Source: OCS155 cluster bacterium AG-333-G23
GTDB lineage: Bacteria; Actinomycetota; Acidimicrobiia; Actinomarinales; Actinomarinaceae
NCBI GenBank assembly: GCA_003282445.1
Contig: QBZE01000005.1
Span: 14,172 to 78,171 of the forward strand
Reading direction: 5' to 3'
DNA length: 64,000 bases
A program made the translations under genes and the position numbers. Under the pieces are notes generated by a model, which was not told the origin of the DNA, did no database searches, and worked only from the letters and a program-made list of their open reading frames with translations. This document shows, one piece after another, positions 1 to 64,000 of this stretch; within the stretch, counting starts at the first letter, position 1, and every line of letters begins with the position of its first letter.

Positions 1-94
1 CTTCACCAATAGGCGATAAGATTTTAGGAGTATTTCCTAAAACACTTTTCATTCTTTGGCCTTCTCCACCAGCAATGACAACTGCCTGCAACAT
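1..94 (-). CDS. Sugar-1-phosphate nucleotidyltransferase (HddC/ManC-like), first 31 codons only; the gene continues left of the window
   Basis: The reverse complement has ATG at 94..92 and reads MLQAVVIAGGEGQRMKSVLGNTPKILSPIGE. This is the GGxGxR nucleotide-binding loop of NTP_transferase enzymes. It is absent from the ORF track because the window edge truncates it. Confidence 0.55.
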   Translation of the reverse strand, partial: MLQAVVIAGGEGQRMKSVLGNTPKILSPIGE

Positions 95-122
95 ATAGAA
101 TTATGATAGTATATTAACTATA

Positions 123-698
123 TTGAATTTACTTAAAAATTACTTAACTGTTATAAATGAAGCGATTGCAGAATCAGATTTATATGCAATTGATACCTTG
201 TATCGTAACCTAAAAGAGAGAATTGGAACTTCAAATAGAATTTTTTTTGTCGGTAACGGAGGAAGTGCCTCAGTCGCTACACATGCAGTCACTGATTTAT
301 CAAAATTGAATTTGGATGAAAACAGGCTTGTGGCAATATCTTTAAATGATAATGTTCCTTTACTAACCGCCACTGCAAATGACTACGGTTATGAAAATAT
401 ATATACAGAAATTATAAAAAATTATGAGCCAACATCGAAGGATCTTTTGATAGCTATTTCTTCTTCAGGCAATAGCAGTAATGTCCTAAACATTGTTGAA
501 TTTTGCAACAATATAAATATGGAAACTTTTGCTTTGATTGGTTTTGATGGGGGGAAGTTGAAAAAGCTTGCTAAAAACTCCATTCATATTAAAACTAAAA
601 AAGATTACTATGGACCAGTCGAAGATTCTCACATGATTATATTTCATCTCTTTGTCCATATTATAAAAAATGATATTTCAGAATTAAAAGATGTCTAA
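123..698 (+). CDS. gmhA: SIS-domain sedoheptulose-7-phosphate isomerase
   Basis: 191 aa with a TTG start. FFVGNGGSASVATH and LIAISSSGNSSNV match GmhA-type SIS isomerases. Neighbours are an HddA-like kinase and an HddC-like transferase. Confidence 0.75.
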   Translation: MNLLKNYLTVINEAIAESDLYAIDTLYRNLKERIGTSNRIFFVGNGGSASVATHAVTDLSKLNLDENRLVAISLNDNVPLLTATANDYGYENIYTEIIKNYEPTSKDLLIAISSSGNSSNVLNIVEFCNNINMETFALIGFDGGKLKKLAKNSIHIKTKKDYYGPVEDSHMIIFHLFVHIIKNDISELKDV

Positions 699-1389
699 TA
701 GAGTAGATTTTGTATTTAATGCTTTCAATGAGATAGAAACAATAGAAAACGACATTTCTGAAATATTTACTGTTGTAAAAGAACTCCAAACTGAATCAAA
801 GATAATTATTGCTGAAGACGGAAGTACAGATGGAACTTCGGAAAAATTACTTCAACTAAAATCAAAATTTAATCTTACTCTTTCTCAAACAAAAGAAAGA
901 AGAGGATATTCAAAAGCTTTAATAGATGGGATATCCTTATCTAAAGCAGATATTATTTTTTTTTCAGATATGGGTTCAAAATTTAACTGGAGTGATATTA
1001 AAAAAATAGTTCAATTTGGAGAAAGGGATGTATTAGTAATTGGGGTTAGGGTAAACAGAACAGACCCATTGTATCGCCAAGTTCTCACAAAAATGTATTC
1101 GGTATTTATTAAGTCCTTTTATGGTTACAGTTTTCGTGATCCCGATAGTGGATTTAGAGTATATGATAGAAATACACTCAATAAAATTATTGAGCATGGA
1201 CTTATAAATAACCATTTATTAAATTCTGAAATTGGAATTAGATGTTTGGCGATGGGAAATAGACTCATTGAGGTTGATATTAATTACAAAAATAGAAATG
1301 ATTCTTCAAGAGGTCTACCTGTAAAAATAATTCCAAAGGTAATTCTAAGTACCATCCAAAATGCATATAAAATAAGAAAAGACCTATAA
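691..1389 (+). CDS. Family-2 glycosyltransferase (DPM1/GtrB-like)
   Basis: 232 aa, overlapping gmhA by 8 nt. VDFVFNAFNE and IIIAEDGSTDGT are typical GT-A/GT2 N-terminal motifs. Confidence 0.75.
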   Translation: MSNRVDFVFNAFNEIETIENDISEIFTVVKELQTESKIIIAEDGSTDGTSEKLLQLKSKFNLTLSQTKERRGYSKALIDGISLSKADIIFFSDMGSKFNWSDIKKIVQFGERDVLVIGVRVNRTDPLYRQVLTKMYSVFIKSFYGYSFRDPDSGFRVYDRNTLNKIIEHGLINNHLLNSEIGIRCLAMGNRLIEVDINYKNRNDSSRGLPVKIIPKVILSTIQNAYKIRKDL

Positions 1390-1393
1390 AATT

Positions 1394-2686
1394 ATGAAAA
1401 ATATTGGCATTTTAGGCGGAGGGATATCAAGTCTGGCTTATTCATATTTTCTGGGTAAGAAAACTACAATTATTGAAAAAGAATCATCCCTTGGAGGATT
1501 GTGTAGATCTTTTGACGATAATGATGGGGTCTCATGGGATATAGGCCCACATATAACTTTTTCTAAAAATAAAGAAATTTTAGATTTCATAACTTCACTA
1601 GCCCCCATGAACAAACTTAAAAGATCTAATAGAGTTTTTCATGATGGAAGATTTGTGAAATATCCCTTTGAAAATGATTTGTTTGCTTTAAGTAATTCAG
1701 ATAAAAGATACGCACTCAACTCTTTCCTTGAAAATCCTTATGAAAATTATAAACCAAAAAATATGCTCGATTTCTTTTACAGTACTTTCGGTGAAGGTAT
1801 AACAAGATTATTTTTAGAACCATATAATCGTAAAATATGGAAGTATGAAACTTCATTTCTTGATCTTCAAATGGTTGAGCGAATTCCAAAGCCTCCAAAA
1901 CAAGACATAATAGATAGTGCAAGTGGTAAAGAAACCGAAGGATACCTACATCAATTATTCTTTCATTACCCAGAAGTTGGTGGATTCCAAACAATAGTAG
2001 ACTCCCTGGAAAAGAAAATAAATCCTAAGCCTGATATACATCTAAATGAAGAGATCGTTAGTATCTCAAAAAATAAAAATAAGCATATTGTTGAAACAAC
2101 ATTATCACAATATGAATTTGATAAATTAGTTTCAACTTTACCAATACACGAATTAATTAAAATGATTAAACCTTCTCCCCCAAAAGAAGTTCTAAACGCT
2201 ATAGCAAAATTAAAATACAATTCAATCCACATAACTAGTCTTAAAATAAAAGGAGACGTCTTAGGAGATAACTTTGCTATTACTATTGCAGACCCAAAGA
2301 TTATTTTTCATAGGGTGTCTAAACTCAATTTTCTTGGGAAAAATTACTACAAAGATGGGTTTACTAATTTAATGGTCGAGGTTACTTTTAGAAAAGATAT
2401 GCCGGAAGATATACCGATTGACGAGCTAGAAGACCGGATTAAAAGTGATCTTTTTAAGTTAAAATTTTTTAGTCCGAAAGATTTAGTTGAAATTAATACA
2501 CGTACATTTAAATACGCATATGTAATTTATGATCTTGATCACAGAAGAAACACAGATACTGTTCTGAATTATTTAAAATCTATAAACATAGAGCCATTAG
2601 GAAGGTTTGGCACATTTGAATATATAAATTCTGACAAAGCTATAGAACTTGCTAAAGAACTGGCAGAAAAAATGAAAACAGAATGA
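1394..2686 (+). CDS. FAD/NAD(P)-binding oxidoreductase (amine-oxidase / UDP-galactopyranose-mutase-like fold)
   Basis: 430 aa. It has an N-terminal dinucleotide-binding fold, GILGGGISSLAYSYFL...IIEKESSLGG. The substrate cannot be inferred. Confidence 0.6.
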   Translation: MKNIGILGGGISSLAYSYFLGKKTTIIEKESSLGGLCRSFDDNDGVSWDIGPHITFSKNKEILDFITSLAPMNKLKRSNRVFHDGRFVKYPFENDLFALSNSDKRYALNSFLENPYENYKPKNMLDFFYSTFGEGITRLFLEPYNRKIWKYETSFLDLQMVERIPKPPKQDIIDSASGKETEGYLHQLFFHYPEVGGFQTIVDSLEKKINPKPDIHLNEEIVSISKNKNKHIVETTLSQYEFDKLVSTLPIHELIKMIKPSPPKEVLNAIAKLKYNSIHITSLKIKGDVLGDNFAITIADPKIIFHRVSKLNFLGKNYYKDGFTNLMVEVTFRKDMPEDIPIDELEDRIKSDLFKLKFFSPKDLVEINTRTFKYAYVIYDLDHRRNTDTVLNYLKSINIEPLGRFGTFEYINSDKAIELAKELAEKMKTE

Positions 2687-3627
2687 AAACACATCTTATT
2701 ACTGGAGCTGCAGGGTTTATTGGTAGCTATTTAGCTAAATATTTACTCCAAGAAGGCGATACTGTATTAGGTGTCGATAATTTCACTTTAGGTAAAAATG
2801 AAACAGTCTATCAATTAAAACAATTTGATACATTTAAATTCATAGAATTAGATTTATCTTCTGAAAGTTCTGTTGAAGTGCTGATTAAAGAATTTCATTA
2901 TGAAAAAATTGATGTTGTTTGGCATATGGCAGCTAATTCTGATATCAGGGGGTATATAAATGGACCTCAAGTTGACATAAACAATACTTTGATGACAACA
3001 GTCAATATATCTAAATTTGTAGATAAAAGAAATATAGATACAATAGTTTTTGCGTCTTCTTCAGCTGTTTTGGGGTCTAGCAATCGTCCATTGCGGGAAA
3101 ATGATGGGCCAGCTTTACCACAATCTTACTACGGTGCAATGAAGCTAGCTTCAGAGGGATATATCTCAGCTACAAAATCATACTTTTTAAAGAATTACTA
3201 CATTTTTAGATTTCCAAATGTGGTTGGTCCGAATATGACACATGGCGTAATATTTGATTTCATAGAAAAGCTTAAAGTAAACAATTCAAAGCTAGATGTG
3301 CTTGGAGATGGTAACCAAAGAAAACCTTACATTCATGTAGAAGACTTAACTTCAGGAATGCTGCACTATATTGAAAAAAATTTAAGTAATGAAATTTTTA
3401 ATATAACGCCTAATGACAGCGGAATAAAAGTAAAGCGTATTGCAGAACTTGTTTCAGAGGAGTTAGGGGTCAGTCCTAAAATTAATTATGAAAATAAAGA
3501 ATATGGATGGTTGGGTGATGTAACAAATTACTCATACGATAATTCAAAACAACTTTCTAATGGTTGGTCTCCAAAATTTTCAACAGAAGAAGCAATAAAA
3601 AAATCTATAAAAGAAAACTTAATCTAG
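2683..3627 (+). CDS. NAD-dependent nucleotide-sugar epimerase/dehydratase (extended SDR)
   Basis: 314 aa with a 4-nt overlap with the upstream gene. It carries ITGAAGFIGSYL and the catalytic YGAMK (YxxxK). Confidence 0.8.
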   Translation: MKTHLITGAAGFIGSYLAKYLLQEGDTVLGVDNFTLGKNETVYQLKQFDTFKFIELDLSSESSVEVLIKEFHYEKIDVVWHMAANSDIRGYINGPQVDINNTLMTTVNISKFVDKRNIDTIVFASSSAVLGSSNRPLRENDGPALPQSYYGAMKLASEGYISATKSYFLKNYYIFRFPNVVGPNMTHGVIFDFIEKLKVNNSKLDVLGDGNQRKPYIHVEDLTSGMLHYIEKNLSNEIFNITPNDSGIKVKRIAELVSEELGVSPKINYENKEYGWLGDVTNYSYDNSKQLSNGWSPKFSTEEAIKKSIKENLI

Positions 3628-4586
3628 TCTTGGTATACAATTTGTGAACCTGTGTTATCGAATCTAAAATCTTGAAAACTTTCACCTGAAAGAGTTGATA
3701 TTTTTTTGGGTTCGCCAATAAGCAATAAATAACCTCCTCCTCCAGCTCCCAGTAACTTGGATCCATATATTCCACCCTGAGAAAGTAAATCTTTGTTCAT
3801 TTTATCAATTTGATTATTTGTGACGCTTTTAGATAATTTTTTCTTAACTTCCCAGTTTTCGGTCAATATTTCACCCATTTTTTTGATATTAAGATCTTTG
3901 AGCGCATCTTCCATTGGTTTGACTAAAGATACTATCTCATGTACATAATCTTTATTTACTTTTTGTTTTAATCCCTTTTTTTGATCATTAAGAATATCCG
4001 AAGCATTTCTTGAAATATTTGTTTTATAAAGAACCATACAAGAATTCAAATAATTAAATCCATTATTACTTAAACTCAATTGTTTTACTCTCACTGAGTC
4101 ATTTTTGTTAAATATAATTTTATTAAAACCACCGAATGCAGTTGCGTATTGATCTTGTTTACCAATAGGTTCATTTAAGATATTCAACTCAACTTTACAT
4201 GCCAATTTAGCTAGATCTGATTTTGATAAATTTTGATTATGATAATTTGCTAGGCCATTGATTAAACCCACTGTATACGCACTTGATGATGCCAAACCAG
4301 TTCCTTTTGGAATGTCTGCAATGCTATTTATATCAAGTCCTTCAATACCATAAATTTCAGATATTGCTTTTACAATTGGGTGTTTAATTTCTTTTTTATT
4401 TTTAACAATCTCTGTTTTTGAGTATTTGATTTGTATTTCGCTGGCTGAATACTTGTGAATAAAGTGATACATATATTTGTTTATTGAAGTGGATATAACT
4501 TTTCCTCCAAATTCTTTATAATATTCAGGTAAATCTGAGGTTCCTCCTATAAGAGAGATTCTAAAGGGTGTTCTGACGCCAATCAT
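3624..4586 (-). CDS. hddA: GHMP-family sugar kinase, D-glycero-D-manno-heptose-7-phosphate kinase-like
   Basis: 320 aa. RTPFRISLIGGTSDLPEYY and PKGTGLASSSA (GHMP motif II) resemble HddA. It is co-located with gmhA and the nucleotidyltransferase fragment. Confidence 0.7.
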   Translation of the reverse strand: MIGVRTPFRISLIGGTSDLPEYYKEFGGKVISTSINKYMYHFIHKYSASEIQIKYSKTEIVKNKKEIKHPIVKAISEIYGIEGLDINSIADIPKGTGLASSSAYTVGLINGLANYHNQNLSKSDLAKLACKVELNILNEPIGKQDQYATAFGGFNKIIFNKNDSVRVKQLSLSNNGFNYLNSCMVLYKTNISRNASDILNDQKKGLKQKVNKDYVHEIVSLVKPMEDALKDLNIKKMGEILTENWEVKKKLSKSVTNNQIDKMNKDLLSQGGIYGSKLLGAGGGGYLLLIGEPKKISTLSGESFQDFRFDNTGSQIVYQD

Positions 4587-4672
4587 CTATAAATAAAATT
4601 GTAGCATTGATTTGCAAAGAAGAATTTCCTTAAACAGTAACTTATTCAAAATTTGTAAATTAACATTAACTG

Positions 4673-6349
4673 GTGAATATTATAATTTTTATATTCTTAA
4701 ATATTTTTCTCTATCTTCTTGGAAGAAGTTTCGTTTTATTATTAATAAAATTATCCAGATCAAACAAAAAAATAAACGATATTAAAGTTTTTGATACATC
4801 CTTAGATGTATTTTTACCGGTTATCTCTCTATTTTTTTTAGGGAACATAGTTCTTCTAAGTAATTTTATCTTTTCTTTTAATGAGATAAGAGATCTTTTT
4901 AATATTTTCTTATTTATTTTACTTGCAATCAATCTACTAGAAAAACCAAAGATAAAATTTGATCTCTATTTTGTATTTTCCTTCTTTATTATTCCTTTTT
5001 TATTTTCATTAAGTGCATACGATGTATGGTTTCATTTTGATGCTAAAGATTATCATTTAAATGCACAAAACTACATTAAAGAATCAAAAATCATCATTGG
5101 CTTATCAAATCTTTATCTTGGTTACGGATGGTCAACTATACACGAATATATATCTGTAAATTTTTGGTCAGGTGAGAACTTTATTGGTTTACATTTTTTA
5201 AATCTTGTTTACTTTGTAACAGTATTTAATTTTTTTACTTTTCACTTGTACTATAAAAGAAATATAATCTTCAAAAATACAGGTTTATTCTTTCTAATCT
5301 ACGGTTTTTTAGATAATTTTGGTTTTGGTGGGGGGAATAATGGATTTATCCAAATACAATCCGTTGGGAAGCCAGATGTTGCGTTTGGGATTTTATTTTT
5401 TTTAATTAACTTAATGTTGTTAGCTAAAATCTTGGAAGATAAATTTGAATTTAATGATTTAATATTTATTTCATATTCAACCTTTTTTGCTTTTCAAAAT
5501 AGAATTTCGGGTATATACCTTTCTCCACTTTTCTTCTATTTCCTTTACAGATATCTAAAAACTAATGAGACTAGTTTGTATACTTATTTAAAAAAAATTA
5601 AAGTGTTATTTTTTTTACTTACAGCTTGGGTAGTAAAAAACTTATTAATTACAAGCTGTTTGATTTTCCCAATTAGTTTTACATGTTTCAATACTTTTTC
5701 GTGGTCCTTGAATAAAACTGAATTAGAAAATTATTATTATATTTTGTCAGTTGTGCAAAATCAGAGAATCATTTTGTCTTCTAGTGAAGAATTTCTCGAC
5801 TGGGCTAATCATTGGTTTAATCATGCTTACAATTCAAGAATAATATTGAATTTTATCATATCATTTTTTGTTATATTCATTGTTAATAAATTTATTTATA
5901 AATATGAATATAAGATTTTTAAAAATAATTTAAAACTCTCTTTATACTTCCTCTTTCTAATTGGAATTTGGTTCATTACAGCTCCTGTTGTTAGATATGG
6001 ATTTGGTATTTTTCTACTAATAACTTCATCAATTTATCTATTTAATTATCCTAAAGAAGATAGATATAAATTTCTTTCTAGTAATTTACTAATCTTTTCT
6101 TTGCTGTTTATAACTGCATTATCTGTCCCAAGATTTTATAATTTAACAAGTTTTATTAAAGATCCTTTAAATATTACTGAATTACATATAGAAAATTATG
6201 ATTTCAGAAAAGTAGATAATTCATTTACTTTTTCGCCAACAAATAACGATAATTTTTGTTGGGTCAAGCAGTATTGTATAAGGGAAAACAAGAAACACAC
6301 TCTAAATATATCAAATGGATACACTGTGATATCAGAAAATAATAACTAA
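4673..6349 (+). CDS. Polytopic membrane protein, Wzy/O-antigen-polymerase-like (tentative)
   Basis: 558 aa with a GTG start. It has more than 10 hydrophobic segments rich in F/I/L/Y and lies inside the glycan cluster. No diagnostic motif was recognised. Confidence 0.45.
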   Translation: MNIIIFIFLNIFLYLLGRSFVLLLIKLSRSNKKINDIKVFDTSLDVFLPVISLFFLGNIVLLSNFIFSFNEIRDLFNIFLFILLAINLLEKPKIKFDLYFVFSFFIIPFLFSLSAYDVWFHFDAKDYHLNAQNYIKESKIIIGLSNLYLGYGWSTIHEYISVNFWSGENFIGLHFLNLVYFVTVFNFFTFHLYYKRNIIFKNTGLFFLIYGFLDNFGFGGGNNGFIQIQSVGKPDVAFGILFFLINLMLLAKILEDKFEFNDLIFISYSTFFAFQNRISGIYLSPLFFYFLYRYLKTNETSLYTYLKKIKVLFFLLTAWVVKNLLITSCLIFPISFTCFNTFSWSLNKTELENYYYILSVVQNQRIILSSSEEFLDWANHWFNHAYNSRIILNFIISFFVIFIVNKFIYKYEYKIFKNNLKLSLYFLFLIGIWFITAPVVRYGFGIFLLITSSIYLFNYPKEDRYKFLSSNLLIFSLLFITALSVPRFYNLTSFIKDPLNITELHIENYDFRKVDNSFTFSPTNNDNFCWVKQYCIRENKKHTLNISNGYTVISENNN

Positions 6350-6406
6350 ATTATATAAAATAAACTTAATAAAGTTTAATTTATAACAAATATTATATTA
6401 TTAAGG

Positions 6407-7147
6407 ATGAGCACACTCGTTTCAGTAGTCATTCCAACCTTCAACAGGTATTTCTATCTAATAAATGCAGTCAATAGTGTTTTAAATCAATCATTTAAAA
6501 ACATTCAAATTATAGTAATTAATGATGGCTCTACTCAAGAAGAGTACTACAAGTATTCACTACCGAAAAATGTCCAGCAGATTAATTTAAAACAAAACCA
6601 AAAAGAAATCAATGGATTCTCATCAGATGCAATAAGAAATTTTGGAATTGAAGTTGCAGAAAGCAAATATGTTGCATTTTTAGATGATGATGATATATGG
6701 CTAGAGAATAAATTAGAATCTCAAATTGATGCAATGTCAAAGGGAAGAAGCAATTTTTCTTCTACTGATGGATTTGTAGGACATGGAATTTATAACAAAA
6801 AAAAGAATTACAAATTATACAATGAAGAATATTATTATAAATTAATTTCCAGGAAATATAAAAATACAGAATTTGTCGAAAAAAAGTTATTTAGCAAAAA
6901 ATTTTACTACCCGGAGAAGTTTAATTCAAGATTTATAAATATTCATAATTGTATAATTACGTCAAGTGTAGTTGTCGAAACAAATCTTATAAAACAAGTT
7001 GGGATGTTCAACAAAGCTCTACCTAATGGAAAAGGTGACTATGATTGTTGGAAAAAAATACTTAAACATTCCGAGTGCACATATGTTGCAGAACCACTAA
7101 TTTATTATGATTTGTCTCACGGAGATGGTCAAAATTATAAAGATTAA
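6407..7147 (+). CDS. Family-2 glycosyltransferase
   Basis: 246 aa. VSVVIPTFNR...IIVINDGS and the DDDD acidic motif (FLDDDDIW) are typical of GT2. Confidence 0.8.
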   Translation: MSTLVSVVIPTFNRYFYLINAVNSVLNQSFKNIQIIVINDGSTQEEYYKYSLPKNVQQINLKQNQKEINGFSSDAIRNFGIEVAESKYVAFLDDDDIWLENKLESQIDAMSKGRSNFSSTDGFVGHGIYNKKKNYKLYNEEYYYKLISRKYKNTEFVEKKLFSKKFYYPEKFNSRFINIHNCIITSSVVVETNLIKQVGMFNKALPNGKGDYDCWKKILKHSECTYVAEPLIYYDLSHGDGQNYKD

Positions 7148-7159
7148 TTGATTGGCCAA

Positions 7160-7900
7160 TCACAATCTAATAATTCTTAATTTTATTAATAATGACAGAA
7201 ACCAAAAATAGCCCCTAATTCCTTGAATTTTGTTACGAATATTAAAATATAATATTTGAAATGCTGATAATTGATTTTGTTTTAAATAAAAAGCATCTCC
7301 CCATGGAATTGTTTGTTTCCTCCAAAAAGTTTCGACTCTTAAAAAATTAAATTTTTTTAAATATTTATCTAAATCTTTAACTAAGACACAGTCTTTATAC
7401 AGTTCTTTCCTATTAACTTCTGTTTTTATATATTTTATTTCATCAAGATTGACAAAGCCTTTCAATACTTCTAATTCATAACCCTGCACATCAATATTTA
7501 AATAATCAACATTATCAATATTTAAATCACTGAATTTTTTAATTACAATTTCTTCTGTGCCTTTAAAAGTTATACGTGGATGGAGATCAAGATGTTCTTT
7601 TGGTTCTAATATTGAAGAACTCATATTGTTATTATTATCATTAGTATAAATATTCAAATGTTTATTTTCACTTCCTAAAGCAAAATTATAGAAAAATATA
7701 TTGGTGTTATTACAAAACTTTTCTTTAAGTAAATTAAATGGAATTTTTTGTGGCTCGAAGCAGTGTATTGATATATTTGGAAAGCAATTTAACATATCAG
7801 GAAGTTCTTGACCTTCATTTGCACCAATATAACATATGCCTTCAGGGCTAAATTTAAACTTTTTAATTAATTTATTGTTTGAAATCATGTGGCCAGTCAT
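7160..7900 (-). CDS. FkbM-family methyltransferase
   Basis: 246 aa. YIGANEGQE...IHCFEPQ...NFALGSE follows the FkbM SAM-methyltransferase pattern. Confidence 0.7.
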   Translation of the reverse strand: MTGHMISNNKLIKKFKFSPEGICYIGANEGQELPDMLNCFPNISIHCFEPQKIPFNLLKEKFCNNTNIFFYNFALGSENKHLNIYTNDNNNNMSSSILEPKEHLDLHPRITFKGTEEIVIKKFSDLNIDNVDYLNIDVQGYELEVLKGFVNLDEIKYIKTEVNRKELYKDCVLVKDLDKYLKKFNFLRVETFWRKQTIPWGDAFYLKQNQLSAFQILYFNIRNKIQGIRGYFWFLSLLIKLRIIRL

Positions 7901-8775
7901 AATTTTTCAACGATTGACTTTATATATTTCGACATATATAAAAAATTAAAATACTTTTCACTTACTTTATCTAAACCATCTTTTAAGCGAAAATATTCTC
8001 CTGATTCAATTAGGTTATTAAGTTTCCTAGGGAGTGATGAAATCTTTCTGCTTTTTAATAGTATTGCAAATTCACTCCAATCAAGAAATTCTATATAAGG
8101 TAGAAAAAATTTATCAGAAATATAAATAGGGACAGTGCCCATTTGTATTGATTCATATAATCTAAAACTTGTTGGGCCATAACCTCTAGGGCAGATTGAA
8201 AAATATGATTCTTTTATTAACTTTTCAAATAATTCTAAATTCTCTTTACTTATTGATGAACTCATTGAGGTAATATTTTTAATATAAAATTTTTCATTAC
8301 TTGTTATACGATCTTCTAGTTTCATTCTTATTTTATGAGTAGGCCTACCAATATATGAAGCAATGTATTTCTTCTCTAAGTCAGCTTTCTTTAAATTTGA
8401 ATCATACAAAAGAGGAAGTGGAATAACTTTAGAATTCTTTCCAAGTTTTGTATTGATAGTGCCTCCCATGCTAAAAATTAAAGTATTCTCTAGCTCAATT
8501 AAAGGCCCTCCTGAATATTGAACTATTGTGAAATATTTTTCTTCGGATTTTAAATTTAATTTTAAATAATTATTTAAGTCTTGAATATCTCTGCCATAGT
8601 TTTGTTTTACTAGGTAATTTGTCCACTGTATTGGTATATATTTTAATGAAGTGTTAAATTCTTGATTCTGAAAATATTCAAAAAAATAAGCCTCAAAATT
8701 TTTTTTCGTATTTAATGAAGGGTATTGTGGTATTGAAAAGTTTAAAAACTCTAAAGGTATTTGGTCATTATTCAT
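7897..8775 (-). CDS. Exostosin (GT47)-like glycosyltransferase
   Basis: 292 aa. The C-terminal FSICPRGYGPTSFRLYESIQMGTVPIYISDKFFLPYIEFLDWSEFAILL matches the exostosin-family signature. Confidence 0.6.
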   Translation of the reverse strand: MNNDQIPLEFLNFSIPQYPSLNTKKNFEAYFFEYFQNQEFNTSLKYIPIQWTNYLVKQNYGRDIQDLNNYLKLNLKSEEKYFTIVQYSGGPLIELENTLIFSMGGTINTKLGKNSKVIPLPLLYDSNLKKADLEKKYIASYIGRPTHKIRMKLEDRITSNEKFYIKNITSMSSSISKENLELFEKLIKESYFSICPRGYGPTSFRLYESIQMGTVPIYISDKFFLPYIEFLDWSEFAILLKSRKISSLPRKLNNLIESGEYFRLKDGLDKVSEKYFNFLYMSKYIKSIVEKL

Positions 8776-8778
8776 AAT

Positions 8779-9567
8779 TTATATATTTAAAATTTCAGCT
8801 TTAAAATAGTTAATAGAGTTTACAATTTTTTCTCCCTCCTTAACCCATGCACTGTCTTCATGCAGCCTATGGTAGTGTGATAAAAATTCAGCTATACAAA
8901 TTTTATTACCTGAGGATAACCAAAAATAAGCCATACCAAAAGAACATGCTGATAATGTTGTTTTTGACAACTCTAAGCCTTTTTCTAAGTTAGACAAATA
9001 TACATCTCTGTAAAAAAATTGATTTCCAGTATTTAATAACCAATCTACATTCTTTTTTAGTAAAAAATTGTTGTTTGTATCAATATAGTCTTTAATAAAG
9101 ACACTATCAAAAATTAGAGACTTATTTAAATATTTAACTTTATACGAAGGCTTAAATATATATTCATATTTATTTTTTTTAAACAAAATTATTTTTGATG
9201 GAATAAACAATTGTTCTTTATCTATAGATTTTATGTCTAAGTTAGAAATTTTATCTAGTGTTTTTTTATTAGCAACATTATCGTGATCCAGTTGATAAAC
9301 AAAATCATTACTTGCTAAAGATACACATTTATATTTATTCTTAAATCCTTCAAGTTTTGATTTATTTTTTTGAATATTTAAGTTTATATCAGAATTCTCA
9401 AGCAAAGATGAGACTAAATTAACAAGTCGACTATATTCTTCTTTGTCGTCGGAATCATCACAAATAATAATCTCATTTACTATCTTATTATCTTTTAATG
9501 AGTTTATTGTGTCCGTAATAAACTTAGAAGAAAAATATGTTGGTATAGCAACAGAGATTTTTTTCAT
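8779..9567 (-). CDS. Family-2-like glycosyltransferase
   Basis: 262 aa. ISVAIPTYFSS...IIICDDSDD is a GT-A type N-terminus. Confidence 0.65.
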   Translation of the reverse strand: MKKISVAIPTYFSSKFITDTINSLKDNKIVNEIIICDDSDDKEEYSRLVNLVSSLLENSDINLNIQKNKSKLEGFKNKYKCVSLASNDFVYQLDHDNVANKKTLDKISNLDIKSIDKEQLFIPSKIILFKKNKYEYIFKPSYKVKYLNKSLIFDSVFIKDYIDTNNNFLLKKNVDWLLNTGNQFFYRDVYLSNLEKGLELSKTTLSACSFGMAYFWLSSGNKICIAEFLSHYHRLHEDSAWVKEGEKIVNSINYFKAEILNI

Positions 9568-9723
9568 AAATTTTCCTACCTATTTAAATAAAATTAATAC
9601 TTAAATTATAAGTTATGTTTTAAGAAAAGAAATCACAAAGAAAAATTAAATTTAGTTCAATAAAATAGATCCCATTAATATATTTTAAATTTCACTAAAT
9701 TTGCTTTTTGTGCTCATAGTCCA

Positions 9724-10839
9724 TCATTCTTTTGTTTTGTAATAATTTTTTATGTTTTTACAAATATAATCAATATCCTTTGACTTAAGGTTTGTATGAA
9801 GAGGAAGCCTTAGTATTCGTTCACCTACAAAATCAGTAACTTCAAGGTCTTCGTATAGACCTTTATTTTTAGAAAAGATTGATGAATGTAAAGGTACGTA
9901 TCCTATGTATGCTTGAATTCCATTTTCAATTAGATATTTTATTAAATCATCACGATTATTTTGAATAATTAAATAAAAAGAGTGATAATTTGGTTCAAAA
10001 TTAGAAGGATGATCTTGAAGGTAAAAATTATTTTCTTTAGCAAAATCTTTTAAATTTTCTATATACCTTAAGTAAAGTTCTTTCCTTATTTGATAGATTG
10101 TTTGATAATCAGAAAGCTGAGATTCTAAAACTGCGCAAGATGATTCAGTAATTTCAAAACTTGATCCTAATTCTACCCATTCATATTTATTCTTTAAACC
10201 CGCTACAACTTTAGACCTGTCTGTTCCCCTCTCGTACACAAATTTTGCTTTTTCAAAATCAAGCCTATCACTTAACAGCGCCATCCCGCCAAAGTCAGAG
10301 TGAATATTTTTTGTTGGGTGAAAAGAAATACAACCAGCTAGTCCAATTTGTCCAATGTTTTCATTATTAAATTTTACTCCAAACGCTTGAGCTGCATCTT
10401 CAATAAAACTTACCTCTTTGCCCATCTTTTCATACAATTTTGTAAAATTTAAGCTTGATCCAGCATAATGAACAATTCCTAATAATTCACTTTTTTCAAG
10501 TTTTTGTAATTTATTAATATCAATCATTGAGTTATGAACATTAATATCAATAAACTCTAAATCAAATCCTGATCTCAAAAATGCATTTGCAGTGGAAGAA
10601 AACGTATAGGACGGCAACTTTAATTTTTGGAATTCCTGATCTTTTAATAAAATTGAGATTAACTCTAATGCGGATGTTGCGGAGTTAGTAAGGAGAAAAT
10701 TTTTATATCCAAATTCATCCCTAAGGATTTCTGTACAAATCTCACGAAAGTATGTTGAACCAAATAAATTTTTCTTAGTTAATTTACTATAGTTTTTTTC
10801 TAACTTTTTAGAAACATATGGTTCATGAAATTTTATCAT
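9724..10839 (-). CDS. DegT/DnrJ/EryC1/StrS-family PLP sugar aminotransferase (WecE-like)
   Basis: 371 aa. The WecE-like N-terminus is MIKFHEPYV...; the small-residue loop is NSATSALEL; FHPTKNI holds the putative PLP lysine. Confidence 0.8.
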   Translation of the reverse strand: MIKFHEPYVSKKLEKNYSKLTKKNLFGSTYFREICTEILRDEFGYKNFLLTNSATSALELISILLKDQEFQKLKLPSYTFSSTANAFLRSGFDLEFIDINVHNSMIDINKLQKLEKSELLGIVHYAGSSLNFTKLYEKMGKEVSFIEDAAQAFGVKFNNENIGQIGLAGCISFHPTKNIHSDFGGMALLSDRLDFEKAKFVYERGTDRSKVVAGLKNKYEWVELGSSFEITESSCAVLESQLSDYQTIYQIRKELYLRYIENLKDFAKENNFYLQDHPSNFEPNYHSFYLIIQNNRDDLIKYLIENGIQAYIGYVPLHSSIFSKNKGLYEDLEVTDFVGERILRLPLHTNLKSKDIDYICKNIKNYYKTKE

Positions 10840-11758
10840 TTAGTAACTTTCTTATAAAACTATATCTTTTACAAAGATTATCATATGAGTTATATGAAAA
10901 CTCTTTTTGATTAATAATCATATCTTCATACATTATCTTAAATTGGTCAAATTTACCTAAAGTGACAGTTTCCTCTTTGCCTTGAGATGTTGTTTTGTAT
11001 ACACTTAAAAAGTTTTCAGGTTTTGAAAAAAACATTGGAAAACTATAAATTATGCCTTTAGATATTACTTTTACAAAGTTCGAATATTCAAACCCAATTC
11101 CCCAATTAATATTAATTTCAACACCCCCTTCAGATTTACACGACAAATAACCACTTGAATCTATGCTTTGATTATCTTGTATATCTATAGAGCTATCTAT
11201 CGAGTTATCGATTAATTTAAAATTTTCTAATATCAACGAAATGGGATAAACACCTTGATCAAGTATTGCACTTCCACCTAGAGCTTTTGAATATCTAAAA
11301 TTGTTATTTTCTATATGGGGAATTTGAAAAGAAGCTGAAATAGCTTCTATTTTATCTGAATTAATTATCTCTTGAAATTTCCTATATATTGGATGGTGGA
11401 AATACATCAAACATTCTCTTGCAGCATAATTATTATGAAAGCCCAAGTACTCTGAAGATTCAAGATATTCTAAATAGTTTGTCACTGGTTTTTCAATCAA
11501 AAATGAGTTAGATTTATTTTTAAATTCTTTCAAATTATCTATATGTACATTTGGATAGCTCGAAATAATGATTGCATCAAAAAAAATATCTGAATTTAAA
11601 ATATCATTTTTATTTAAATATATGATTTCATCAGTGTAATTTTTCTTTTTTGATCTAGAAGTTACTACTATGTCATCGATTTGGTTAATTGATTTTAATG
11701 CAGGCAGGATTCTCCGTTGAGCATGGTTTCCAAAACCTACTATTAAAACTTTTTTCAC
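10823..11758 (-). CDS. Gfo/Idh/MocA-family NAD(P) oxidoreductase, candidate sugar C-3 ketoreductase
   Basis: 311 aa. The N-terminal Rossmann motif is KVLIVGFGNHAQRRILPAL and LIEKP is present. It overlaps both flanking deoxysugar genes (17 nt and 1 nt). Confidence 0.7.
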   Translation of the reverse strand: MKKVLIVGFGNHAQRRILPALKSINQIDDIVVTSRSKKKNYTDEIIYLNKNDILNSDIFFDAIIISSYPNVHIDNLKEFKNKSNSFLIEKPVTNYLEYLESSEYLGFHNNYAARECLMYFHHPIYRKFQEIINSDKIEAISASFQIPHIENNNFRYSKALGGSAILDQGVYPISLILENFKLIDNSIDSSIDIQDNQSIDSSGYLSCKSEGGVEININWGIGFEYSNFVKVISKGIIYSFPMFFSKPENFLSVYKTTSQGKEETVTLGKFDQFKIMYEDMIINQKEFSYNSYDNLCKRYSFIRKLLNDKIS

Positions 11759-12543
11759 TACAGGAAGGCTAGTCGGGCCAAATGAGGGTTTACTATAGAA
11801 TGGTTTGACAGCAAATTTTTAATTTGATACAAACTTAAATATATAAAACCATCTTTTAGTTGTATATTTTCATAGGGTATAAATTTAATTAATCCCAGAT
11901 TTCTTTTTTTATACAACCTACCGCCATCTTCAGTAAGCCAGTTATTAAATTGGTAGTTTTTTTTATCTTCAAAATCTGAAAATAATTCGTAATAATTTGG
12001 TTTTCTTCCCTCATGTGCTTGATTAATATTAGAAAAAGTTGCTTGTAATGTTGGACTAAGTAGTAGTTTATTATAATTTCCAGGTTCATACTTTGCTTCG
12101 ACTAGATAATGTGGAAGCTCATTAATTTTTGTTCTTACTAAACCAAGAATCCCACCAACCTTTCCTATCTCAGATATGATAGGCTGATCCCAACCTGATC
12201 TTGAAACCTCTCTAGTTAATACATTTTTTACTTTTATACCAATTATCTTAAAAAACTGCCCAGAATCATGAACCAAAGATTTTTCGTTATCAAACTTCCA
12301 TTTTTCTAGATTGTTTAATGGAACTATTTCCTCAGTTGTTTCATTCTTTTTTAATTGTTGATCATACCATTCAATAACATCTTGTAAGTTGTGTAAAAGA
12401 TTTGTACACATAAAGCCCTCTAATGCTTTTTCTATTTCATACTGAGAATGATTTGGAAACTCCGATTTTAGAAAGTCATAATGTTTAAAGTAGGATTTTT
12501 TTCTCTCATCTACTGACATAAATCTATGATAATCATTTATCAT
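11758..12543 (-). CDS. NDP-hexose 2,3-dehydratase (EvaA/TylX3 family), single-domain form
   Basis: GGILGLVRT...YLVEAKYEPGN...LSPTLQATFSN...EGRKP and TEDGGRLYKK match one Hexose_dehydrat repeat. I placed the start at Met49 of the tracked ORF (ATG at 12543), because the longer ORF would overlap rmlB by 134 nt. Confidence 0.6.
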   Translation of the reverse strand: MINDYHRFMSVDERKKSYFKHYDFLKSEFPNHSQYEIEKALEGFMCTNLLHNLQDVIEWYDQQLKKNETTEEIVPLNNLEKWKFDNEKSLVHDSGQFFKIIGIKVKNVLTREVSRSGWDQPIISEIGKVGGILGLVRTKINELPHYLVEAKYEPGNYNKLLLSPTLQATFSNINQAHEGRKPNYYELFSDFEDKKNYQFNNWLTEDGGRLYKKRNLGLIKFIPYENIQLKDGFIYLSLYQIKNLLSNHSIVNPHLARLAFL

Positions 12544-12553
12544 TAATAATATA

Positions 12554-13561
12554 GTGAAAGTACTAATTACCGGATGTTTTGGATTCATAGGCTTTAATTT
12601 TTTAAAGATTGTATCAAAAAAGTTTTCTAACGAATTTGAAATAATAGGAATTGATTCATTAGAAGGGCAGCTTTCAAAATATAACAAAGAAAATTTTCAA
12701 CATGAAAATTTTAAATTTTATGAACTTAATATAAATAACATTTCAGACCTTGATGAGCAAATCAGCAATATTGATGTAATTATAAATTTTGCAGCAGAAT
12801 CTCATGTTGATAATTCTATTTCTCATCCCGAAAAATTTATAGAATCAAATGTATCAGGATTAGCTAAATTACTTATGTTTGCAATTAATAAAAATATTCC
12901 TAAATTTTATCATTTTTCTACAGATGAGATATATGGTAGCTCTTATGAAAAATATTTTATAGAAAATGATAGGTTTAACCCATCGTCGCCTTATTCTGCC
13001 AGTAAGGCTTCTGCAGAATTAATATGCAGTTCATTTGCAAATACATATGGATATGAATCTTTAATAGTTCGTCCATCAAACAACTACGGAACCTATCAAC
13101 AGCCAGAAAAGCTGATTCCTTTTAGTATATCAAATTTGTTAGAAGGGAAGAATGTTGAATTATACGGCGATGGAAAAAACATAAGACACTGGCTTCATGT
13201 AGAAGACACAGTTGGTTCAATATTGCATTTATTGGAAAACAATTTTAATAATGGAGTATTTAATATTGGATCAGGAGAATATTTTAATAATTTTTATATT
13301 GTGAATAAAATTATTGAAGCATTAAATCTAGATTCTAAGAGAATTAGCTATGTTGAAGACAGGCCCGGTCATGACTTTAGGTATGCAGTTAATTTTGACA
13401 AGCTTCTTGACACAGGATGGAAACCACAAAAAAAGTTTGATAATGAAATAGAAAATATTGTAAATTGGTATAAAGCAAATAAAGAATGGTTATCGAGAGG
13501 TGTCTTGCAAGTAAATAAAAATAGAAAAGGTAGATTATTTTTAAATAATCTGGAGAGTTAA
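12554..13561 (+). CDS. rmlB: dTDP-glucose 4,6-dehydratase
   Basis: 335 aa with a GTG start. It has ITGCFGFIGFN, STDEIYG and YSASK, the classic RmlB motifs. Confidence 0.9.
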   Translation: MKVLITGCFGFIGFNFLKIVSKKFSNEFEIIGIDSLEGQLSKYNKENFQHENFKFYELNINNISDLDEQISNIDVIINFAAESHVDNSISHPEKFIESNVSGLAKLLMFAINKNIPKFYHFSTDEIYGSSYEKYFIENDRFNPSSPYSASKASAELICSSFANTYGYESLIVRPSNNYGTYQQPEKLIPFSISNLLEGKNVELYGDGKNIRHWLHVEDTVGSILHLLENNFNNGVFNIGSGEYFNNFYIVNKIIEALNLDSKRISYVEDRPGHDFRYAVNFDKLLDTGWKPQKKFDNEIENIVNWYKANKEWLSRGVLQVNKNRKGRLFLNNLES

Positions 13562-13571
13562 TGTTGACAAA

Positions 13572-14429
13572 ATGAAAGGGGTAATATTAGCGGGTGGTAA
13601 CGGTACAAGACTTTCACCCATCACAGAAACAATAAACAAACACTTGTTACCTGTTTATGACAAGCCTTTAATTTACTATCCTCTCAGCAATCTTTTGTTA
13701 ACAGGATGTGATGAAATTCTAGTTGTTAGTAATAAAGAAAGTTTAATTCTCTTAGAAGAGCAATTAGGAAATGGAGAAAAGTTTGGTGTAAGTATTTCCT
13801 ACCAAGCACAAGAAAGCCCTGACGGGATTCCTTCTGCTATATATCTAGCAAAATCATTTGCTGATGGCGAAGATATTTGGGTTTCACTTGGTGATAATTT
13901 TATTTTTGGTTCAAGAATAAAAGAGATTTATGAAGAAGTTAATAATTCAAGCAAAGCAACAATTTTTATTAAACATGTAGGTAATATTTATGGATTTGGT
14001 TCAGCAGAAATTAGTGATGGGAAAATCAAAAATCTTGAAGAAAAACCAAAAAGCAATAAATCTGGTTGGGCTGTTACTGGTTTATATAAATTTCCAAACG
14101 CCATTTTTGATTTGATTCCAACAATTAAACCCTCAAAAAGAAAAGAAACAGAAATAATTGATATATTAAATTTATTTTTACTAAGTAAAAACTTAGATTT
14201 TGAAATTTTTGGAAGAGGCGTAACTTGGGTTGATTGTGGAACGGTAGAGGATTTAAAATTAGCGAATGATTTTGTACATAATTACCAAAAAATAAATAAT
14301 ACTTTGATCTGTTCACCAGAAGAAATAGCTTATAACTTAAACCTTATTTCAAAAGAAAAGGTTTTATCAAATTTTAAACATACTAGTAATAGTGATTACT
14401 ACCTAAATTTAACAAATGTCTTAGATTAG
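13572..14429 (+). CDS. rmlA: Glucose-1-phosphate thymidylyltransferase
   Basis: 285 aa. The N-terminus GVILAGGNGTRLSPIT...NKHLLPVYDKPLIYYPL is typical of RmlA. Confidence 0.9.
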   Translation: MKGVILAGGNGTRLSPITETINKHLLPVYDKPLIYYPLSNLLLTGCDEILVVSNKESLILLEEQLGNGEKFGVSISYQAQESPDGIPSAIYLAKSFADGEDIWVSLGDNFIFGSRIKEIYEEVNNSSKATIFIKHVGNIYGFGSAEISDGKIKNLEEKPKSNKSGWAVTGLYKFPNAIFDLIPTIKPSKRKETEIIDILNLFLLSKNLDFEIFGRGVTWVDCGTVEDLKLANDFVHNYQKINNTLICSPEEIAYNLNLISKEKVLSNFKHTSNSDYYLNLTNVLD

Positions 14430-14481
14430 TCGTTATAGTATCAAAAAGCTTTCAAAATTTTTTCAACCTGAGAGTTAACAG

Positions 14482-14500
14482 TGTCCCCTTTCTGTCCCCC
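14482..14500. repeat. Tandem direct repeat TGTCCCC-N4-TGTCCCC(C), copy 1 of a ~30-bp element
   Basis: TGTCCCC occurs at 14482-14488 and 14493-14499, an 11-bp phase. The context cagTGTCCCCtTTcTGTCCCCcTTTTaacTTT aligns with 22395-22428. Confidence 0.6.
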
Positions 14501-14537
14501 TTTTAACTTTCCGATATTGCAACTTTCTAATGAGAGA

Positions 14538-15332
14538 TTAGAAATAAATTGGTGTATTTATTTTATAACCTAAATTATATTTTATTCGATCTTTAAGTCC
14601 ATGGCCATAATTCCTTACGCTCAAAAAAGGAAAAGATTTTTGTTCTTCAGAGTTTTTAGCAAAAAAAGTTTCATTTTGTAAAATTTCTCCTCCATATTTT
14701 TTAGAAATAAGAGACATAATGCTTTGATCATGTCTATTTTCTATAAATTCTTCTATCTGATTGCTGTCATAAAAATCCGTAATCAATTTTTGGTCATTAA
14801 TTACGGCATCAGTAAATAAATTTAAAAAATCTATAGTGTGGTCATTTTTTTTGAATATTATATGACCGCCTAAGAGTTGAGGGGTGTTAGCAATTTTAGA
14901 ATTAATATCTACTGAAAAATAATTAAATAACTCCTTGGTTGTCCAAAATTTTTCAATATGATTTTCCTTGCTTTCAAATCTTAAATTTCCATATTTTGAA
15001 TTATTTATTATTTCTATATATTCAAAAAATCTTTTTTTTGCAAAATAGTTGAAAGAACTCCCTGAGTCACAATATATCAATATATCGTTATTATTTAAAT
15101 ATTTTAAGTGGCTTTTAATTATTGCTATTTTCCATATATAATATCCGCCACCCCTTTCATGTTTTAAAATACTATCAAATTTATTTTTGAATTCATCATC
15201 TAGATCCTTTTGACTATAGCCAACACAATTATTAAAAAAATTTGAATGCTTAGCTAGATTAATTATATGTTTTTTTGAAATTGTGTACTTGCTTGAGTCA
15301 CCATAAGTTATAAAGTCTATTTTTTGATTCAT
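14538..15332 (-). CDS. Hypothetical protein in the glycan cluster (possible glycosyltransferase)
   Basis: 264 aa. It contains ERGGGYYIWK, a YCDSGS acidic patch and DQSIMSL. I did not recognise the family with confidence. Confidence 0.45.
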   Translation of the reverse strand: MNQKIDFITYGDSSKYTISKKHIINLAKHSNFFNNCVGYSQKDLDDEFKNKFDSILKHERGGGYYIWKIAIIKSHLKYLNNNDILIYCDSGSSFNYFAKKRFFEYIEIINNSKYGNLRFESKENHIEKFWTTKELFNYFSVDINSKIANTPQLLGGHIIFKKNDHTIDFLNLFTDAVINDQKLITDFYDSNQIEEFIENRHDQSIMSLISKKYGGEILQNETFFAKNSEEQKSFPFLSVRNYGHGLKDRIKYNLGYKINTPIYF

Positions 15333-16210
15333 TTTTTTAAATACTTTTTTTTATAAGGTCCAAGTTTGATTCTCATACTTAAATAAAAATACTGCAAGAT
15401 GCTTGGAATATTTTGTATATAAACTTTGAATGGCTTTGGTGATTCAATAAGATATTTTAAGGACTGCATAAACTCGCCAGGATATTTTAGCTTTAAGTCC
15501 TTTCTAAGGAAAAAATTTACTTCGGCTTCTCTCCATCTAGTATGGTCATTATCTGTAGCAACAGTGGCCATAGTTCTATTTGTTCTAATAACTTCAAATT
15601 CTTTTGATAGATGTTTTATATGTTCATTAAAAACACTATTTGTATTGAGAAATTCATAATCTTTCTTGGAATAATCTGTTTCAATAAACTGGCAGATAGA
15701 AAAAAAATCTTTAATAGCTTTATTTGGTAAGACAATAAACCTATCGTTAATTCCAAAATAATCTTCCCCCTCAGGTATGTGTATCGTGTTATCAAGTGGG
15801 GTATCATATGGAATAAAATAGTACTGATCAAATCTTGTGTATATTAAATGATCATATTGTAATAAATTCTCTAAATGATTCTGATATAAAATATCTATTA
15901 AAGAGAAGACTATTGCGCCTGAGCCTTTTAATCCATCTATCCCTGCTAAACCATTTTCCTTTCCTTTAATAAAAAACTTTGGTAATTCGTCAGAATAATA
16001 TTTTGTAAGATAATGCCTCCAATTTTTTGGTTCCTCAAATACCCAATTATATTTTGCAATTTTAGATAAATATTTTGGTGGAGGAAAACTATTTCCATAT
16101 GAAAGTGCAAGATCTGCATCTAATGGTTTCATGAGATTTTCAACCATTTTTTTCCAGGTTATTTCTCCTCCTCGTGGAGAGCCGCTAAGTATAATTAGAG
16201 TTTTTTTCAA
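15329..16210 (-). CDS. Hypothetical protein in the glycan cluster
   Basis: 293 aa with a 4-nt overlap with the downstream gene. It contains ILSGSPRGGE and GINDRF. No family was recognised. Confidence 0.45.
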   Translation of the reverse strand: MKKTLIILSGSPRGGEITWKKMVENLMKPLDADLALSYGNSFPPPKYLSKIAKYNWVFEEPKNWRHYLTKYYSDELPKFFIKGKENGLAGIDGLKGSGAIVFSLIDILYQNHLENLLQYDHLIYTRFDQYYFIPYDTPLDNTIHIPEGEDYFGINDRFIVLPNKAIKDFFSICQFIETDYSKKDYEFLNTNSVFNEHIKHLSKEFEVIRTNRTMATVATDNDHTRWREAEVNFFLRKDLKLKYPGEFMQSLKYLIESPKPFKVYIQNIPSILQYFYLSMRIKLGPYKKKYLKK

Positions 16211-16214
16211 AATT

Positions 16215-17195
16215 TTAAGATATACTAATTTGCTCTTTAACCCATGAATAAGTTGTGGTTAAGCCTTCTTTTAGAGAAAAATTATAATCCCAATCAAGAA
16301 CCTTTTTAATTAATTCATTGTTAGAATTTCTCCCTCTTGGTCCTTGTGGGCCATCTATATTTTCAATTTCAATGTTTTTATTAGAAATTTTAATGACAAT
16401 TTCAGCAAGTTCATTAATAGAGACCATTTCTTCCGAACCGATATTTATTGGTGAGTTATAGTCTGATTCCATCAGTCTTCTTGTTGCTTCAATATTGTCA
16501 TCAATAAACAAAAAAGATCTTGTTTGTTTGCCATCTCCCCATATTTCAATTTTCTCATTGTTTTTTGCTAAAGCAATTTTTCTACAAATTGCGATTGGTG
16601 CCTTTTCCCTCTCCCCTCCAAATGGAGCTTCTGGACCATATGTATTGTGAAATCTTCCAATTTTTGTATTTAAACCATAATTTTTAAAATAAGAATAATA
16701 TAATTTTTCCCCAAATAATTTTTCCCAACCATATCCTGAGCTGGGATTTGCTGGATAAGCATCTTCTTCTTTAAGCCCGGGATTGTTTGTTTCCTCCTGA
16801 ATGTGTTCTGGGTACATACAAGCTGAGCTTGAATAAAATATTTTTAAATTTTCAAGTTTATTATATTTTTCCTTAATTTTTGAGAGAACATTTAGGTTAA
16901 CAGATGCGGAATTAGTCATTAAATCAGCATCATTTTCTCCTGTGAACACATAAGCAGCTCCTCCCATATCAGCTGCATATTGGTATATTTCGTCAAATTT
17001 ATCTTCACTATTGAGTATTTCATCAAAATCATTTTGATTGGTTAAATCAGAAATATAAAAATTGTCAGCAACAGTATCCGAATATTCAGGTTTTTTAAGA
17101 TCTACACCTACAACATAATAATCTTCTTTTTTAAGCCTTTTGACCATGTGGCTACCAATAAAACCACCTGCACCAAGTACTAATGCTTTTTTCAT
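16215..17195 (-). CDS. GDP-mannose 3,5-epimerase-like extended SDR
   Basis: 326 aa. It has GAGGFIGSH, SSSACMYPE, YGWEK and GRFHNTYGP...GGEREKAPIAICRK. These closely resemble the GME signature (RFHNIYGP...GGREKAPAAFCRK). Confidence 0.65.
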   Translation of the reverse strand: MKKALVLGAGGFIGSHMVKRLKKEDYYVVGVDLKKPEYSDTVADNFYISDLTNQNDFDEILNSEDKFDEIYQYAADMGGAAYVFTGENDADLMTNSASVNLNVLSKIKEKYNKLENLKIFYSSSACMYPEHIQEETNNPGLKEEDAYPANPSSGYGWEKLFGEKLYYSYFKNYGLNTKIGRFHNTYGPEAPFGGEREKAPIAICRKIALAKNNEKIEIWGDGKQTRSFLFIDDNIEATRRLMESDYNSPINIGSEEMVSINELAEIVIKISNKNIEIENIDGPQGPRGRNSNNELIKKVLDWDYNFSLKEGLTTTYSWVKEQISIS

Positions 17196-17197
17196 AA

Positions 17198-17383
17198 TTA
17201 ATCTAACCTCATCGAATTATAGCTTTTATTAATTATAAATTTAAGAGAATGTAATAGTGAGCGTGTCTTAATTTTACTTATTCTTTCTGCATCTTTCACT
17301 GCAATATAAAACATTTTCCCAGTCTCTTTGCCATTTTTTTCTCCAGGAAAAAGATTTTTTACAAGTTCTACAAATCCTTTCAT
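17198..17383 (-). CDS. Small hypothetical ORF (61 aa)
   Basis: It fills the gap between the photolyase and the epimerase. It is in frame with the photolyase ORF and separated from it by TGA-AGG. No homology was recognised. Confidence 0.3.
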
Positions 17384-17386
17384 CCT

Positions 17387-18880
17387 TCATAAAGTATTAG
17401 TGTTGATAAACTCTTCCGCCTTACTAAATATATTCTCTTTTCTTTTTTTATCCATCTTGTCTAAATTTCTAACAAGCATCGAAAGTCTTGGATTAGATTC
17501 ATAAAACTTTCTATTTTTTTCAGTAAATTTCCAATAAAGACCATCTAAAGTATCACACCAATCACCTTTTTTATAATCACTCATTTTTAAAATATAATTT
17601 GAACCACAGGTGTATGGTTTTGTTGACATTAAGCCGCCATCAGCGTATGTTGCCATTCCAAAAACATTTGGCACCATTACCCATTCTGATGAGTCAATAT
17701 ACATCTCCATAAACCATTTATATATCTCTTTTGGGTTAACCCCGGAAAGATTCATTATATTGCTGATTACCATAAGTCTTGGAATGTGGTGAATATATCC
17801 ATCATTCAATGTTGTTTTAATAGCATCATCTAATGGAACCAAGCCCGTAGTCCCTTCGTACCATGAAGAGGAAAGTTTATTTTTATGATTCCAATAATTC
17901 TGGGTTTTTTGAAAATTTCCTTCTTCAATGTATATTCCTCTTATAAACTCTCTCCATCCGATAATTTGTCGAATAAATCCCTCAAGAGAATTTAATGGCA
18001 CAGATTCTTTTTCTCCATATTTTAAGGCTTTCTTAACCACTTCTTTAGGTGTTAATAATCCAATATTCATATTTACACTTAAACAACTATGAAATAGAAA
18101 GTTTTCATTTTCTAACATTGCATCTTCGTAAATTCCAAAATTTGAAAATCTCTGTTTTAAAAATATACGAAGTTGTTTATTTGCATCTTTTCTTCTAACT
18201 GGAAACCATATATTTTGAAGAGAGCCAGAATGAGTTTTAAAGTTTTTTTCAATTAATTCAATAACTTCTGAGTGATGCTTAGATAAGTTAAATTTAGGCA
18301 ACTGAGGGATTTCTGTTCCTGGAGGAATTTTTTTTCTATTTTCATCATCAAAAGACCACTTCGCACCAAATGGTTTTCCTTCTTCATCTACTAAAATATT
18401 ATATTTTTTTCTCATTTCTTTATAAAAGGAAGCCATTCTATATGTTTTATTAACTTTTGCTAATTCTTTAAATTCATTTTTTGATAAAAAAAACATTGGA
18501 GAATCATAAGTAGTTATTGATATCTGAGAACTTTCCAAAGCATCTATCAGAGATTTTTCAAATGGCTTATCTTCAATTTCGAAAAAATTAATCGACGATA
18601 TTTTTTGTTTTTTTAAAAATTTAATTAAGAAAGAAGAATACTCTTCCTCTTTGTTTCTTTCCTCTAACTTAAAATAGTTTACCTTTATTGAAGCTGCTTC
18701 TAATTCGTCTTTATACTCTCTCATTGAGGTTAGGTAAAGATAAAGCTTTAGTTTATGATGCTTTTCATAAGTGCATAAACCATAATCTTCAGCCATAAAA
18801 ACTTCTTCACATCCTAGTTTTTTCAACTCTTTAGGATGAAATAGCTGATTGCCGAGAATTACAAATAGGTTTTCTTTCAT
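17387..18880 (-). CDS. Cryptochrome/photolyase-family protein of the PhrB/CryB (FeS-BCP, (6-4) photolyase) type
   Basis: 497 aa. The COG3046-like N-terminus is [10 protein letters not shown]...[16 protein letters not shown]. The C-terminal region is GWREFIRG...HHIPRLMV...[17 protein letters not shown]. Confidence 0.8.
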
Positions 18881-18900
18881 TGTTAATTAAAGTCTATGTA

Positions 18901-19014
18901 CTATTTTCTTTTGCCAGTTCTACCAGTTCTATAATCAAACCGACCTCTTCTCTTTGAGATATGTTTTTTCTTTCTTTTTTGTCTTCTTTGTTCTCTAATA
19001 GATTCATCAACCAT
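18901..19014 (-). CDS. Candidate 37-aa highly basic peptide (below the ORF-track cut-off)
   Basis: My translation gives MVDESIREQRRQKRKKKHISKRRGRFDYRTGRTGKRK followed by TAG. There is no obvious SD. The composition and the KKKH motif are reminiscent of actinobacterial bS22. Confidence 0.25.
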   Translation of the reverse strand: MVDESIREQRRQKRKKKHISKRRGRFDYRTGRTGKRK

Positions 19015-19025
19015 CTTATAAGAAA

Positions 19026-19532
19026 TTAATGGCCGCCTCTTGGGACACCGCCATATTTCATTCTTGTATCTCCCATGTATGCGACTCTTTCTTCTGTTTC
19101 AATAGTCTTACAATCAATAACTTCTCCGATATAAAGGGTGTGTGTTCCAAGATCGTATGTCTCTTTTTTTGTCATTTCAAACCAGACTATGGCATTATCA
19201 AATATTGGCATATTGTTTTCTGTTAATGTAATTGGTTCTTCATTTAAAAAACCTTCTTTATATTCAGCTGGCTTAGAGAATTTTACAAACACCTTTGTAT
19301 AATTTTCTGAAAATAGATTTAAGCTAAAATATTCACTAGCTGACATTAGTCCATGGGTAATACTTTTATTATCAATTCCTACAGCAATGAGTAACGGCTC
19401 CATACTGACTTGCGTTATCCAACTAGCTGTCATTCCGTTAAATTCATTATTTGCTGAAGATCCAATTATGCCTAAAGCATTTGGTATTTTCCAAGTAGCT
19501 ACATTTAATTCTTCATTTGTTGGTTTTGACAT
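19026..19532 (-). CDS. Flavin reductase-like domain protein
   Basis: 168 aa. GIIGSS...NGMTASWITQVSMEPLLIAVGI is typical of flavin reductase (FMN-binding split barrel) proteins. Confidence 0.75.
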   Translation of the reverse strand: MSKPTNEELNVATWKIPNALGIIGSSANNEFNGMTASWITQVSMEPLLIAVGIDNKSITHGLMSASEYFSLNLFSENYTKVFVKFSKPAEYKEGFLNEEPITLTENNMPIFDNAIVWFEMTKKETYDLGTHTLYIGEVIDCKTIETEERVAYMGDTRMKYGGVPRGGH

Positions 19533-19636
19533 AATTAATTAAACCACACTTTTAAAAAATACATAAAATAATAGAAATTTATATTCAGGTCGTCTCATAG
19601 TTTTTGATAAACGCGGTTATTAAATAAAATAAAATT

Positions 19637-20077
19637 ATGAAGAAAATTAAAACATATGATGAATTAGATATATTCATAACTAAATTTATGAGTAAATGGG
19701 GTATTACCTTTTTAAGATACTCTTTAGGAATAATTTACATATGGTTTGGAATTCTTAAACCTTTTGGCTTGAGCCCTGCACAAGAGTTAGTTGAAAATAC
19801 AGTTTACTGGTTTGAAAATCCTAAAACATTTGTACCCATTTTAGGATGGTGGGAGGTAGTTATCGGTTTGACTATGTGTATAAAACCATTAATAAGAGTT
19901 TCAATATTTCTTTTATTCATTCAAATGCCAGGTACGTTTTTACCTTTAATATTATTGCCAGAAGTTTGTTTCAATAATTTTCCATTTGGTTTAACACTTG
20001 AAGGTCAATATATTATTAAAAATTTAATTATAATTTCCGCAGCATTAGTTGTTGGGTCTACAGTTAGAAATAAATAA
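19637..20077 (+). CDS. DUF417/YkgB-like (DoxX-like) membrane protein
   Basis: 146 aa with about 4 TM segments. FLRYSLGIIYIWFGILKPF resembles YkgB LIRLSIAIVFMWIGLLKF. Confidence 0.5.
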   Translation: MKKIKTYDELDIFITKFMSKWGITFLRYSLGIIYIWFGILKPFGLSPAQELVENTVYWFENPKTFVPILGWWEVVIGLTMCIKPLIRVSIFLLFIQMPGTFLPLILLPEVCFNNFPFGLTLEGQYIIKNLIIISAALVVGSTVRNK

Positions 20078-20087
20078 TTTTAAAGGT

Positions 20088-20684
20088 TCAATCATCCCAT
20101 TCTTCTTTTAGATCTTCTGGTAATTTATCTTCACAGGATTGCCATGTTTGAACCAAAGGATCATCTTCTCTTAATTCCCAATTTTCATCAATATATGCAT
20201 CTAAATTTACTTCCCTATTGAAATAATTTGGGTCAGGAACTTTATCATAACCTTGTTCACGAAAACAATTAGCAATGAAAAGTGCCCTGTCTAACTCGTT
20301 TGAAGTTTGGATTGGATCTTCAAATTGAGCTTCATCTGCCGCTCCCCATAAATTGTATTTTAATACACAACCTTCTAGTGCTTCCCACAGCTCTTCAGCC
20401 TCTTCTTCTGTAAGAGTCTCAAAGTAAGAAGAGACAGTTGTATATAGGTCTATGAAGTTTTTTGGCTCTTTAAATTTGTAACCTGCTTCGTTAACGCACT
20501 GGACTAAAATAAGAGGTGCATCTTCATCAGCAATTTCTTCTTTTTCTTCAATTAATTCTTTATCTAAGGCAATAGCTTCTTTTCCTTTATCAGTGTCTAA
20601 AACAGAGACTACACTCTGTTCTTCATTTTGAAATAAAGAACAAAAAGAAAAGAATATTAAAAATAAACTTAATTTTTTATACAC
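20088..20684 (-). CDS. Secreted, very acidic hypothetical protein
   Basis: 198 aa. It has an N-terminal signal-like segment, LSLFLIFFSFCSLF, followed by a D/E-rich sequence. Confidence 0.5.
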   Translation of the reverse strand: MYKKLSLFLIFFSFCSLFQNEEQSVVSVLDTDKGKEAIALDKELIEEKEEIADEDAPLILVQCVNEAGYKFKEPKNFIDLYTTVSSYFETLTEEEAEELWEALEGCVLKYNLWGAADEAQFEDPIQTSNELDRALFIANCFREQGYDKVPDPNYFNREVNLDAYIDENWELREDDPLVQTWQSCEDKLPEDLKEEWDD

Positions 20685-20711
20685 ATAGGAATTATAAATT
20701 GTTTTATTTTA

Positions 20712-20891
20712 TTAAATAATTTTAAAATACCTCAAAGCACGAAAAAATAAATATATTGCTAAAAAAAGAATACCAAAAGCAAATAAATAGTCAACGAGAG
20801 GTGCTTCTTGACGATTAGGAATATAATATAAGCTTGGCACTATAAGCCATGGCCCAATTTTTTTAAATTCGGAAAATATTTTTTTATTCAT
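20712..20891 (-). CDS. 59-aa membrane micro-protein, paralog of 21151-21330
   Basis: My translation gives MNKKIFSEFKKIGPWLIVPSLYYIPNRQEAPLVDYLFAFGILFLAIYLFFRALRYFKII. The length and the C-terminal RALxYFKI(I/V) match the ORF at 21151-21330. Confidence 0.4.
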   Translation of the reverse strand: MNKKIFSEFKKIGPWLIVPSLYYIPNRQEAPLVDYLFAFGILFLAIYLFFRALRYFKII

Positions 20892-20901
20892 TTAGTTTAA
20901 A

Positions 20902-21141
20902 TTATCTTAGGACATCATAGAATATTAAAAGAAATAAAAACCACACTAAACCTAAAAGCAGAAGAAATGGTGAGAAGCCTTTGGTTCCCTTTAATGGTCC
21001 TTTATAAATACTTGGTTCTCTTATTGCTTCATAGACATCTTCTTGGCTCTCTTTATTGTCATCATTCATTTCAGCACCCTGAGAAACTGCCTTTGCGTAT
21101 CTTATTTTTTTAATAATGTCATCAAATGGTTTGTAGATCAT
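20902..21141 (-). CDS. 79-aa tail-anchored membrane protein, hypothetical
   Basis: It has a soluble charged N-terminus and one C-terminal TM segment, FSPFLLLLGLVWFLFLLIF. Confidence 0.45.
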   Translation of the reverse strand: MIYKPFDDIIKKIRYAKAVSQGAEMNDDNKESQEDVYEAIREPSIYKGPLKGTKGFSPFLLLLGLVWFLFLLIFYDVLR

Positions 21142-21150
21142 TTCAAGATT

Positions 21151-21330
21151 CTAAACAATTTTAAAATAATTTAAAGCACGAATTGAAAAATACATGATTA
21201 CATAAAAAATAACTACAGCAGAAATAATTTGTGACATAGTCACTTCTGGTGGGATGTGGATAACTGTATAAACTATTGGAATTAAAGTACCTGCAACTAT
21301 TCGGATTATTTTTGTTTTATTTTCTTTCAT
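21151..21330 (-). CDS. 59-aa membrane micro-protein, paralog of 20712-20891
   Basis: My translation gives MKENKTKIIRIVAGTLIPIVYTVIHIPPEVTMSQIISAVVIFYVIMYFSIRALNYFKIV. It ends 9 nt before the start of the 79-aa ORF. Confidence 0.4.
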   Translation of the reverse strand: MKENKTKIIRIVAGTLIPIVYTVIHIPPEVTMSQIISAVVIFYVIMYFSIRALNYFKIV

Positions 21331-21388
21331 AAAGATTTATTTTAAATGAGATAAAAAGAAATGAATATAAGACTTGTATTATGCATTA

Positions 21389-21499
21389 CTAGAAGATACC
21401 AGAGGATACCATACGTTTTTCTACAAAATGTGCTTCAAATGCCTGTGATATTCCAACACCTAATCCAGTGCCAATACCCATACATATTCCTATCCACAT
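21389..21499 (-). CDS. Candidate 36-aa glycine-zipper membrane peptide
   Basis: My translation gives MWIGICMGIGTGLGVGISQAFEAHFVEKRMVSSGIF. Its ATG lies 1 nt after the stop of the b5-reductase-like gene. Confidence 0.25.
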   Translation of the reverse strand: MWIGICMGIGTGLGVGISQAFEAHFVEKRMVSSGIF

Positions 21500-21500
21500 A

Positions 21501-22322
21501 TTAAAAAGTAAATATAGAGTCTTTTGAATAATTAAGTTGTTCTAAGGTTGGCTTAACAGCCTCTGAAATCATTTTAGGTGGTCCGCACAAAAGTATTAAT
21601 GTGTCATCACTTGGAGCAGGCATGGTCTCAGTTATCATGTCAGAATTTATGAAGCCTCTATAACCACTCCAATTATCGGATGGCTCATCTAGAGTGTAGA
21701 AAAACTTGTATTGATGTGAGAATTCTTCTTGTCTATTTTCTAATTTATCTCTTAAAATTATGTCTTCCTCTTTTTTATTAGCAAACAATAGATTCATCTG
21801 TGTTGTATCTGATTCACCACCCAAGACAGTTCTAATTATTGGAATCATAGGAGTAATTCCTGATCCACCTGCAATCATTCCAATGTTTTTATAATTTTTT
21901 GTTACTAGTTCTCCACCTTGGGATTTTAATTGTTTAATACTAAATGCACCGTTACCCATGTAAGTTAGTCTGCCATTAGGGCCTTTAAATTTAAAAGTAT
22001 CACCGATCTCAAGTTGGTCTACTTTTTGTGACATAAACCCACCATCAGGAAAATCTGGATGTTCATTTTTTTTATAAATTTTAATTACAAAATCAACATA
22101 GCCTACATTATTATCAGTGGAAACAGGCGTATAGGACCTTGATACTTGTTCGCCATCCTGATTTTCTGAAATAAGAGATAAATGTTTACCAACTGGTAAT
22201 CCGAGTACATCATCATTGTTTGGAAGTTTAAATCTGAATCTACTCGTATCAGGTGTAAGGTGAACTTTATCTTCTAACTCTAATTCAAAAACTTCATCGT
22301 TATTTTCTAAAAATGTTTTCAT
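21501..22322 (-). CDS. NADH-cytochrome b5 reductase-like FAD/NAD(P) oxidoreductase (FNR superfamily)
   Basis: 273 aa. It has RSYTPVS (FAD RxYT/S motif), FPDGGFMSQ, MIAGGSGITPM, LLFANKKEEDIILR and LLCGPPKM. There is no Fe-S or heme domain. Confidence 0.8.
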   Translation of the reverse strand: MKTFLENNDEVFELELEDKVHLTPDTSRFRFKLPNNDDVLGLPVGKHLSLISENQDGEQVSRSYTPVSTDNNVGYVDFVIKIYKKNEHPDFPDGGFMSQKVDQLEIGDTFKFKGPNGRLTYMGNGAFSIKQLKSQGGELVTKNYKNIGMIAGGSGITPMIPIIRTVLGGESDTTQMNLLFANKKEEDIILRDKLENRQEEFSHQYKFFYTLDEPSDNWSGYRGFINSDMITETMPAPSDDTLILLCGPPKMISEAVKPTLEQLNYSKDSIFTF

Positions 22323-22397
22323 CTTGTTACTATATGCTAAAAACTTAGTAATCCTTAATTTACTAGATGATTAATCTGTTGGGTTTTAAGTGGTGCT

Positions 22398-22416
22398 TGT
22401 CCCCGTTGTTGTCCCC
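22398..22416. repeat. Tandem direct repeat TGTCCCC-N5-TGTCCCC, copy 2 of the ~30-bp element
   Basis: TGTCCCC occurs at 22398-22404 and 22410-22416, a 12-bp phase. The element is bracketed by GGGTTTT (22381-22387) and AAAACCC (22436-22442). Confidence 0.6.
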
Positions 22417-22444
22417 GTTTTGTTTTCACTAACGAAAAACCCTG

Positions 22445-22517
22445 TGGCCAGAGGCAGAATCGAACTGCCGACCCCTTGTTTTTCAGACAAGTGCTCTACC
22501 GACTGAGCTATCTGGCC
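22445..22517 (-). tRNA. tRNA-Phe (GAA)
   Basis: The manual fold is GGCCAGA/TCTGGCC acceptor, GCTC..GAGC D arm, anticodon loop CTGAAAA and T arm GGCAG-TTCGATT-CTGCC. CCA is not encoded. Confidence 0.9.
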
Positions 22518-22521
22518 ATAT

Positions 22522-22599
22522 TGGCGGGGACGACGGGATTCGAACCCGCGACCTCCTGCGTGACAGGCAGGCGTAAACTCCAGACTTTACCACGCCCCC
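22522..22599 (-). tRNA. tRNA-Asp (GTC), CCA encoded
   Basis: The manual fold is GGGGGCG/CGTCCCC acceptor, anticodon arm CCTGC-CTGTCAC-GCAGG and T loop TTCGAAT, with a 3' GCCA. Confidence 0.9.
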
Positions 22600-22670
22600 G
22601 TAATAATATGTTTGAGTATAATCTTAAAAAAAACTCAAACCAATACTTTTCATTACAATAATATAAGGGT

Positions 22671-24134
22671 ATGAATATTACTTCTTTATTTAAGTACGGT
22701 ATAAGATTTTTATTCTTACAAGTTACTCTTACCTATTTTTCGATTTACTACTTTAATAATTTTTTAATCTCAAATAAATTCTGTGAATTTTGTGTAGGAA
22801 ATAGTTTTAGGATGCAAATTAACAATAGTCTCTGGGAAGATAGGAATAGATTCTTTACAATAATTCCTGAAAATTTAATAAATATTGAATTCTTCATCGG
22901 GTTATTTATATTTATTTTTCTTTTAGTTTTATATTCAACAAAATTTTATACATATGTTAATGAATTAACCTATTCACTAGACAGAAGCTATTTGGATGAA
23001 TTTATTTCAATTTATTTACTCTGGACAAGCTCTTTCTTTGTTTTTATAACAATGTTTAGGATTTCACATCTTATATCTAGGGCTTATTTATTAATATTTA
23101 CATTCATTATTTCCATAATGCTTCTTTTATTTAGAAATAGTGAATTTTTATCTTCTATTTTGGGACGATCTGTTACAAACGAGAATTTTATAACTTTTAA
23201 CTTGGATGAAGATTCAATATTTAGAAATTTAAGAATAATGACTTTTAGGAAAAACGTTGGAAATTTTGAAAATATAGATTTGAAAAATTCAAAATTAATA
23301 ATTGAAAAAATTGATAAAATAAATAAAGAAAAAAATATAAATCTAATTGTTTTTAACTTCAATAAAGAAACAGGAATTGATAAAAATCTTGAAAGCTACC
23401 TAATTCAATTAAATAAAAAGGTGCTAATAATCTCTAAGGAGAAAATAAATTTTATTAATTATTTTTTAAATAGAACTGAAAGGGTCTCTAATTATTTTTT
23501 AACTTATTTTAATAATGATATACAGTATGGTTCTAAATATATTTTGAAAAGAATAATAGATATCTTTATCTCGGTTTTGGGAATAACATTTTTATCACCA
23601 ATATTTTTATTTATATACCTATATATTTATTTCTTAGATGGTTCTGAAGTAATTATTAAACAAAATAGAGTAGGTCTTCATGGAAAACAATTTAAAATGT
23701 ACAAATTTAGAACTATGAAAATAGACTCTCATGAATTAAGAGAACAAATGGAAGAGCTAAATAAAAATGACAACATTATATTTAAAATTGAAGATGACCC
23801 AAGGATTATTCAAGGGGCGATGTTTCTAAGAAATTACAGCCTTGATGAACTCCCTCAATTCTTTAATGTTCTTAAGGGTGAAATGTCTGTTGTTGGACCA
23901 AGGCCACTTTTTGATGAAGATACAAAACTCTTTAATGAAAGCTACATGAGAAGATTAAACGTACTCCCAGGAATAACTGGTTTACTACAAATTAACGAAC
24001 GAAATACTACAGAATTTGAAACCTGGTATAAGTACGATATTGAATATATTGAATCATGGTCTTTATCTCTTGATTTAAAAATAATCTTCAAAACACCCTT
24101 TTCATTATTTAGATCTAAAGTAAAAGGGCTTTAG
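22671..24134 (+). CDS. Polyprenyl-phosphate sugar-phosphotransferase (WbaP/EpsB-type priming transferase)
   Basis: 487 aa. It has N-terminal TM segments and the C-terminal bacterial sugar-transferase domain: KRIIDIFIS...NRVGLHGKQFKMYKFRTM...SLDELPQFFNVLKGEMSVVGPRP. Confidence 0.85.
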   Translation: MNITSLFKYGIRFLFLQVTLTYFSIYYFNNFLISNKFCEFCVGNSFRMQINNSLWEDRNRFFTIIPENLINIEFFIGLFIFIFLLVLYSTKFYTYVNELTYSLDRSYLDEFISIYLLWTSSFFVFITMFRISHLISRAYLLIFTFIISIMLLLFRNSEFLSSILGRSVTNENFITFNLDEDSIFRNLRIMTFRKNVGNFENIDLKNSKLIIEKIDKINKEKNINLIVFNFNKETGIDKNLESYLIQLNKKVLIISKEKINFINYFLNRTERVSNYFLTYFNNDIQYGSKYILKRIIDIFISVLGITFLSPIFLFIYLYIYFLDGSEVIIKQNRVGLHGKQFKMYKFRTMKIDSHELREQMEELNKNDNIIFKIEDDPRIIQGAMFLRNYSLDELPQFFNVLKGEMSVVGPRPLFDEDTKLFNESYMRRLNVLPGITGLLQINERNTTEFETWYKYDIEYIESWSLSLDLKIIFKTPFSLFRSKVKGL

Positions 24135-24207
24135 TGGGTCGGGTGGGAATCGAACCCACGACCTTGAGCTTAAAAGGCTCCTGCTCTACCAATTGAGCTA
24201 CCGACCC
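24135..24207 (-). tRNA. tRNA-Lys (TTT)
   Basis: The manual fold is GGGTCGG/CCGACCC acceptor, anticodon loop CTTTTAA and T arm GTGGG-TTCGATT-CCCAC. It abuts the stop codon of the sugar transferase. Confidence 0.9.
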
Positions 24208-24247
24208 TGCCAACTATTAAAGAATACTATATGTAAAATGTTTATTA

Positions 24248-24583
24248 TTATTCTTCTTCAAAAAGATTATTTTTTGATTCAGAAGTATCAGTAACATAAT
24301 CTTTTAATAATCTTTTTGAATCCTTAATCGTGTCTAGTATTTCATTATTTATTTTATTTATAACTTCTTTAGTTTCTTTTCTAATTTCTTCATCTTTGAT
24401 GGTTGAATCTACTTTTTCAATAATTGTTGTTAATAATTTTGATGTATTCTGTATTGAGTCAACTAAAGATTCTGTCAAGTCATCAACGATGTTTTCATCA
24501 TCAGGCGAATCTTTTACTTTCTTTGTGACGTCTGCACTATCTTTAGAAATATCTTTCAAGTTTTGATTTTCTTTTTCTTCCAT
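24248..24583 (-). CDS. Acidic coiled-coil-like hypothetical protein
   Basis: 111 aa with a D/E/K-rich repetitive composition. No family was recognised. Confidence 0.4.
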   Translation of the reverse strand: MEEKENQNLKDISKDSADVTKKVKDSPDDENIVDDLTESLVDSIQNTSKLLTTIIEKVDSTIKDEEIRKETKEVINKINNEILDTIKDSKRLLKDYVTDTSESKNNLFEEE

Positions 24584-24614
24584 TATCTAATTATAAGTTT
24601 TTATATCAGTATTT

Positions 24615-25460
24615 TTAAATTTTTCCCTTATCTTTAAATTTTAAATCTGGTTTCCTAGTGATCCTTTGCTTTGCCCACCTTGCTGGAGGAATTAATCTAA
24701 AGAACGGCGGAAGAAAAGGTCTAGTTATTTTTAAAAGGTATAGATTAAAATTCAGTATATATCTTTTAGCTGTAGTAGTTTTAATTCCATAAATATTTTT
24801 AAACTCTGATGGAAGTGTATGAAATGCTGTAAATGATATAAAAGGCCAAATCGGTTTTATATGTCTAGGAACAGGGCCTCCTGAAATTATATCTTTGACG
24901 TCTTCAGCTACGTCAGTTAATAAAAGATAATCTTTTTCTCTAGATTTCTCCATAACCCAATTTTTTAGTTCATTATGAGTTGTTGGAGTTTCTTTTATAT
25001 TAACAAGAACCATTTCAGCAGAAAGTAGATTCTCTAAGTGGTATTTGTTCTTTTCTTCATCTGTTAATTTCTTTACTGTTTTTTCATAAAAATAAATAGA
25101 AGAAATTTGTAGACAAGCATGCACCCATAATAATTGTTCGTGATCTAAGGCGTCATAGATTCCACCAGTTACTTCATCTTTTCCTTTTATTACTTCATGT
25201 AATTTATTAATTCTGTGCGCACTTTCATCGGCTTCTTTTTTTGTTCCAAATGTAACCGAATTCTGGAGAGATAAAGTTCTTATTAATCTTTTCCACGGAT
25301 CTCTTTGATAGAAAGAAGTCTGCCTTGCCCCCGCAGCAATTAAAGGATGTGCAGCATGCATAAGCAAAGCTCTAGCACCCCCAAAAAGAACTGTAATTTC
25401 TTTGTTTATCTTCCACATCATGGAATTGGGGCCAAAGTATCCAGGATCTGCATTCATCAT
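24615..25460 (-). CDS. DUF2236 / MpaB-family oxygenase-like protein
   Basis: 281 aa. GPNSMMWKINKE...LFGGARALLMHAAHPLIAAG is the characteristic DUF2236 N-terminal block. Confidence 0.7.
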   Translation of the reverse strand: MMNADPGYFGPNSMMWKINKEITVLFGGARALLMHAAHPLIAAGARQTSFYQRDPWKRLIRTLSLQNSVTFGTKKEADESAHRINKLHEVIKGKDEVTGGIYDALDHEQLLWVHACLQISSIYFYEKTVKKLTDEEKNKYHLENLLSAEMVLVNIKETPTTHNELKNWVMEKSREKDYLLLTDVAEDVKDIISGGPVPRHIKPIWPFISFTAFHTLPSEFKNIYGIKTTTAKRYILNFNLYLLKITRPFLPPFFRLIPPARWAKQRITRKPDLKFKDKGKI

Positions 25461-25570
25461 TAAAAGATTTTATCAGTAATAACTAATTTTAATAAATTTT
25501 AAGCAAATTAAATAATCGTAAGAAATAGGTAAATTAATAATATACTTTAATTTAGTGATAAGTAAGCACC

Positions 25571-25894
25571 ATGAAAGATAATTTAGTTTTAATTGAAAAT
25601 AATTGTGGACTAAAGCCTGCAGACCAAGAACTCATAGAAATAGGCAGTGATCCTAATTTTGTATTTGTAAATGATCCAGCATTCACTACTTTAAGACTAT
25701 TTGATGTCGAGGGAAATATAATAAATGTAAACTCTTGGATTGAATGTGCTCATTATGTAAATGGAGGTTGGCTTACAACATACAATGAAGGGTTATCAGG
25801 AAATTTACTTTTTTTATCTATCGTTATTTTGATTACTTCCTCATATTTTGTAATTAGGTATTTTAAATTTAATAAAAAAAGTTATGAAAAATAA
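25571..25894 (+). CDS. Hypothetical protein with a C-terminal TM anchor
   Basis: 107 aa. It overlaps the next gene by 11 nt. No family was recognised. Confidence 0.4.
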   Translation: MKDNLVLIENNCGLKPADQELIEIGSDPNFVFVNDPAFTTLRLFDVEGNIINVNSWIECAHYVNGGWLTTYNEGLSGNLLFLSIVILITSSYFVIRYFKFNKKSYEK

Positions 25895-27902
25895 GTTAAC
25901 AATTTCTGCAATATTAATTTTATTACTTTTAATTCCATTTACTTTTTCTGATAGAAATGATTCAATAACTCCTCAAATACTTTCTGATTCAACCGTAGGC
26001 TTTTATCAAACATCAACATGTAGTATTTCTTTAATTGAGTTTTATTTACAGAATCAAAATGCAAATATTTATTTTAATTCAAATGACTACGCTGATATAA
26101 AATGTTTTGGAAAAATAACAGGTGTTGATAAAGTAAACAATTCATATATGGTCTCTATAGGAACAAACACTTCCATTAATTTATTGTTGCAATCTTCTTT
26201 ATGGTTCATAATTTTTTTATTGATACCAAAAAATAAAACAGAAAAAATATTTTCAATTAGATTTTCTTTATTAATACCAATATTGTTAATAACTCAATAT
26301 TTTGGAGAAAACAGATTTTATTCAAAAACAAATATTATACATAGCAATGATCTATCAATTAGTAATTACTATTTGTTTGCTGTTTTTATATTTTATTTTT
26401 TATTTTGTGTAGTTTTTTATGATGTTTTTAAAGATCGATATCTTAATTTAATAAACTATTTACCCTATGTATTTTTATTAGTAGGAACCTTTTCAGGTAT
26501 GAACTTAAATATTTATTTAATAATTGGAAGTTTATTTGGAATCCAAAGTCTAGTTATAAATAAAAAATTTAAAATGCCTGATTTTATTTACTTTATTTTC
26601 TCTATTTTCTGGTTAATAAATACAAACAATAATGAATTCTTTTTCGATGGAGACAAGTTAAGGGGTTTTTCAAATTCTTCTTATAATATTACTTCACAAA
26701 TTTTTTGGATAGTTATTTTCTATTTGTTTATAAGAGGTTTCTTATTTTTAGTTAAAGAGTCTAAAGCATACTTTGATATTGAAAAATTTATGAAAAATTC
26801 TCTTATTGTTTCCTCTTTACTTATACTATTTGGTATTTTAGGTTCTCAATCTCCAATAATTAACTTCTTTAACTTTTATATATTTGGACAAAATAAAAGA
26901 GGCATGAGGGAGTTTAGTAGCATAGCTGGAAATACTTGGAGAGGTTTCTCTTCTAGTGCTGAGTCAATTGGAGAGTTTTTTGCTTTTACATTATTAATTT
27001 TTGTTTATTGCTTAGTCTCAAAAAAAATAAATGTTTTAAATCCGTATTCTTTACTTTTATTTCCAGTGCTTTATGGACTTTATAGGGCAAATAATTTTGC
27101 CGCTATTTCATCTACAAGCCTCATTCTTCTAATTTTTTTTCTTATAAACACAAATTTTTATAAGGTCTATAGGTTTTATATTTTATCGGGAATTGCTGCT
27201 TTTTCATTTATATCTGTAATATCTTATCTTTACTTGCAAGATTATGAATACTTGAGTACAGAACTAGTCTACGAAGCAACATTACATCAAGATTTCTATG
27301 GTGATCCAAACAGCTACAAAAGCTTTTTACAAGTAGAGCAAAAAATGCAGGAAAGAGATCTTAATTCAATTCTCTATAACTCAGAAAATTTTCAGAATGC
27401 TTCAACAAGCTATAGATTTTTAGTAGATATTTTTACTCAAAATTTTAATATCCCATTCGTTCCAAATGTAGTAGCAGTCATTTCAATTATCTCGATGTTG
27501 ATCAATAGAACTGAAATGTGGGGTATTTTCATTGCTAAATATAGTCCAAATTTATTAGAAGCTATGTTTGGAAGTGGTCCAATGCAGTTAAATGGATATC
27601 TCTATAAACACGACGTAAGGCTGGATGTACCTAAGTATAAGTTAGAAGCTTTATTTTTACCCCACTCATCAATTCTTGATATTCTCATATTCTTTGGTTT
27701 TTTTGGGCTATTTATAACGGTTGGGTCAATTTTGTATTTAATAATGAAAAATTATAACTTGGGAATATTTAAGATATTAACAATTTTTATGTTGGTTAAT
27801 TTATTAAAAAGTGATTCTATTTTGTATATCAACTCATTACTGTTTTTTCTTTTTTGTATTATGGGTCTGTATTATTATGAAAACTCTGATCCAAATGAAT
27901 AA
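25884..27902 (+). CDS. O-antigen ligase/polymerase (Wzy_C)-like polytopic membrane protein
   Basis: 672 aa with many TM segments. The central loop GNTWRGFSSSAESIGEFFAFTLL resembles the O-antigen ligase domain. Confidence 0.55.
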   Translation: MKNKLTISAILILLLLIPFTFSDRNDSITPQILSDSTVGFYQTSTCSISLIEFYLQNQNANIYFNSNDYADIKCFGKITGVDKVNNSYMVSIGTNTSINLLLQSSLWFIIFLLIPKNKTEKIFSIRFSLLIPILLITQYFGENRFYSKTNIIHSNDLSISNYYLFAVFIFYFLFCVVFYDVFKDRYLNLINYLPYVFLLVGTFSGMNLNIYLIIGSLFGIQSLVINKKFKMPDFIYFIFSIFWLINTNNNEFFFDGDKLRGFSNSSYNITSQIFWIVIFYLFIRGFLFLVKESKAYFDIEKFMKNSLIVSSLLILFGILGSQSPIINFFNFYIFGQNKRGMREFSSIAGNTWRGFSSSAESIGEFFAFTLLIFVYCLVSKKINVLNPYSLLLFPVLYGLYRANNFAAISSTSLILLIFFLINTNFYKVYRFYILSGIAAFSFISVISYLYLQDYEYLSTELVYEATLHQDFYGDPNSYKSFLQVEQKMQERDLNSILYNSENFQNASTSYRFLVDIFTQNFNIPFVPNVVAVISIISMLINRTEMWGIFIAKYSPNLLEAMFGSGPMQLNGYLYKHDVRLDVPKYKLEALFLPHSSILDILIFFGFFGLFITVGSILYLIMKNYNLGIFKILTIFMLVNLLKSDSILYINSLLFFLFCIMGLYYYENSDPNE

Positions 27903-29022
27903 AGAATTAATTTATTTAACTTATCAAACTTTCCCTTCAGAAGCTGCAAATACGATACAGACAATGGACAATATAAAATATCTGAGTAGAAAAGGATACA
28001 ATGTAAAACTTATATTCCCACTTCGATCTAAAGATAGTACAGACAATAAAGATTTATTAAAAAAATACTATGGAATAAATGATGAAATCATACTTAAAGG
28101 AATAAAACACAATTTTCCTTTTGGCAAAATAAAATTTGCAGAAAAATATTTATTTATAATGAGTCATTATCTTTGGTCAAAAAAAATATGCAAAAGTTTC
28201 AAATATGAAGAAAATAAAGAAATACAATTTTTTACAAGATCCGATTGGGTTTTTTATTTTTTAAGCAAAAAAGGTTTAAATGTAATATTTGAATGTCATC
28301 AATTATCAAAAATAAGAAGATGGGTTCTAAAAAATTCAATACATAAGAAAGGAGCAAAAATTATCTTTCTTAACGAGCGATTGTTACTAGATGCAGGACC
28401 TAAAATAAAAAAATATTCAAATAAGATCAAGATTATACCAAATGGAGTAGATGATGATTTATTTTTAAATATGGATACAAAAAAAAGTGGAGAAATAGTA
28501 TTTTCTGGAAATTTACAAAGATTCAATGATAACCGAGGTTTAGATTTTATTATAAATAGTTTTTTAAATGAAAATATGCCCGAAGTATATAGCTTAAAAA
28601 TCATAGGTGGTCCCTTCTCAGAGGTTAAAAAATTGGAAGAACATGTTTCAAAACTCGGTTTAAAAGAAAAAATCAAATTTCTTGGAAGACTTGATAGAAA
28701 ATTAACAATATCCAATATAGAAAGTGCTGATATTGGCCTATTAATAAATTCTAGTAAGAACTTACATTCACTAAATTACTCTTCTCCTTTGAAATATTTT
28801 GAATATCTATTTGCTGAGATAAAAGTAGTTGCTGTTGACTTTCCTTCTCATAGAAGTCTTCCTTTTTCAGAAAATATTTCTTTTTTTAGTGAAAACAATG
28901 AAGAAAGCTTTATCAATGCTATTAGTAAAGCTTCAAAAACTAATGCATTAAAAAAGAAGGGGCTTGAAAGCATTAGCATGGAATCTAGAGTCAAGGAAAT
29001 AATCTCTTTAATAAACAGTTAG
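27895..29022 (+). CDS. GT-B glycosyltransferase (family 4-like)
   Basis: I moved the start to ATG 27895 (MNKELIYLTYQTFPSE...), which overlaps the upstream TAA. The tracked 27811 start would add a hydrophobic extension read through the upstream gene. The C-terminus SPLKYFEYLFAEIKVVA is EX7E-like. Confidence 0.65.
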   Translation: MNKELIYLTYQTFPSEAANTIQTMDNIKYLSRKGYNVKLIFPLRSKDSTDNKDLLKKYYGINDEIILKGIKHNFPFGKIKFAEKYLFIMSHYLWSKKICKSFKYEENKEIQFFTRSDWVFYFLSKKGLNVIFECHQLSKIRRWVLKNSIHKKGAKIIFLNERLLLDAGPKIKKYSNKIKIIPNGVDDDLFLNMDTKKSGEIVFSGNLQRFNDNRGLDFIINSFLNENMPEVYSLKIIGGPFSEVKKLEEHVSKLGLKEKIKFLGRLDRKLTISNIESADIGLLINSSKNLHSLNYSSPLKYFEYLFAEIKVVAVDFPSHRSLPFSENISFFSENNEESFINAISKASKTNALKKKGLESISMESRVKEIISLINS

Positions 29023-29096
29023 CACGCCTGGAGGGATTCGAACCCCCAACCCTCTGATCCGAAGTCAGATGCTCTATCCAGTTGAGCTACAGGCGT
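29023..29096 (-). tRNA. tRNA-Arg (TCG)
   Basis: The manual fold is ACGCCTG/CAGGCGT acceptor, GCTC..GAGC D arm, anticodon arm TCTGA-CTTCGGA-TCAGA and T loop TTCGAAT. G37 follows the anticodon. Confidence 0.85.
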
Positions 29097-29153
29097 AAAA
29101 TAAAATATTAAATATTAATTTTGAACATTTATATTTATATAATAGTTTCATTG

Positions 29154-29894
29154 ATGGATAGTGTTTTAATACTAAGTACAAATATAAACGTAACAAGTGT
29201 CGATGAAGTTGCAAGATTGTTACAAGAGAAAGAGTCAACAACTCTTGCGGTTTGTAATACTAATACTTTAGTTAGATCTCATAAAAACAAAGTTCTTCAA
29301 GATAAAATTAACGCATTCGATATAAGAGTTCCAGATGGCTTTCCTGTTGCAAAAGCTTCCAGTATTTTGTATAAAAACAAGCAAAAGAGAGTGGACGGAT
29401 ATAATATTTTTCATAAAACTATTGAAAAAGGTATAAAAAATAATTTAACTCATTATTTTTTTGGTAGTGATGAAGTAATTATTAAAAAACTTAAATTAAA
29501 GCTAGAAAAAAAATATCCGAATATAAATATAGTTGGTCACTCATGCCCTCCCTTCTTAAGTTATGAAGATTTAGCGAGTAATCAATATGTTGATGACTTA
29601 ATAGAAAAAAATGCTGATATTGTATGGGTTTCGTTAGGTTTTCCTAAACAAGAAGAATTTATAGATTTGTTACTAAAAAACAAAAGAATTAAATCTAATT
29701 TTGCTGCAATAGGTGCTGTTTTTGAGTGGAGTGCTGGAACAAAATTTAAAGCCCCCGAAATACTTGCAAATATGGGTGTTGAATGGATTTTTAGATTGAT
29801 TCAGGAACCTAGGAGATTGTTTAAAAGATATTTTATAGACAATTTTTTATTTATAATTTACATCATAAAACAAATTGTAAGTAATAAGCGATAA
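29154..29894 (+). CDS. WecG/TagA/CpsF-family (GT26) glycosyltransferase
   Basis: It has VPDGFPV, VSLGFPKQEEF and GVEWIFRLIQEPRRLFKRY. I preferred ATG 29154 over TTG 29121 because the tRNA-Arg promoter must lie in 29097-29150. Confidence 0.8.
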   Translation: MDSVLILSTNINVTSVDEVARLLQEKESTTLAVCNTNTLVRSHKNKVLQDKINAFDIRVPDGFPVAKASSILYKNKQKRVDGYNIFHKTIEKGIKNNLTHYFFGSDEVIIKKLKLKLEKKYPNINIVGHSCPPFLSYEDLASNQYVDDLIEKNADIVWVSLGFPKQEEFIDLLLKNKRIKSNFAAIGAVFEWSAGTKFKAPEILANMGVEWIFRLIQEPRRLFKRYFIDNFLFIIYIIKQIVSNKR

Positions 29895-29910
29895 GTAGAA
29901 AAGTACAATA

Positions 29911-31548
29911 ATGAAAATAGTTGAATCTTTAATCGAAGAAATTTCTACTCTATTTGATGAATACAGTATCAGTGAAGAAATAGATTTTAAAATATCACAT
30001 ATACAAAGTTTTGATTATCAAATAAATAATTTAGTTAAGTATCAAAAAAATAAAAAAATTGATGAGATAGTTGATAAAATAAATGTTCTTCTAGCAGAAC
30101 ATAATGTAGTTGAAGATTTTGAAATAACAAAAAACTATTTTATAAATATAAGAATAAATTTAGATAGCTGTGAGAAATTTTTATCAAATATTAAGGATAA
30201 CTTGTTAACTTCAGAGCCTAAAAAAATACTCATAGACTACGGTGGTCCTAATATAGGAAAGCCATTGCATGTTGGGCATTTAAGGTCTCTTAATATTGGT
30301 AGAAGCTTAAAAGAAATAAATAAGACAGTAGGCCATAAAGTTACAACCGATATACATCTCGGTGATTGGGGAATGCCGATTGCACAAATAATTGCATTTT
30401 GTGAGAAAGAAAATATTGATATAAAAACTATAACTGCAGAAAAATTAATAGATATATATCCAAAAGCTTCTACTCTTTATTCTGACTCAGAAGATTTTCA
30501 AAATTTAGCTAAAGAAAAAAATAAAGAACTAAATAATCAAGAAAAAATAGTTATGGAACAGTGGTCTTTATTAAAGAAAATATCAATTGAATCAATTACG
30601 GAGACTCTGAATCTATTGAATCATGATTTTGATTTATGGCTTGGTGAAAGTGACGTTAATGAATTAATTGAACCTATGATTAAATCATTAAAAAAAGAAG
30701 GTAAGCTTCAAATCGATGATAATGCATTAGTAAGCACCCAAAATGAAGATCCAAAAATTCTTATTGCAAAATCTGATGGTTCTTATCTTTATTTAACTAC
30801 GGACCTTGCAACTATAATAGATAGGCTTAACAATAATGACTTTGATATTGCCCTTTACGTTGTTGATAGCAGACAAAAATTACACTTTAATCAACTATTT
30901 AAGACTGTGGAGTATTTTGATTTTCCAAAAAGAGACTATCAACATATAGATTTTGGAACAATAAATAATATGGAAGGTAAGCCTTTTAAAACAAGGGAAG
31001 GTGGTACCGAAAAATTAATTTCTCTTTATAATCAAACATTTGAATATATACAAAATATAAATAAGGACTTAGATGAAAACACTATTCATAAATTATCTAA
31101 CACTGTATTAACTTATAGCGATTTATTAACAAATAGAAAAACTGACTATAAATTTAATTTAAAAAAATTTACTAATATTTCTGGGAAAACAGGAATATAT
31201 GTACAGTATGCACAAGTTAGAGCGAAAAAAATAATTCTAAATTCAAAATTTGAACAAGATTCTAATAAATTGTTTATATCTAATACTTCCGAACGAAACC
31301 TAGTAATTGGATTACTAAATCTTGAGCTTATTTTAAATCAATCAATAAAGTATAGCGAACCTCACCATCTTGCTAATTATCTTTACGAAATTAGTAATTT
31401 GTTTAATATTTTTTATCAAGAGGAAAATATTTTAAATTTAAATGATGAAGCATCCAAAAAATCAAAACTTATTTTAATAAACTACTTTTTAAAGATTTCG
31501 GAACTAGTTTTTAAATGTCTTGGAATGGAAACAGTAGAAGAAATGTAG
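29911..31548 (+). CDS. argS: Arginine--tRNA ligase
   Basis: 545 aa. It has the class-I HIGH motif, PLHVGHLRS, and an ArgS-type C-terminal anticodon-binding region. Confidence 0.9.
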   Translation: MKIVESLIEEISTLFDEYSISEEIDFKISHIQSFDYQINNLVKYQKNKKIDEIVDKINVLLAEHNVVEDFEITKNYFINIRINLDSCEKFLSNIKDNLLTSEPKKILIDYGGPNIGKPLHVGHLRSLNIGRSLKEINKTVGHKVTTDIHLGDWGMPIAQIIAFCEKENIDIKTITAEKLIDIYPKASTLYSDSEDFQNLAKEKNKELNNQEKIVMEQWSLLKKISIESITETLNLLNHDFDLWLGESDVNELIEPMIKSLKKEGKLQIDDNALVSTQNEDPKILIAKSDGSYLYLTTDLATIIDRLNNNDFDIALYVVDSRQKLHFNQLFKTVEYFDFPKRDYQHIDFGTINNMEGKPFKTREGGTEKLISLYNQTFEYIQNINKDLDENTIHKLSNTVLTYSDLLTNRKTDYKFNLKKFTNISGKTGIYVQYAQVRAKKIILNSKFEQDSNKLFISNTSERNLVIGLLNLELILNQSIKYSEPHHLANYLYEISNLFNIFYQEENILNLNDEASKKSKLILINYFLKISELVFKCLGMETVEEM

Positions 31549-31549
31549 T

Positions 31550-32092
31550 TTATAAAAAGACTTGTGAAGATATAATCCAAACAAACAAAGTAAAACTATA
31601 AGATATATTGTCAATAAAATTTAATGATGTTCTAAAAGTATGTTGTAAAAATAAAATTAACGGAACTGCAATAAAACCGGCGAAAGAAACTGACTTACCT
31701 ATTGATGAAATATCATTCATTATCATTGTCTCTGAACCAATAAAAAATTGAAAAAGCATTAAAGAGACTAGCGATATTCCAATTGAATAAATTATATTAA
31801 ATATCAAATCTTTAAATGATGAGTTATAAATTTTAAATACATTTAGGAACTCAATAGGAATAAATAAAATAAATAATGCAATAAAAAACAGGATAAGACA
31901 CCAAAACAAACCTTGGCCGCTCCATGTAATAATGGTTCTATCTATTCTTTCAGTTGCTTCAAGAAATAAATAGACAGAATAACCAGAAAATATAGTTCCT
32001 AAAGAAAAAAGATACAATCCAAATATACTTAGAAAATTCTTTGATTCAAATGTAAAGTTTAATTCACTATTTGTTATGTTTTCATATTGCAT
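31550..32092 (-). CDS. Hypothetical polytopic membrane protein
   Basis: 180 aa with about 5 TM segments. No family was recognised. Confidence 0.45.
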   Translation of the reverse strand: MQYENITNSELNFTFESKNFLSIFGLYLFSLGTIFSGYSVYLFLEATERIDRTIITWSGQGLFWCLILFFIALFILFIPIEFLNVFKIYNSSFKDLIFNIIYSIGISLVSLMLFQFFIGSETMIMNDISSIGKSVSFAGFIAVPLILFLQHTFRTSLNFIDNISYSFTLFVWIISSQVFL

Positions 32093-32136
32093 ACTGTCAT
32101 ATATTAATGTTTTTTATATTAAAATAAATAGTAATT

Positions 32137-32340
32137 ATGGAATTAATTGATACACCAAATCCGAATGCAAAGAAAATAGACATTGAGGTACAAGAACATA
32201 CAATTTCAGAAGATTTAAATAAAATAGAAGGCGTGACATCTGTTTTTTTTGGTCCTGGTTTTGTAACTATCACAAAAGAAGAAAATACAGAGTGGGAATC
32301 AATAAATCAAGATATTATTAACATCTTTGATAAACTGTAA
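32137..32340 (+). CDS. Nfu/NifU N-terminal-domain-like small protein
   Basis: 67 aa. TPNPNAKK...GVTSVFFGPGFVTITKEE matches the Nfu_N scaffold-domain pattern. Confidence 0.55.
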   Translation: MELIDTPNPNAKKIDIEVQEHTISEDLNKIEGVTSVFFGPGFVTITKEENTEWESINQDIINIFDKL

Positions 32341-32343
32341 TAT

Positions 32344-32955
32344 ATGGAAACATTTAATCAAGACCCCAAGCCTGGAAGACTTGTTCTCCCACTTGTTCTT
32401 ATTGGAATGATTGCAACTACTTATACATTTGTAAATAGAGTTGCGACAAATAATGATCTTGATGTTTCTGTTGTTGAAGAAGAAGTCGTCACAGAAGAAG
32501 AAACTACTGAAGACACTACCACAACATCTTCTACAACAACTACAACATTGCCAGATGAAGTTGTTACATATCTTGAAGAAATACAAGCAGAAAAAGTGCA
32601 ATCTGACGAATTAGGCCAAACAGTTCTAGAAGCTAATGAAAAGTGGGATGATGAACTCTCAACTTATCAAGAAGCAAAAGATGAATTTGCAAAGTTTATA
32701 GAAGATGCTGAACAGTTTGTTGAAACAGTATCTGAGCCTGGACCTCCAAGTACTTTTGCTAATTTAGTAACTAGTCATGATGAATTAAAGGTTCTAGCAA
32801 ATTTAATCTATGAAGACACTAAAGAATTGCTAGAAGGCTTAACCTCATCAGATACTGGTGAAAGAAGAGCAGCCGCTTTAGATTCTTTTAATAAAAACTT
32901 GGCTTTATTTCAACAAAAGATTGAAGAAACGATAGCTTCTGCAACTTCTAGCTAG
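32344..32955 (+). CDS. Membrane-anchored acidic Thr/Glu-rich hypothetical protein
   Basis: 203 aa. It has one N-terminal TM segment, then the linker EEEVVTEEETTEDTTTTSSTTTTT, then a helical acidic domain. Confidence 0.45.
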   Translation: METFNQDPKPGRLVLPLVLIGMIATTYTFVNRVATNNDLDVSVVEEEVVTEEETTEDTTTTSSTTTTTLPDEVVTYLEEIQAEKVQSDELGQTVLEANEKWDDELSTYQEAKDEFAKFIEDAEQFVETVSEPGPPSTFANLVTSHDELKVLANLIYEDTKELLEGLTSSDTGERRAAALDSFNKNLALFQQKIEETIASATSS

Positions 32956-33976
32956 AAGCTGCTGAACAGACAGTATCAATCATTAACATAGCAATTACAT
33001 AAGGATCTGCATTCGCGTTTGGTCTTCTGTCTTCCAGATATCCTTTTTTGTCTACCTCTACCTGCCAAGGTATTCTGATTGAAGCTCCTCTATCACTAAC
33101 ACCATAAGAAAAAGTGTCAAATTTCTGAGTTTCATGATCACCGGTTAGACGGTCTTCAATCCCTGAACCATAATTTTTAACATGAAGTTCGGCATTTTTT
33201 CCTAAGGCTTCACATCCAGCAATAATGGCTTCATATCCTCCATCTTCTCTCATCTGTTTTGTAGAAAAGTTTGTATGCATTCCTGCACCATTCCAATCAC
33301 CTTTTACAGGTTTCGGATCTAATGTAGCTGATATATTATAATCTTCAGCAATTCTATAAAGCAACCATCTTGCTACCCAAATATGATCTCCAATTTCAGG
33401 TGCTCCAACAGGGCCTATCTGAAATTCCCATTGTCCAGGCATCACTTCTGCGTTAGTTCCAGAAATTTCTAGACCAGCTGCCATGCATGCTGAAGCATGT
33501 TCCTCAGAGATGTCTCTTCCATAAACTTCATCTGCTCCAACTCCGCAATAATAACCTCCTTGGGGTGCTGGATAACCAGAAGGAGGAAACCCTAATGGTT
33601 GGCCATATTTGAGTGAATCATAAGACTGCTCATAAAATGTGTACTCTTGCTCTAAACCAAACATCGGTTCAAATTCAGCAAAATTTTCAGCTGCTGCCTC
33701 ACATGCTGCTCTTGTGTTTGTAGTATGTGGAGTCATATCTACATTTAATACTTCACACATAACTAAGATGTTGTCTCCACCCCTTATAGGATCATGAAAG
33801 GTAGAAACAGGCTTAAGAACACAATCTGAATTATCCCCTGTTGCTTGCTCTGTACTTGAACCATCAAACCCCCATATTGGTGGCTCTGTTCCTTTTTCCA
33901 TTATTTTTGTTTTACTCCTTAATTTACTGGTAGGAGTTTTCCCATCTATCCATATATATTCTGCTTTTATTTTCAT
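32948..33976 (-). CDS. glnII: Glutamine synthetase type II
   Basis: I set the start at Met41 of the tracked ORF (ATG 33976). MKIKAEYIWIDG..., GFDGSST, EQEY and KPVKGDWNGAGMHTNFS are GSII hallmarks. The product is about 342 aa. Confidence 0.9.
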   Translation of the reverse strand: MKIKAEYIWIDGKTPTSKLRSKTKIMEKGTEPPIWGFDGSSTEQATGDNSDCVLKPVSTFHDPIRGGDNILVMCEVLNVDMTPHTTNTRAACEAAAENFAEFEPMFGLEQEYTFYEQSYDSLKYGQPLGFPPSGYPAPQGGYYCGVGADEVYGRDISEEHASACMAAGLEISGTNAEVMPGQWEFQIGPVGAPEIGDHIWVARWLLYRIAEDYNISATLDPKPVKGDWNGAGMHTNFSTKQMREDGGYEAIIAGCEALGKNAELHVKNYGSGIEDRLTGDHETQKFDTFSYGVSDRGASIRIPWQVEVDKKGYLEDRRPNANADPYVIAMLMIDTVCSAASS

Positions 33977-34044
33977 ATTTACTAATGTAGTATTTAATTT
34001 AAATATTTGGAAATCCCAAAATATTAAATTATTGTTTCGAGAAT

Positions 34045-34674
34045 ATGATGAATGGATATATAAATTTAGATAAAGAACATAGTGATTTTCTATCAATATT
34101 TGACAATATTGGTGTTAAAAAACTTTCATTAAAGAAGCTTGAGAGCCAAAATGAAGTTGATATTGTTTTGACTTCTTTATCGAAATACGGAGAAACAAAG
34201 AAAAACTTGTCTGATATAGAAACTTCAAGCAAACCTTTACCAACTTTAATAATTGCAAACAACAAAGAATTTGATCAAGCTATTGATTTAATAAGTAACG
34301 ATAGGATTGAGGTAGTTTCAAATCAAAGTCGTGTAAGTGAAGTTAATGCAAGAATTAATTCGCTACTTGGTGATAGCAGTGCAGAAAAATTAGAATTTAA
34401 AGATTTAGTAATAAATCTTAAAACTTATGAAGCAATAATAGACGGGGTTCTTTTAGATTTGACTTTTATGGAATATGAATTATTAAAATTTTTTATTGAG
34501 AATCAGGAAAACGTTTGGTCTAGAGAAGAACTATTAGAAAAAGTTTGGGGTTATGATTATTTTGGAGGAGCCCGAACAGTAGATGTTCACGTTAGAAGAT
34601 TAAGATCTAAGCTAGGTGAAAAAAGATTAGATTGGATTAAAACTGTACACTCAGTTGGATATAAATTTAACTAA
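34045..34674 (+). CDS. OmpR/PhoB-type winged-helix regulator with a degenerate receiver domain (GlnR-like orphan)
   Basis: The C-terminus is LTFMEYELLKFF...VWSREELLEKVWGYDYFGGARTVDVHVRRLRSKLG...VHSVGYKF. In the N-terminal half, DIVLTSLS replaces the usual D-x-x-x-x-D phospho-acceptor block. The gene is divergent from glnII. Confidence 0.65.
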   Translation: MMNGYINLDKEHSDFLSIFDNIGVKKLSLKKLESQNEVDIVLTSLSKYGETKKNLSDIETSSKPLPTLIIANNKEFDQAIDLISNDRIEVVSNQSRVSEVNARINSLLGDSSAEKLEFKDLVINLKTYEAIIDGVLLDLTFMEYELLKFFIENQENVWSREELLEKVWGYDYFGGARTVDVHVRRLRSKLGEKRLDWIKTVHSVGYKFN

Positions 34675-35014
34675 AGCTATTCCCGCAGCCGCAAGTTCTT
34701 GAAACATTTGGGTTATCAATAGAAAAACCCGTCTCCATCAAACCTTCTTTGTAGTCAAGTGTTGCTCCTTGAATATGTGTAGTACTTTCGGAATCCACTA
34801 CTATATTGACCCCTTCATATTCTTCAACAGAATCTCCTTCGAACTTTTCTGTATCGAAAAACATTTCATAAGAGTACCCTGAGCAACCCCCAGGTTTTAC
34901 TCCCATTCTTAAAAAACTATTTTCTGAATCTTCAGCAAGCTTTAATTCTTGAAGTTTTTTAACTGCACTATCAGTAGCCATGACTACTCTTGATGATTTT
35001 ATTGATATATCCAT
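34667..35014 (-). CDS. Fe-S cluster insertion protein (HesB/IscA/ErpA family)
   Basis: 115 aa with GGCSGYSY and C-terminal CGCGNSF. Confidence 0.85.
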   Translation of the reverse strand: MDISIKSSRVVMATDSAVKKLQELKLAEDSENSFLRMGVKPGGCSGYSYEMFFDTEKFEGDSVEEYEGVNIVVDSESTTHIQGATLDYKEGLMETGFSIDNPNVSRTCGCGNSFS

Positions 35015-35090
35015 AGACTAATTATAGCAAATACTGTATTTTGTTAAAAATTTATTATTATAAGTAATCTTTTCATAATAAGATATCAAT

Positions 35091-36224
35091 ATGCTACAAA
35101 ATGACATTCTTTTAAAACACCTGTCAACTGTTATGGATCCTGAATTAGGGGTTAATATTGTTGACTTAGGTATGGTTAAAGATATAACTTATACAAACTC
35201 CGAAGTAACAATAGACCTTGCTTTAACAATTGCTGAATGTCCAATGAGAAACCAAATTGAAACGGAAATTAAAAGAAAACTTAAATTGATTGAAAATATT
35301 GAAGAAGTTTATATAAATGTAGTTGAAATGAGTAAAGAAGACAGGTCTTCCTTGATGACAATAGCTAGAAAAAATGCCCGGGATAATGCTATTCCAACAA
35401 ATATTAATACACGTACAAGAGTTATCGCTGTGGGAAGTGGTAAAGGGGGAGTTGGAAAATCTACAATCTCTACAAATCTTGCTGTAGGACTAGAAAATTT
35501 AGGTTTCACAACAGGATTGCTAGATGCAGATATTTGGGGTTTTTCGATACCACGATTACTAGGAATAGAAGGAAGATTGGAAGCAAATAAAGATAAGAAA
35601 ATAGTTCCATATAAAAGAGGAGGTCTTGAGGTTGTCTCCACAGGTTTAATTACTGATGATGAAGACACCGCTTTGATGTGGCGAGGTCTTATGTTGAGTA
35701 AAGCTCTTGAACAATTTTTATTTGATGTTGAGTGGGGCAATCTTGATTATCTAGTAATTGACTTGCCTCCAGGAACAGGTGATATCCAGATGGCTTTAGG
35801 TAGACTTTTACCACAAACGGAGTTGGTTGTAGTTACAACTCCTCAACTGAGTGCACAGAAAGTAGCTACAAGAGTTGCGGATATGGCTAAAAGAAGTTTT
35901 ATACCGCTTTTGGGTGTTGTTGAAAATATGTCTTATTTTGAGTCAGGTGATGGAAAAAAATATAATATTTTTGGTAAAGGTGGTGGGGATGAACTTTCTG
36001 AAAAATTTGGAATCCCTCTTCTAAGTAAGATCCCAATAAGTGAAGACTCTATAGAGGAGTCAGAAAATGGTACGCCTATTCTCTTACAAAACAATAAAAC
36101 CCCAACTAAAGAAGCCATGCAAGATCTTGTAAATACAATTATAAAAGTATTGCCTCCAGTCTCTGATGAAACATGTACAGGAAGATTAGCTAAAGTTCTT
36201 GAGGAATTAGAAGTAGAAGCTTAG
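35091..36224 (+). CDS. apbC: Mrp/ApbC/NBP35 Fe-S cluster carrier ATPase with an N-terminal DUF59 domain
   Basis: 377 aa. It has DPELGVNIVDLGMV (DUF59), GSGKGGVGKST (deviant Walker A) and DLPPGTGD. Confidence 0.9.
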   Translation: MLQNDILLKHLSTVMDPELGVNIVDLGMVKDITYTNSEVTIDLALTIAECPMRNQIETEIKRKLKLIENIEEVYINVVEMSKEDRSSLMTIARKNARDNAIPTNINTRTRVIAVGSGKGGVGKSTISTNLAVGLENLGFTTGLLDADIWGFSIPRLLGIEGRLEANKDKKIVPYKRGGLEVVSTGLITDDEDTALMWRGLMLSKALEQFLFDVEWGNLDYLVIDLPPGTGDIQMALGRLLPQTELVVVTTPQLSAQKVATRVADMAKRSFIPLLGVVENMSYFESGDGKKYNIFGKGGGDELSEKFGIPLLSKIPISEDSIEESENGTPILLQNNKTPTKEAMQDLVNTIIKVLPPVSDETCTGRLAKVLEELEVEA

Positions 36225-36229
36225 ATTTA

Positions 36230-37525
36230 ATGGAAAATATATCGGTAAACAATTTAGTTGAAGAATTTGAATCAAGCCTTCCAAGAGAAATCTCTATTTC
36301 AATAGCAAAAAATATTTTAAATTCGAAAATAAGTAAAGAAAATGCAATAAGTGAATATAAGAAAAATATTGGATTACTAGAAAAGAAAATACAGAGACAA
36401 GTTATTAATTGCACAGGGACTTTACTTCATACAAACCTAGGAAGAGCCCAAATAAACCCTCGGTTTACAGGAGGTGCTTCAAATATCGAATATGACTTAG
36501 ATCAACATAAAAGAGGCGAAAGAAACGAATATTTAACTTCTTCAATGAATTTATTACTTAACTCTGAAAATGTTTGTTTTGTTAACAATAATGCAGCAGC
36601 TTTATTTATCACTTTAAGCACAGTAAAGAATTCCTCTAACATAAAAAATGTAATTATATCCAGAGGAGAAATTATTGAAATTGGTGGTTCGTATAGGCTC
36701 CCTGAAATAATAGAATCTAGCGGATTAAAGCTTCAAGAAGTTGGTACAACTAACAAAACGGACATTAAAGATTATGAGAAAGCTTTGAAGTCTAACCCAG
36801 ACTCCATTCTGCTTAAAGTACACAGGTCTAATTTTTCAATTAAAGGTTTTACTAAAGAGGTGTCTATTAAAGAGCTTAAAACTCTATCTACAAAATATAA
36901 TGCACATCTTTTTCACGACCTTGGAAGTGGTCTTGTCGTTGATAGAAATTTTTTAGAGGCAAAAGAAATAGATATCTTCAACAACGAACCAACTGTTCAG
37001 GAGTCACTTGAAGACGGTTCAGATTTGGTTATGTTTTCAGGAGATAAATTATTTGGCTCTGTTCAGTCAGGAATAATTGCTGGAAAAGAAAACTTAGTCA
37101 AGGAGATTAAAAATGATCCTTTATTTAGAACATATAGGTGTTCACCTTTAATTCTTTTTGAATTACAAAATACAGTTAATAAATATATAGATAAAAATGA
37201 AATGTCTATACCTATTTGGTCTTCTTTGTTAATGAAATATGAAGAACTTCTAGCAAGAGTGGACGATATTTCAAAAAAAATATCAATTGATCATAAAATT
37301 TTTGATAGTGAGTCTTTGATTGGTGGGGGCACAATGCCCGATAAAAAACTTTTGACTCCTGCAATTGGTGTTCCAAGTAAAAATATTGATGAAGATTTAA
37401 GAATACTATCAAATCAAGAAATACCTTTAATACCAAGGATTTCAGAAGATAAAATAATAATAGACGTAAGAAGCTGTCCAGTAGAAGATGACGAAAAAAT
37501 AATAGAATTGCTAAATAAACTATGA
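36230..37525 (+). CDS. selA: L-seryl-tRNA(Sec) selenium transferase
   Basis: 431 aa. INCTGTLLHTNLGRA, VNNNAAA, SRGEIIEIGGSYRLPE, VGTTNKT and FSGDKLFGSVQSGIIAGK (PLP lysine) parallel E. coli SelA blocks. Confidence 0.85.
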   Translation: MENISVNNLVEEFESSLPREISISIAKNILNSKISKENAISEYKKNIGLLEKKIQRQVINCTGTLLHTNLGRAQINPRFTGGASNIEYDLDQHKRGERNEYLTSSMNLLLNSENVCFVNNNAAALFITLSTVKNSSNIKNVIISRGEIIEIGGSYRLPEIIESSGLKLQEVGTTNKTDIKDYEKALKSNPDSILLKVHRSNFSIKGFTKEVSIKELKTLSTKYNAHLFHDLGSGLVVDRNFLEAKEIDIFNNEPTVQESLEDGSDLVMFSGDKLFGSVQSGIIAGKENLVKEIKNDPLFRTYRCSPLILFELQNTVNKYIDKNEMSIPIWSSLLMKYEELLARVDDISKKISIDHKIFDSESLIGGGTMPDKKLLTPAIGVPSKNIDEDLRILSNQEIPLIPRISEDKIIIDVRSCPVEDDEKIIELLNKL

Positions 37526-39207
37526 CAGTGCTTGCGACAGCAGGTCATGTAGATCATGGGAAATCCACTTTTGTTAATTTTTTAACAAATCAAGAAACTG
37601 ACAGGTTAGCTGAAGAAAAAAAAAGAGGTTTAACAATAAACCTGGGTTATACGTATTTTAAGGATAAGGATCAAACGTACTCTATTGTTGATGTGCCCGG
37701 TCATAGTGATTTTTTTAAAAATACAGTTTCAGGTTTTTCAAATGCAAATGTAATTTTATTTATTATTGATTCAACTCAAGGTTGGTCTAAACAATCAGAA
37801 GAACACTTCAATACACTAGTTGAATTAGGTAAAGAAAATTTTATATTTGTTTACACAAAAATAGATTTGTTAGAACCATCAGCAACATACGATGCTTTAG
37901 ATAAAAAATCAGATAAGTTAAAAAAGTTAAACTACACAATCCTTGAATTTGATTTAAAAAACTCTAAAAGAGAGAATGTCATAAAAAAAATTGTTGAATT
38001 TATTAATAAATGTGAGTTTAAAAAAAATAATGCTTCTATGTGGGTGGATAGAAGTTTTATTATTGATGGAGTAGGACGAGTAGTTACAGGAACAGCAAAC
38101 TCAAATTTTCAAACTGATGATATATATTTTCCAGCTGAAGGTAATAAATTAGAAATCAAAGAATTACAAAGTTTAAATGAAAAATATAAAGATGGTTTAA
38201 ATTCAAAAAGAGTTGCTATTTCGCTCAAAAAAAATAATAAAATATTTCCAAAAAAAGGAGCTTTGTTAACAAATAATGAAATTGCTTTTACTAATTTATT
38301 ATTTGTAAAATTTAGAAATAAAGTAACCGATAAAAATTTTAACAGAGGTACCAGAAGAATTTTTATCGGAACAACAAGCGTTCTGATAAAAAATATTTGG
38401 AATATAAATTTAAAAACAAATACTTATGGATTAATTGAACTTAATAAAAAAATTCCAATTGTAAATAATGAAAGGTTTGTCATACAAAATATTGAAAATA
38501 ACAAATTTTTTGGAGGTGAATTTCTATTTTTTATAAATAATAAATTTCTAAAAAAGCATATTATTAATCTATCAATAAAGAAAATTAAAATAAATTCTCT
38601 ATTTGATTTATTCACTGTTCTTAAAAAAGGCTTTGTTCAGGACAGTATCAAAACTGTGAACATTGACGACTGGATTATAAAAGAAGATACTTTAAAAAAG
38701 ATTGAAACAGACATAGACCAAAACTACAAGGAAATAAATAAAGTCGGTTTTATTAAATATATGAATAGAGAATATTTTATAGATCAAGAATTTTTAGATA
38801 AAGTTATGAACAATTTTAAGAATATTAATATTTTTGAAGATCAAATAGCGATAAATTTAAACAATGAAGCAGTCGATAATGAAACATTTGAAGATATTAA
38901 AACAAAACTCGGTGAAAAATTAGAGGTTAATAAATTAGAGATAAATCAGTATGACAAAGAATCAATCAAATCATTGTTTTTAAATGAAAAAATTTACAGA
39001 ATATCAAAAAATATTATAATTGCAGATCTGCACCTAAAAATCCTAATTAAACACCTTGAGAAACTGCCTGTCGAATTTAGTGTTTCCGAATTTAAAGATC
39101 AAACTAAATTATCAAGAAAATATGCAATACCTATGCTGGAATTATTAGATAAGAAATTAATTACTTCTAAGATGAACGATTCAGGAGACCGGAAAAAATT
39201 AGTCTGA
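37522..39207 (+). CDS. selB: Selenocysteine-specific translation elongation factor
   Basis: 561 aa with an ATGA overlap with selA. The G-domain has AGHVDHGKST, DVPGH and TKID. The long C-terminal extension is as expected for SECIS-binding winged helices. Confidence 0.85.
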   Translation: MTVLATAGHVDHGKSTFVNFLTNQETDRLAEEKKRGLTINLGYTYFKDKDQTYSIVDVPGHSDFFKNTVSGFSNANVILFIIDSTQGWSKQSEEHFNTLVELGKENFIFVYTKIDLLEPSATYDALDKKSDKLKKLNYTILEFDLKNSKRENVIKKIVEFINKCEFKKNNASMWVDRSFIIDGVGRVVTGTANSNFQTDDIYFPAEGNKLEIKELQSLNEKYKDGLNSKRVAISLKKNNKIFPKKGALLTNNEIAFTNLLFVKFRNKVTDKNFNRGTRRIFIGTTSVLIKNIWNINLKTNTYGLIELNKKIPIVNNERFVIQNIENNKFFGGEFLFFINNKFLKKHIINLSIKKIKINSLFDLFTVLKKGFVQDSIKTVNIDDWIIKEDTLKKIETDIDQNYKEINKVGFIKYMNREYFIDQEFLDKVMNNFKNINIFEDQIAINLNNEAVDNETFEDIKTKLGEKLEVNKLEINQYDKESIKSLFLNEKIYRISKNIIIADLHLKILIKHLEKLPVEFSVSEFKDQTKLSRKYAIPMLELLDKKLITSKMNDSGDRKKLV

Positions 39208-39483
39208 AAAGACTAAATTTCTCTTTCTTTCAACTTCGTTCAATCCTCCCCAAATGCCAAAAGGTTCGGCAATTTCTTTTGCTTCGTCTAAACACTCGAT
39301 TCTGACAGGACACCCATTACATACAGCTTTTGCTTTTGCTTCTCTTTTTTCTCTATCTTCTTTTTTCTCAAATGTAGCAGGAGGAAAAAATAAGTTGCTA
39401 CTGTGTTGTCTACACATGGCATCATACTGCCAAGAGGAAACTTTTATTTCTAACATATAGGAACGATATTGAAAAAATAACAT
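39199..39483 (-). CDS. WhiB-family Fe-S transcription factor
   Basis: It shows the four-Cys pattern C-x(n)-CNGC-x5-C and GIWGG. The true start may be the internal MLEIKV. Its 3' end overlaps the selB 3' end by 9 nt. Confidence 0.8.
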   Translation of the reverse strand: MLFFQYRSYMLEIKVSSWQYDAMCRQHSSNLFFPPATFEKKEDREKREAKAKAVCNGCPVRIECLDEAKEIAEPFGIWGGLNEVERKRNLVFSD

Positions 39484-39532
39484 ATGGCAAAAGGTTTTTT
39501 TCGCGAAGTTTTGCTTGTATTTTCCTTATTTA

Positions 39533-40705
39533 TTAAATTATTAGGCTGCCTTCTTCTTCTTTAATAATATATTCTTCATTTACCTTGTACGTATTATCTT
39601 GCTTAGTATCTACCCTTATCTTGAGCTTCTTTACCTCAATCAGAACCGCGTCATTATCTAAGATCTCAATAATTTTACCTTTACTACCTTCAAAAGAAGT
39701 CATCGCACTTGTATCTGTAGTTAGCCTTGATCTAATAACTGTTGGTATTGCAATGAAGTAGAAGAATGCTAATCCAAGGGAAACCAGCCCCAAAAGAAAT
39801 TGATTAACTTCTATTTCATAATCTCTAAACATAAGAATTGACGATAAATATAACAATATAAAAGCCCCTATTCCTAATAATGAAAAGTACCCTCTAGACA
39901 AGATCTTTAGATAAACTAAAAATGAAATTATAAATAACACGATTCCAAAATAATTTATTCCAAACTCCTGAAAAGGCATGGTGGAGAAAATTACTAAAGA
40001 CCCCCCTATAAATGCCATTAGTCCCGGCCCTATTGCAAAGAGTTCTAAACCAATTAATGCAAAACCAAGAACAAAAAATAAGTAAGTAAAAATAGGATTA
40101 GAAATCGAAATATAAAATCTTTCAATTAATGAAGGTTTAATAAATTCAATTTCACTGGATGACTCATCTGAAGAGAGGTTTATATTGATTGATTGACCAG
40201 ATAAGTTGCTTAGAATATTTTCAGAACTTAAATTTTCAATAAAAGATCCAAGTGAGCCAACAATAATATATCCTTCATAAATACCTTCTTGATTGACTAC
40301 GCTTATTGTTCTATTTTCATAATTACAAATATTTATGGTGCAATATTGTGCTTCTATTGAATCAGTAAATTCTACATTTATTAAATTTACTCCAGGGGTA
40401 TAACCTACAAAGTCAAAGTTATTTATTGTATCAAAATCTAAATCAACTTTGTAAGGACCTACCCATAAAGCAGTATAGAAATCTTGACTTAATATTAAGT
40501 TGTTGAATTGTTGTAGCCTTTCTGAAGAAAATTGTTTTGAACTATATTGAACAATAAATAAATCATTTTTTTCATACTCAAATTCTTCAAAATGTCGTTC
40601 AACAGATCTTATGTGCGCTGATGAAAAGATGCCATCGACTTCAAAAATATTTACTTGAGCAACACTTATGGATGCTAAAACTATTGAAAAAATTATATTT
40701 ATCAT
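39533..40705 (-). CDS. NfeD-like membrane protein
   Basis: 390 aa. It has a signal-like N-terminus, a periplasmic domain, a block of 4-5 TM helices and a C-terminal OB-like tail (GSKGKIIEIL...). The NfeD call is tentative. Confidence 0.5.
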   Translation of the reverse strand: MINIIFSIVLASISVAQVNIFEVDGIFSSAHIRSVERHFEEFEYEKNDLFIVQYSSKQFSSERLQQFNNLILSQDFYTALWVGPYKVDLDFDTINNFDFVGYTPGVNLINVEFTDSIEAQYCTINICNYENRTISVVNQEGIYEGYIIVGSLGSFIENLSSENILSNLSGQSININLSSDESSSEIEFIKPSLIERFYISISNPIFTYLFFVLGFALIGLELFAIGPGLMAFIGGSLVIFSTMPFQEFGINYFGIVLFIISFLVYLKILSRGYFSLLGIGAFILLYLSSILMFRDYEIEVNQFLLGLVSLGLAFFYFIAIPTVIRSRLTTDTSAMTSFEGSKGKIIEILDNDAVLIEVKKLKIRVDTKQDNTYKVNEEYIIKEEEGSLII

Positions 40706-40749
40706 TATTTATTTAGTTTAAAATTACAGGATAGTATTCTTTTAAAACT

Positions 40750-41079
40750 GTGAAAATATTATTAATATCAGATAACGAATGGGTCAAGGAATCTTTGGAA
40801 AAGTATCTTGATTTTGATCATGAGTTAACTCATGAAAAAGAAAATACACAAATAGACTTTTATTTTGATTATATTTTTGTTGATATGCAGGTTCAAAATA
40901 ATGGGGGGCCATCGATAATTAGGGAGCTGAAAAGAAAGGATTCTACCAAGAATTCATTTTTTGTACTCCTTGCAGACAGAGAAGCTGATGAAATACAGGC
41001 TAAAAGAGTTGAATCTAATGGTTTTATGGTTAAGCCTATTACTAAAAGTAAAATAAATAATCTCTTTAATTTAAACTAA
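40750..41079 (+). CDS. Stand-alone response-regulator receiver (CheY-like)
   Basis: 109 aa with a GTG start. The blocks are ILLISDNE, the putative acceptor DYIFVDMQV, FFVLLAD and GFMVKPI. Confidence 0.55.
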   Translation: MKILLISDNEWVKESLEKYLDFDHELTHEKENTQIDFYFDYIFVDMQVQNNGGPSIIRELKRKDSTKNSFFVLLADREADEIQAKRVESNGFMVKPITKSKINNLFNLN

Positions 41080-41105
41080 GATGCTTTAAAATTTATATAT
41101 ACATA

Positions 41106-42362
41106 TTGAGTACTAACTTAGACATAATCCTATATTTACTAATCTTTACTTGTTTAGTTTTCTCTGCCTTGCTTTCTGGGTCTGAAACAGCAATTACATC
41201 ATTACCGAGAGAAAAAATTCACCAGCTTGATGACTCAAAAAAGAACAAACGAATAAAGCGTGCAAAAGATAAAATCGAAACAACAATTGGTGGAATACTT
41301 GTAGCAAACAACTTCGTAAACATACTTATGGCATCTCTAGCAACAATATTATTTGTAAGAAGATTTGGAGAAAGAACAGGTGGAATTTATGCGACACTCT
41401 TTATAACAATTCTTGTTCTTGTATTTGGAGAAGTTACACCAAAAACTCTTGCTACAAGAAAGCCCTTAGAATTCTTCTCTAGAACATCAATTCTTATAGA
41501 CTATCTTTCAAGAATTTTTGCACCTTTTACAAACTTAATTACTGGATCAATAAATAAGTACGGAACAAAAAATGTTGGTGATATGGACGGAGATAATGAA
41601 ATTACAGAAGCTGATATTCAAGCACTAACAGCTTTGGGTGAACAAGAAGGTCAAATATTGCCTGCAGAAAGAGAAATTATTGATTCTTTACTCGAATTTT
41701 CTGATAGACCTATTAAGGAAATCATGACTCCTAGAGTAGATGTTTTGTTCCTATCAACGCCATTATCTATAAAAGATGTAAGGGCAATAGTAAATGAAAA
41801 AAGAATCTCAAGAATGCCAGTTTCTAAAAGTGAATCTTTAGATGATACTTATGGGGTTGTATATGTAAAAGATCTTTTAAATCTTAAGCTTGATTCAGAT
41901 ACTTTAGAAATTGAAAATTTAGTTAAAGATGTAATTTATTTACCAGAATATACAACTGTTCTTTCAGCTTTAAATATATTAAGAGAAAACAAGGCTAGCT
42001 TTGCCTGTGTCATTGATGAAAATGGTGGAATTGAGGGTGTAATTACAATTAAAGATGTTCTTTCAGAATTTGTCGGTGACCTTCCAGATGAACACGATCA
42101 AAGATTTTCTGGAATCAGAAGGCTTGGACCAGGACAATGGAGAATTGATGGCAAGACTGATATTGATGATTTCGAAGAATTTTTTGGCTTAGAACCTAAT
42201 GTAAAAGACGTTGCTACTGTTGGTGGACTTTTCTTGAGTCATTCAGAGCAACTTCCAAACGAGGGTGAAAAGATTACTATTGATGGTCTTGAAATTACAG
42301 TACTAGATATTGAAGGTAGAAGAATCGATTCAGTTGTTGTGAAAAAGATAGCAAAGAAATAA
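41106..42362 (+). CDS. CNNM/TlyC/CorC-family protein (DUF21 + CBS pair + CorC_HlyC)
   Basis: 418 aa with a TTG start. It has GSETAITS, FGEVTPK, the block IMTPRVDV... before the CBS pair, and a C-terminal CorC transporter-associated domain. Confidence 0.85.
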   Translation: MSTNLDIILYLLIFTCLVFSALLSGSETAITSLPREKIHQLDDSKKNKRIKRAKDKIETTIGGILVANNFVNILMASLATILFVRRFGERTGGIYATLFITILVLVFGEVTPKTLATRKPLEFFSRTSILIDYLSRIFAPFTNLITGSINKYGTKNVGDMDGDNEITEADIQALTALGEQEGQILPAEREIIDSLLEFSDRPIKEIMTPRVDVLFLSTPLSIKDVRAIVNEKRISRMPVSKSESLDDTYGVVYVKDLLNLKLDSDTLEIENLVKDVIYLPEYTTVLSALNILRENKASFACVIDENGGIEGVITIKDVLSEFVGDLPDEHDQRFSGIRRLGPGQWRIDGKTDIDDFEEFFGLEPNVKDVATVGGLFLSHSEQLPNEGEKITIDGLEITVLDIEGRRIDSVVVKKIAKK

Positions 42363-42391
42363 GATTTTTATAATCAACTAAACTCAATAGT

Positions 42392-42664
42392 ATGGCATTA
42401 TTTTGGCAAATCGTATCATTACTATCTGTATGGTTACTTTATGGACTGGCAGCTTCTTTTTTCGTTAAAAATGTTAATAAAAGAGACTACCTTCTTTTAA
42501 TCTCTTCCGGTCTAATTGGCGGTTTGCTTGGAGGTAGAATTGGCAATATTTTAGATATACCAGAAAACATTTGGTGGCTTAGGGAAGTTATTAAATTTGG
42601 AATAACGATACTTTCTATGCATACTCTTCATAATGTTTTCAAATGGAGAAAATATAAAAAGTAG
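42392..42664 (+). CDS. Small membrane protein (GlsB/YeaQ/YmgE-like, tentative)
   Basis: 90 aa with 2-3 TM segments and a glycine-rich helix, LIGGLLGGRIGNIL. Confidence 0.4.
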   Translation: MALFWQIVSLLSVWLLYGLAASFFVKNVNKRDYLLLISSGLIGGLLGGRIGNILDIPENIWWLREVIKFGITILSMHTLHNVFKWRKYKK

Positions 42665-42946
42665 TTATTTTTTAGGAATTCTTGCTGCTTTTAAAAGATT
42701 TCCATTTTCATCTATCAATCCGCACCTTTTAGAAAGTAATTTTGGATTAAATGAAAATAAATTTTTTTTCCATGTTGCAATATATCCATAACCACCAACA
42801 GCATCCAACCTTTCTGTTGCTTCATCTAATTCAGCAGTTGAAGGTGCAACAACAATAGGGAGGTCATCTTGATAAAGTGCATCCCAATCTTCTGAGATTG
42901 AGGCCTTCCCTGATTTGAGAAGTATATTAAGAATATCTTCAGTCAT
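42665..42946 (-). CDS. Hypothetical 93-aa protein, last gene of the mtl-ptsH operon
   Basis: It overlaps ptsH by 8 nt. No family was recognised. Confidence 0.45.
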   Translation of the reverse strand: MTEDILNILLKSGKASISEDWDALYQDDLPIVVAPSTAELDEATERLDAVGGYGYIATWKKNLFSFNPKLLSKRCGLIDENGNLLKAARIPKK

Positions 42947-43199
42947 CTTTTGAAATCAATTCTTCAAACTTTAACATATATTCTTCTTCATTTTGTCCAT
43001 TCAAAGTTAAGTCAAATGAAGTATCTTTTTTAATTCCTAGCTTTAATATCCCAATCATGCTTTTGCCATCTACTTCCTGGTCGTTATAAGAAATAATTAC
43101 TTCTCCATCAAACTCTTGAGCTATTTTAACAAACTCAGCTGCAGGTCTTGCATGTAGCCCCACAGAGGATCTAATAGTTAAGTTTTTTGTAACTGACAT
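42939..43199 (-). CDS. ptsH: Phosphocarrier protein HPr
   Basis: 86 aa. It has SVGLHARPA (His15 site) and DGKSMIGIL (Ser46 region). Confidence 0.85.
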   Translation of the reverse strand: MSVTKNLTIRSSVGLHARPAAEFVKIAQEFDGEVIISYNDQEVDGKSMIGILKLGIKKDTSFDLTLNGQNEEEYMLKFEELISKDD

Positions 43200-43203
43200 C
43201 TAA

Positions 43204-44277
43204 TTATTTTAACTTGCTTAAATATATTTCCAAATGACTATCAACGTTCCAAAAATCTGTAAAAAACTCTTCTATACCATTTTGAAATAATTTTTTAAAT
43301 TCTTTAAATCCATCTATATCGTCTAAATCTTTATTTAATAAAATTTGAAATACTGATTGAAAGGTTTCTACATTTGAACTGTTTTTCAATAACAAATCTA
43401 GTGGTGCATGAAATCTTTCAGATTTATTAAATTTTATTAAGGGATTTCTAGCAACACGAATGAGTTCATCTTTTACTTCTGGAGCAGAAAATCGTTTGAG
43501 AATTGTTTGCTTATAAGCATCAACATCTTTAGTGGCTCTGTCAAACAGCAGGTAAGCTTCTCCCAATGAGTTGATTGCATTTTTTGAGAACTCAATATTT
43601 TTGACATCATCAAAAAGTTCATGCATAAATCTCTTATTGTTAGCTAAGCCATAATAAGCTAGCTGAAGATGCAGTCCATTTAAAATCCACAATTTTTTTA
43701 TAAACTCTTTTTCATAGTCTCCATAACTCACAACTTCTGATGATTTAAAAGGTTTAATTGGTTGTTCTTCTAATACGATAGAACCAAACTCTTCGACAAT
43801 AACATCAAGTGACTCTGTTGATTGTGGAGGGACAATTTTATCAACTACAGCATCGATAATATCTAGTTTGTCTATCTCAATTTTTGCTTCATTATATGCT
43901 ATTGATGAAGCTCTATATTTATTCTCAAAGGCTACAAATACTGGGCTTTTTTCGAATTCTACATTCGCCATACTGTTAATCACACTTATTAAGTGATTTG
44001 GTCCAACAGAAGTGGTTATTAAGTCTGCTTTTGATAAAGCTAATTCCAAGTCGGTTAAATTATTTAATTCAATTCCAGAAAAGTTTTCAACGAGCAAAGT
44101 ATTTTCTTTAGTGTTAAGAAAATTCGATACTTTATATTGATTTACTGAATTTAATTTAGAGATTAAAAGACTATCAACGTCAACAAAAGTAACTTCAAAT
44201 CCATTGTCTTGAAGGACGGGAGCTATAAATCCCCGTCCAATATTTCCTGCACCAAAGTGGACTGACAGCTTATCCAT
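43204..44277 (-). CDS. mtlD: Mannitol-1-phosphate 5-dehydrogenase
   Basis: 357 aa. VHFGAGNIGRGFIAPVLQDNGFEVTFVDV closely parallels the E. coli MtlD N-terminus. Confidence 0.8.
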   Translation of the reverse strand: MDKLSVHFGAGNIGRGFIAPVLQDNGFEVTFVDVDSLLISKLNSVNQYKVSNFLNTKENTLLVENFSGIELNNLTDLELALSKADLITTSVGPNHLISVINSMANVEFEKSPVFVAFENKYRASSIAYNEAKIEIDKLDIIDAVVDKIVPPQSTESLDVIVEEFGSIVLEEQPIKPFKSSEVVSYGDYEKEFIKKLWILNGLHLQLAYYGLANNKRFMHELFDDVKNIEFSKNAINSLGEAYLLFDRATKDVDAYKQTILKRFSAPEVKDELIRVARNPLIKFNKSERFHAPLDLLLKNSSNVETFQSVFQILLNKDLDDIDGFKEFKKLFQNGIEEFFTDFWNVDSHLEIYLSKLK

Positions 44278-44702
44278 TAGCTAAAAAGCTCGTATATCTT
44301 ATCAACTGAATCAATCTCCCATATCTTTTTCGCGTCTTCAGGATCTTCTATTAGCTCAGCGAGCTTACTTAAAACATCCATGTGTTCATCATCTTTAGCA
44401 GCTATCCCAACAATTATATGGGCCCTCTCACCATTCCAATCTACTCCTGTTTCAGATTGAATTATTGATATTGCTGTTTCATTAATATATTTTTTTCCAT
44501 CTTCCATACCATGGGGTATGGCTACCCCATTTCCTATATAAGTTGCAAAACCCTCATTTGCTAATTTATCAAGCATTGAATCAATGTACTCTTCTTGGAT
44601 GCTGCCCGAGTCTTGTAGTAATTTACCAGCTAGTATTGTTGCTTCTTCTTTGCTTGAAAGTTCTTGTGATACAGCAATTGCTGTTTTTTTTAGAATTTCC
44701 AT
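44277..44702 (-). CDS. PTS mannitol-specific EIIA
   Basis: 141 aa. It has GNGVAIPHG (phospho-His) and HIIVGIAAKDDEH, as in the MtlA C-terminal domain. Confidence 0.85.
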   Translation of the reverse strand: MEILKKTAIAVSQELSSKEEATILAGKLLQDSGSIQEEYIDSMLDKLANEGFATYIGNGVAIPHGMEDGKKYINETAISIIQSETGVDWNGERAHIIVGIAAKDDEHMDVLSKLAELIEDPEDAKKIWEIDSVDKIYELFS

Positions 44703-44705
44703 TAT

Positions 44706-45029
44706 TTAAGCTGAGTGAATATCATTCCCTTGAGATAAATCATCAACCAATTTATTTATAGCTGGATCATTCATAAACATATTAAATGTAACTACTACTG
44801 AATTTTCTGCTACTTCTCTCGCTCTTCCAGCAAGGCCCTGGTGCGCTACAACTACATCGGCATCTGCTGGGATTTGATTTACTGGAGAATGTTCAACATT
44901 TATATCTAATCCTGCTTTAGTTAACTTTTTTATTAAACCATTTTTTACCATCAGACTTGAACCCATGCCAGCTTCACATGCTAAAACTATTTTATTTACT
45001 TCACTTGAAGGTATTGACTCTTTACTCAT
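44706..45029 (-). CDS. PTS mannitol-specific EIIB
   Basis: 107 aa. KIVLACEAGMGSS holds the phospho-Cys loop of the MtlA EIIB domain. An AGAGGAG SD lies upstream. Confidence 0.8.
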   Translation of the reverse strand: MSKESIPSSEVNKIVLACEAGMGSSLMVKNGLIKKLTKAGLDINVEHSPVNQIPADADVVVAHQGLAGRAREVAENSVVVTFNMFMNDPAINKLVDDLSQGNDIHSA

Positions 45030-45065
45030 ATTATTTCTCCTCTTACGTTACATTATATAAAAAAG

Positions 45066-45090
45066 TTTGGGGAGGTAAAACCTCCCCAAA
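45066..45090 (-). terminator. Intrinsic-terminator-like hairpin between mannitol EIIC and EIIB
   Basis: On the minus-strand RNA the sequence is UUUGGGGAGGU-UUU-ACCUCCCCAAA (an 11-bp perfect stem), followed by CUUUUUUAUAU. It starts 22 nt after the EIIC stop. Confidence 0.5.
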
Positions 45091-45112
45091 CAAATTTTTA
45101 GCTTAAAGAAAC

Positions 45113-46174
45113 TTAAGCAGTTGGAACGTTGACGTCGATTGTGTCTTCAACTCCAGCATCAGTTTCTGTTATTGGTCTAGCTCTTAAGATGATTGTACCA
45201 ACGACTGCAGCAGCAACTGCTCCAATCAATACACCACCTAGCACAGCAAAGTGTCCACCTCTAGGTGTAACAGCTAAGTATGCAAATATACTTCCTGGTG
45301 AAGGTGTTGCCACCAAACCAGCTCCAGTAATCTGGAACCAGAGGTCAGCAGAAATTCCACCTGCCCACATACTTAGGATCATAATTGGATGTCCTAAAAC
45401 ATATGGGAAGTAAATTTCGTGAATTCCTCCAAAGAAGTGAATGATAATGGAACCTGGAGCAGATTGCTTCCACATTCCAGTACCTGCAAACCAATATGCA
45501 AGCAACAACCCTAGACCTGGTCCAGGATTTGTTTCAAGCAAGAACCAGATGGATTGACCAGTTTCAGCAGCTTCAGCTGCTCCAAGTGGTCCTAATACAC
45601 CGTGGTTGATTGCATTGTTTAAAAATAGTACTTTGGCTACTTCAATAGGAATGTCTGCTAATGGTACTAGACCTGCGTCTACTAATGCACCAGCTGCATT
45701 TCCTAAGAAATCGGTTATTCCTTGCAGAATTGGACCGATAACGTTCTTGCTTACAACTGCAAGAATTGTACCAAGGATACCTAGTGAGAAGTTGTCTACC
45801 AACATCTCAAAGCCTTCAGGAGTTGCAGGTTGCAAAGCTCCGTCTACTTTCTTTTGTACCCATGCTGCCAAAGGACCTATGGCCATAGCTCCTAAGAATT
45901 GAGGAGTAGTTGAACCAACAACAATAGCTGTTGTTACAACTGCACCAATTACACCACCTCTGTGTCCATGAACCATTTTTCCACCTGTATAACCAATAAG
46001 TATTGGTAACATGGTCACGATCATAGGACCAACCATTTCAGATAGGCCTTCGTTAGGTACCCATCCTGTTGGTATAAAGAGAGCTGTAATCAAACCCCAA
46101 GCAATGAAAGCACCGATGTTAGGAATAACCATTCCTGCCATCGCGCCCCCAACGCGTTGTATGGATTCTTTCAT
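45113..46174 (-). CDS. PTS mannitol-specific EIIC
   Basis: 353 aa. VIPNIGAFIAWGLITALFIPTGWVPNE, LFLNNAINHG, ETNPGPG and GGIHEIYFPYVL are near-identical blocks to the E. coli MtlA EIIC domain. Confidence 0.9.
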   Translation of the reverse strand: MKESIQRVGGAMAGMVIPNIGAFIAWGLITALFIPTGWVPNEGLSEMVGPMIVTMLPILIGYTGGKMVHGHRGGVIGAVVTTAIVVGSTTPQFLGAMAIGPLAAWVQKKVDGALQPATPEGFEMLVDNFSLGILGTILAVVSKNVIGPILQGITDFLGNAAGALVDAGLVPLADIPIEVAKVLFLNNAINHGVLGPLGAAEAAETGQSIWFLLETNPGPGLGLLLAYWFAGTGMWKQSAPGSIIIHFFGGIHEIYFPYVLGHPIMILSMWAGGISADLWFQITGAGLVATPSPGSIFAYLAVTPRGGHFAVLGGVLIGAVAAAVVGTIILRARPITETDAGVEDTIDVNVPTA

Positions 46175-46200
46175 TTTTCAATCTCCTTTGATTGATTAAT

Positions 46201-46218
46201 TGTCGTAGTGTTACGACA
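46201..46218 (-). promoter_or_regulatory. Perfect 7-4-7 palindrome upstream of mannitol EIIC (candidate operator or 5'-UTR hairpin)
   Basis: TGTCGTA-GTGT-TACGACA lies 27-44 nt upstream of the EIIC ATG and 6 nt downstream of a minus-strand TATAAT (46230..46225). Confidence 0.3.
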
Positions 46219-46359
46219 CCACCTATTATATGAAAAATCTTTCTAGTTTTCTTCATAATTAATATGAAATTCAATTATTAGATGTAACTAATTTATAAAG
46301 AAAATGGTCCTAAAGACTATTTTTTTAATAAAGAATGGCTGATTAGACTATAAAAATCA

Positions 46360-46755
46360 GTGAATTATTTAAAAAATCTAGTAATAATAGCTTTTCTAAT
46401 TGCTGCTTTAGTAGCTATATCTTTTGGTGCTACGAAATCCTTAGTTATTAATACCTCTAAGCCTCTAACTAATGTTATTTCTGGTTCTTTTAGCATTCCT
46501 CCATCAGAAGTATTATTTAATGACGAAACAGTAACTGTAATTATTGAAAGAAGAAAGAAAGATGAGGCTGAACGAATTGTAAGCGAATGTTTAAATTACC
46601 ACTCGGAAAAATATCGTGAATACAAAAATATATCTTGTAATTTAATCGTTAAAACAAACTTACTAATTGATAATAGTTGTGAATATATAGTCGGAACTTT
46701 AAAAGAGACGGATGGGAAAAATATAATTAATTTAGGTATTAATCCAGATTGTTAA
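46360..46755 (+). CDS. Hypothetical secreted/membrane-anchored Cys-containing protein
   Basis: 131 aa with a GTG start, an N-terminal TM/signal segment and four Cys. No family was recognised. Confidence 0.4.
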   Translation: MNYLKNLVIIAFLIAALVAISFGATKSLVINTSKPLTNVISGSFSIPPSEVLFNDETVTVIIERRKKDEAERIVSECLNYHSEKYREYKNISCNLIVKTNLLIDNSCEYIVGTLKETDGKNIINLGINPDC

Positions 46756-46761
46756 AATCTA

Positions 46762-47040
46762 TTAATCAAAAATAGACCCTAGGAGACTATCTTCTTCTGT
46801 TTCAATTTCAGCTAATACTTCTCCAACATTTATTACTGAACCTTCTTCGACTATTAGCTTAATTACTTTTCCTGTAAATGGAGAGTCAAGATCCATATCT
46901 ACTTTATCAGTAGATATTTCAGCAATTATATCTCCTTTCTTGATTTCTGAACCCTCTGAAATATTCCATTTCAATAACTCTGCTTCAGTCATCTGATCAG
47001 ACATGGCGGGCAATATAATATTTTCTTTACTCATTTTCAA
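46762..47040 (-). CDS. Stand-alone lipoyl-attachment-domain protein (no E2 catalytic domain)
   Basis: 92 aa. LPAMSDQMTEAELLKW...GDIIAEISTDKVDMDL...G is the biotin/lipoyl fold, with the lipoyl lysine in TDKV. It overlaps the E1 beta gene by 14 nt. Confidence 0.75.
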   Translation of the reverse strand: MKMSKENIILPAMSDQMTEAELLKWNISEGSEIKKGDIIAEISTDKVDMDLDSPFTGKVIKLIVEEGSVINVGEVLAEIETEEDSLLGSIFD

Positions 47041-48019
47041 TTACTTTAAGTATTGAATTTATAATATCATCTTTTTGAGGTATGACTTTGTTCTCTAAAT
47101 GTTTAGCTGAAGGCATGGGTGAGTGTAATCCTGATAATAATTTTGGTGGTGTTTTTATTTTTTTAAAAGCCTCTGAGGAGACCACTTCTGTAATAACAGT
47201 GGATCCAACGGAGCTATCACCAGAAGCTTCTTGGCACATTAGAAGTCTTCCTGTCTTTCTTACTGAGCTTATCACTAAATCAATATCTAGCGGAGATAAA
47301 GTCATTAAGTCTATTAATTCAACTGAATATTTTTCTAATTTTTTATCATTAATTGCTTCTTTAGCAGTATTTATCATATTTGAGTAAGAGACAACAGTTA
47401 TGTCTGAGCCTTCAGAGATGATTTTTCCTTTTCCAAGTAGAGATGAGTCTTTCGGAAAATCATTTATCTGTACATCTTCTTTAATTTTATAAATTAACTT
47501 ATGTTCCATAAATATTATTGGATTCCTATCAATAAAAGATGCTAATAATAAATCATAAGCATTCTGTGGCCCCGATGGTGTGACAACTTTTAATCCTGGA
47601 ACATGACAGAACCATGATTCAAGTGATTGGCTATGCTGAGCAGCAGCTCCGGTGCCTCCTCCGCTTGCTCCTCTCACAATTAATGGCACATCTACTGAGC
47701 CTCCATACATGAAATGTAGCTTAGCTGCCTGGTTTACAATTGGATCCATCGCATTAACTATAAAGTCACTAAACTGCATCTCCACAATCGGTCTCATTCC
47801 AGTTATTGCAGCTCCAACTCCAAGCCCAGCTATCACGTCCTCTGAAATGGGTGTATCTTTTATTCTGTTTTCACCGTATTGTTCAAGCAAGCCATCCGTT
47901 ACTCCAAATGCTCCTCCATAAATACCAATATCTTCTCCTGCTAAAAATGCCTCTTCGTAATTATCTAAACATAGAGAAAGGGCTTTCTTGATAGCTTGAC
48001 CGGTTGACATTTCAGGCAT
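47027..48019 (-). CDS. TPP-dependent dehydrogenase E1 component, beta subunit (AcoB/PdhB-like)
   Basis: 330 aa. It has GEDIGIYGGAFGVT, DTPISE and MQFSDF, plus a C-terminal transketolase-C-like domain. Confidence 0.9.
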   Translation of the reverse strand: MPEMSTGQAIKKALSLCLDNYEEAFLAGEDIGIYGGAFGVTDGLLEQYGENRIKDTPISEDVIAGLGVGAAITGMRPIVEMQFSDFIVNAMDPIVNQAAKLHFMYGGSVDVPLIVRGASGGGTGAAAQHSQSLESWFCHVPGLKVVTPSGPQNAYDLLLASFIDRNPIIFMEHKLIYKIKEDVQINDFPKDSSLLGKGKIISEGSDITVVSYSNMINTAKEAINDKKLEKYSVELIDLMTLSPLDIDLVISSVRKTGRLLMCQEASGDSSVGSTVITEVVSSEAFKKIKTPPKLLSGLHSPMPSAKHLENKVIPQKDDIINSILKVIENE

Positions 48020-48971
48020 AAGAGTCCTCTTCTAAATTTGTTTCAGAACTTTCAGGTGATTCTAAGGCTTTTTTTACAGAATTTTTTATTTCTTCTTTTA
48101 CTTCGTTTTCAATATTTTCTAAATCTGCCTTCTTATAACCTTCTTCTAATAATTTTCCACTAAATCTAATAAGTGGATCTTTTTCTTCTTTCCAAAAATT
48201 TATTTCTTCATCAGTTCTATACAAATTTCTATCTGATTTTGAGTGACCTCTGTATCTGTAGGTAAGACATTCAATAAATCTTGGTTTTCCTTTGGACAAG
48301 ATACTTTCTTTATATCCAGCTACAGTTTCATAAACATTCTCAACATCGTTTCCATCAATAGAGATACTTTCAATACCATAAGACTCTGCTCTTTTTATAA
48401 TTGATCCTCCAGCAATAGCATTCTCTGAGGCCATTGACATTCCATATTGATTATTTTCACATAAAAATATAATTGGCAACTCCCATAAAGAAGCTAGATT
48501 TAATGCTTCGTGAAATGATCCTTCATTGACTGCTCCGTCACCAAAAAAACATAATGTAACATTGTCTTTTTTTTGCATTTTTAATGAGTGCCCTGCTCCA
48601 ACTGCGATCGTTAAGCTCCCTGCTACAACACCATTAGCACCCAAGTTTCCGTTAGAAAGATCTGCAATATGCATTGAACCTCCTCTTCCTCTACAGTATC
48701 CATCTTCTCTTCCTAGTAATTCAGCAAACATACGGAAGGTGTCGGCTCCTTTTGCTAAACAGTGTCCATGACCTCTATGTGTTGAAGTAATTAAATCTTC
48801 TTTAGTTAGTGCAAGGCATGCCCCCGCTGCAGTTGCTTCTTGTCCTATTGATAAATGCATTGTTCCATGCAAAATACCTCTTGAAAACATCTCTTCTAGG
48901 GCTTCTTCAAACATTCGAATAAGAAGCATCATTCTAAAAAGTTCTAATTTTTTATTTTTGTCCAAGGTCAT
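48012..48971 (-). CDS. TPP-dependent dehydrogenase E1 component, alpha subunit (AcoA/PdhA-like)
   Basis: 319 aa. It has GTMHLSIGQEA, HRGHGH, GRGGSMH and the TPP motif FFGDGAVNEG...NN. Confidence 0.9.
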   Translation of the reverse strand: MTLDKNKKLELFRMMLLIRMFEEALEEMFSRGILHGTMHLSIGQEATAAGACLALTKEDLITSTHRGHGHCLAKGADTFRMFAELLGREDGYCRGRGGSMHIADLSNGNLGANGVVAGSLTIAVGAGHSLKMQKKDNVTLCFFGDGAVNEGSFHEALNLASLWELPIIFLCENNQYGMSMASENAIAGGSIIKRAESYGIESISIDGNDVENVYETVAGYKESILSKGKPRFIECLTYRYRGHSKSDRNLYRTDEEINFWKEEKDPLIRFSGKLLEEGYKKADLENIENEVKEEIKNSVKKALESPESSETNLEEDSYA

Positions 48972-48974
48972 TTA

Positions 48975-50225
48975 TTAACTCTTTTGTTTTTTACGTAATT
49001 CGTTAATTAAGTTTTCAGGAAGTTCAACACTTTCTAAAGATATAGGGTCTCCAGCTTTAATTAATTTACTAACTGTTCCACCCTCAAGCAACCCAAGGGG
49101 TGCTAACCCTTTTGAATCTGATACTGGGTAGGCTACACCGTAAGAGGAAAACCCTCCTATTCCATCTATAGTCTCGCCAGGTTCTAAATCTTTTTTCGCG
49201 TGGCCTACAACTTCAGATATCCAAGTCTTTGGTTGCAATCCAGGTTCATTATTAATTATTGCCATTCCAACACTCCTTGGTGCTTCAACTGAGGCTAAAT
49301 GATATGGTCTGTAAAGCGTGTAGTATGGCCCTTCTCCCATTGAGAGATACTCCATTTCTTCAATAACGGTTGGACTGTCACTTTTTACAATAGAAAAAAC
49401 TCCTGGTGCGGGACCGAATGCAAAATCAACCCTTCCAGTATCACTAAGTACTCCTCCATCTTTTTCTGGAATTAATGTTTTATGTAAATCTTTTACCTCA
49501 GAAATAGGTCCATTCATGCCTACTTTGTCTAGAGGGATATTAATTCCATTAGATAAAGCTGTCATCTCAATCATTGTTTTACTTCCGTCAACAAAACTTG
49601 CTAACATTTTGGGGTTCATCTTTTTCTTGTTTGCCTCATCCTTCAGTGAGTCAGGTGTAGCTTTTTGATCTAATGGGTTGTTTTTGCCTTTGCCTACGCA
49701 AACAACTTCAAATCCAGTATCTATTGAAAAATCATATAGCTCTTTACAAACTACTGGCTCATCTCCGTTCGCAACACTGTAGACAACATTTTTTTCTTTT
49801 GATAGTTCAGCCAAATATAAACCTATAGTTATATCTGTTTCAACATTAAGCATTAAAACATGTTTTTCAGCTAACAGACAAGAGTAAGCAACCTCTGCAC
49901 CTACCCAGGGAACTCCTGTAGCTTCATAAACTATATCTATTGGAAGCTCAGCAAGTGATTTTACATCTGAAACTACTCCTCCGTTTCCTTTTTCTATTGA
50001 AGAACTAGCATCACTATCGTAACCTATTGAATTTATTCCTGATAAAGTTAAAGCGTTTTCCGCACGATTTTTATCTATATCAGCACAGGCAACTAATTCC
50101 ATCCCTTTTATCTTGCCAATTTGAGCGGCTAAACCAGTACCCATTTGTCCAGCACCTACTAAACCAACTCTTACTGGTCTACCTATATTTTTCTCTCTTT
50201 CAAGTAATGCTTCAGTTAAATTCAT
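48975..50225 (-). CDS. NAD(P)-binding dehydrogenase with a C-terminal SAF domain (COG4091-like, 'predicted homoserine dehydrogenase')
   Basis: 416 aa. The Rossmann motif is VRVGLVGAGQMGTG. The C-terminal GGTVSKLIKAGDPISLESVEL is a SAF-like beta-clip. Confidence 0.65.
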   Translation of the reverse strand: MNLTEALLEREKNIGRPVRVGLVGAGQMGTGLAAQIGKIKGMELVACADIDKNRAENALTLSGINSIGYDSDASSSIEKGNGGVVSDVKSLAELPIDIVYEATGVPWVGAEVAYSCLLAEKHVLMLNVETDITIGLYLAELSKEKNVVYSVANGDEPVVCKELYDFSIDTGFEVVCVGKGKNNPLDQKATPDSLKDEANKKKMNPKMLASFVDGSKTMIEMTALSNGINIPLDKVGMNGPISEVKDLHKTLIPEKDGGVLSDTGRVDFAFGPAPGVFSIVKSDSPTVIEEMEYLSMGEGPYYTLYRPYHLASVEAPRSVGMAIINNEPGLQPKTWISEVVGHAKKDLEPGETIDGIGGFSSYGVAYPVSDSKGLAPLGLLEGGTVSKLIKAGDPISLESVELPENLINELRKKQKS

Positions 50226-50581
50226 TAGTAAATATTTATTGTGTCACCAACAACTATATCGGGAATCTTTGAATATGAGCAACTGACATCTCCGGGTAAA
50301 GCCGCCTCCTGAGCTGAGTCTAGCTTTAATACCAAATGACCTAAATTTTTAAAATTTTCATTAGCAACTTCTCCAATAGATGTTACTTTTAAAATTTCAC
50401 CTGATAGTTCTATAGTTGTACCAACAACAATATCTCCATTAACAGGTTTTAACTCGTGAACTACTGCTACATCTTGAAGCTCTTCAGGAGCATTATCTCC
50501 AAAGAAGACCACTATACCTTCAGCTAAAAAAAGCTCTGATTGTTCCCCTAATTTAACAATATTTGAGGAATATATTGACAT
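50225..50581 (-). CDS. srlB: PTS glucitol/sorbitol-specific EIIA
   Basis: 118 aa. ...NFKNLGHLVLKLDSAQEAALPGDV...VVGDTINI parallels E. coli SrlB (NLRELGHVTLRFDG...FPGTV...). Confidence 0.85.
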   Translation of the reverse strand: MSIYSSNIVKLGEQSELFLAEGIVVFFGDNAPEELQDVAVVHELKPVNGDIVVGTTIELSGEILKVTSIGEVANENFKNLGHLVLKLDSAQEAALPGDVSCSYSKIPDIVVGDTINIY

Positions 50582-50959
50582 TTAAGCTTCAGTTATTTGA
50601 TCCTCAGAAACTCCTGATACAAAATTATCTTCTTTAATAAATTGAGCTAGGGGTCCAGCGGGTGTGGTGTCATGAATATCAACTGTAGGAACACCTTTCA
50701 TTGGATAGACACCTATTCTTGCAGTCCCACCACAGTCAATAACAGCGCAAGCCATTGCCTTAAAACTTCCTTCGGGAGATGATTTAAATCCATCAAATGC
50801 TTCTGCACCCGTCATATCTGCAATTTTTTGCGCTACTGGATGAATTCCTCCACCAGTAATACAAACTATATATTTTTTTTCTGCATTTGGAGATATTTCT
50901 AAAGGACCTCCCCAGCCACTTGGTCCTGCTTCTACTTTTACTTTTTTATAATCTGACAT
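50582..50959 (-). CDS. PTS glucitol-specific EIIB domain (N-terminal half of SrlE) as a separate protein
   Basis: 125 aa. GPSGWGGPLEI, VIDCGGTARIGVYP and GPLAQFIKEDNFVSGV parallel E. coli SrlE residues 1 to about 125. An AAGGAG SD is present. Confidence 0.85.
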   Translation of the reverse strand: MSDYKKVKVEAGPSGWGGPLEISPNAEKKYIVCITGGGIHPVAQKIADMTGAEAFDGFKSSPEGSFKAMACAVIDCGGTARIGVYPMKGVPTVDIHDTTPAGPLAQFIKEDNFVSGVSEDQITEA

Positions 50960-50980
50960 TTTTTCTCCTTAAAAAAATTT

Positions 50981-51010
50981 GTAACGCTCTGATTTTACAC
51001 AGAGCGCTAC
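50981..51010 (-). terminator. A-tract / hairpin / U-tract element between the two SrlE halves
   Basis: On the minus-strand RNA the sequence is GUAGCGCUCUG-UGUAAAAU-CAGAGCGUUAC: 11 bp with one G-U pair, which would be an A-C mismatch on the other strand. AAAAAUU precedes it and AAAUUUUUUU, then AAGGAG, follow. Confidence 0.45.
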
Positions 51011-51035
51011 AATTTTTAAAATTGTTTAACTAAAT

Positions 51036-51560
51036 TTATAAACCTAGTGCAAACAAGTAACCAACAACTACAGATATTGGTCCAGTTATCATTCTACTTG
51101 TGAGAACTGCTGGAACTCCAACCTCTACAGTTTCTGGCTCAGCTTCACCTAAAGCCAAACCAACAGGTACGAAGTCGCAACCAACCTGTGGGTTAATTGC
51201 AAACAATGCAGGTAGGGCCATTGAAACATCTATGTTTCCACGTCCAATTTCTGTTCCAATTAAGACACCAACAATTTGTGCTATTACAGCACCTGGTCCT
51301 AATAAAGGAGACAGAATAGGTATTGCACAAATGACACAAACTATCATAAGTCCACCTAAGCTACTTGCGAATCCTTTTATTCCGTTAGCGATAAGATCGC
51401 CTACACCGGTTTCTAATATCAATCCAATGACAAAAGTTACAAATGCCATAAAAGGAATTATGGTTTTAAGACATAGATCAACAGCATCACGTCCTGCTTG
51501 GAACAATGTTCCAACAACGCCACCTACTGATCTACCAATACGTTCTATTAAAGCTTGCAT
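51036..51560 (-). CDS. PTS glucitol-specific EIIC2 (C-terminal half of SrlE) as a separate protein
   Basis: I set the start at ATG 51560 (MQALIERIG...), overlapping the srlA stop as TAATG. The product is a 174-aa polytopic protein. Confidence 0.75.
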   Translation of the reverse strand: MQALIERIGRSVGGVVGTLFQAGRDAVDLCLKTIIPFMAFVTFVIGLILETGVGDLIANGIKGFASSLGGLMIVCVICAIPILSPLLGPGAVIAQIVGVLIGTEIGRGNIDVSMALPALFAINPQVGCDFVPVGLALGEAEPETVEVGVPAVLTSRMITGPISVVVGYLFALGL

Positions 51561-52105
51561 TATGCTGCACCTCCTTGGCGTGACTTCCACATTATGCTAA
51601 AGATAATATCAGTCACAATACCTCTGATTAAGATCACAACTAATCCAGCAAGAAGGTATCTTACTGCTAATGCTGTAACCATATCCGGTGCAACCATTTC
51701 TACGCCAGCTGCAATTCCAAGCCAAACGAATAACTCCCCACCATTTGCATGTGGGAAAATACCCGTGATTGGATGTACAAAGCTGACAGCCGCATCATAA
51801 AACGCTGGTTTATTTTTTTCTGGTAAGAATGTTCCAAATGTATAGCAAACAGGGTTAGTCAGCATAAATACTGCAACGAAAGCGAGCAAAGTATATCTAA
51901 CTGGAACATACATCCAGCCTTCTTGCGATGCCCATTTCGCAAAATTTTCGACCCTTTCTTCACCTATGAATTTAACAAGAGCATTAACTGCTGTTAAAAA
52001 CACAACTACAATTGGGATAATACCTGTGGTGAACCCTACAAAAACATCTGCAGCGGTTCTAAACACCTGTATAAACGCTTCGGCACCAGCCACTAAAGCA
52101 TCCAT
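51560..52105 (-). CDS. srlA: PTS glucitol-specific EIIC1
   Basis: 181 aa. The GAEAFIQVF...TGIIPIVVVFLTAVNALVKFIG... and FPHANGGELFVWLGIA blocks parallel E. coli SrlA. Confidence 0.85.
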   Translation of the reverse strand: MDALVAGAEAFIQVFRTAADVFVGFTTGIIPIVVVFLTAVNALVKFIGEERVENFAKWASQEGWMYVPVRYTLLAFVAVFMLTNPVCYTFGTFLPEKNKPAFYDAAVSFVHPITGIFPHANGGELFVWLGIAAGVEMVAPDMVTALAVRYLLAGLVVILIRGIVTDIIFSIMWKSRQGGAA

Positions 52106-52108
52106 AGT

Positions 52109-52495
52109 TTATCCTTTCTCTACTGAACTACTCTTTTTTTCATCAACAATTTTATTAATTAATGCATCAACAGCCATTTTGGCTGCATCATAGAGTGGTT
52201 CTTGAATATCTGAATCTCTTATTTCAGATAAAGTTTTTCCGATAAGTGTTGATTCTTTTTTCCCTTTAGCAAATACTGTTGTACCCTCTAAAGTGACTGC
52301 ATCAACAATTATTGAATCTTGATTGGCAGATACTGCTACATAGATTTTTTTTCTGCCCCATTTTGGTTGATTAACACCAATAGATACAGTTAATCCTGGT
52401 CCCTTAAGGTCATTTACAATGTTTAAGAAACTAGTAGCCTGTTCTTTGGCAAGACGCATTTGCAAGACCCACATTAATGCAAGCCCAATAAACAA
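52109..52495 (-). CDS. gutM: GutM-like glucitol operon activator
   Basis: 128 aa with a TTG start. It has an N-terminal TM helix, then ...VAVSANQDSIIVDAVTLEGTTVFAKGK, resembling GutM (...IALDDQQRIVDTLFMKGLTVFARP). Confidence 0.65.
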   Translation of the reverse strand: MFIGLALMWVLQMRLAKEQATSFLNIVNDLKGPGLTVSIGVNQPKWGRKKIYVAVSANQDSIIVDAVTLEGTTVFAKGKKESTLIGKTLSEIRDSDIQEPLYDAAKMAVDALINKIVDEKKSSSVEKG

Positions 52496-52651
52496 TGCAC
52501 CTAAGGCGTATGGTGAACTAAGTATTTTTGTTCTCCCCCCAACAACAAAATGTTATTAATTTAATTCTACAAAATAAGTTTTTCCGATGGAGAGTAGTTG
52601 GTGAAAAATACAATAACAATGTAACGTTTTTTATGTTTTGTAAGTGATAAT

Positions 52652-53338
52652 TTACTCTTCTATAAGCTTTTCTAGCTCAAATATGTCCTCTATATATGTA
52701 ACTTTCATATTTCTAGGATCACCTGGGATAATCATTGCTTCCATTCCTAAGTACTTAGAAACACATTCTGTAGTGTCTACTGCTTGCCAATTATCTAATT
52801 TAGCTAGTTCGTAAGATTCCCATAGTTCTTTTGCTGGAAATACTTGTGGAGTCTGAACTTCGATGATTGTCTCATCTTCTTCGGCTTCATTGCTATTCTC
52901 TTTTTGACTTAAATTTATTGAACTAAAGCCAGGAGCTGATCCACCATACTTAATAGCTACATTTATTAATTCATTTATAAGAGGTTCTGGCAGAAAAGGT
53001 CTTGCACCATCGTGGATCAGGATTAGATCTTTATCTTCAACTTTGTTTGATTCTTTTAAATAATTTAATCCTTCATACTCACTTTCATGTCTCGAGTTAC
53101 CTCCAACTGTTACGCCAATTAATTTTTTTGGATCAACTAATTCAATTACATTATTGGTTTTGTCCCAGTCCTCCTCTCTAATGACAAGGACTATCGAATC
53201 AATAATGCTAGATTTCTCTAAAGTTTCTAATGGCCAACATAGTGCTGGTCTTCTTCCTATTGGAAAGTAAACTTTATTTTCTTCATTAGAGAATCGATTA
53301 CTGGAACCTCCCGCTAGAAGAATTGCGTGTGTCTTCAT
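52652..53338 (-). CDS. ispD: IspD-family cytidylyltransferase (MEP cytidylyltransferase, or an alditol-phosphate cytidylyltransferase)
   Basis: 228 aa. It has ILLAGGSSNRF, LIHDGARPF, QTPQVF and KVTYIEDI. It overlaps ptsI by 4 nt. Confidence 0.7.
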   Translation of the reverse strand: MKTHAILLAGGSSNRFSNEENKVYFPIGRRPALCWPLETLEKSSIIDSIVLVIREEDWDKTNNVIELVDPKKLIGVTVGGNSRHESEYEGLNYLKESNKVEDKDLILIHDGARPFLPEPLINELINVAIKYGGSAPGFSSINLSQKENSNEAEEDETIIEVQTPQVFPAKELWESYELAKLDNWQAVDTTECVSKYLGMEAMIIPGDPRNMKVTYIEDIFELEKLIEE

Positions 53339-54966
53339 AAATTTAATTTTTTTAATTCTTCTCTAACTTCAGTTGAGTTCTCAAGAGCTAATATATTATC
53401 TTTAATTTTGTTTAAATCCATATCTTTTATTTTATTTAGTTGCTGGAATACAAAAGGAGCTGATGAAGGAGACATGCTGAAAACTCTTAGCCCCAAAGCA
53501 TAGAGAGCTGATGCTGATATTGAGTCAGAGGACATCTCGCCACATACAGAAACTTCTACATTGTTCTTGTTAGCTGTTGATATTACATTTTCTAAGGTCC
53601 TTAATACTGCAGGATGAAGGGGGTCTTGATACTTAACAAGATTTGGATTGCCTCTGTCGGCTGCCATAATATATTGCGTTAGATCATTCGTTCCGATGGA
53701 AAAGAAGTCAACATACTTAGAAAATTCTTCAATTAATAATGTTGATGATGGTGTTTCAATCATTATTCCTACTTCTGGTTTATTGATTTTTAATTTATCA
53801 GCTATTGTTTCAACTATCTGATTTGATTCAAGAAAATCTTCAATTGTAGATATCATTGGAAACATTATTTTGACTCTTTCAACATTTTTAGAAATTAATA
53901 TTGATTCAATTTGTGTTTCAAATAATTCTTTTTTTTCTAATGAAAGTCTTATGCCTCTTACACCAAGGAAAGGATTTTCTTCCTGAGGAAGATCTAAATA
54001 ATCAACCTGCTTATCTCCACCAATGTCTAAAGTTCGATATACAATTGTTCCGGAAAATTTTTTTTGTATATTTTCAAGTATCGTTTTTTGCTCTTCTGTT
54101 GTTGGGATGCTTGATCTGTCTAAATATATAAATTCAGATCTAAATAAACCTATAGAATTAAGAAATGGATGGTCAAAAGAGTTTATTTCTTCATTAGAAC
54201 CAACATTTACCCTGAATTCTAGATCTGAAGCTTCATATATATCTTGCGTGAACGCACTAACTATTTCTTCTTGCATTTTTGATCTCTCATTTATCTCTTT
54301 AATAGTTTTGTCATCAGGATTAATATTTATTTCACCGGTTTCACCATCAATTGAAATTGCATCTTTATTTTTTATAATGTTTATTTCTTCTCCAATACCA
54401 ATAATGCATGGAATGCCTAGATTTTTAGCAACTATAACCGCGTGTGACGTAGTTCCTCCTTCTTTAAGAATAATTCCATTTATATAGCTCATATTCATTG
54501 ATGAAGTATCAGCTGGTGTTAAATCAACAGCTACAATTATTGAATTGTTTTCTAGTTCCACTGAAGAAGTAATCCCCTGCATTGTGTTTATCAAATGTTT
54601 TCCAACTGACAATAGGTCTTCTGCTCTTTGACTAAAATATTCATCATCCATTGACTGTAAAATCTCAGCATTTGCTTTAAAAACTTCAAATACATCAGCT
54701 ACAGAAGTGTTGTTATCTTCATTTATTCCATTAATAACTTCAGGGTCTTGCATTATTAAAATATATGCATCTAAAACGTCTGCTTCGTCTTTTCTTTCAT
54801 TTTCCTTAAAATCTTTTATCTGTAAATTAAATTTTTCGGTAAGTGTTTTGACAGCTTCTTCAAAAGTTAATTGAGCTTCAATGTTTAAATCAATTTCATT
54901 TTCATAAATAAAAGCAGCGCCAATAGCTGTCCCGATGGATACACCATTTCCTTTAACAGTTTTCAT
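53335..54966 (-). CDS. ptsI: Phosphoenolpyruvate-protein phosphotransferase (PTS enzyme I)
   Basis: 543 aa. It has GGTTSHAVIVAKNLGIPCIIG (phospho-His), NPFLGVRGIR and FFSIGTNDLTQY. Confidence 0.9.
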   Translation of the reverse strand: MKTVKGNGVSIGTAIGAAFIYENEIDLNIEAQLTFEEAVKTLTEKFNLQIKDFKENERKDEADVLDAYILIMQDPEVINGINEDNNTSVADVFEVFKANAEILQSMDDEYFSQRAEDLLSVGKHLINTMQGITSSVELENNSIIVAVDLTPADTSSMNMSYINGIILKEGGTTSHAVIVAKNLGIPCIIGIGEEINIIKNKDAISIDGETGEININPDDKTIKEINERSKMQEEIVSAFTQDIYEASDLEFRVNVGSNEEINSFDHPFLNSIGLFRSEFIYLDRSSIPTTEEQKTILENIQKKFSGTIVYRTLDIGGDKQVDYLDLPQEENPFLGVRGIRLSLEKKELFETQIESILISKNVERVKIMFPMISTIEDFLESNQIVETIADKLKINKPEVGIMIETPSSTLLIEEFSKYVDFFSIGTNDLTQYIMAADRGNPNLVKYQDPLHPAVLRTLENVISTANKNNVEVSVCGEMSSDSISASALYALGLRVFSMSPSSAPFVFQQLNKIKDMDLNKIKDNILALENSTEVREELKKLNL

Positions 54967-55040
54967 TATTTCATCAAGTTACACATAAAAAATGTATTTT
55001 GCAATGATGGATTAATTCAAAATCTTATTAGTTTTAATAT

Positions 55041-55505
55041 GTGAAGTTTTTACTAATTGACTTTAAAAATAATCCAACAATTGGATACATAGACTATTCC
55101 CCAGAAAATGGAGTGGACTTTTCTGATAGGGAAGAGTTTAAAAATATCGAAGATGTTACGAAAAATTATAAAGAAGAATCTTGTATATTGATTGATGAGC
55201 TTTCAGGAGATGCTTCATTCGTCTCTGTCTCAATTAAAAAACTTCTTGATTCTGACTACAAAATAACAACTAAAAATATAACAAATGCCATAAAAACAAT
55301 TGACTCCTCTGGGAAAGTTACTTCTCACCTTGATAGGGATAAGTACAAGAGGCTATCAACTCCAATTAAAATTGAAATGAAATCACTTAAAAATTATTTT
55401 GACAATTTTTCAGAATGGAATTTTGAAAACTACCTAAAACTAAACAACTTTACTTACAAACAGTATCAAGAACTTGAAGAAGGATTGACTTTAGAGTCTA
55501 AATAA
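55041..55505 (+). CDS. Hypothetical protein
   Basis: 154 aa with a GTG start. Its 3' end overlaps the convergent EamA gene by 40 nt. No family was recognised. Confidence 0.35.
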   Translation: MKFLLIDFKNNPTIGYIDYSPENGVDFSDREEFKNIEDVTKNYKEESCILIDELSGDASFVSVSIKKLLDSDYKITTKNITNAIKTIDSSGKVTSHLDRDKYKRLSTPIKIEMKSLKNYFDNFSEWNFENYLKLNNFTYKQYQELEEGLTLESK

Positions 55506-56317
55506 ACTTGCAAGACTCCTACTAATAAAACTATTGAAAAACCTATTATCTGTTTAATCTCAAGATTCTCGTTTAAAATTAATGCACCCAATACAACACC
55601 AGTGACTGGTTCTAAATATGTTATGGTGCTAACAGCTAAAGGTTTAATTACTTTAACAACGTACCAATAAGTAGTTAAACCTAGAGCAGTTAAAAATAAT
55701 CCTAAAAAAAGACTTATTAGAATATTAGATATCATCCAATTCCACGAATCAAATGTAAATTTTATAAGTATAAAAGCTGCGACTATTAATTGTGAAAAAG
55801 CAACTTTTAAGCCTCCTAATTTAGATGAATATCTTTCTCCAATGGTGATGATAAAAGCCAAGCTTACAGCACTAATAAGTCCGTAAATAATACCGGTAAT
55901 TGATTTTACATCTACTAGATCAAGTAAAAGGTAAAGACCTAGGAAACCAGAGAGAATTAATAATATTTGATAGGATTGAAGTTTTGTTCCTCGTGCGTAT
56001 TCAATAAATATAACAAATATTGGATAGGAAAATACTAGCCCTATACCTACCGCAACAGAATTTAGTTCTATTGATTCAAACATTGTGACCCAATGTATTG
56101 CAAGCAGGGGTCCTAATATCAACCCAGGTTTTATAAGTTCTCTTATACTTACATCTTTGTTTAATAAAATTATTCCTAAAAATATTGAACCAATAAATGT
56201 TCTTATTCCAACAAGCGAAATTGAATTAATTTCAGAAGTTCTAATGATTAAAGGTATCGTTCCCCAAGAAACTGCTAAAACAGTTATGGCTAAATAAGCC
56301 CTAAGAACTTGATTCAC
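55466..56317 (-). CDS. EamA/DMT-family transporter
   Basis: 283 aa with a GTG start overlapping the dnaB stop. It has about 10 TM segments in two EamA-like repeats. Confidence 0.7.
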   Translation of the reverse strand: MNQVLRAYLAITVLAVSWGTIPLIIRTSEINSISLVGIRTFIGSIFLGIILLNKDVSIRELIKPGLILGPLLAIHWVTMFESIELNSVAVGIGLVFSYPIFVIFIEYARGTKLQSYQILLILSGFLGLYLLLDLVDVKSITGIIYGLISAVSLAFIITIGERYSSKLGGLKVAFSQLIVAAFILIKFTFDSWNWMISNILISLFLGLFLTALGLTTYWYVVKVIKPLAVSTITYLEPVTGVVLGALILNENLEIKQIIGFSIVLLVGVLQVYLDSKVNPSSSS

Positions 56318-57675
56318 TATTCTTCTTGTTTTGAATAGTTACTAAATTGAGTATATTCCTTACTGAAGTAAAGATCGACTTTTCCTGTTGAACCTGATCT
56401 ATGTTTTACTATATTGACTTCTGCAACTCCTGGCTTTTCAGTAGCAGGGTTATAGTAGTCATCTCTATAAAGCATCATTACGATATCTGCGTCTTGTTCA
56501 ATTGCACCAGATTCTCTTAAGTCTCCAAGCCTTGGTCTTTTATCTTCACGTGCTTCTGCTGCTCTATTTAACTGAGATAAAGCTAGTATTGGAACTTTCA
56601 ATTCTCTCGCTAAGTTCTTGAGGTTTCTACTTATTTCAGCAATTTCTTGTTGTCTGTTGTCACCAGATAGTCCTTGCATCAATTGAAGATAGTCTACAAC
56701 AATTAAATCAAGTCCTTTTGAAGCCTTAAGTCTTCTTGATTTAGCTCTAATATCAGTAACTGTGATTACCGAGGCATCATCAAAATACAGAGGAATGTTG
56801 TTTACTTTAGAAGCAGCTTCAACAACTCTCGACCACTTCTCTGGACCTAACTGTCCTTTTCTAGCATCTCCAGATGTAACTTTTGCTTCTGAGAATAATA
56901 CTCGTTGTACTAGTTCTTCTTTTGTCATTTCAAGAGAAAAGAAAGCAGTTACTTTTTTTTCTTTTGAAACATTTGTAGCAATATTTATAGCTAATGATGT
57001 CTTACCCATGCTTGGACGAGCTGCAATAACTACGAGGTTACCATCTTGTAAACCAGCCAGGGTTGAATCTAAGTCTGCAAAATGTGTAGCTAAACCAGAC
57101 AAACCTGTGCCTTGATTTTCAATTTCTTCTATTCTTTCAATAGCACCATCTAATACATCAGATACTCCAATTAATCCTTCTCCTATTGCGTCATCAGAAG
57201 CACTGAAAATTGACTGCTCTGCTTCATCCATAACATTGTGGATGTCCTTATCTGTCGCATAAGCTAAGAGCTCAATCCTGCTACTTGCTTTTAAAAGCTT
57301 TCTTCTATTTGACTGTTCTTGAACTATTTCAATATATCTTTCAAAGTTTGCTGAACTTGGAACGTTATCAACTAATCTTGCAATGCTTGATGTTTTAAGA
57401 CTTGTTGTATTCTTCTTATCCTTAAATACAACCTCGGAAACAGTAACTGTGTCAATAGGCTTTCCTGAATCAAATAATTCCTTCATGGCTTCAAAAATTG
57501 TCTGATTAGTTGGACTGTAAAAGTCATTTGATTTTATTTCTTCCATCAACCTGCTTGATGCGTCTCTAGATAATAAAGCACTTCCTAATAATGCTTCCTC
57601 TGCTTCAATGCTGTTTGGAGGAGTCTTTTGAAGGTCTGATGAACTCCTTGAAGATATCGCTTCTGGTCCTGCCAT
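56317..57675 (-). CDS. dnaB: Replicative DNA helicase
   Basis: 452 aa. It has PPNSIEAEEALLGS, the Walker A motif ARPSMGKTS, IVVDYLQLM and LSQLNR. No intein is present. Confidence 0.95.
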   Translation of the reverse strand: MAGPEAISSRSSSDLQKTPPNSIEAEEALLGSALLSRDASSRLMEEIKSNDFYSPTNQTIFEAMKELFDSGKPIDTVTVSEVVFKDKKNTTSLKTSSIARLVDNVPSSANFERYIEIVQEQSNRRKLLKASSRIELLAYATDKDIHNVMDEAEQSIFSASDDAIGEGLIGVSDVLDGAIERIEEIENQGTGLSGLATHFADLDSTLAGLQDGNLVVIAARPSMGKTSLAINIATNVSKEKKVTAFFSLEMTKEELVQRVLFSEAKVTSGDARKGQLGPEKWSRVVEAASKVNNIPLYFDDASVITVTDIRAKSRRLKASKGLDLIVVDYLQLMQGLSGDNRQQEIAEISRNLKNLARELKVPILALSQLNRAAEAREDKRPRLGDLRESGAIEQDADIVMMLYRDDYYNPATEKPGVAEVNIVKHRSGSTGKVDLYFSKEYTQFSNYSKQEE

Positions 57676-58127
57676 TATCCAGACTCCGGAATTACTTCAA
57701 GAACAACATCAAAATCTACATCTTCGCTTATTCTGATTTTTATATTATGAAGTCCAATTTCTTTTACTTGATCATTTAATTCAATTTGACTTTCTTCTAT
57801 TTTAAAACCAGAAAATTTCTCTATTACCTCAACAATTTCATTATTCGCTACTGCAGCGTAAAGTGTGCCTTCATCTGTTGACTTCTGAGGAATAACTAAA
57901 TGGGCATCTGCAAGTGCAACCTTTATAGATTCTGCTAATTCTTCACTCTCTGTAATCTCAGCTATTCTTTTCTCTTGAATTTTCTCAGCAATAGATATAT
58001 TGGAATCTGTAGCAACGATAGCTAAATTTTTTGGAAGTAGATAGTTTCTAGCATATCCTTTTGCCACATCAACAATATCGCCCTTTCGTCCTAGTTTTGT
58101 AACATCTGAATTAAGTATTAACTTCAT
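57675..58127 (-). CDS. rplI: 50S ribosomal protein L9
   Basis: 150 aa. MKLILNSDVTKLGRKGDIVDVAKGYARNYLLPKNLA is the canonical L9 N-terminus. Confidence 0.9.
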   Translation of the reverse strand: MKLILNSDVTKLGRKGDIVDVAKGYARNYLLPKNLAIVATDSNISIAEKIQEKRIAEITESEELAESIKVALADAHLVIPQKSTDEGTLYAAVANNEIVEVIEKFSGFKIEESQIELNDQVKEIGLHNIKIRISEDVDFDVVLEVIPESG

Positions 58128-58405
58128 CTTCTGTTGTACGATTGTTTATATGTGCTTGTTGTTACATATGGCAATAAAGCGAGTTCTCTAGCTATTTTTA
58201 TTAGCCTCGCTACCTTTGCTTGTTCTTGCTTTGTAATTCCCGTAATTAAGCTAGATCTTATTTTTCCTCTATCAGAAATAAATTTCTCTAATAACTTAAC
58301 ATCTTTATAGGTAGCATTTGCAATCTGTTGCTTTGTTATTCTTCTTTGCTTTGGAGCTTCATATTTTGAGCTCTTAAATTTTGATGTTCTTTTTTGCTGT
58401 GCCAT
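58124..58405 (-). CDS. rpsR: 30S ribosomal protein S18
   Basis: 93 aa. It matches the pattern YKD..LL.KFIS.RGKI....ITG...KEQ......IK.ARE.ALLPY. Confidence 0.9.
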   Translation of the reverse strand: MAQQKRTSKFKSSKYEAPKQRRITKQQIANATYKDVKLLEKFISDRGKIRSSLITGITKQEQAKVARLIKIARELALLPYVTTSTYKQSYNRR

Positions 58406-58414
58406 AGATATTCC

Positions 58415-58846
58415 TTAAAAAGGTGCTTCGTTTTCTTCGAAATCATCTCTAGCTTTTGGTGCGTCAGTACCAGATGCTGAACCTCCTGATGATGTTCTTT
58501 CTATGTTCGCACGTGCCCATCGTAAACTTGGAGCAACCTCATCAATAGCTATATCAACTACTGATCTATTTTGTCCTTCTTGGTTTTCCCAAGATCTATA
58601 ATTTAATCTTCCGGTAACAATGACTCTCATGCCTTTCTGTAACGAAGAAGCCGCATTTTCTGCCATATCATTCCAAACTGTTCCTTGGAAATACATTGGC
58701 TCTCCTTCTTCCCATGAACCGTCTGAATTTCTCTTCCTCTTATTTTGTGCAATCCTTATTTCAGCTAATGTTGCACCTGAATCGGTAACTCTAACCTCAG
58801 GATCTGCTGTTAAGTTACCTACTATTGTTACTGTGTTGTCTACCAT
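58415..58846 (-). CDS. ssb: Single-stranded DNA-binding protein
   Basis: 143 aa. The OB-fold is VTIVGNLTADPEVR...; it also has VTGRL and an acidic tail ending in APF. Confidence 0.9.
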   Translation of the reverse strand: MVDNTVTIVGNLTADPEVRVTDSGATLAEIRIAQNKRKRNSDGSWEEGEPMYFQGTVWNDMAENAASSLQKGMRVIVTGRLNYRSWENQEGQNRSVVDIAIDEVAPSLRWARANIERTSSGGSASGTDAPKARDDFEENEAPF

Positions 58847-58858
58847 TTTTATCTACCT

Positions 58859-59146
58859 CTAGCTTTCCATCTTTAACACTTTGTGTCTAATAACATCATC
58901 AGATATTTTTAGCACTCTATCTAGCTCATTTGGAAGATTTGCAGGACCTTCAAATGTAGTAATTGTATAAATACCTTCATCAAATGTATCTATTTGATAT
59001 GCTAGTTTTCTTTTTTTCCAAACACCTTGTTCTTCAACCTTACCTCCATTTGAAGTAATAATTTCGGTAATGTTTTTGTGTATTTCGTCTACTGTATTGT
59101 CTTCAGTAGTAGGTCTCAAGATTGAGACTAAATCATATTTTTTCAT
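58859..59146 (-). CDS. rpsF: 30S ribosomal protein S6
   Basis: I set the start at ATG 59146 (MKKYDLVSILRP...), preceded by AGGAGAAAA. The tracked start at 59182 would add 12 unsupported residues. Confidence 0.9.
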   Translation of the reverse strand: MKKYDLVSILRPTTEDNTVDEIHKNITEIITSNGGKVEEQGVWKKRKLAYQIDTFDEGIYTITTFEGPANLPNELDRVLKISDDVIRHKVLKMES

Positions 59147-59164
59147 TTTTCTCCTATGGACACT

Positions 59165-59191
59165 GTACGTGGCTTCTTTCAAAGCAGGTAC
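59165..59191 (-). promoter_or_regulatory. Candidate rpsF 5'-leader hairpin
   Basis: On the minus-strand RNA the sequence is GUAC-CU-GCUUU-GAAA-GAAGC-CAC-GUAC. This gives a 5-bp stem with a GNRA loop, an internal loop and a 4-bp closing stem, 19 nt upstream of the rpsF ATG. Confidence 0.25.
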
Positions 59192-59216
59192 TTATTAATT
59201 TAATACTAGATAAGAC

Positions 59217-60080
59217 TTATGACAGAATTTTCTTAACTTCTTTTTTCCACTCTTTAATATTCTCTTCTGTGAGCTCTCCGGCCTCATAAGAATGGTTTTC
59301 AGTAGGAAAATCCCTATTTTCTATCTCTTTTTTAAAACTTTTCATACTTTCTAATACATCTTCATATTGGTTTGTGTATCTTTTAACAAATTTTGCATCG
59401 ATATATTCTTTTGATTTCATACCAATCAAATCGTGATATACAAGAACTTGTCCGTCAACATTTACTCCAGCTCCTATACCAATTGTTGGGATAGATATAT
59501 TTTCTGAGATAGTTTCAGCGAGAACAGAGGGGACTCCCTCTAGGACAATAGCAAAACAACCAAGCTCATCTAATAAGACAGCATCTTCTAATAATTTTGT
59601 TGCTAGCTCTAAAGTTTTTCCTTGTATTTTATAACCACCCATAACATTTTTTGATTGAGGTGTTAAACCTAAATGACCCATAACTGGTATTTCTGCATCA
59701 ATTAATGCTTCTATCATATTTTTTCTTTTAGAACCACCTTCTAATTTAACTGCATCTGCTTTTCCCTCTTGTATGAATCTTGATGCATTGTAAAGTGTTT
59801 CTTTAGGGGTGCTGTGAAAACTCATGTAAGGCATATCTGCCACTACAAGTGATGTTGGTTTAGCATTAGTAACTGCTTTAACATGATGTAACATTTCATC
59901 AATAGTTACTGATAAAGTATCGTCGTGACCAAGAACAACTTGGGCTAGTGAGTCGCCAACTAAGATAATATCAATCTCTGCTTCTGAAACTGCTTTTGCC
60001 GAAGGATAATCATATGCTGTCATCATAGAGATGACTCGTTCATTCTTTAAATTAACTATTTTAGGTACTGTATTTTTCAT
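59217..60080 (-). CDS. panB: 3-methyl-2-oxobutanoate hydroxymethyltransferase
   Basis: 287 aa. It has MMTAYDYPSA, ILVGDSLAQVVLGH, KLEGG and GHLGLTPQ. Confidence 0.9.
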   Translation of the reverse strand: MKNTVPKIVNLKNERVISMMTAYDYPSAKAVSEAEIDIILVGDSLAQVVLGHDDTLSVTIDEMLHHVKAVTNAKPTSLVVADMPYMSFHSTPKETLYNASRFIQEGKADAVKLEGGSKRKNMIEALIDAEIPVMGHLGLTPQSKNVMGGYKIQGKTLELATKLLEDAVLLDELGCFAIVLEGVPSVLAETISENISIPTIGIGAGVNVDGQVLVYHDLIGMKSKEYIDAKFVKRYTNQYEDVLESMKSFKKEIENRDFPTENHSYEAGELTEENIKEWKKEVKKILS

Positions 60081-60242
60081 ATTTATCTCTCCGCCTTATT
60101 GGTCGAAGGACTTATATCTATTTTATATTAAAAATTTCAATAAACAAAAACTTATAATTAATATCTAAAGTGCGTGAAAAATTTAAAATATCTTTTTCTA
60201 TTAGTATTAATAACATGTAGTAATACGCCTTTTGGAGGTCTA

Positions 60243-60776
60243 ATGTCTGAACAAAATGAAAAAGCTTACTTTGCAGGTGGCTGTTTTTGGTGCATGGAAC
60301 CTCCTTTTGAAGCTTTAGATGGTGTTGTTGGGGCGACCTCAGGCTATATGGGTGGCACAACAGAAAATCCAACCTACGAAGAAGTTACCACTGGAAAAAC
60401 AGGACACGCAGAAGTAGTTGAAATAGTATTTGATCCAAGTATTGTCTCCTATGAAGAGCTGTTAGAAGTGTTCTGGAGAAATATTGACCCTACTGCATTG
60501 AACTACCAGTTTGCTGATGTTGGTTCTCAATACAGAACTGAAATATTTACTGTTGGTGACAAACAAAAGAAACTTGCTGAAGAGTCGAAAATTAAATTGG
60601 AAGAATCAGGAAAGTTCGATAAGCCAATTGTTACTGCTATTACTGAAGCTCCTACTTTCTATATTGCTGAAGAATATCATCAAGATTTTTATAAAAAACA
60701 AAGTGTTCGCTATCAACTTTATGCAAAAGCAAGTGGTAGAAAAGGATTCCTAGAAGAAACTTGGGGCGACAACTAA
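60243..60776 (+). CDS. msrA: Peptide-methionine (S)-S-oxide reductase
   Basis: It has the GGCFWCME active site (Cys codon TGT). I preferred ATG 60243, which is preceded by GGAGG at 60234-60238. The tracked GTG at 60174 would add a lipoprotein-like leader. Confidence 0.85.
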   Translation: MSEQNEKAYFAGGCFWCMEPPFEALDGVVGATSGYMGGTTENPTYEEVTTGKTGHAEVVEIVFDPSIVSYEELLEVFWRNIDPTALNYQFADVGSQYRTEIFTVGDKQKKLAEESKIKLEESGKFDKPIVTAITEAPTFYIAEEYHQDFYKKQSVRYQLYAKASGRKGFLEETWGDN

Positions 60777-61741
60777 GACTTTAAAGTTTTGTAAAGAGTT
60801 TCTTTCCATCTTTTATTATCTATTTCCCAACAGACCTTAATATTTCTTTCTGTACTGGACCACCATTCGTCTATATTTGGCTCATTTTCTCCAACATGGA
60901 GTTGATCAACAATAGTCATTCCTCTAGATGGTCCATCAAGCACAATTTTCACGTTATGTTTGGATACTCTTTTTACAACTTCTTCATCTAAAGCAACTGC
61001 CATAGCAACAGGATCAGGCAATCCAAGGCCTGGATCCCCTAACCAATTCTGGCTTGAATCAAGTGCGTGCTTATTACAATCTATAGCAAAATCTCCTTTT
61101 TCAGTTTTAAAGTTATATACATACTCCATTTCTTCCTCAGTCAAATTTGCTTCTCCTCTACAAAGTTCCCACCCAACCATTGTTATATCAGGGTGTTGTG
61201 ATTGAAAAACTGCATCTGCAGCTTCTGGGTCACACCAGATGTTATATTCTGCAGCAGGTGTAACATTTCCTACTGTATTAGACGCACCTCCCATAATTAC
61301 AATATTTTTTAACATTAAGAATGAATCAGGATATTTTGTAATAAAGTTCGCAATATTAGTAAGAGGGCCAAGTGTTACGAGTGTTATTTCATTTGGGTTT
61401 TCATCAATTAGATTTTTTAATACTTCTATAAAATCATCAGATGATTCTGTATTTTTTGGATCAGGATAATTCATTCCTCCCATGCCGTCTGGTCCATGAA
61501 ACCAATCAGCATGTTCTGTTTTCTTTACTAAAGGTTTCGCAGCACCTACGTAAACTGGAATATTTTTTTTACAGAGCTCAACAGTATATCGAGCATTGAT
61601 ACTCCCTTGTTCTATCGGCATATTCCCTGATACTATGCTTATCCCAAGAACTTCAACATCATCCCACTCTAAAGCCATAAGAATTGCAACTGCATCGTCA
61701 GATGCTGTATCAGTATCAATAAAAAATTTTCTTTTACTCAT
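60773..61741 (-). CDS. Inosine/uridine-preferring nucleoside hydrolase family protein
   Basis: 322 aa. FIDTDTASDDAVAILMAL is the DxDxxxDD Ca-binding signature. Confidence 0.85.
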   Translation of the reverse strand: MSKRKFFIDTDTASDDAVAILMALEWDDVEVLGISIVSGNMPIEQGSINARYTVELCKKNIPVYVGAAKPLVKKTEHADWFHGPDGMGGMNYPDPKNTESSDDFIEVLKNLIDENPNEITLVTLGPLTNIANFITKYPDSFLMLKNIVIMGGASNTVGNVTPAAEYNIWCDPEAADAVFQSQHPDITMVGWELCRGEANLTEEEMEYVYNFKTEKGDFAIDCNKHALDSSQNWLGDPGLGLPDPVAMAVALDEEVVKRVSKHNVKIVLDGPSRGMTIVDQLHVGENEPNIDEWWSSTERNIKVCWEIDNKRWKETLYKTLKS

Positions 61742-61765
61742 TTAATAAACAGGTTATCAAATAGC

Positions 61766-62356
61766 TTACAAACTATCACAATATTTTCTAAGAACTTGTT
61801 TTGGGTAACCATCGCTTACTACAAAGTCTGGATCAGGAGTTAATGTATTTTGTGATTTTATCATCATAAGTTCACGAAATTCATCTGACGTCCTCCAGTA
61901 TCTTATACTAAATTCTTGATTTTCTTCCCACCAATCAACCTCATCTTGAATTGTCCATTGATTGTTGATTGATAAAAGATGTTCTTCTAATGCTAAATTA
62001 GCTTCTTTTGAATCAAGAAAATTATTGTAAAAACCTTCTAAAAGATTTTCAAAAAAGACTCTGTTGATTACATACTTATCTCTTATATTGTCTATTCCAG
62101 ATAGTCCTATTTTGTTAATTCTCAGTGCTTCGTAAACATAATCTAACTTTGTTGCATCTATGCCAGAATATAATCTATATATTTCACTTTCGTAAGCTTC
62201 AATCTGTATCTCATCGAATACTTCTTCAATTTCATCAGCTAATTCAATACAGTTATTTATTTTTTCGTTTGATTCAACCACTTCTAGATCTTCAGTTGGT
62301 GTACAAAATAAAAAAAGAGTAAATATTAAGAGTTTGATTGTGTTTTTTTTCTTCAT
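61766..62356 (-). CDS. Hypothetical secreted/lipoprotein-like protein
   Basis: 196 aa. The signal-like N-terminus is IKLLIFTLFLFCTP. No family was recognised. Confidence 0.45.
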   Translation of the reverse strand: MKKKNTIKLLIFTLFLFCTPTEDLEVVESNEKINNCIELADEIEEVFDEIQIEAYESEIYRLYSGIDATKLDYVYEALRINKIGLSGIDNIRDKYVINRVFFENLLEGFYNNFLDSKEANLALEEHLLSINNQWTIQDEVDWWEENQEFSIRYWRTSDEFRELMMIKSQNTLTPDPDFVVSDGYPKQVLRKYCDSL

Positions 62357-62408
62357 TCTTAATGAAATCCTAGTAGAAAAAATAAAATTACCTCTTTATA
62401 ATTTTTTC

Positions 62409-63278
62409 ATGAAACCAAAAATCTGTATAATCGGAAGTTCAAACATTGATCAATTCTCATATGTTGATGACATCCCTGGAGATGGTGAAACTGTTTTTGG
62501 TAATTCTTATGAAACAGGCTTTGGAGGAAAAGGAGCCAACCAAGCAATCATGGCTGGGCTCCTTGGTGCTGAGACAATCATGATAACTTGTCTCGGTAGT
62601 GATATCTTTGCTGAGACAACTATTGAAAACTACAAAGCTAACGGAGTAAACGTTGATTTTGTTCAAAGAGTTGATGGCTCGAGTGGTGTTGCTCCTATCT
62701 GGGTAGACTCAACTGGTCAAAATAGAATAATTGTTATCCCCGGGGCTAATAATTTAATTGATGCTGATAAAGCTATTGCATCTATAGGAGAAATTGATGA
62801 CCTCTCTGTTTTAGTTGGACAGTGCGAAATCCCAATGGAAGTAAATCAAAAAGTTTTTGAATATGCAAGGAGTCAAGATATAGCTACTATTTTCAATCCA
62901 GCACCTGCTCAAAAACTTGAGAAAACTTTTTTGCAACATGTAGATTGGTTAATCCCAAATGAAAATGAATTTGAAGTTATCAGTGGTTTAGAAATAAATG
63001 ATGAAAACTTAATTGAATTTAAAAATCAAATAACTTGTGAGCTTATTGTGACCCTAGGAGAAAAGGGTGCAGCTTTAATTAGTAATGATGCTGTTTCTTA
63101 CTTTGAGGCACCTAAAGTTGATGCAGTTGATACAACAGGAGCAGGTGATGCCTTTATTGGTGCTTTTGCATTTGGTCTTGCTTCATCAAAGAACGTGGAT
63201 GACTCCATTAAAATAGCTATTGAAAAAGCAAGCTTATCAGTTACAAAAAAAGGGACTCAGTCTTCTTATATAAATTAA
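62409..63278 (+). CDS. rbsK: Ribokinase
   Basis: I set the start at ATG 62409 (MKPKICIIGSSNIDQ...). It has GGKGANQA and DTTGAGDAFIGAF, the PfkB signatures. Confidence 0.85.
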   Translation: MKPKICIIGSSNIDQFSYVDDIPGDGETVFGNSYETGFGGKGANQAIMAGLLGAETIMITCLGSDIFAETTIENYKANGVNVDFVQRVDGSSGVAPIWVDSTGQNRIIVIPGANNLIDADKAIASIGEIDDLSVLVGQCEIPMEVNQKVFEYARSQDIATIFNPAPAQKLEKTFLQHVDWLIPNENEFEVISGLEINDENLIEFKNQITCELIVTLGEKGAALISNDAVSYFEAPKVDAVDTTGAGDAFIGAFAFGLASSKNVDDSIKIAIEKASLSVTKKGTQSSYIN

Positions 63279-63499
63279 TCTTTTTTTCTAATATCTTTTG
63301 TTCTATTTAGCCAAGAAAAAGTTACCAATATTGCTATAACAAAAATTCCTACTCCAAAATATTCATGTTCAACAATCTTAAAATCTGAATTTGAAAAAAA
63401 TACTCTATCAATTAAAGAAGAAAAAAATCTTAATATAATTCCTGTACCGACGAGTGTTATGAAAGAACCTATAAATTTATTAGGTAATTTATCTTCCAT
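63275..63499 (-). CDS. 74-aa two-TM membrane protein, paralog of 63501-63716
   Basis: GIILRFFSSLIDRVFF aligns with GILLRIFTAIIDAIF of the upstream ORF. Confidence 0.45.
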   Translation of the reverse strand: MEDKLPNKFIGSFITLVGTGIILRFFSSLIDRVFFSNSDFKIVEHEYFGVGIFVIAILVTFSWLNRTKDIRKKD

Positions 63500-63500
63500 T

Positions 63501-63716
63501 TCATTCTTCTTCTATATAACTTTTATTAAACATCCAAATAATCGTATAGATTAAAGCTAAGGAAAAAATGTAATAATTAAAATTGGGCAAGTTGCCAATT
63601 CCCAAGTTAAATATAGCATCGATTATTGCAGTAAATATTCTTAGTAGTATGCCAGACCAAATAAGTCTCCAGATATCAAACTTTTTAAAAGTTGAAATAA
63701 TATTTCCACTATCCAT
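63501..63716 (-). CDS. 71-aa two-TM membrane protein, paralog of 63275-63499
   Basis: It forms a tandem pair with a 1-nt spacer. The two share a helix-1 motif and the overall architecture. Confidence 0.45.
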   Translation of the reverse strand: MDSGNIISTFKKFDIWRLIWSGILLRIFTAIIDAIFNLGIGNLPNFNYYIFSLALIYTIIWMFNKSYIEEE

Positions 63717-63746
63717 GAATTAAATTTTACACTATTTTATGTATTA

Positions 63747-64000
63747 TTAACTCTCAATTTTTAAACTTGATTCTAAGATAATTTTTGTAGCATCGCTTAC
63801 AGATTTAAGATAATCATCTTTTGATAGAGCTTCTTTTCTATTTTGATCTCCATAAACTACTAAAAGTGCTCCCGTTCTAATTCTTCTATAGCTACCAACA
63901 ACAAACAAAGTTGAGACTTCCATTTCTGAACAAAGCACTCCTCCTTTTACCCAAGCTTCCCATTTCTCATTTAATTCATGGGAGACTGGCATAGAGTCAG
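63747..64000 (-). CDS. Nucleoside phosphorylase (Udp/DeoD PNP_UDP_1 family), C-terminal part; the gene continues right of the window
   Basis: ...WEAWVKGGVLCSEMEVSTLFVVGSYRRIRTGALLVV parallels the Udp block W...GV.NYEMESATL...RAG. The frame stays open to the window edge. Confidence 0.7.
   Translation of the reverse strand, partial: DSMPVSHELNEKWEAWVKGGVLCSEMEVSTLFVVGSYRRIRTGALLVVYGDQNRKEALSKDDYLKSVSDATKIILESSLKIES

What the first reader, a model, noticed from the sequence alone, without database searches (positions are those of the whole stretch)
46762..52495. Glucitol-type PTS operon lacking SrlD, carrying instead a SAF-domain dehydrogenase, a TPP-dependent E1 alpha/beta pair and an orphan lipoyl-domain protein
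Seen in sequence: nine co-directional minus-strand genes are packed with overlaps or gaps of 3 nt or less, apart from one 76-nt spacer. In order they are gutM-like, srlA (EIIC1), the EIIC2 half of SrlE, the EIIB half of SrlE, srlB (EIIA), a 416-aa NAD-binding/SAF-domain dehydrogenase, E1 alpha, E1 beta, and a 92-aa lipoyl domain (lysine in STDKVDMD).

Established: canonical gut/srl operons (E. coli srlAEBD-gutM-srlR-gutQ) encode an SDR sorbitol-6-P dehydrogenase, and none is present here. AcoAB/PdhAB-type E1 enzymes normally work with a full E2 (lipoyl domain plus acyltransferase core) and an E3, and neither is present here.

Inference: a PTS-delivered hexitol phosphate may be oxidised by the SAF-domain dehydrogenase. 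The resulting ketose phosphate may then be cleaved by an acetoin-dehydrogenase-like TPP enzyme, with a C2 unit parked on a free lipoyl carrier. I am not aware of a described pathway with this gene combination.
Basis: partly seen in the sequence, partly recalled or inferred. Interest (0 to 1): 0.7.

Follow-up and report, generated by a model that had tools for sequence, protein, structure and literature searches.

The report
Probable methylerythritol uptake-and-breakdown operon
A marine actinobacterium carries a sugar-alcohol import system fused to a reverse-running isoprenoid enzyme (DXR-II) and an acetoin-dehydrogenase-like cleavage enzyme, a gene set conserved across several phyla that probably breaks down methylerythritol and that I could not find described.

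Summary
The "SAF-domain dehydrogenase" is a DXR-II/DRL enzyme: E 8e-93 to Brucella DRL, with substrate-anchoring K191, K193 and T229 kept.

The combination is not chance. In 36 of 41 well-flanked genome loci, DRL sits with a glucitol-type PTS and an E1 alpha/beta pair. These loci span Actinomycetota, Chloroflexota, Spirochaetota and Bacillota. On plasmids, DRL-E1ab-E2-E3(-LipA) occurs with ABC+PfkB kinase or MFS+FGGY kinase instead of the PTS.

Relatives carry a full-length E2. The 90-92 aa lipoyl ORF is therefore a lineage-specific truncation in marine Ca. Actinomarinales. It is kept intact under purifying selection (dN/dS 0.10-0.16) and recurs on hundreds of contigs.

Best explanation, inferred and not shown:
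- The PTS imports 2-C-methyl-D-erythritol as MEP.
- IspD can route MEP to isoprenoids.
- DRL runs backwards to give DXP.
- The E1 cleaves DXP, a phosphorylated acetoin analogue, into glyceraldehyde-3-P and an acetyl group on the lipoyl carrier.

I found no description of this pathway or gene context in the searchable literature. It would explain why DXR-II occurs in bacteria that do not need it for biosynthesis.

The parts
53335..54966 (-). PTS enzyme I (PtsI). It overlaps ispD by 4 nt, so it is probably co-transcribed with it.
   Evidence: PEP-utilisers_N, PEP-utilizers and PEP-utilizers_C domains.
52652..53338 (-). IspD-like MEP cytidylyltransferase, immediately upstream of the PTS genes.
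   Evidence: PF01128 at 119 bits; TIGR00453 at 140 bits, below its 181-bit cut-off. An IspD-like gene lies within 10 kb of DRL in 26 of 41 well-flanked loci.
52109..52495 (-). GutM-like operon activator (start probably at about 52459).
   Evidence: PF06923, E 6.6e-15. One search gives the gene call.
51560..52105 (-). PTS EIIC1 (SrlA).
   Evidence: PF03608 at 222 bits; NF049923 at 203 bits, above its 150-bit cut-off.
51036..51590 (-). PTS EIIC2, the C-terminal half of SrlE, encoded as a separate gene that precedes EIIB.
   Evidence: PF07663 at 153 bits; NF049924 profile positions 157-329.
50979..51012 (-). Conserved 13-bp hairpin with a T-run inside the 76-nt spacer between the EIIC2 and EIIB genes.
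   Evidence: The hairpin is conserved in L082, L083 and L085, and L085 carries one compensatory pair. Its function is unknown.
50582..50959 (-). PTS EIIB, the N-terminal half of SrlE.
   Evidence: PF03612 at 177 bits.
50225..50581 (-). PTS EIIA (SrlB).
   Evidence: PF03829 at 107 bits.
48975..50225 (-). DXR-II/DRL-family NAD(P) oxidoreductase (DXP reductoisomerase-like), proposed here to convert MEP to DXP.
   Evidence: PF21135 at 203 bits; 315 bits, E 8e-93, to Brucella DRL (3UPL/3UPY) over residues 12-414. G121, E174, F178, K191, K193, T229, R320 and Y322 are kept; H250 is Asn.
48012..48971 (-). TPP-dependent E1 alpha subunit (PDH/acetoin-dehydrogenase type).
   Evidence: PF00676 at 263 bits; GDG...NN TPP motif and the catalytic His in YRGHS are present; TIGR03182 at 350 bits, below its 394-bit cut-off.
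47027..48019 (-). E1 beta subunit.
   Evidence: Transket_pyr and Transketolase_C domains; the TPISE Glu and the AAQHSQ His are conserved.
46762..47040 (-). Stand-alone lipoyl-domain protein (90-92 aa), a truncated E2.
   Evidence: PF00364, E 1.6e-18; it aligns to the N-terminus of full-length E2 proteins in relatives; dN/dS 0.10-0.16; all 15 listed members of an 80-member cluster are 90 aa.
42939..43199 (-). HPr, the general PTS phosphocarrier, at the end of the adjacent mannitol PTS operon. It completes the phosphorelay.
   Evidence: PF00381.

Best explanation
The locus is an uptake-plus-breakdown (and salvage) module for a branched C5 polyol, most likely 2-C-methyl-D-erythritol (ME).

Proposed steps:
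1. EI, HPr and the Gut-type EIIA/B/C import ME and phosphorylate it to MEP.
2. IspD can send MEP straight into isoprenoid synthesis as CDP-ME.
3. [quoted passage not shown]
4. DXP is a methyl-ketone acyloin, in effect a phosphorylated acetoin. The acetoin-dehydrogenase-like E1 alpha/beta cleaves it with TPP into glyceraldehyde 3-phosphate and hydroxyethyl-TPP. The hydroxyethyl group is passed oxidatively to the lipoyl-lysine of the small carrier as an acetyl group.
5. In most lineages a cis-encoded E2 core, and sometimes an E3, finish the job to give acetyl-CoA and NADH. In the marine Actinomarinales clade the E2 has been cut down to its lipoyl domain. Acetyl transfer and re-oxidation must then be done in trans, presumably by the E2 and E3 of another 2-oxoacid dehydrogenase complex.

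Shown: gene identities, conservation of the module, the truncation and its selection.
Inferred: the substrate, the direction of DRL, DXP cleavage by E1, and the trans-acting E2/E3.
For: 1. The 416-aa protein is a DXR-II-clade member. It scores E 8e-93 against Brucella DRL, keeps the K191/K193/T229 substrate anchors, and groups in an NJ tree with Brucella, NGR234 and Listeria DXR-II, apart from DLO-like homologues.
2. Members of this family complement dxr-deficient E. coli. Yet they occur in bacteria that also have DXR-I, use only mevalonate, or have no isoprenoid pathway. The family's own analysts could not explain this (PMC3847144; 2026 review).
3. A Gut-type PTS is documented to import ME into Salmonella (Testa et al. 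2004, title cited).
4. DRL is immediately preceded by srlB in 59 of 80 loci. In 36 of 41 well-flanked loci it is accompanied by both PTS and E1ab.
5. DRL-E1a-E1b-E2-LpdA(-LipA) operons under SorC-type regulators occur on rhizobial plasmids with ABC+PfkB kinase, and on a Priestia plasmid with MFS+FGGY kinase. The pattern is always uptake, phosphorylation, DRL, then an oxidative TPP/lipoyl complex.
6. DLO-like homologues at 31-34% identity lack these neighbours.
7. In Terrarubrum the module's E2 is a bona fide AcoC-type acetoin-dehydrogenase E2 (NF011457, 377 bits against a 307-bit cut-off). The window's lipoyl domain also hits AcoC best.
8. E1 keeps its TPP motif and the histidines needed for lipoyl reduction.
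9. IspD is linked in 26 of 41 loci. In an acI genome the module sits inside carD-ispD...ispF-cysS.
10. PDH-type E1 active sites can handle DXP chemistry: aceE mutants make DXP (PMC3424233).
11. ME and exported MEcDP are real environmental metabolites (PMC11192765).
Against: - No enzyme of this module has been assayed. The substrate is deduced from family membership and chemistry only.
[quoted passage not shown] It is variable in actinobacterial module DRLs.
- In Listeria, Enterococcus raffinosus and Ligilactobacillus salivarius, DRL and the PTS occur without E1/E2. In the latter two they lie next to phosphoketolase or fsa+tkt. That would suit a xylulose-5-P-type product rather than DXP.
- The DXR equilibrium favours MEP, so the reverse flux needs pulling.
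- In sister Actinomarina genomes, ispD-DRL stand alone. There DRL may simply be the housekeeping DXR, and the same could hold here.
- The role of a cis-encoded IspD in a catabolic operon is not obvious.
- How the acetyl group leaves a free lipoyl domain without an E2 core is unknown. I could not check whether the genome has another E2, an E3 or a lipoate ligase.
Confidence: 0.5

Rival explanations
1. Same architecture, different substrate. The PTS imports another polyol, for example apiitol, a pentitol or a deoxy-hexitol. The DRL-family enzyme converts its phosphate to a ketose phosphate, and the TPP enzyme cleaves that.
For: DRL substrate range is untested outside DXP/MEP, and complementation assays can report promiscuous activity. 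Phosphoketolase, or fsa+tkt, lie next to DRL-PTS in two Lactobacillales. This hints at a xylulose-5-P-like product there. His250 is not conserved.
Against: A hydroxymethyl-ketose phosphate such as Xu5P or F6P enters central metabolism directly, so it needs no lipoyl-dependent oxidative complex. Only a methyl-ketone acyloin fits an acetoin-type E1/E2 (AcoC-type E2). The DXR-II substrate anchors K191, K193 and T229 are kept. Apart from hexitols, the one other substrate I am aware of for the Gut PTS family is ME.
Confidence: 0.17
2. Mainly anabolic. DRL is this organism's housekeeping DXP reductoisomerase and works with IspD. The PTS only salvages external ME. E1ab plus the lipoyl protein is a pyruvate or acetoin dehydrogenase, or even a DXP-forming enzyme, unrelated to polyol breakdown.
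For: Sister Ca. Actinomarina genomes have ptsI-ispD-DRL at the same locus without PTS-Gut or E1. IspD is tightly linked. Mutant PDH E1 can make DXP. E1a scores close to the PDH E1-alpha equivalog cut-off.
Against: DRL-E1ab-E2-E3 operons sit on accessory plasmids. They are under sugar-type SorC regulators and accompanied by transporters and sugar kinases, which is a catabolic signature. A DXP synthase needs neither lipoyl carrier, E2, E3 nor LipA. The linkage holds in genera which, from general knowledge, have DXR-I and DXS (Streptomyces, Nocardia, Mycolicibacterium). The E1 genes are absent from the version-A sister genomes, so they are accessory rather than the cell's PDH.
Confidence: 0.15
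3. Ordinary sorbitol/hexitol operon. DRL is a non-orthologous replacement for sorbitol-6-phosphate dehydrogenase, and E1ab/lipoyl is an unrelated neighbour.
For: The PTS proteins pass or approach the NCBIfam glucitol/sorbitol models. The published Actinomarinales genome analysis lists sorbitol uptake (PMC7771536). Listeria and Enterococcus operons have DRL as their only dehydrogenase.
Against: This does not explain the cross-phylum linkage of DRL to E1ab/E2/E3, including loci with no PTS at all. Fructose-6-P needs no further dedicated enzyme. DRL keeps DXR-II-specific residues that DLO-like relatives lack.
Confidence: 0.1
4. Degenerating operon. After loss of the E2 core, the E1ab and lipoyl genes of the marine clade are non-functional leftovers.
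For: E2 is progressively reduced in streamlined planktonic Actinobacteria. acI genomes have E2 proteins of 340-361 aa, and one has lost the catalytic His. No E2 core or E3 is present in the window.
Against: All three genes are intact in three lineages whose synonymous sites are saturated (dS above 1.4). Their dN/dS values are 0.05-0.16, like DRL and IspD. The 90-aa form recurs unchanged in length on hundreds of contigs. The E1 catalytic residues are retained.
Confidence: 0.05

Closest known systems
Enterobacterial glucitol operon srlAEBD-gutM-srlR-gutQ (PTS Gut family)
   Same: It has EIIC1, EIIBC and EIIA components and GutM. The Salmonella system is reported to import methylerythritol (Testa et al. 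2004, cited).
   Different: The window has no SrlD, SrlR or GutQ. SrlE is split into two genes in permuted order (EIIC2 before EIIB) with a hairpin-bearing spacer. DRL, E1ab and a lipoyl protein follow in the same operon.
DXR-II / DRL of Brucella abortus (PDB 3UPL, 3UPY) and the DXR-II family of Carretero-Paulet et al. 2013
   Same: Full-length homology (E 8e-93), the PF21135 catalytic domain plus SAF, and conserved K191/K193/T229 and dimer-interface residues.
   Different: In Brucella the enzyme is the biosynthetic DXR. Here it is embedded in a transporter and cleavage operon and is proposed to run in reverse. His250 is replaced by Asn. Actinobacterial members of this clade were not in the 2013 survey's DXR-II list.
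Acetoin dehydrogenase enzyme system AcoABCL (TPP E1 alpha/beta, lipoyl E2, E3)
   Same: A heterotetramer-type E1 with a lipoyl acceptor. The proposed chemistry is the same cleavage of a CH3-CO-CHOH-R acyloin. One module (Terrarubrum) uses a true AcoC-type E2. The window's lipoyl domain is most similar to that of AcoC.
   Different: The predicted substrate, DXP, is phosphorylated. In the window the E2 core, E3-binding domain and E3 are missing and only a free lipoyl domain remains. E1a and E1b fall just below the PDH equivalog cut-offs, and there is no Aco-specific model to test against.
DXP synthase (DXS) and DXP-forming aceE mutants
   Same: TPP chemistry linking a C2 hydroxyethyl unit and glyceraldehyde-3-P to or from DXP. 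A PDH E1 can be mutated to make DXP (PMC3424233).
   Different: DXS is a single-chain enzyme that works decarboxylatively and irreversibly towards DXP. Here the reaction proposed is the oxidative reverse cleavage, with lipoate as acceptor.
Free or shared lipoyl carriers: GcvH, and the corynebacterial PDH/ODH supercomplex in which OdhA uses the lipoyl domains of E2p (from general knowledge)
   Same: They are precedents for a lipoyl domain serving enzymes encoded elsewhere.
   Different: GcvH belongs to a different family. Here the carrier is an E2p-type lipoyl domain released from its own E2 core.

Membership tests
PTS Gut (glucitol) family | EIIC1 (SrlA, PF03608), EIIB and EIIC2 (SrlE, PF03612 and PF07663), and EIIA (SrlB, PF03829). 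| tested here: met
   All four domains are present. SrlA passes the NF049923 cut-off. SrlE is split and permuted.
Canonical sorbitol catabolic operon | An SDR sorbitol-6-phosphate dehydrogenase (SrlD) encoded in the operon. | tested here: not met
   No SDR is present in the operon or within 10 kb on either side. The only dehydrogenase is the DRL-family protein.
DXR-II / DRL | PF21135 catalytic domain and full-length similarity to the solved Brucella enzyme. | tested here: met
   203 bits against a 27-bit cut-off. E 8e-93 over residues 12-414.
DXR-II / DRL | Substrate/fosmidomycin anchors Lys191, Lys193 and Thr229; Gly121; dimer residues Glu174, Phe178, Arg320 and Tyr322. | tested here: met
   All are conserved. 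Three DLO-like outgroups have K-M-A, K-L-I or K-T-S at positions 191/193/229.
DXR-II / DRL | His250, present in all but four of 53 DXR-II proteins. | tested here: not met
   It is Asn in the window clade; Tyr, Thr or Ile in other module-linked actinobacterial and Thermovorax DRLs; and His in alphaproteobacterial, Listeria and version-A Actinomarina DRLs.
DXR-II / DRL | Catalyses DXP to MEP or the reverse (in vitro, or by complementation of a dxr mutant). | not testable with these tools
   This needs an enzyme assay or a complementation experiment.
PDH/acetoin-type E1 alpha/beta | TPP-binding GDG...NN motif, the alpha-subunit catalytic His (GHS), and the beta-subunit Glu (TPISE) and His (AQHSQ). 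| tested here: met
Pyruvate dehydrogenase E1 (NCBIfam equivalogs) | Score above the curated cut-off of TIGR03182 (alpha) or NF006667 (beta). | tested here: not met
   Alpha scores 349.9 against a cut-off of 393.85. Beta scores 319.2 against 321.
2-oxoacid/acetoin dehydrogenase complex | An E2 with lipoyl domain, E3-binding domain and acyltransferase core, plus an E3. | tested here: not met
   Only the lipoyl domain is present in the window. The feature is met in syntenic relatives.
Lipoyl domain (PF00364) | Barrel-sandwich domain with the lipoyl-lysine in a DK(A/V) turn. | tested here: met
   E 1.6e-18 over profile positions 2-73 of 73, with the TDKV motif. The single-sequence structure model was too poor to use.
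IspD (MEP cytidylyltransferase) | PF01128 domain; score above the TIGR00453 equivalog cut-off. | tested here: inconclusive
   PF01128 scores 119 bits and is met. TIGR00453 scores 140 bits, below its 181-bit cut-off. The ribitol-5-P cytidylyltransferase model scores lower, at 95 bits.

The most novel reading that the evidence does not exclude
Bacteria in several phyla possess an undescribed catabolic route for methylerythritol. Sources could include plants, stressed MEP-pathway microbes that export MEcDP, or isoprene oxidation products.

In this route DXR-II is primarily a catabolic enzyme running from MEP to DXP, and an acetoin-dehydrogenase-like complex splits DXP into glyceraldehyde-3-P and acetyl-CoA. 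This would explain the patchy distribution of DXR-II.

Two of the most abundant planktonic actinobacterial groups, marine Actinomarinales and freshwater acI, carry the module. Actinomarinales have reduced its E2 to a free lipoyl carrier protein that must be serviced by another complex.
Probability: 0.4. Interest if true: 0.85.

Novelty: new variant of a known kind. Interest (0 to 1): 0.72.

Why it matters
- **A new carbon route.** If correct, this adds a catabolic pathway for a C5 branched polyol. It connects the MEP pathway backwards to central metabolism.
- **An explanation for DXR-II.** The family's distribution is still described as unexplained in a 2026 review. It occurs in bacteria that already have DXR-I, use only mevalonate, or make no isoprenoids by either route. 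A catabolic role would account for this.
- **Ecology.** The module is in abundant streamlined plankton (Ca. Actinomarinales, acI/Nanopelagicales) and on rhizobial accessory plasmids. This points to methylerythritol or a close relative as an exchanged metabolite in surface waters and the rhizosphere.
- **Enzyme evolution.** The stepwise shrinkage of E2 is a natural experiment on how much of a 2-oxoacid dehydrogenase complex can be outsourced. The series runs from a full core, to a core without the catalytic His, to a lipoyl domain only.
- **Annotation.** These genes are currently named sorbitol PTS, homoserine dehydrogenase-like and pyruvate dehydrogenase. That misleads metabolic reconstructions.

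Tried and rejected
- **Homoserine dehydrogenase reading:** rejected. No homoserine dehydrogenase model scores in Pfam or NCBIfam, and the best match is the DRL catalytic domain and the Brucella DRL structure.
- **Assembly artefact or pseudogene for the short lipoyl ORF:** rejected. No remnant of the E2 core lies downstream, the ORF is 90 aa in many independent assemblies, and it is under purifying selection.
- **Coincidental adjacency:** rejected by synteny across phyla and across transporter types.
- **AlphaFold2 on the lipoyl protein without an alignment:** mean pLDDT was 48.8, which is unusable. I made no fold search.
- **Greedy ORF calling and clustering on high-GC loci:** it produced shadow ORFs. 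I used it only to pick candidates, which I then checked with Pfam.
- **Module-specific E1 residues:** several residues are invariant in the module but differ from human PDH E1 (alpha H35, T37, H154, W260; beta Q82, S84, E134). With only one non-module bacterial E1 for comparison, this says nothing firm about a phosphate-binding pocket.
- **Rfam scan:** only four tRNAs, all elsewhere in the window.
- **Promoter scan:** no more hits than in shuffled sequence.
- **Testa et al. 2004:** the paper is not held in the library, so only its title is cited.
- **Rest of the genome:** I could not examine it for dxs, dxr, ispE-H, E2, E3 or lplA/lipB.
- **Extra rhizobial neighbours:** Pfam on the GlpD-like, ADH and two hypothetical proteins gave no further clue to the substrate.

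Full report
**1. Observation**

The nine minus-strand ORFs at 46762-52495 exist as described.
- They are joined by overlaps or gaps of at most 3 nt, apart from the 76-nt spacer at 50960-51035.
- Pfam and NCBIfam confirm each identity: GutM, EIIC1 (SrlA), EIIC2, EIIB, EIIA (SrlB), a 416-aa protein, E1 alpha, E1 beta, and a lipoyl domain with its lysine in TDKV.
- SrlE is split into two genes in permuted order.
- tblastn finds no E2 catalytic domain and no E3 anywhere in the window. No SDR-type SrlD is called near the operon.
- Two upstream genes belong to the same picture. An IspD-like cytidylyltransferase (52652-53338) overlaps PTS enzyme I (53335-54966) by 4 nt.
- A mannitol PTS operon ending in HPr lies downstream.
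- WhiB, about 30% G+C and 95-96% identity of flanking genes to Ca. Actinomarina single-cell genomes place the window in the marine Ca. Actinomarinales.

**2. The 416-aa protein is DXR-II**

- Its main Pfam hit is PF21135, the DRL catalytic domain, at 203 bits.
- It aligns over residues 12-414 to the Brucella abortus DXR-like enzyme (PDB 3UPL/3UPY) at E 8e-93.
- Using the residue roles given in PMC3847144, it keeps the anchors Lys191, Lys193 and Thr229, plus Gly121 and the dimer residues Glu174, Phe178, Arg320 and Tyr322. His250 is Asn.
- Three more distant homologues (31-34% identity, "DLO-like") lack the K-K-T triad and sit in unrelated neighbourhoods: TRAP transporters or sugar-nucleotide genes.
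- In a rough NJ tree the window protein falls inside the clade bounded by Brucella, S. fredii NGR234 and Listeria DXR-II.

**3. The gene combination is a conserved module**

- A genome-collection scan with a DRL alignment returned 80 loci, which I probed with the window's proteins.
- srlB directly precedes DRL in 59 of 80 loci.
- Of 41 loci with at least 6 kb on both sides, 36 have both a Gut-type PTS and E1 alpha/beta. Of those, 26 also have an IspD-like gene.
- Hosts include Streptomyces, Nocardia, Mycolicibacterium, Amycolatopsis, Kocuria, Cryobacterium, Nocardioides, Rubrobacter, acI/Nanopelagicales, Ktedonobacterales, Caldilineaceae, Alkalispirochaeta and Thermovorax.

Annotated plasmids show the same core with other front ends:

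| Host | Arrangement |
|---|---|
| Shinella | SorC regulator, DRL-E1a-E1b-E2-LpdA |
| Agrobacterium, S. meliloti | ABC transporter, PfkB kinase, DRL-E1a-E1b-E2-LpdA-LipA |
| Priestia | E1a-E1b-E2-LpdA, SorC, MFS, SorC, DRL, FGGY kinase |
| Terrarubrum | Gut PTS, DRL-E1a-E1b, AcoC-type E2 (NF011457, 377 bits vs 307 cut-off) |

So the invariant logic is uptake, phosphorylation, DRL, then a TPP/lipoyl oxidative complex. Listeria, Enterococcus raffinosus and Ligilactobacillus salivarius have only DRL plus the PTS.

**4. The lipoyl ORF is a truncated E2 that has been kept**

- In relatives, the gene after E1 beta is a full E2 of about 390-460 aa. It has lipoyl, E3-binding and acyltransferase domains and a DHRxxDG motif. 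Thermovorax, two actinobacterial loci and the plasmids also carry an adjacent E3.
- acI genomes have shortened E2 proteins of 340-361 aa. One keeps DHR and one has lost the His.
- In the marine clade (the window plus three other lineages sampled from Tara and other metagenomes) only a 90-92 aa lipoyl protein remains. It ends exactly at the conserved LLGxxFD that follows the domain.
- The truncated form is not decaying. Synonymous sites between lineages are saturated (dS above 1.4), yet dN/dS is 0.10-0.16. That is comparable to E1 beta (0.10-0.13) and somewhat higher than DRL (0.07-0.09).
- An 80-member 90%-identity cluster shows 90 aa in all 15 listed members. Single sequences are seen on up to 152 contigs.
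- The E1 keeps its TPP motif, the alpha His next to Ser (YRGHS), and the beta Glu and His.

**5. Local history**

- Ca. Actinomarina single-cell genomes share DnaB, MtlC and CNNM at 95-96% identity with the window. At the same locus they carry only ptsI-ispD-DRL followed by two unrelated genes.
- Their PtsI, IspD and DRL are only 48%, 37% and 46% identical to the window's.
- The region is therefore a replacement-type variable segment with a short and a long version.
- In an acI chromosome, the module sits between carD-ispD and ispF-cysS.

**6. Mechanism proposed**

Shown: the identities, linkage, truncation and selection above.

Established by others:
- DXR-II enzymes interconvert DXP and MEP and complement dxr mutants (PMC3847144).
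- The Salmonella sorbitol PTS imports methylerythritol (Testa et al. 2004; title only).
- Mutant PDH E1 can form DXP (PMC3424233).
- MEcDP is exported by microbes and plants, and free methylerythritol accumulates in plants (PMC11192765).

Inferred:
- The PTS delivers MEP.
- IspD can use MEP directly.
- DRL oxidises and rearranges MEP to DXP.
- The E1 cleaves DXP, which is CH3-CO-CHOH-R like acetoin, into glyceraldehyde-3-P and an acetyl group on the lipoyl carrier.
- E2 and E3 functions are supplied in cis in most lineages and in trans in Actinomarinales.

I put this at about 0.5. The broader statement, a polyol phosphate processed by DRL and then cleaved by the E1/lipoyl system, I put at about 0.75.

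**7. Rivals**

- **Another polyol (0.17).** This is kept alive by the phosphoketolase or fsa/tkt neighbours in two Lactobacillales and by the His250 change.
- **Mainly anabolic (0.15).** The ispD-DRL pair in sister genomes supports this reading: housekeeping DXR-II plus salvage, with E1 unrelated or DXP-forming. The plasmid-borne, SorC-regulated, E2/E3/LipA-containing operons argue against it.
- **Plain sorbitol operon (0.10).** It does not explain the E1/E2 linkage.
- **Decay (0.05).** It is contradicted by selection and abundance.

**8. Novelty**

- Full-text searches found no paper on methylerythritol catabolism or on the gene context of DXR-II.
- The family's main evolutionary study never mentions context, PTS or catabolism. 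It leaves the distribution unexplained.
- A 2026 review repeats that no pattern has emerged.
- The Actinomarinales genome paper lists the transporter simply as sorbitol uptake.
- Subscription-only literature could not be searched, so prior description cannot be fully excluded.

**9. Limits**

- No biochemical data exist for any module member.
- The rest of the genome could not be inspected for dxs, dxr, ispE-H, E2, E3 or lipoate ligase.
- The tree is a simple NJ tree.
- The residue-level comparison of E1 was inconclusive.

Noticed in passing
window 50960-51035 (hairpin 50979-51012, minus strand): The 76-nt spacer between the EIIC2 and EIIB genes holds a 13-bp GC-rich hairpin followed by a T-run, just before the EIIB ribosome-binding site. 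The stem sequence (GTAACGCTCTG...CAGAGCGTTAC) is conserved in three diverged lineages, and L085 has one compensatory A-U to G-C change. It could be an internal attenuator, an mRNA processing or stability element, or a palindromic operator.
   Followed up: partly
window 46360-46755 (+): A 131-aa ORF lies convergent to the operon's end. It has an N-terminal hydrophobic helix and no Pfam match. It keeps its position in L082 and L085 but evolves fast: 30-38% identity, dN/dS 0.3-0.67.
   Followed up: partly
window 51036-51590 and 50582-50959; loci: SrlE is split into separate EIIC2 and EIIB genes in reversed order. Both the permuted order and the canonical B-then-C order occur among module-carrying relatives. 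The permuted order appears in acI, Nocardioides and Nitriliruptorales. The canonical order appears in Streptomyces, Pseudonocardiales and Microbacteriaceae.
   Followed up: no
L081 2636-7350 (Ca. Actinomarina AG-313-C18), syntenic to window 46174-54966: A near-identical genomic backbone carries a short version of the locus. It reads ptsI-ispD-DRL (with His250 kept), then a UPF0047/YjbQ-family gene and a thioredoxin-like gene. PtsI, IspD and DRL are only 37-48% identical to the window's. This looks like a replacement-type variable island.
   Followed up: partly
L057 11401-13207 and L078 11245-12898 (acI/Nanopelagicales): There are two IspD-like genes back to back. The one next to the module scores 149-153 bits on TIGR00453. 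The one following carD scores only 49-67 bits and looks degenerate. A conserved 105-aa ORF of unknown function lies between them.
   Followed up: partly
L096 5100-7481 (Enterococcus raffinosus) and L092 13913-16575 (Ligilactobacillus salivarius): In these Lactobacillales, DRL-PTS operons lack E1/E2. They lie next to other TPP or aldol-cleaving enzymes instead: phosphoketolase in one, fsa plus tkt in the other. From general knowledge, Lactobacillales make isoprenoids by the mevalonate route. The neighbours may be coincidence or an alternative downstream route.
   Followed up: partly
L094 15300-16274 and L095 15220-16188 (rhizobial plasmids): A second lipoyl synthase gene (lipA) closes the DRL-E1ab-E2-LpdA operon. 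A GlpD/EryB-like FAD dehydrogenase and two conserved hypothetical proteins lie alongside.
   Followed up: partly
window 36230-39207: SelA and SelB (selenocysteine incorporation) genes are present in this very small, low-GC genome.
   Followed up: no
window about 4000-29100: A large cell-envelope polysaccharide cluster holds glycosyltransferases, sugar-nucleotide enzymes and four tRNA genes at 22.4-29.1 kb. It matches the tRNA-bounded flexible island described for Ca. Actinomarinales (PMC7771536).
   Followed up: no
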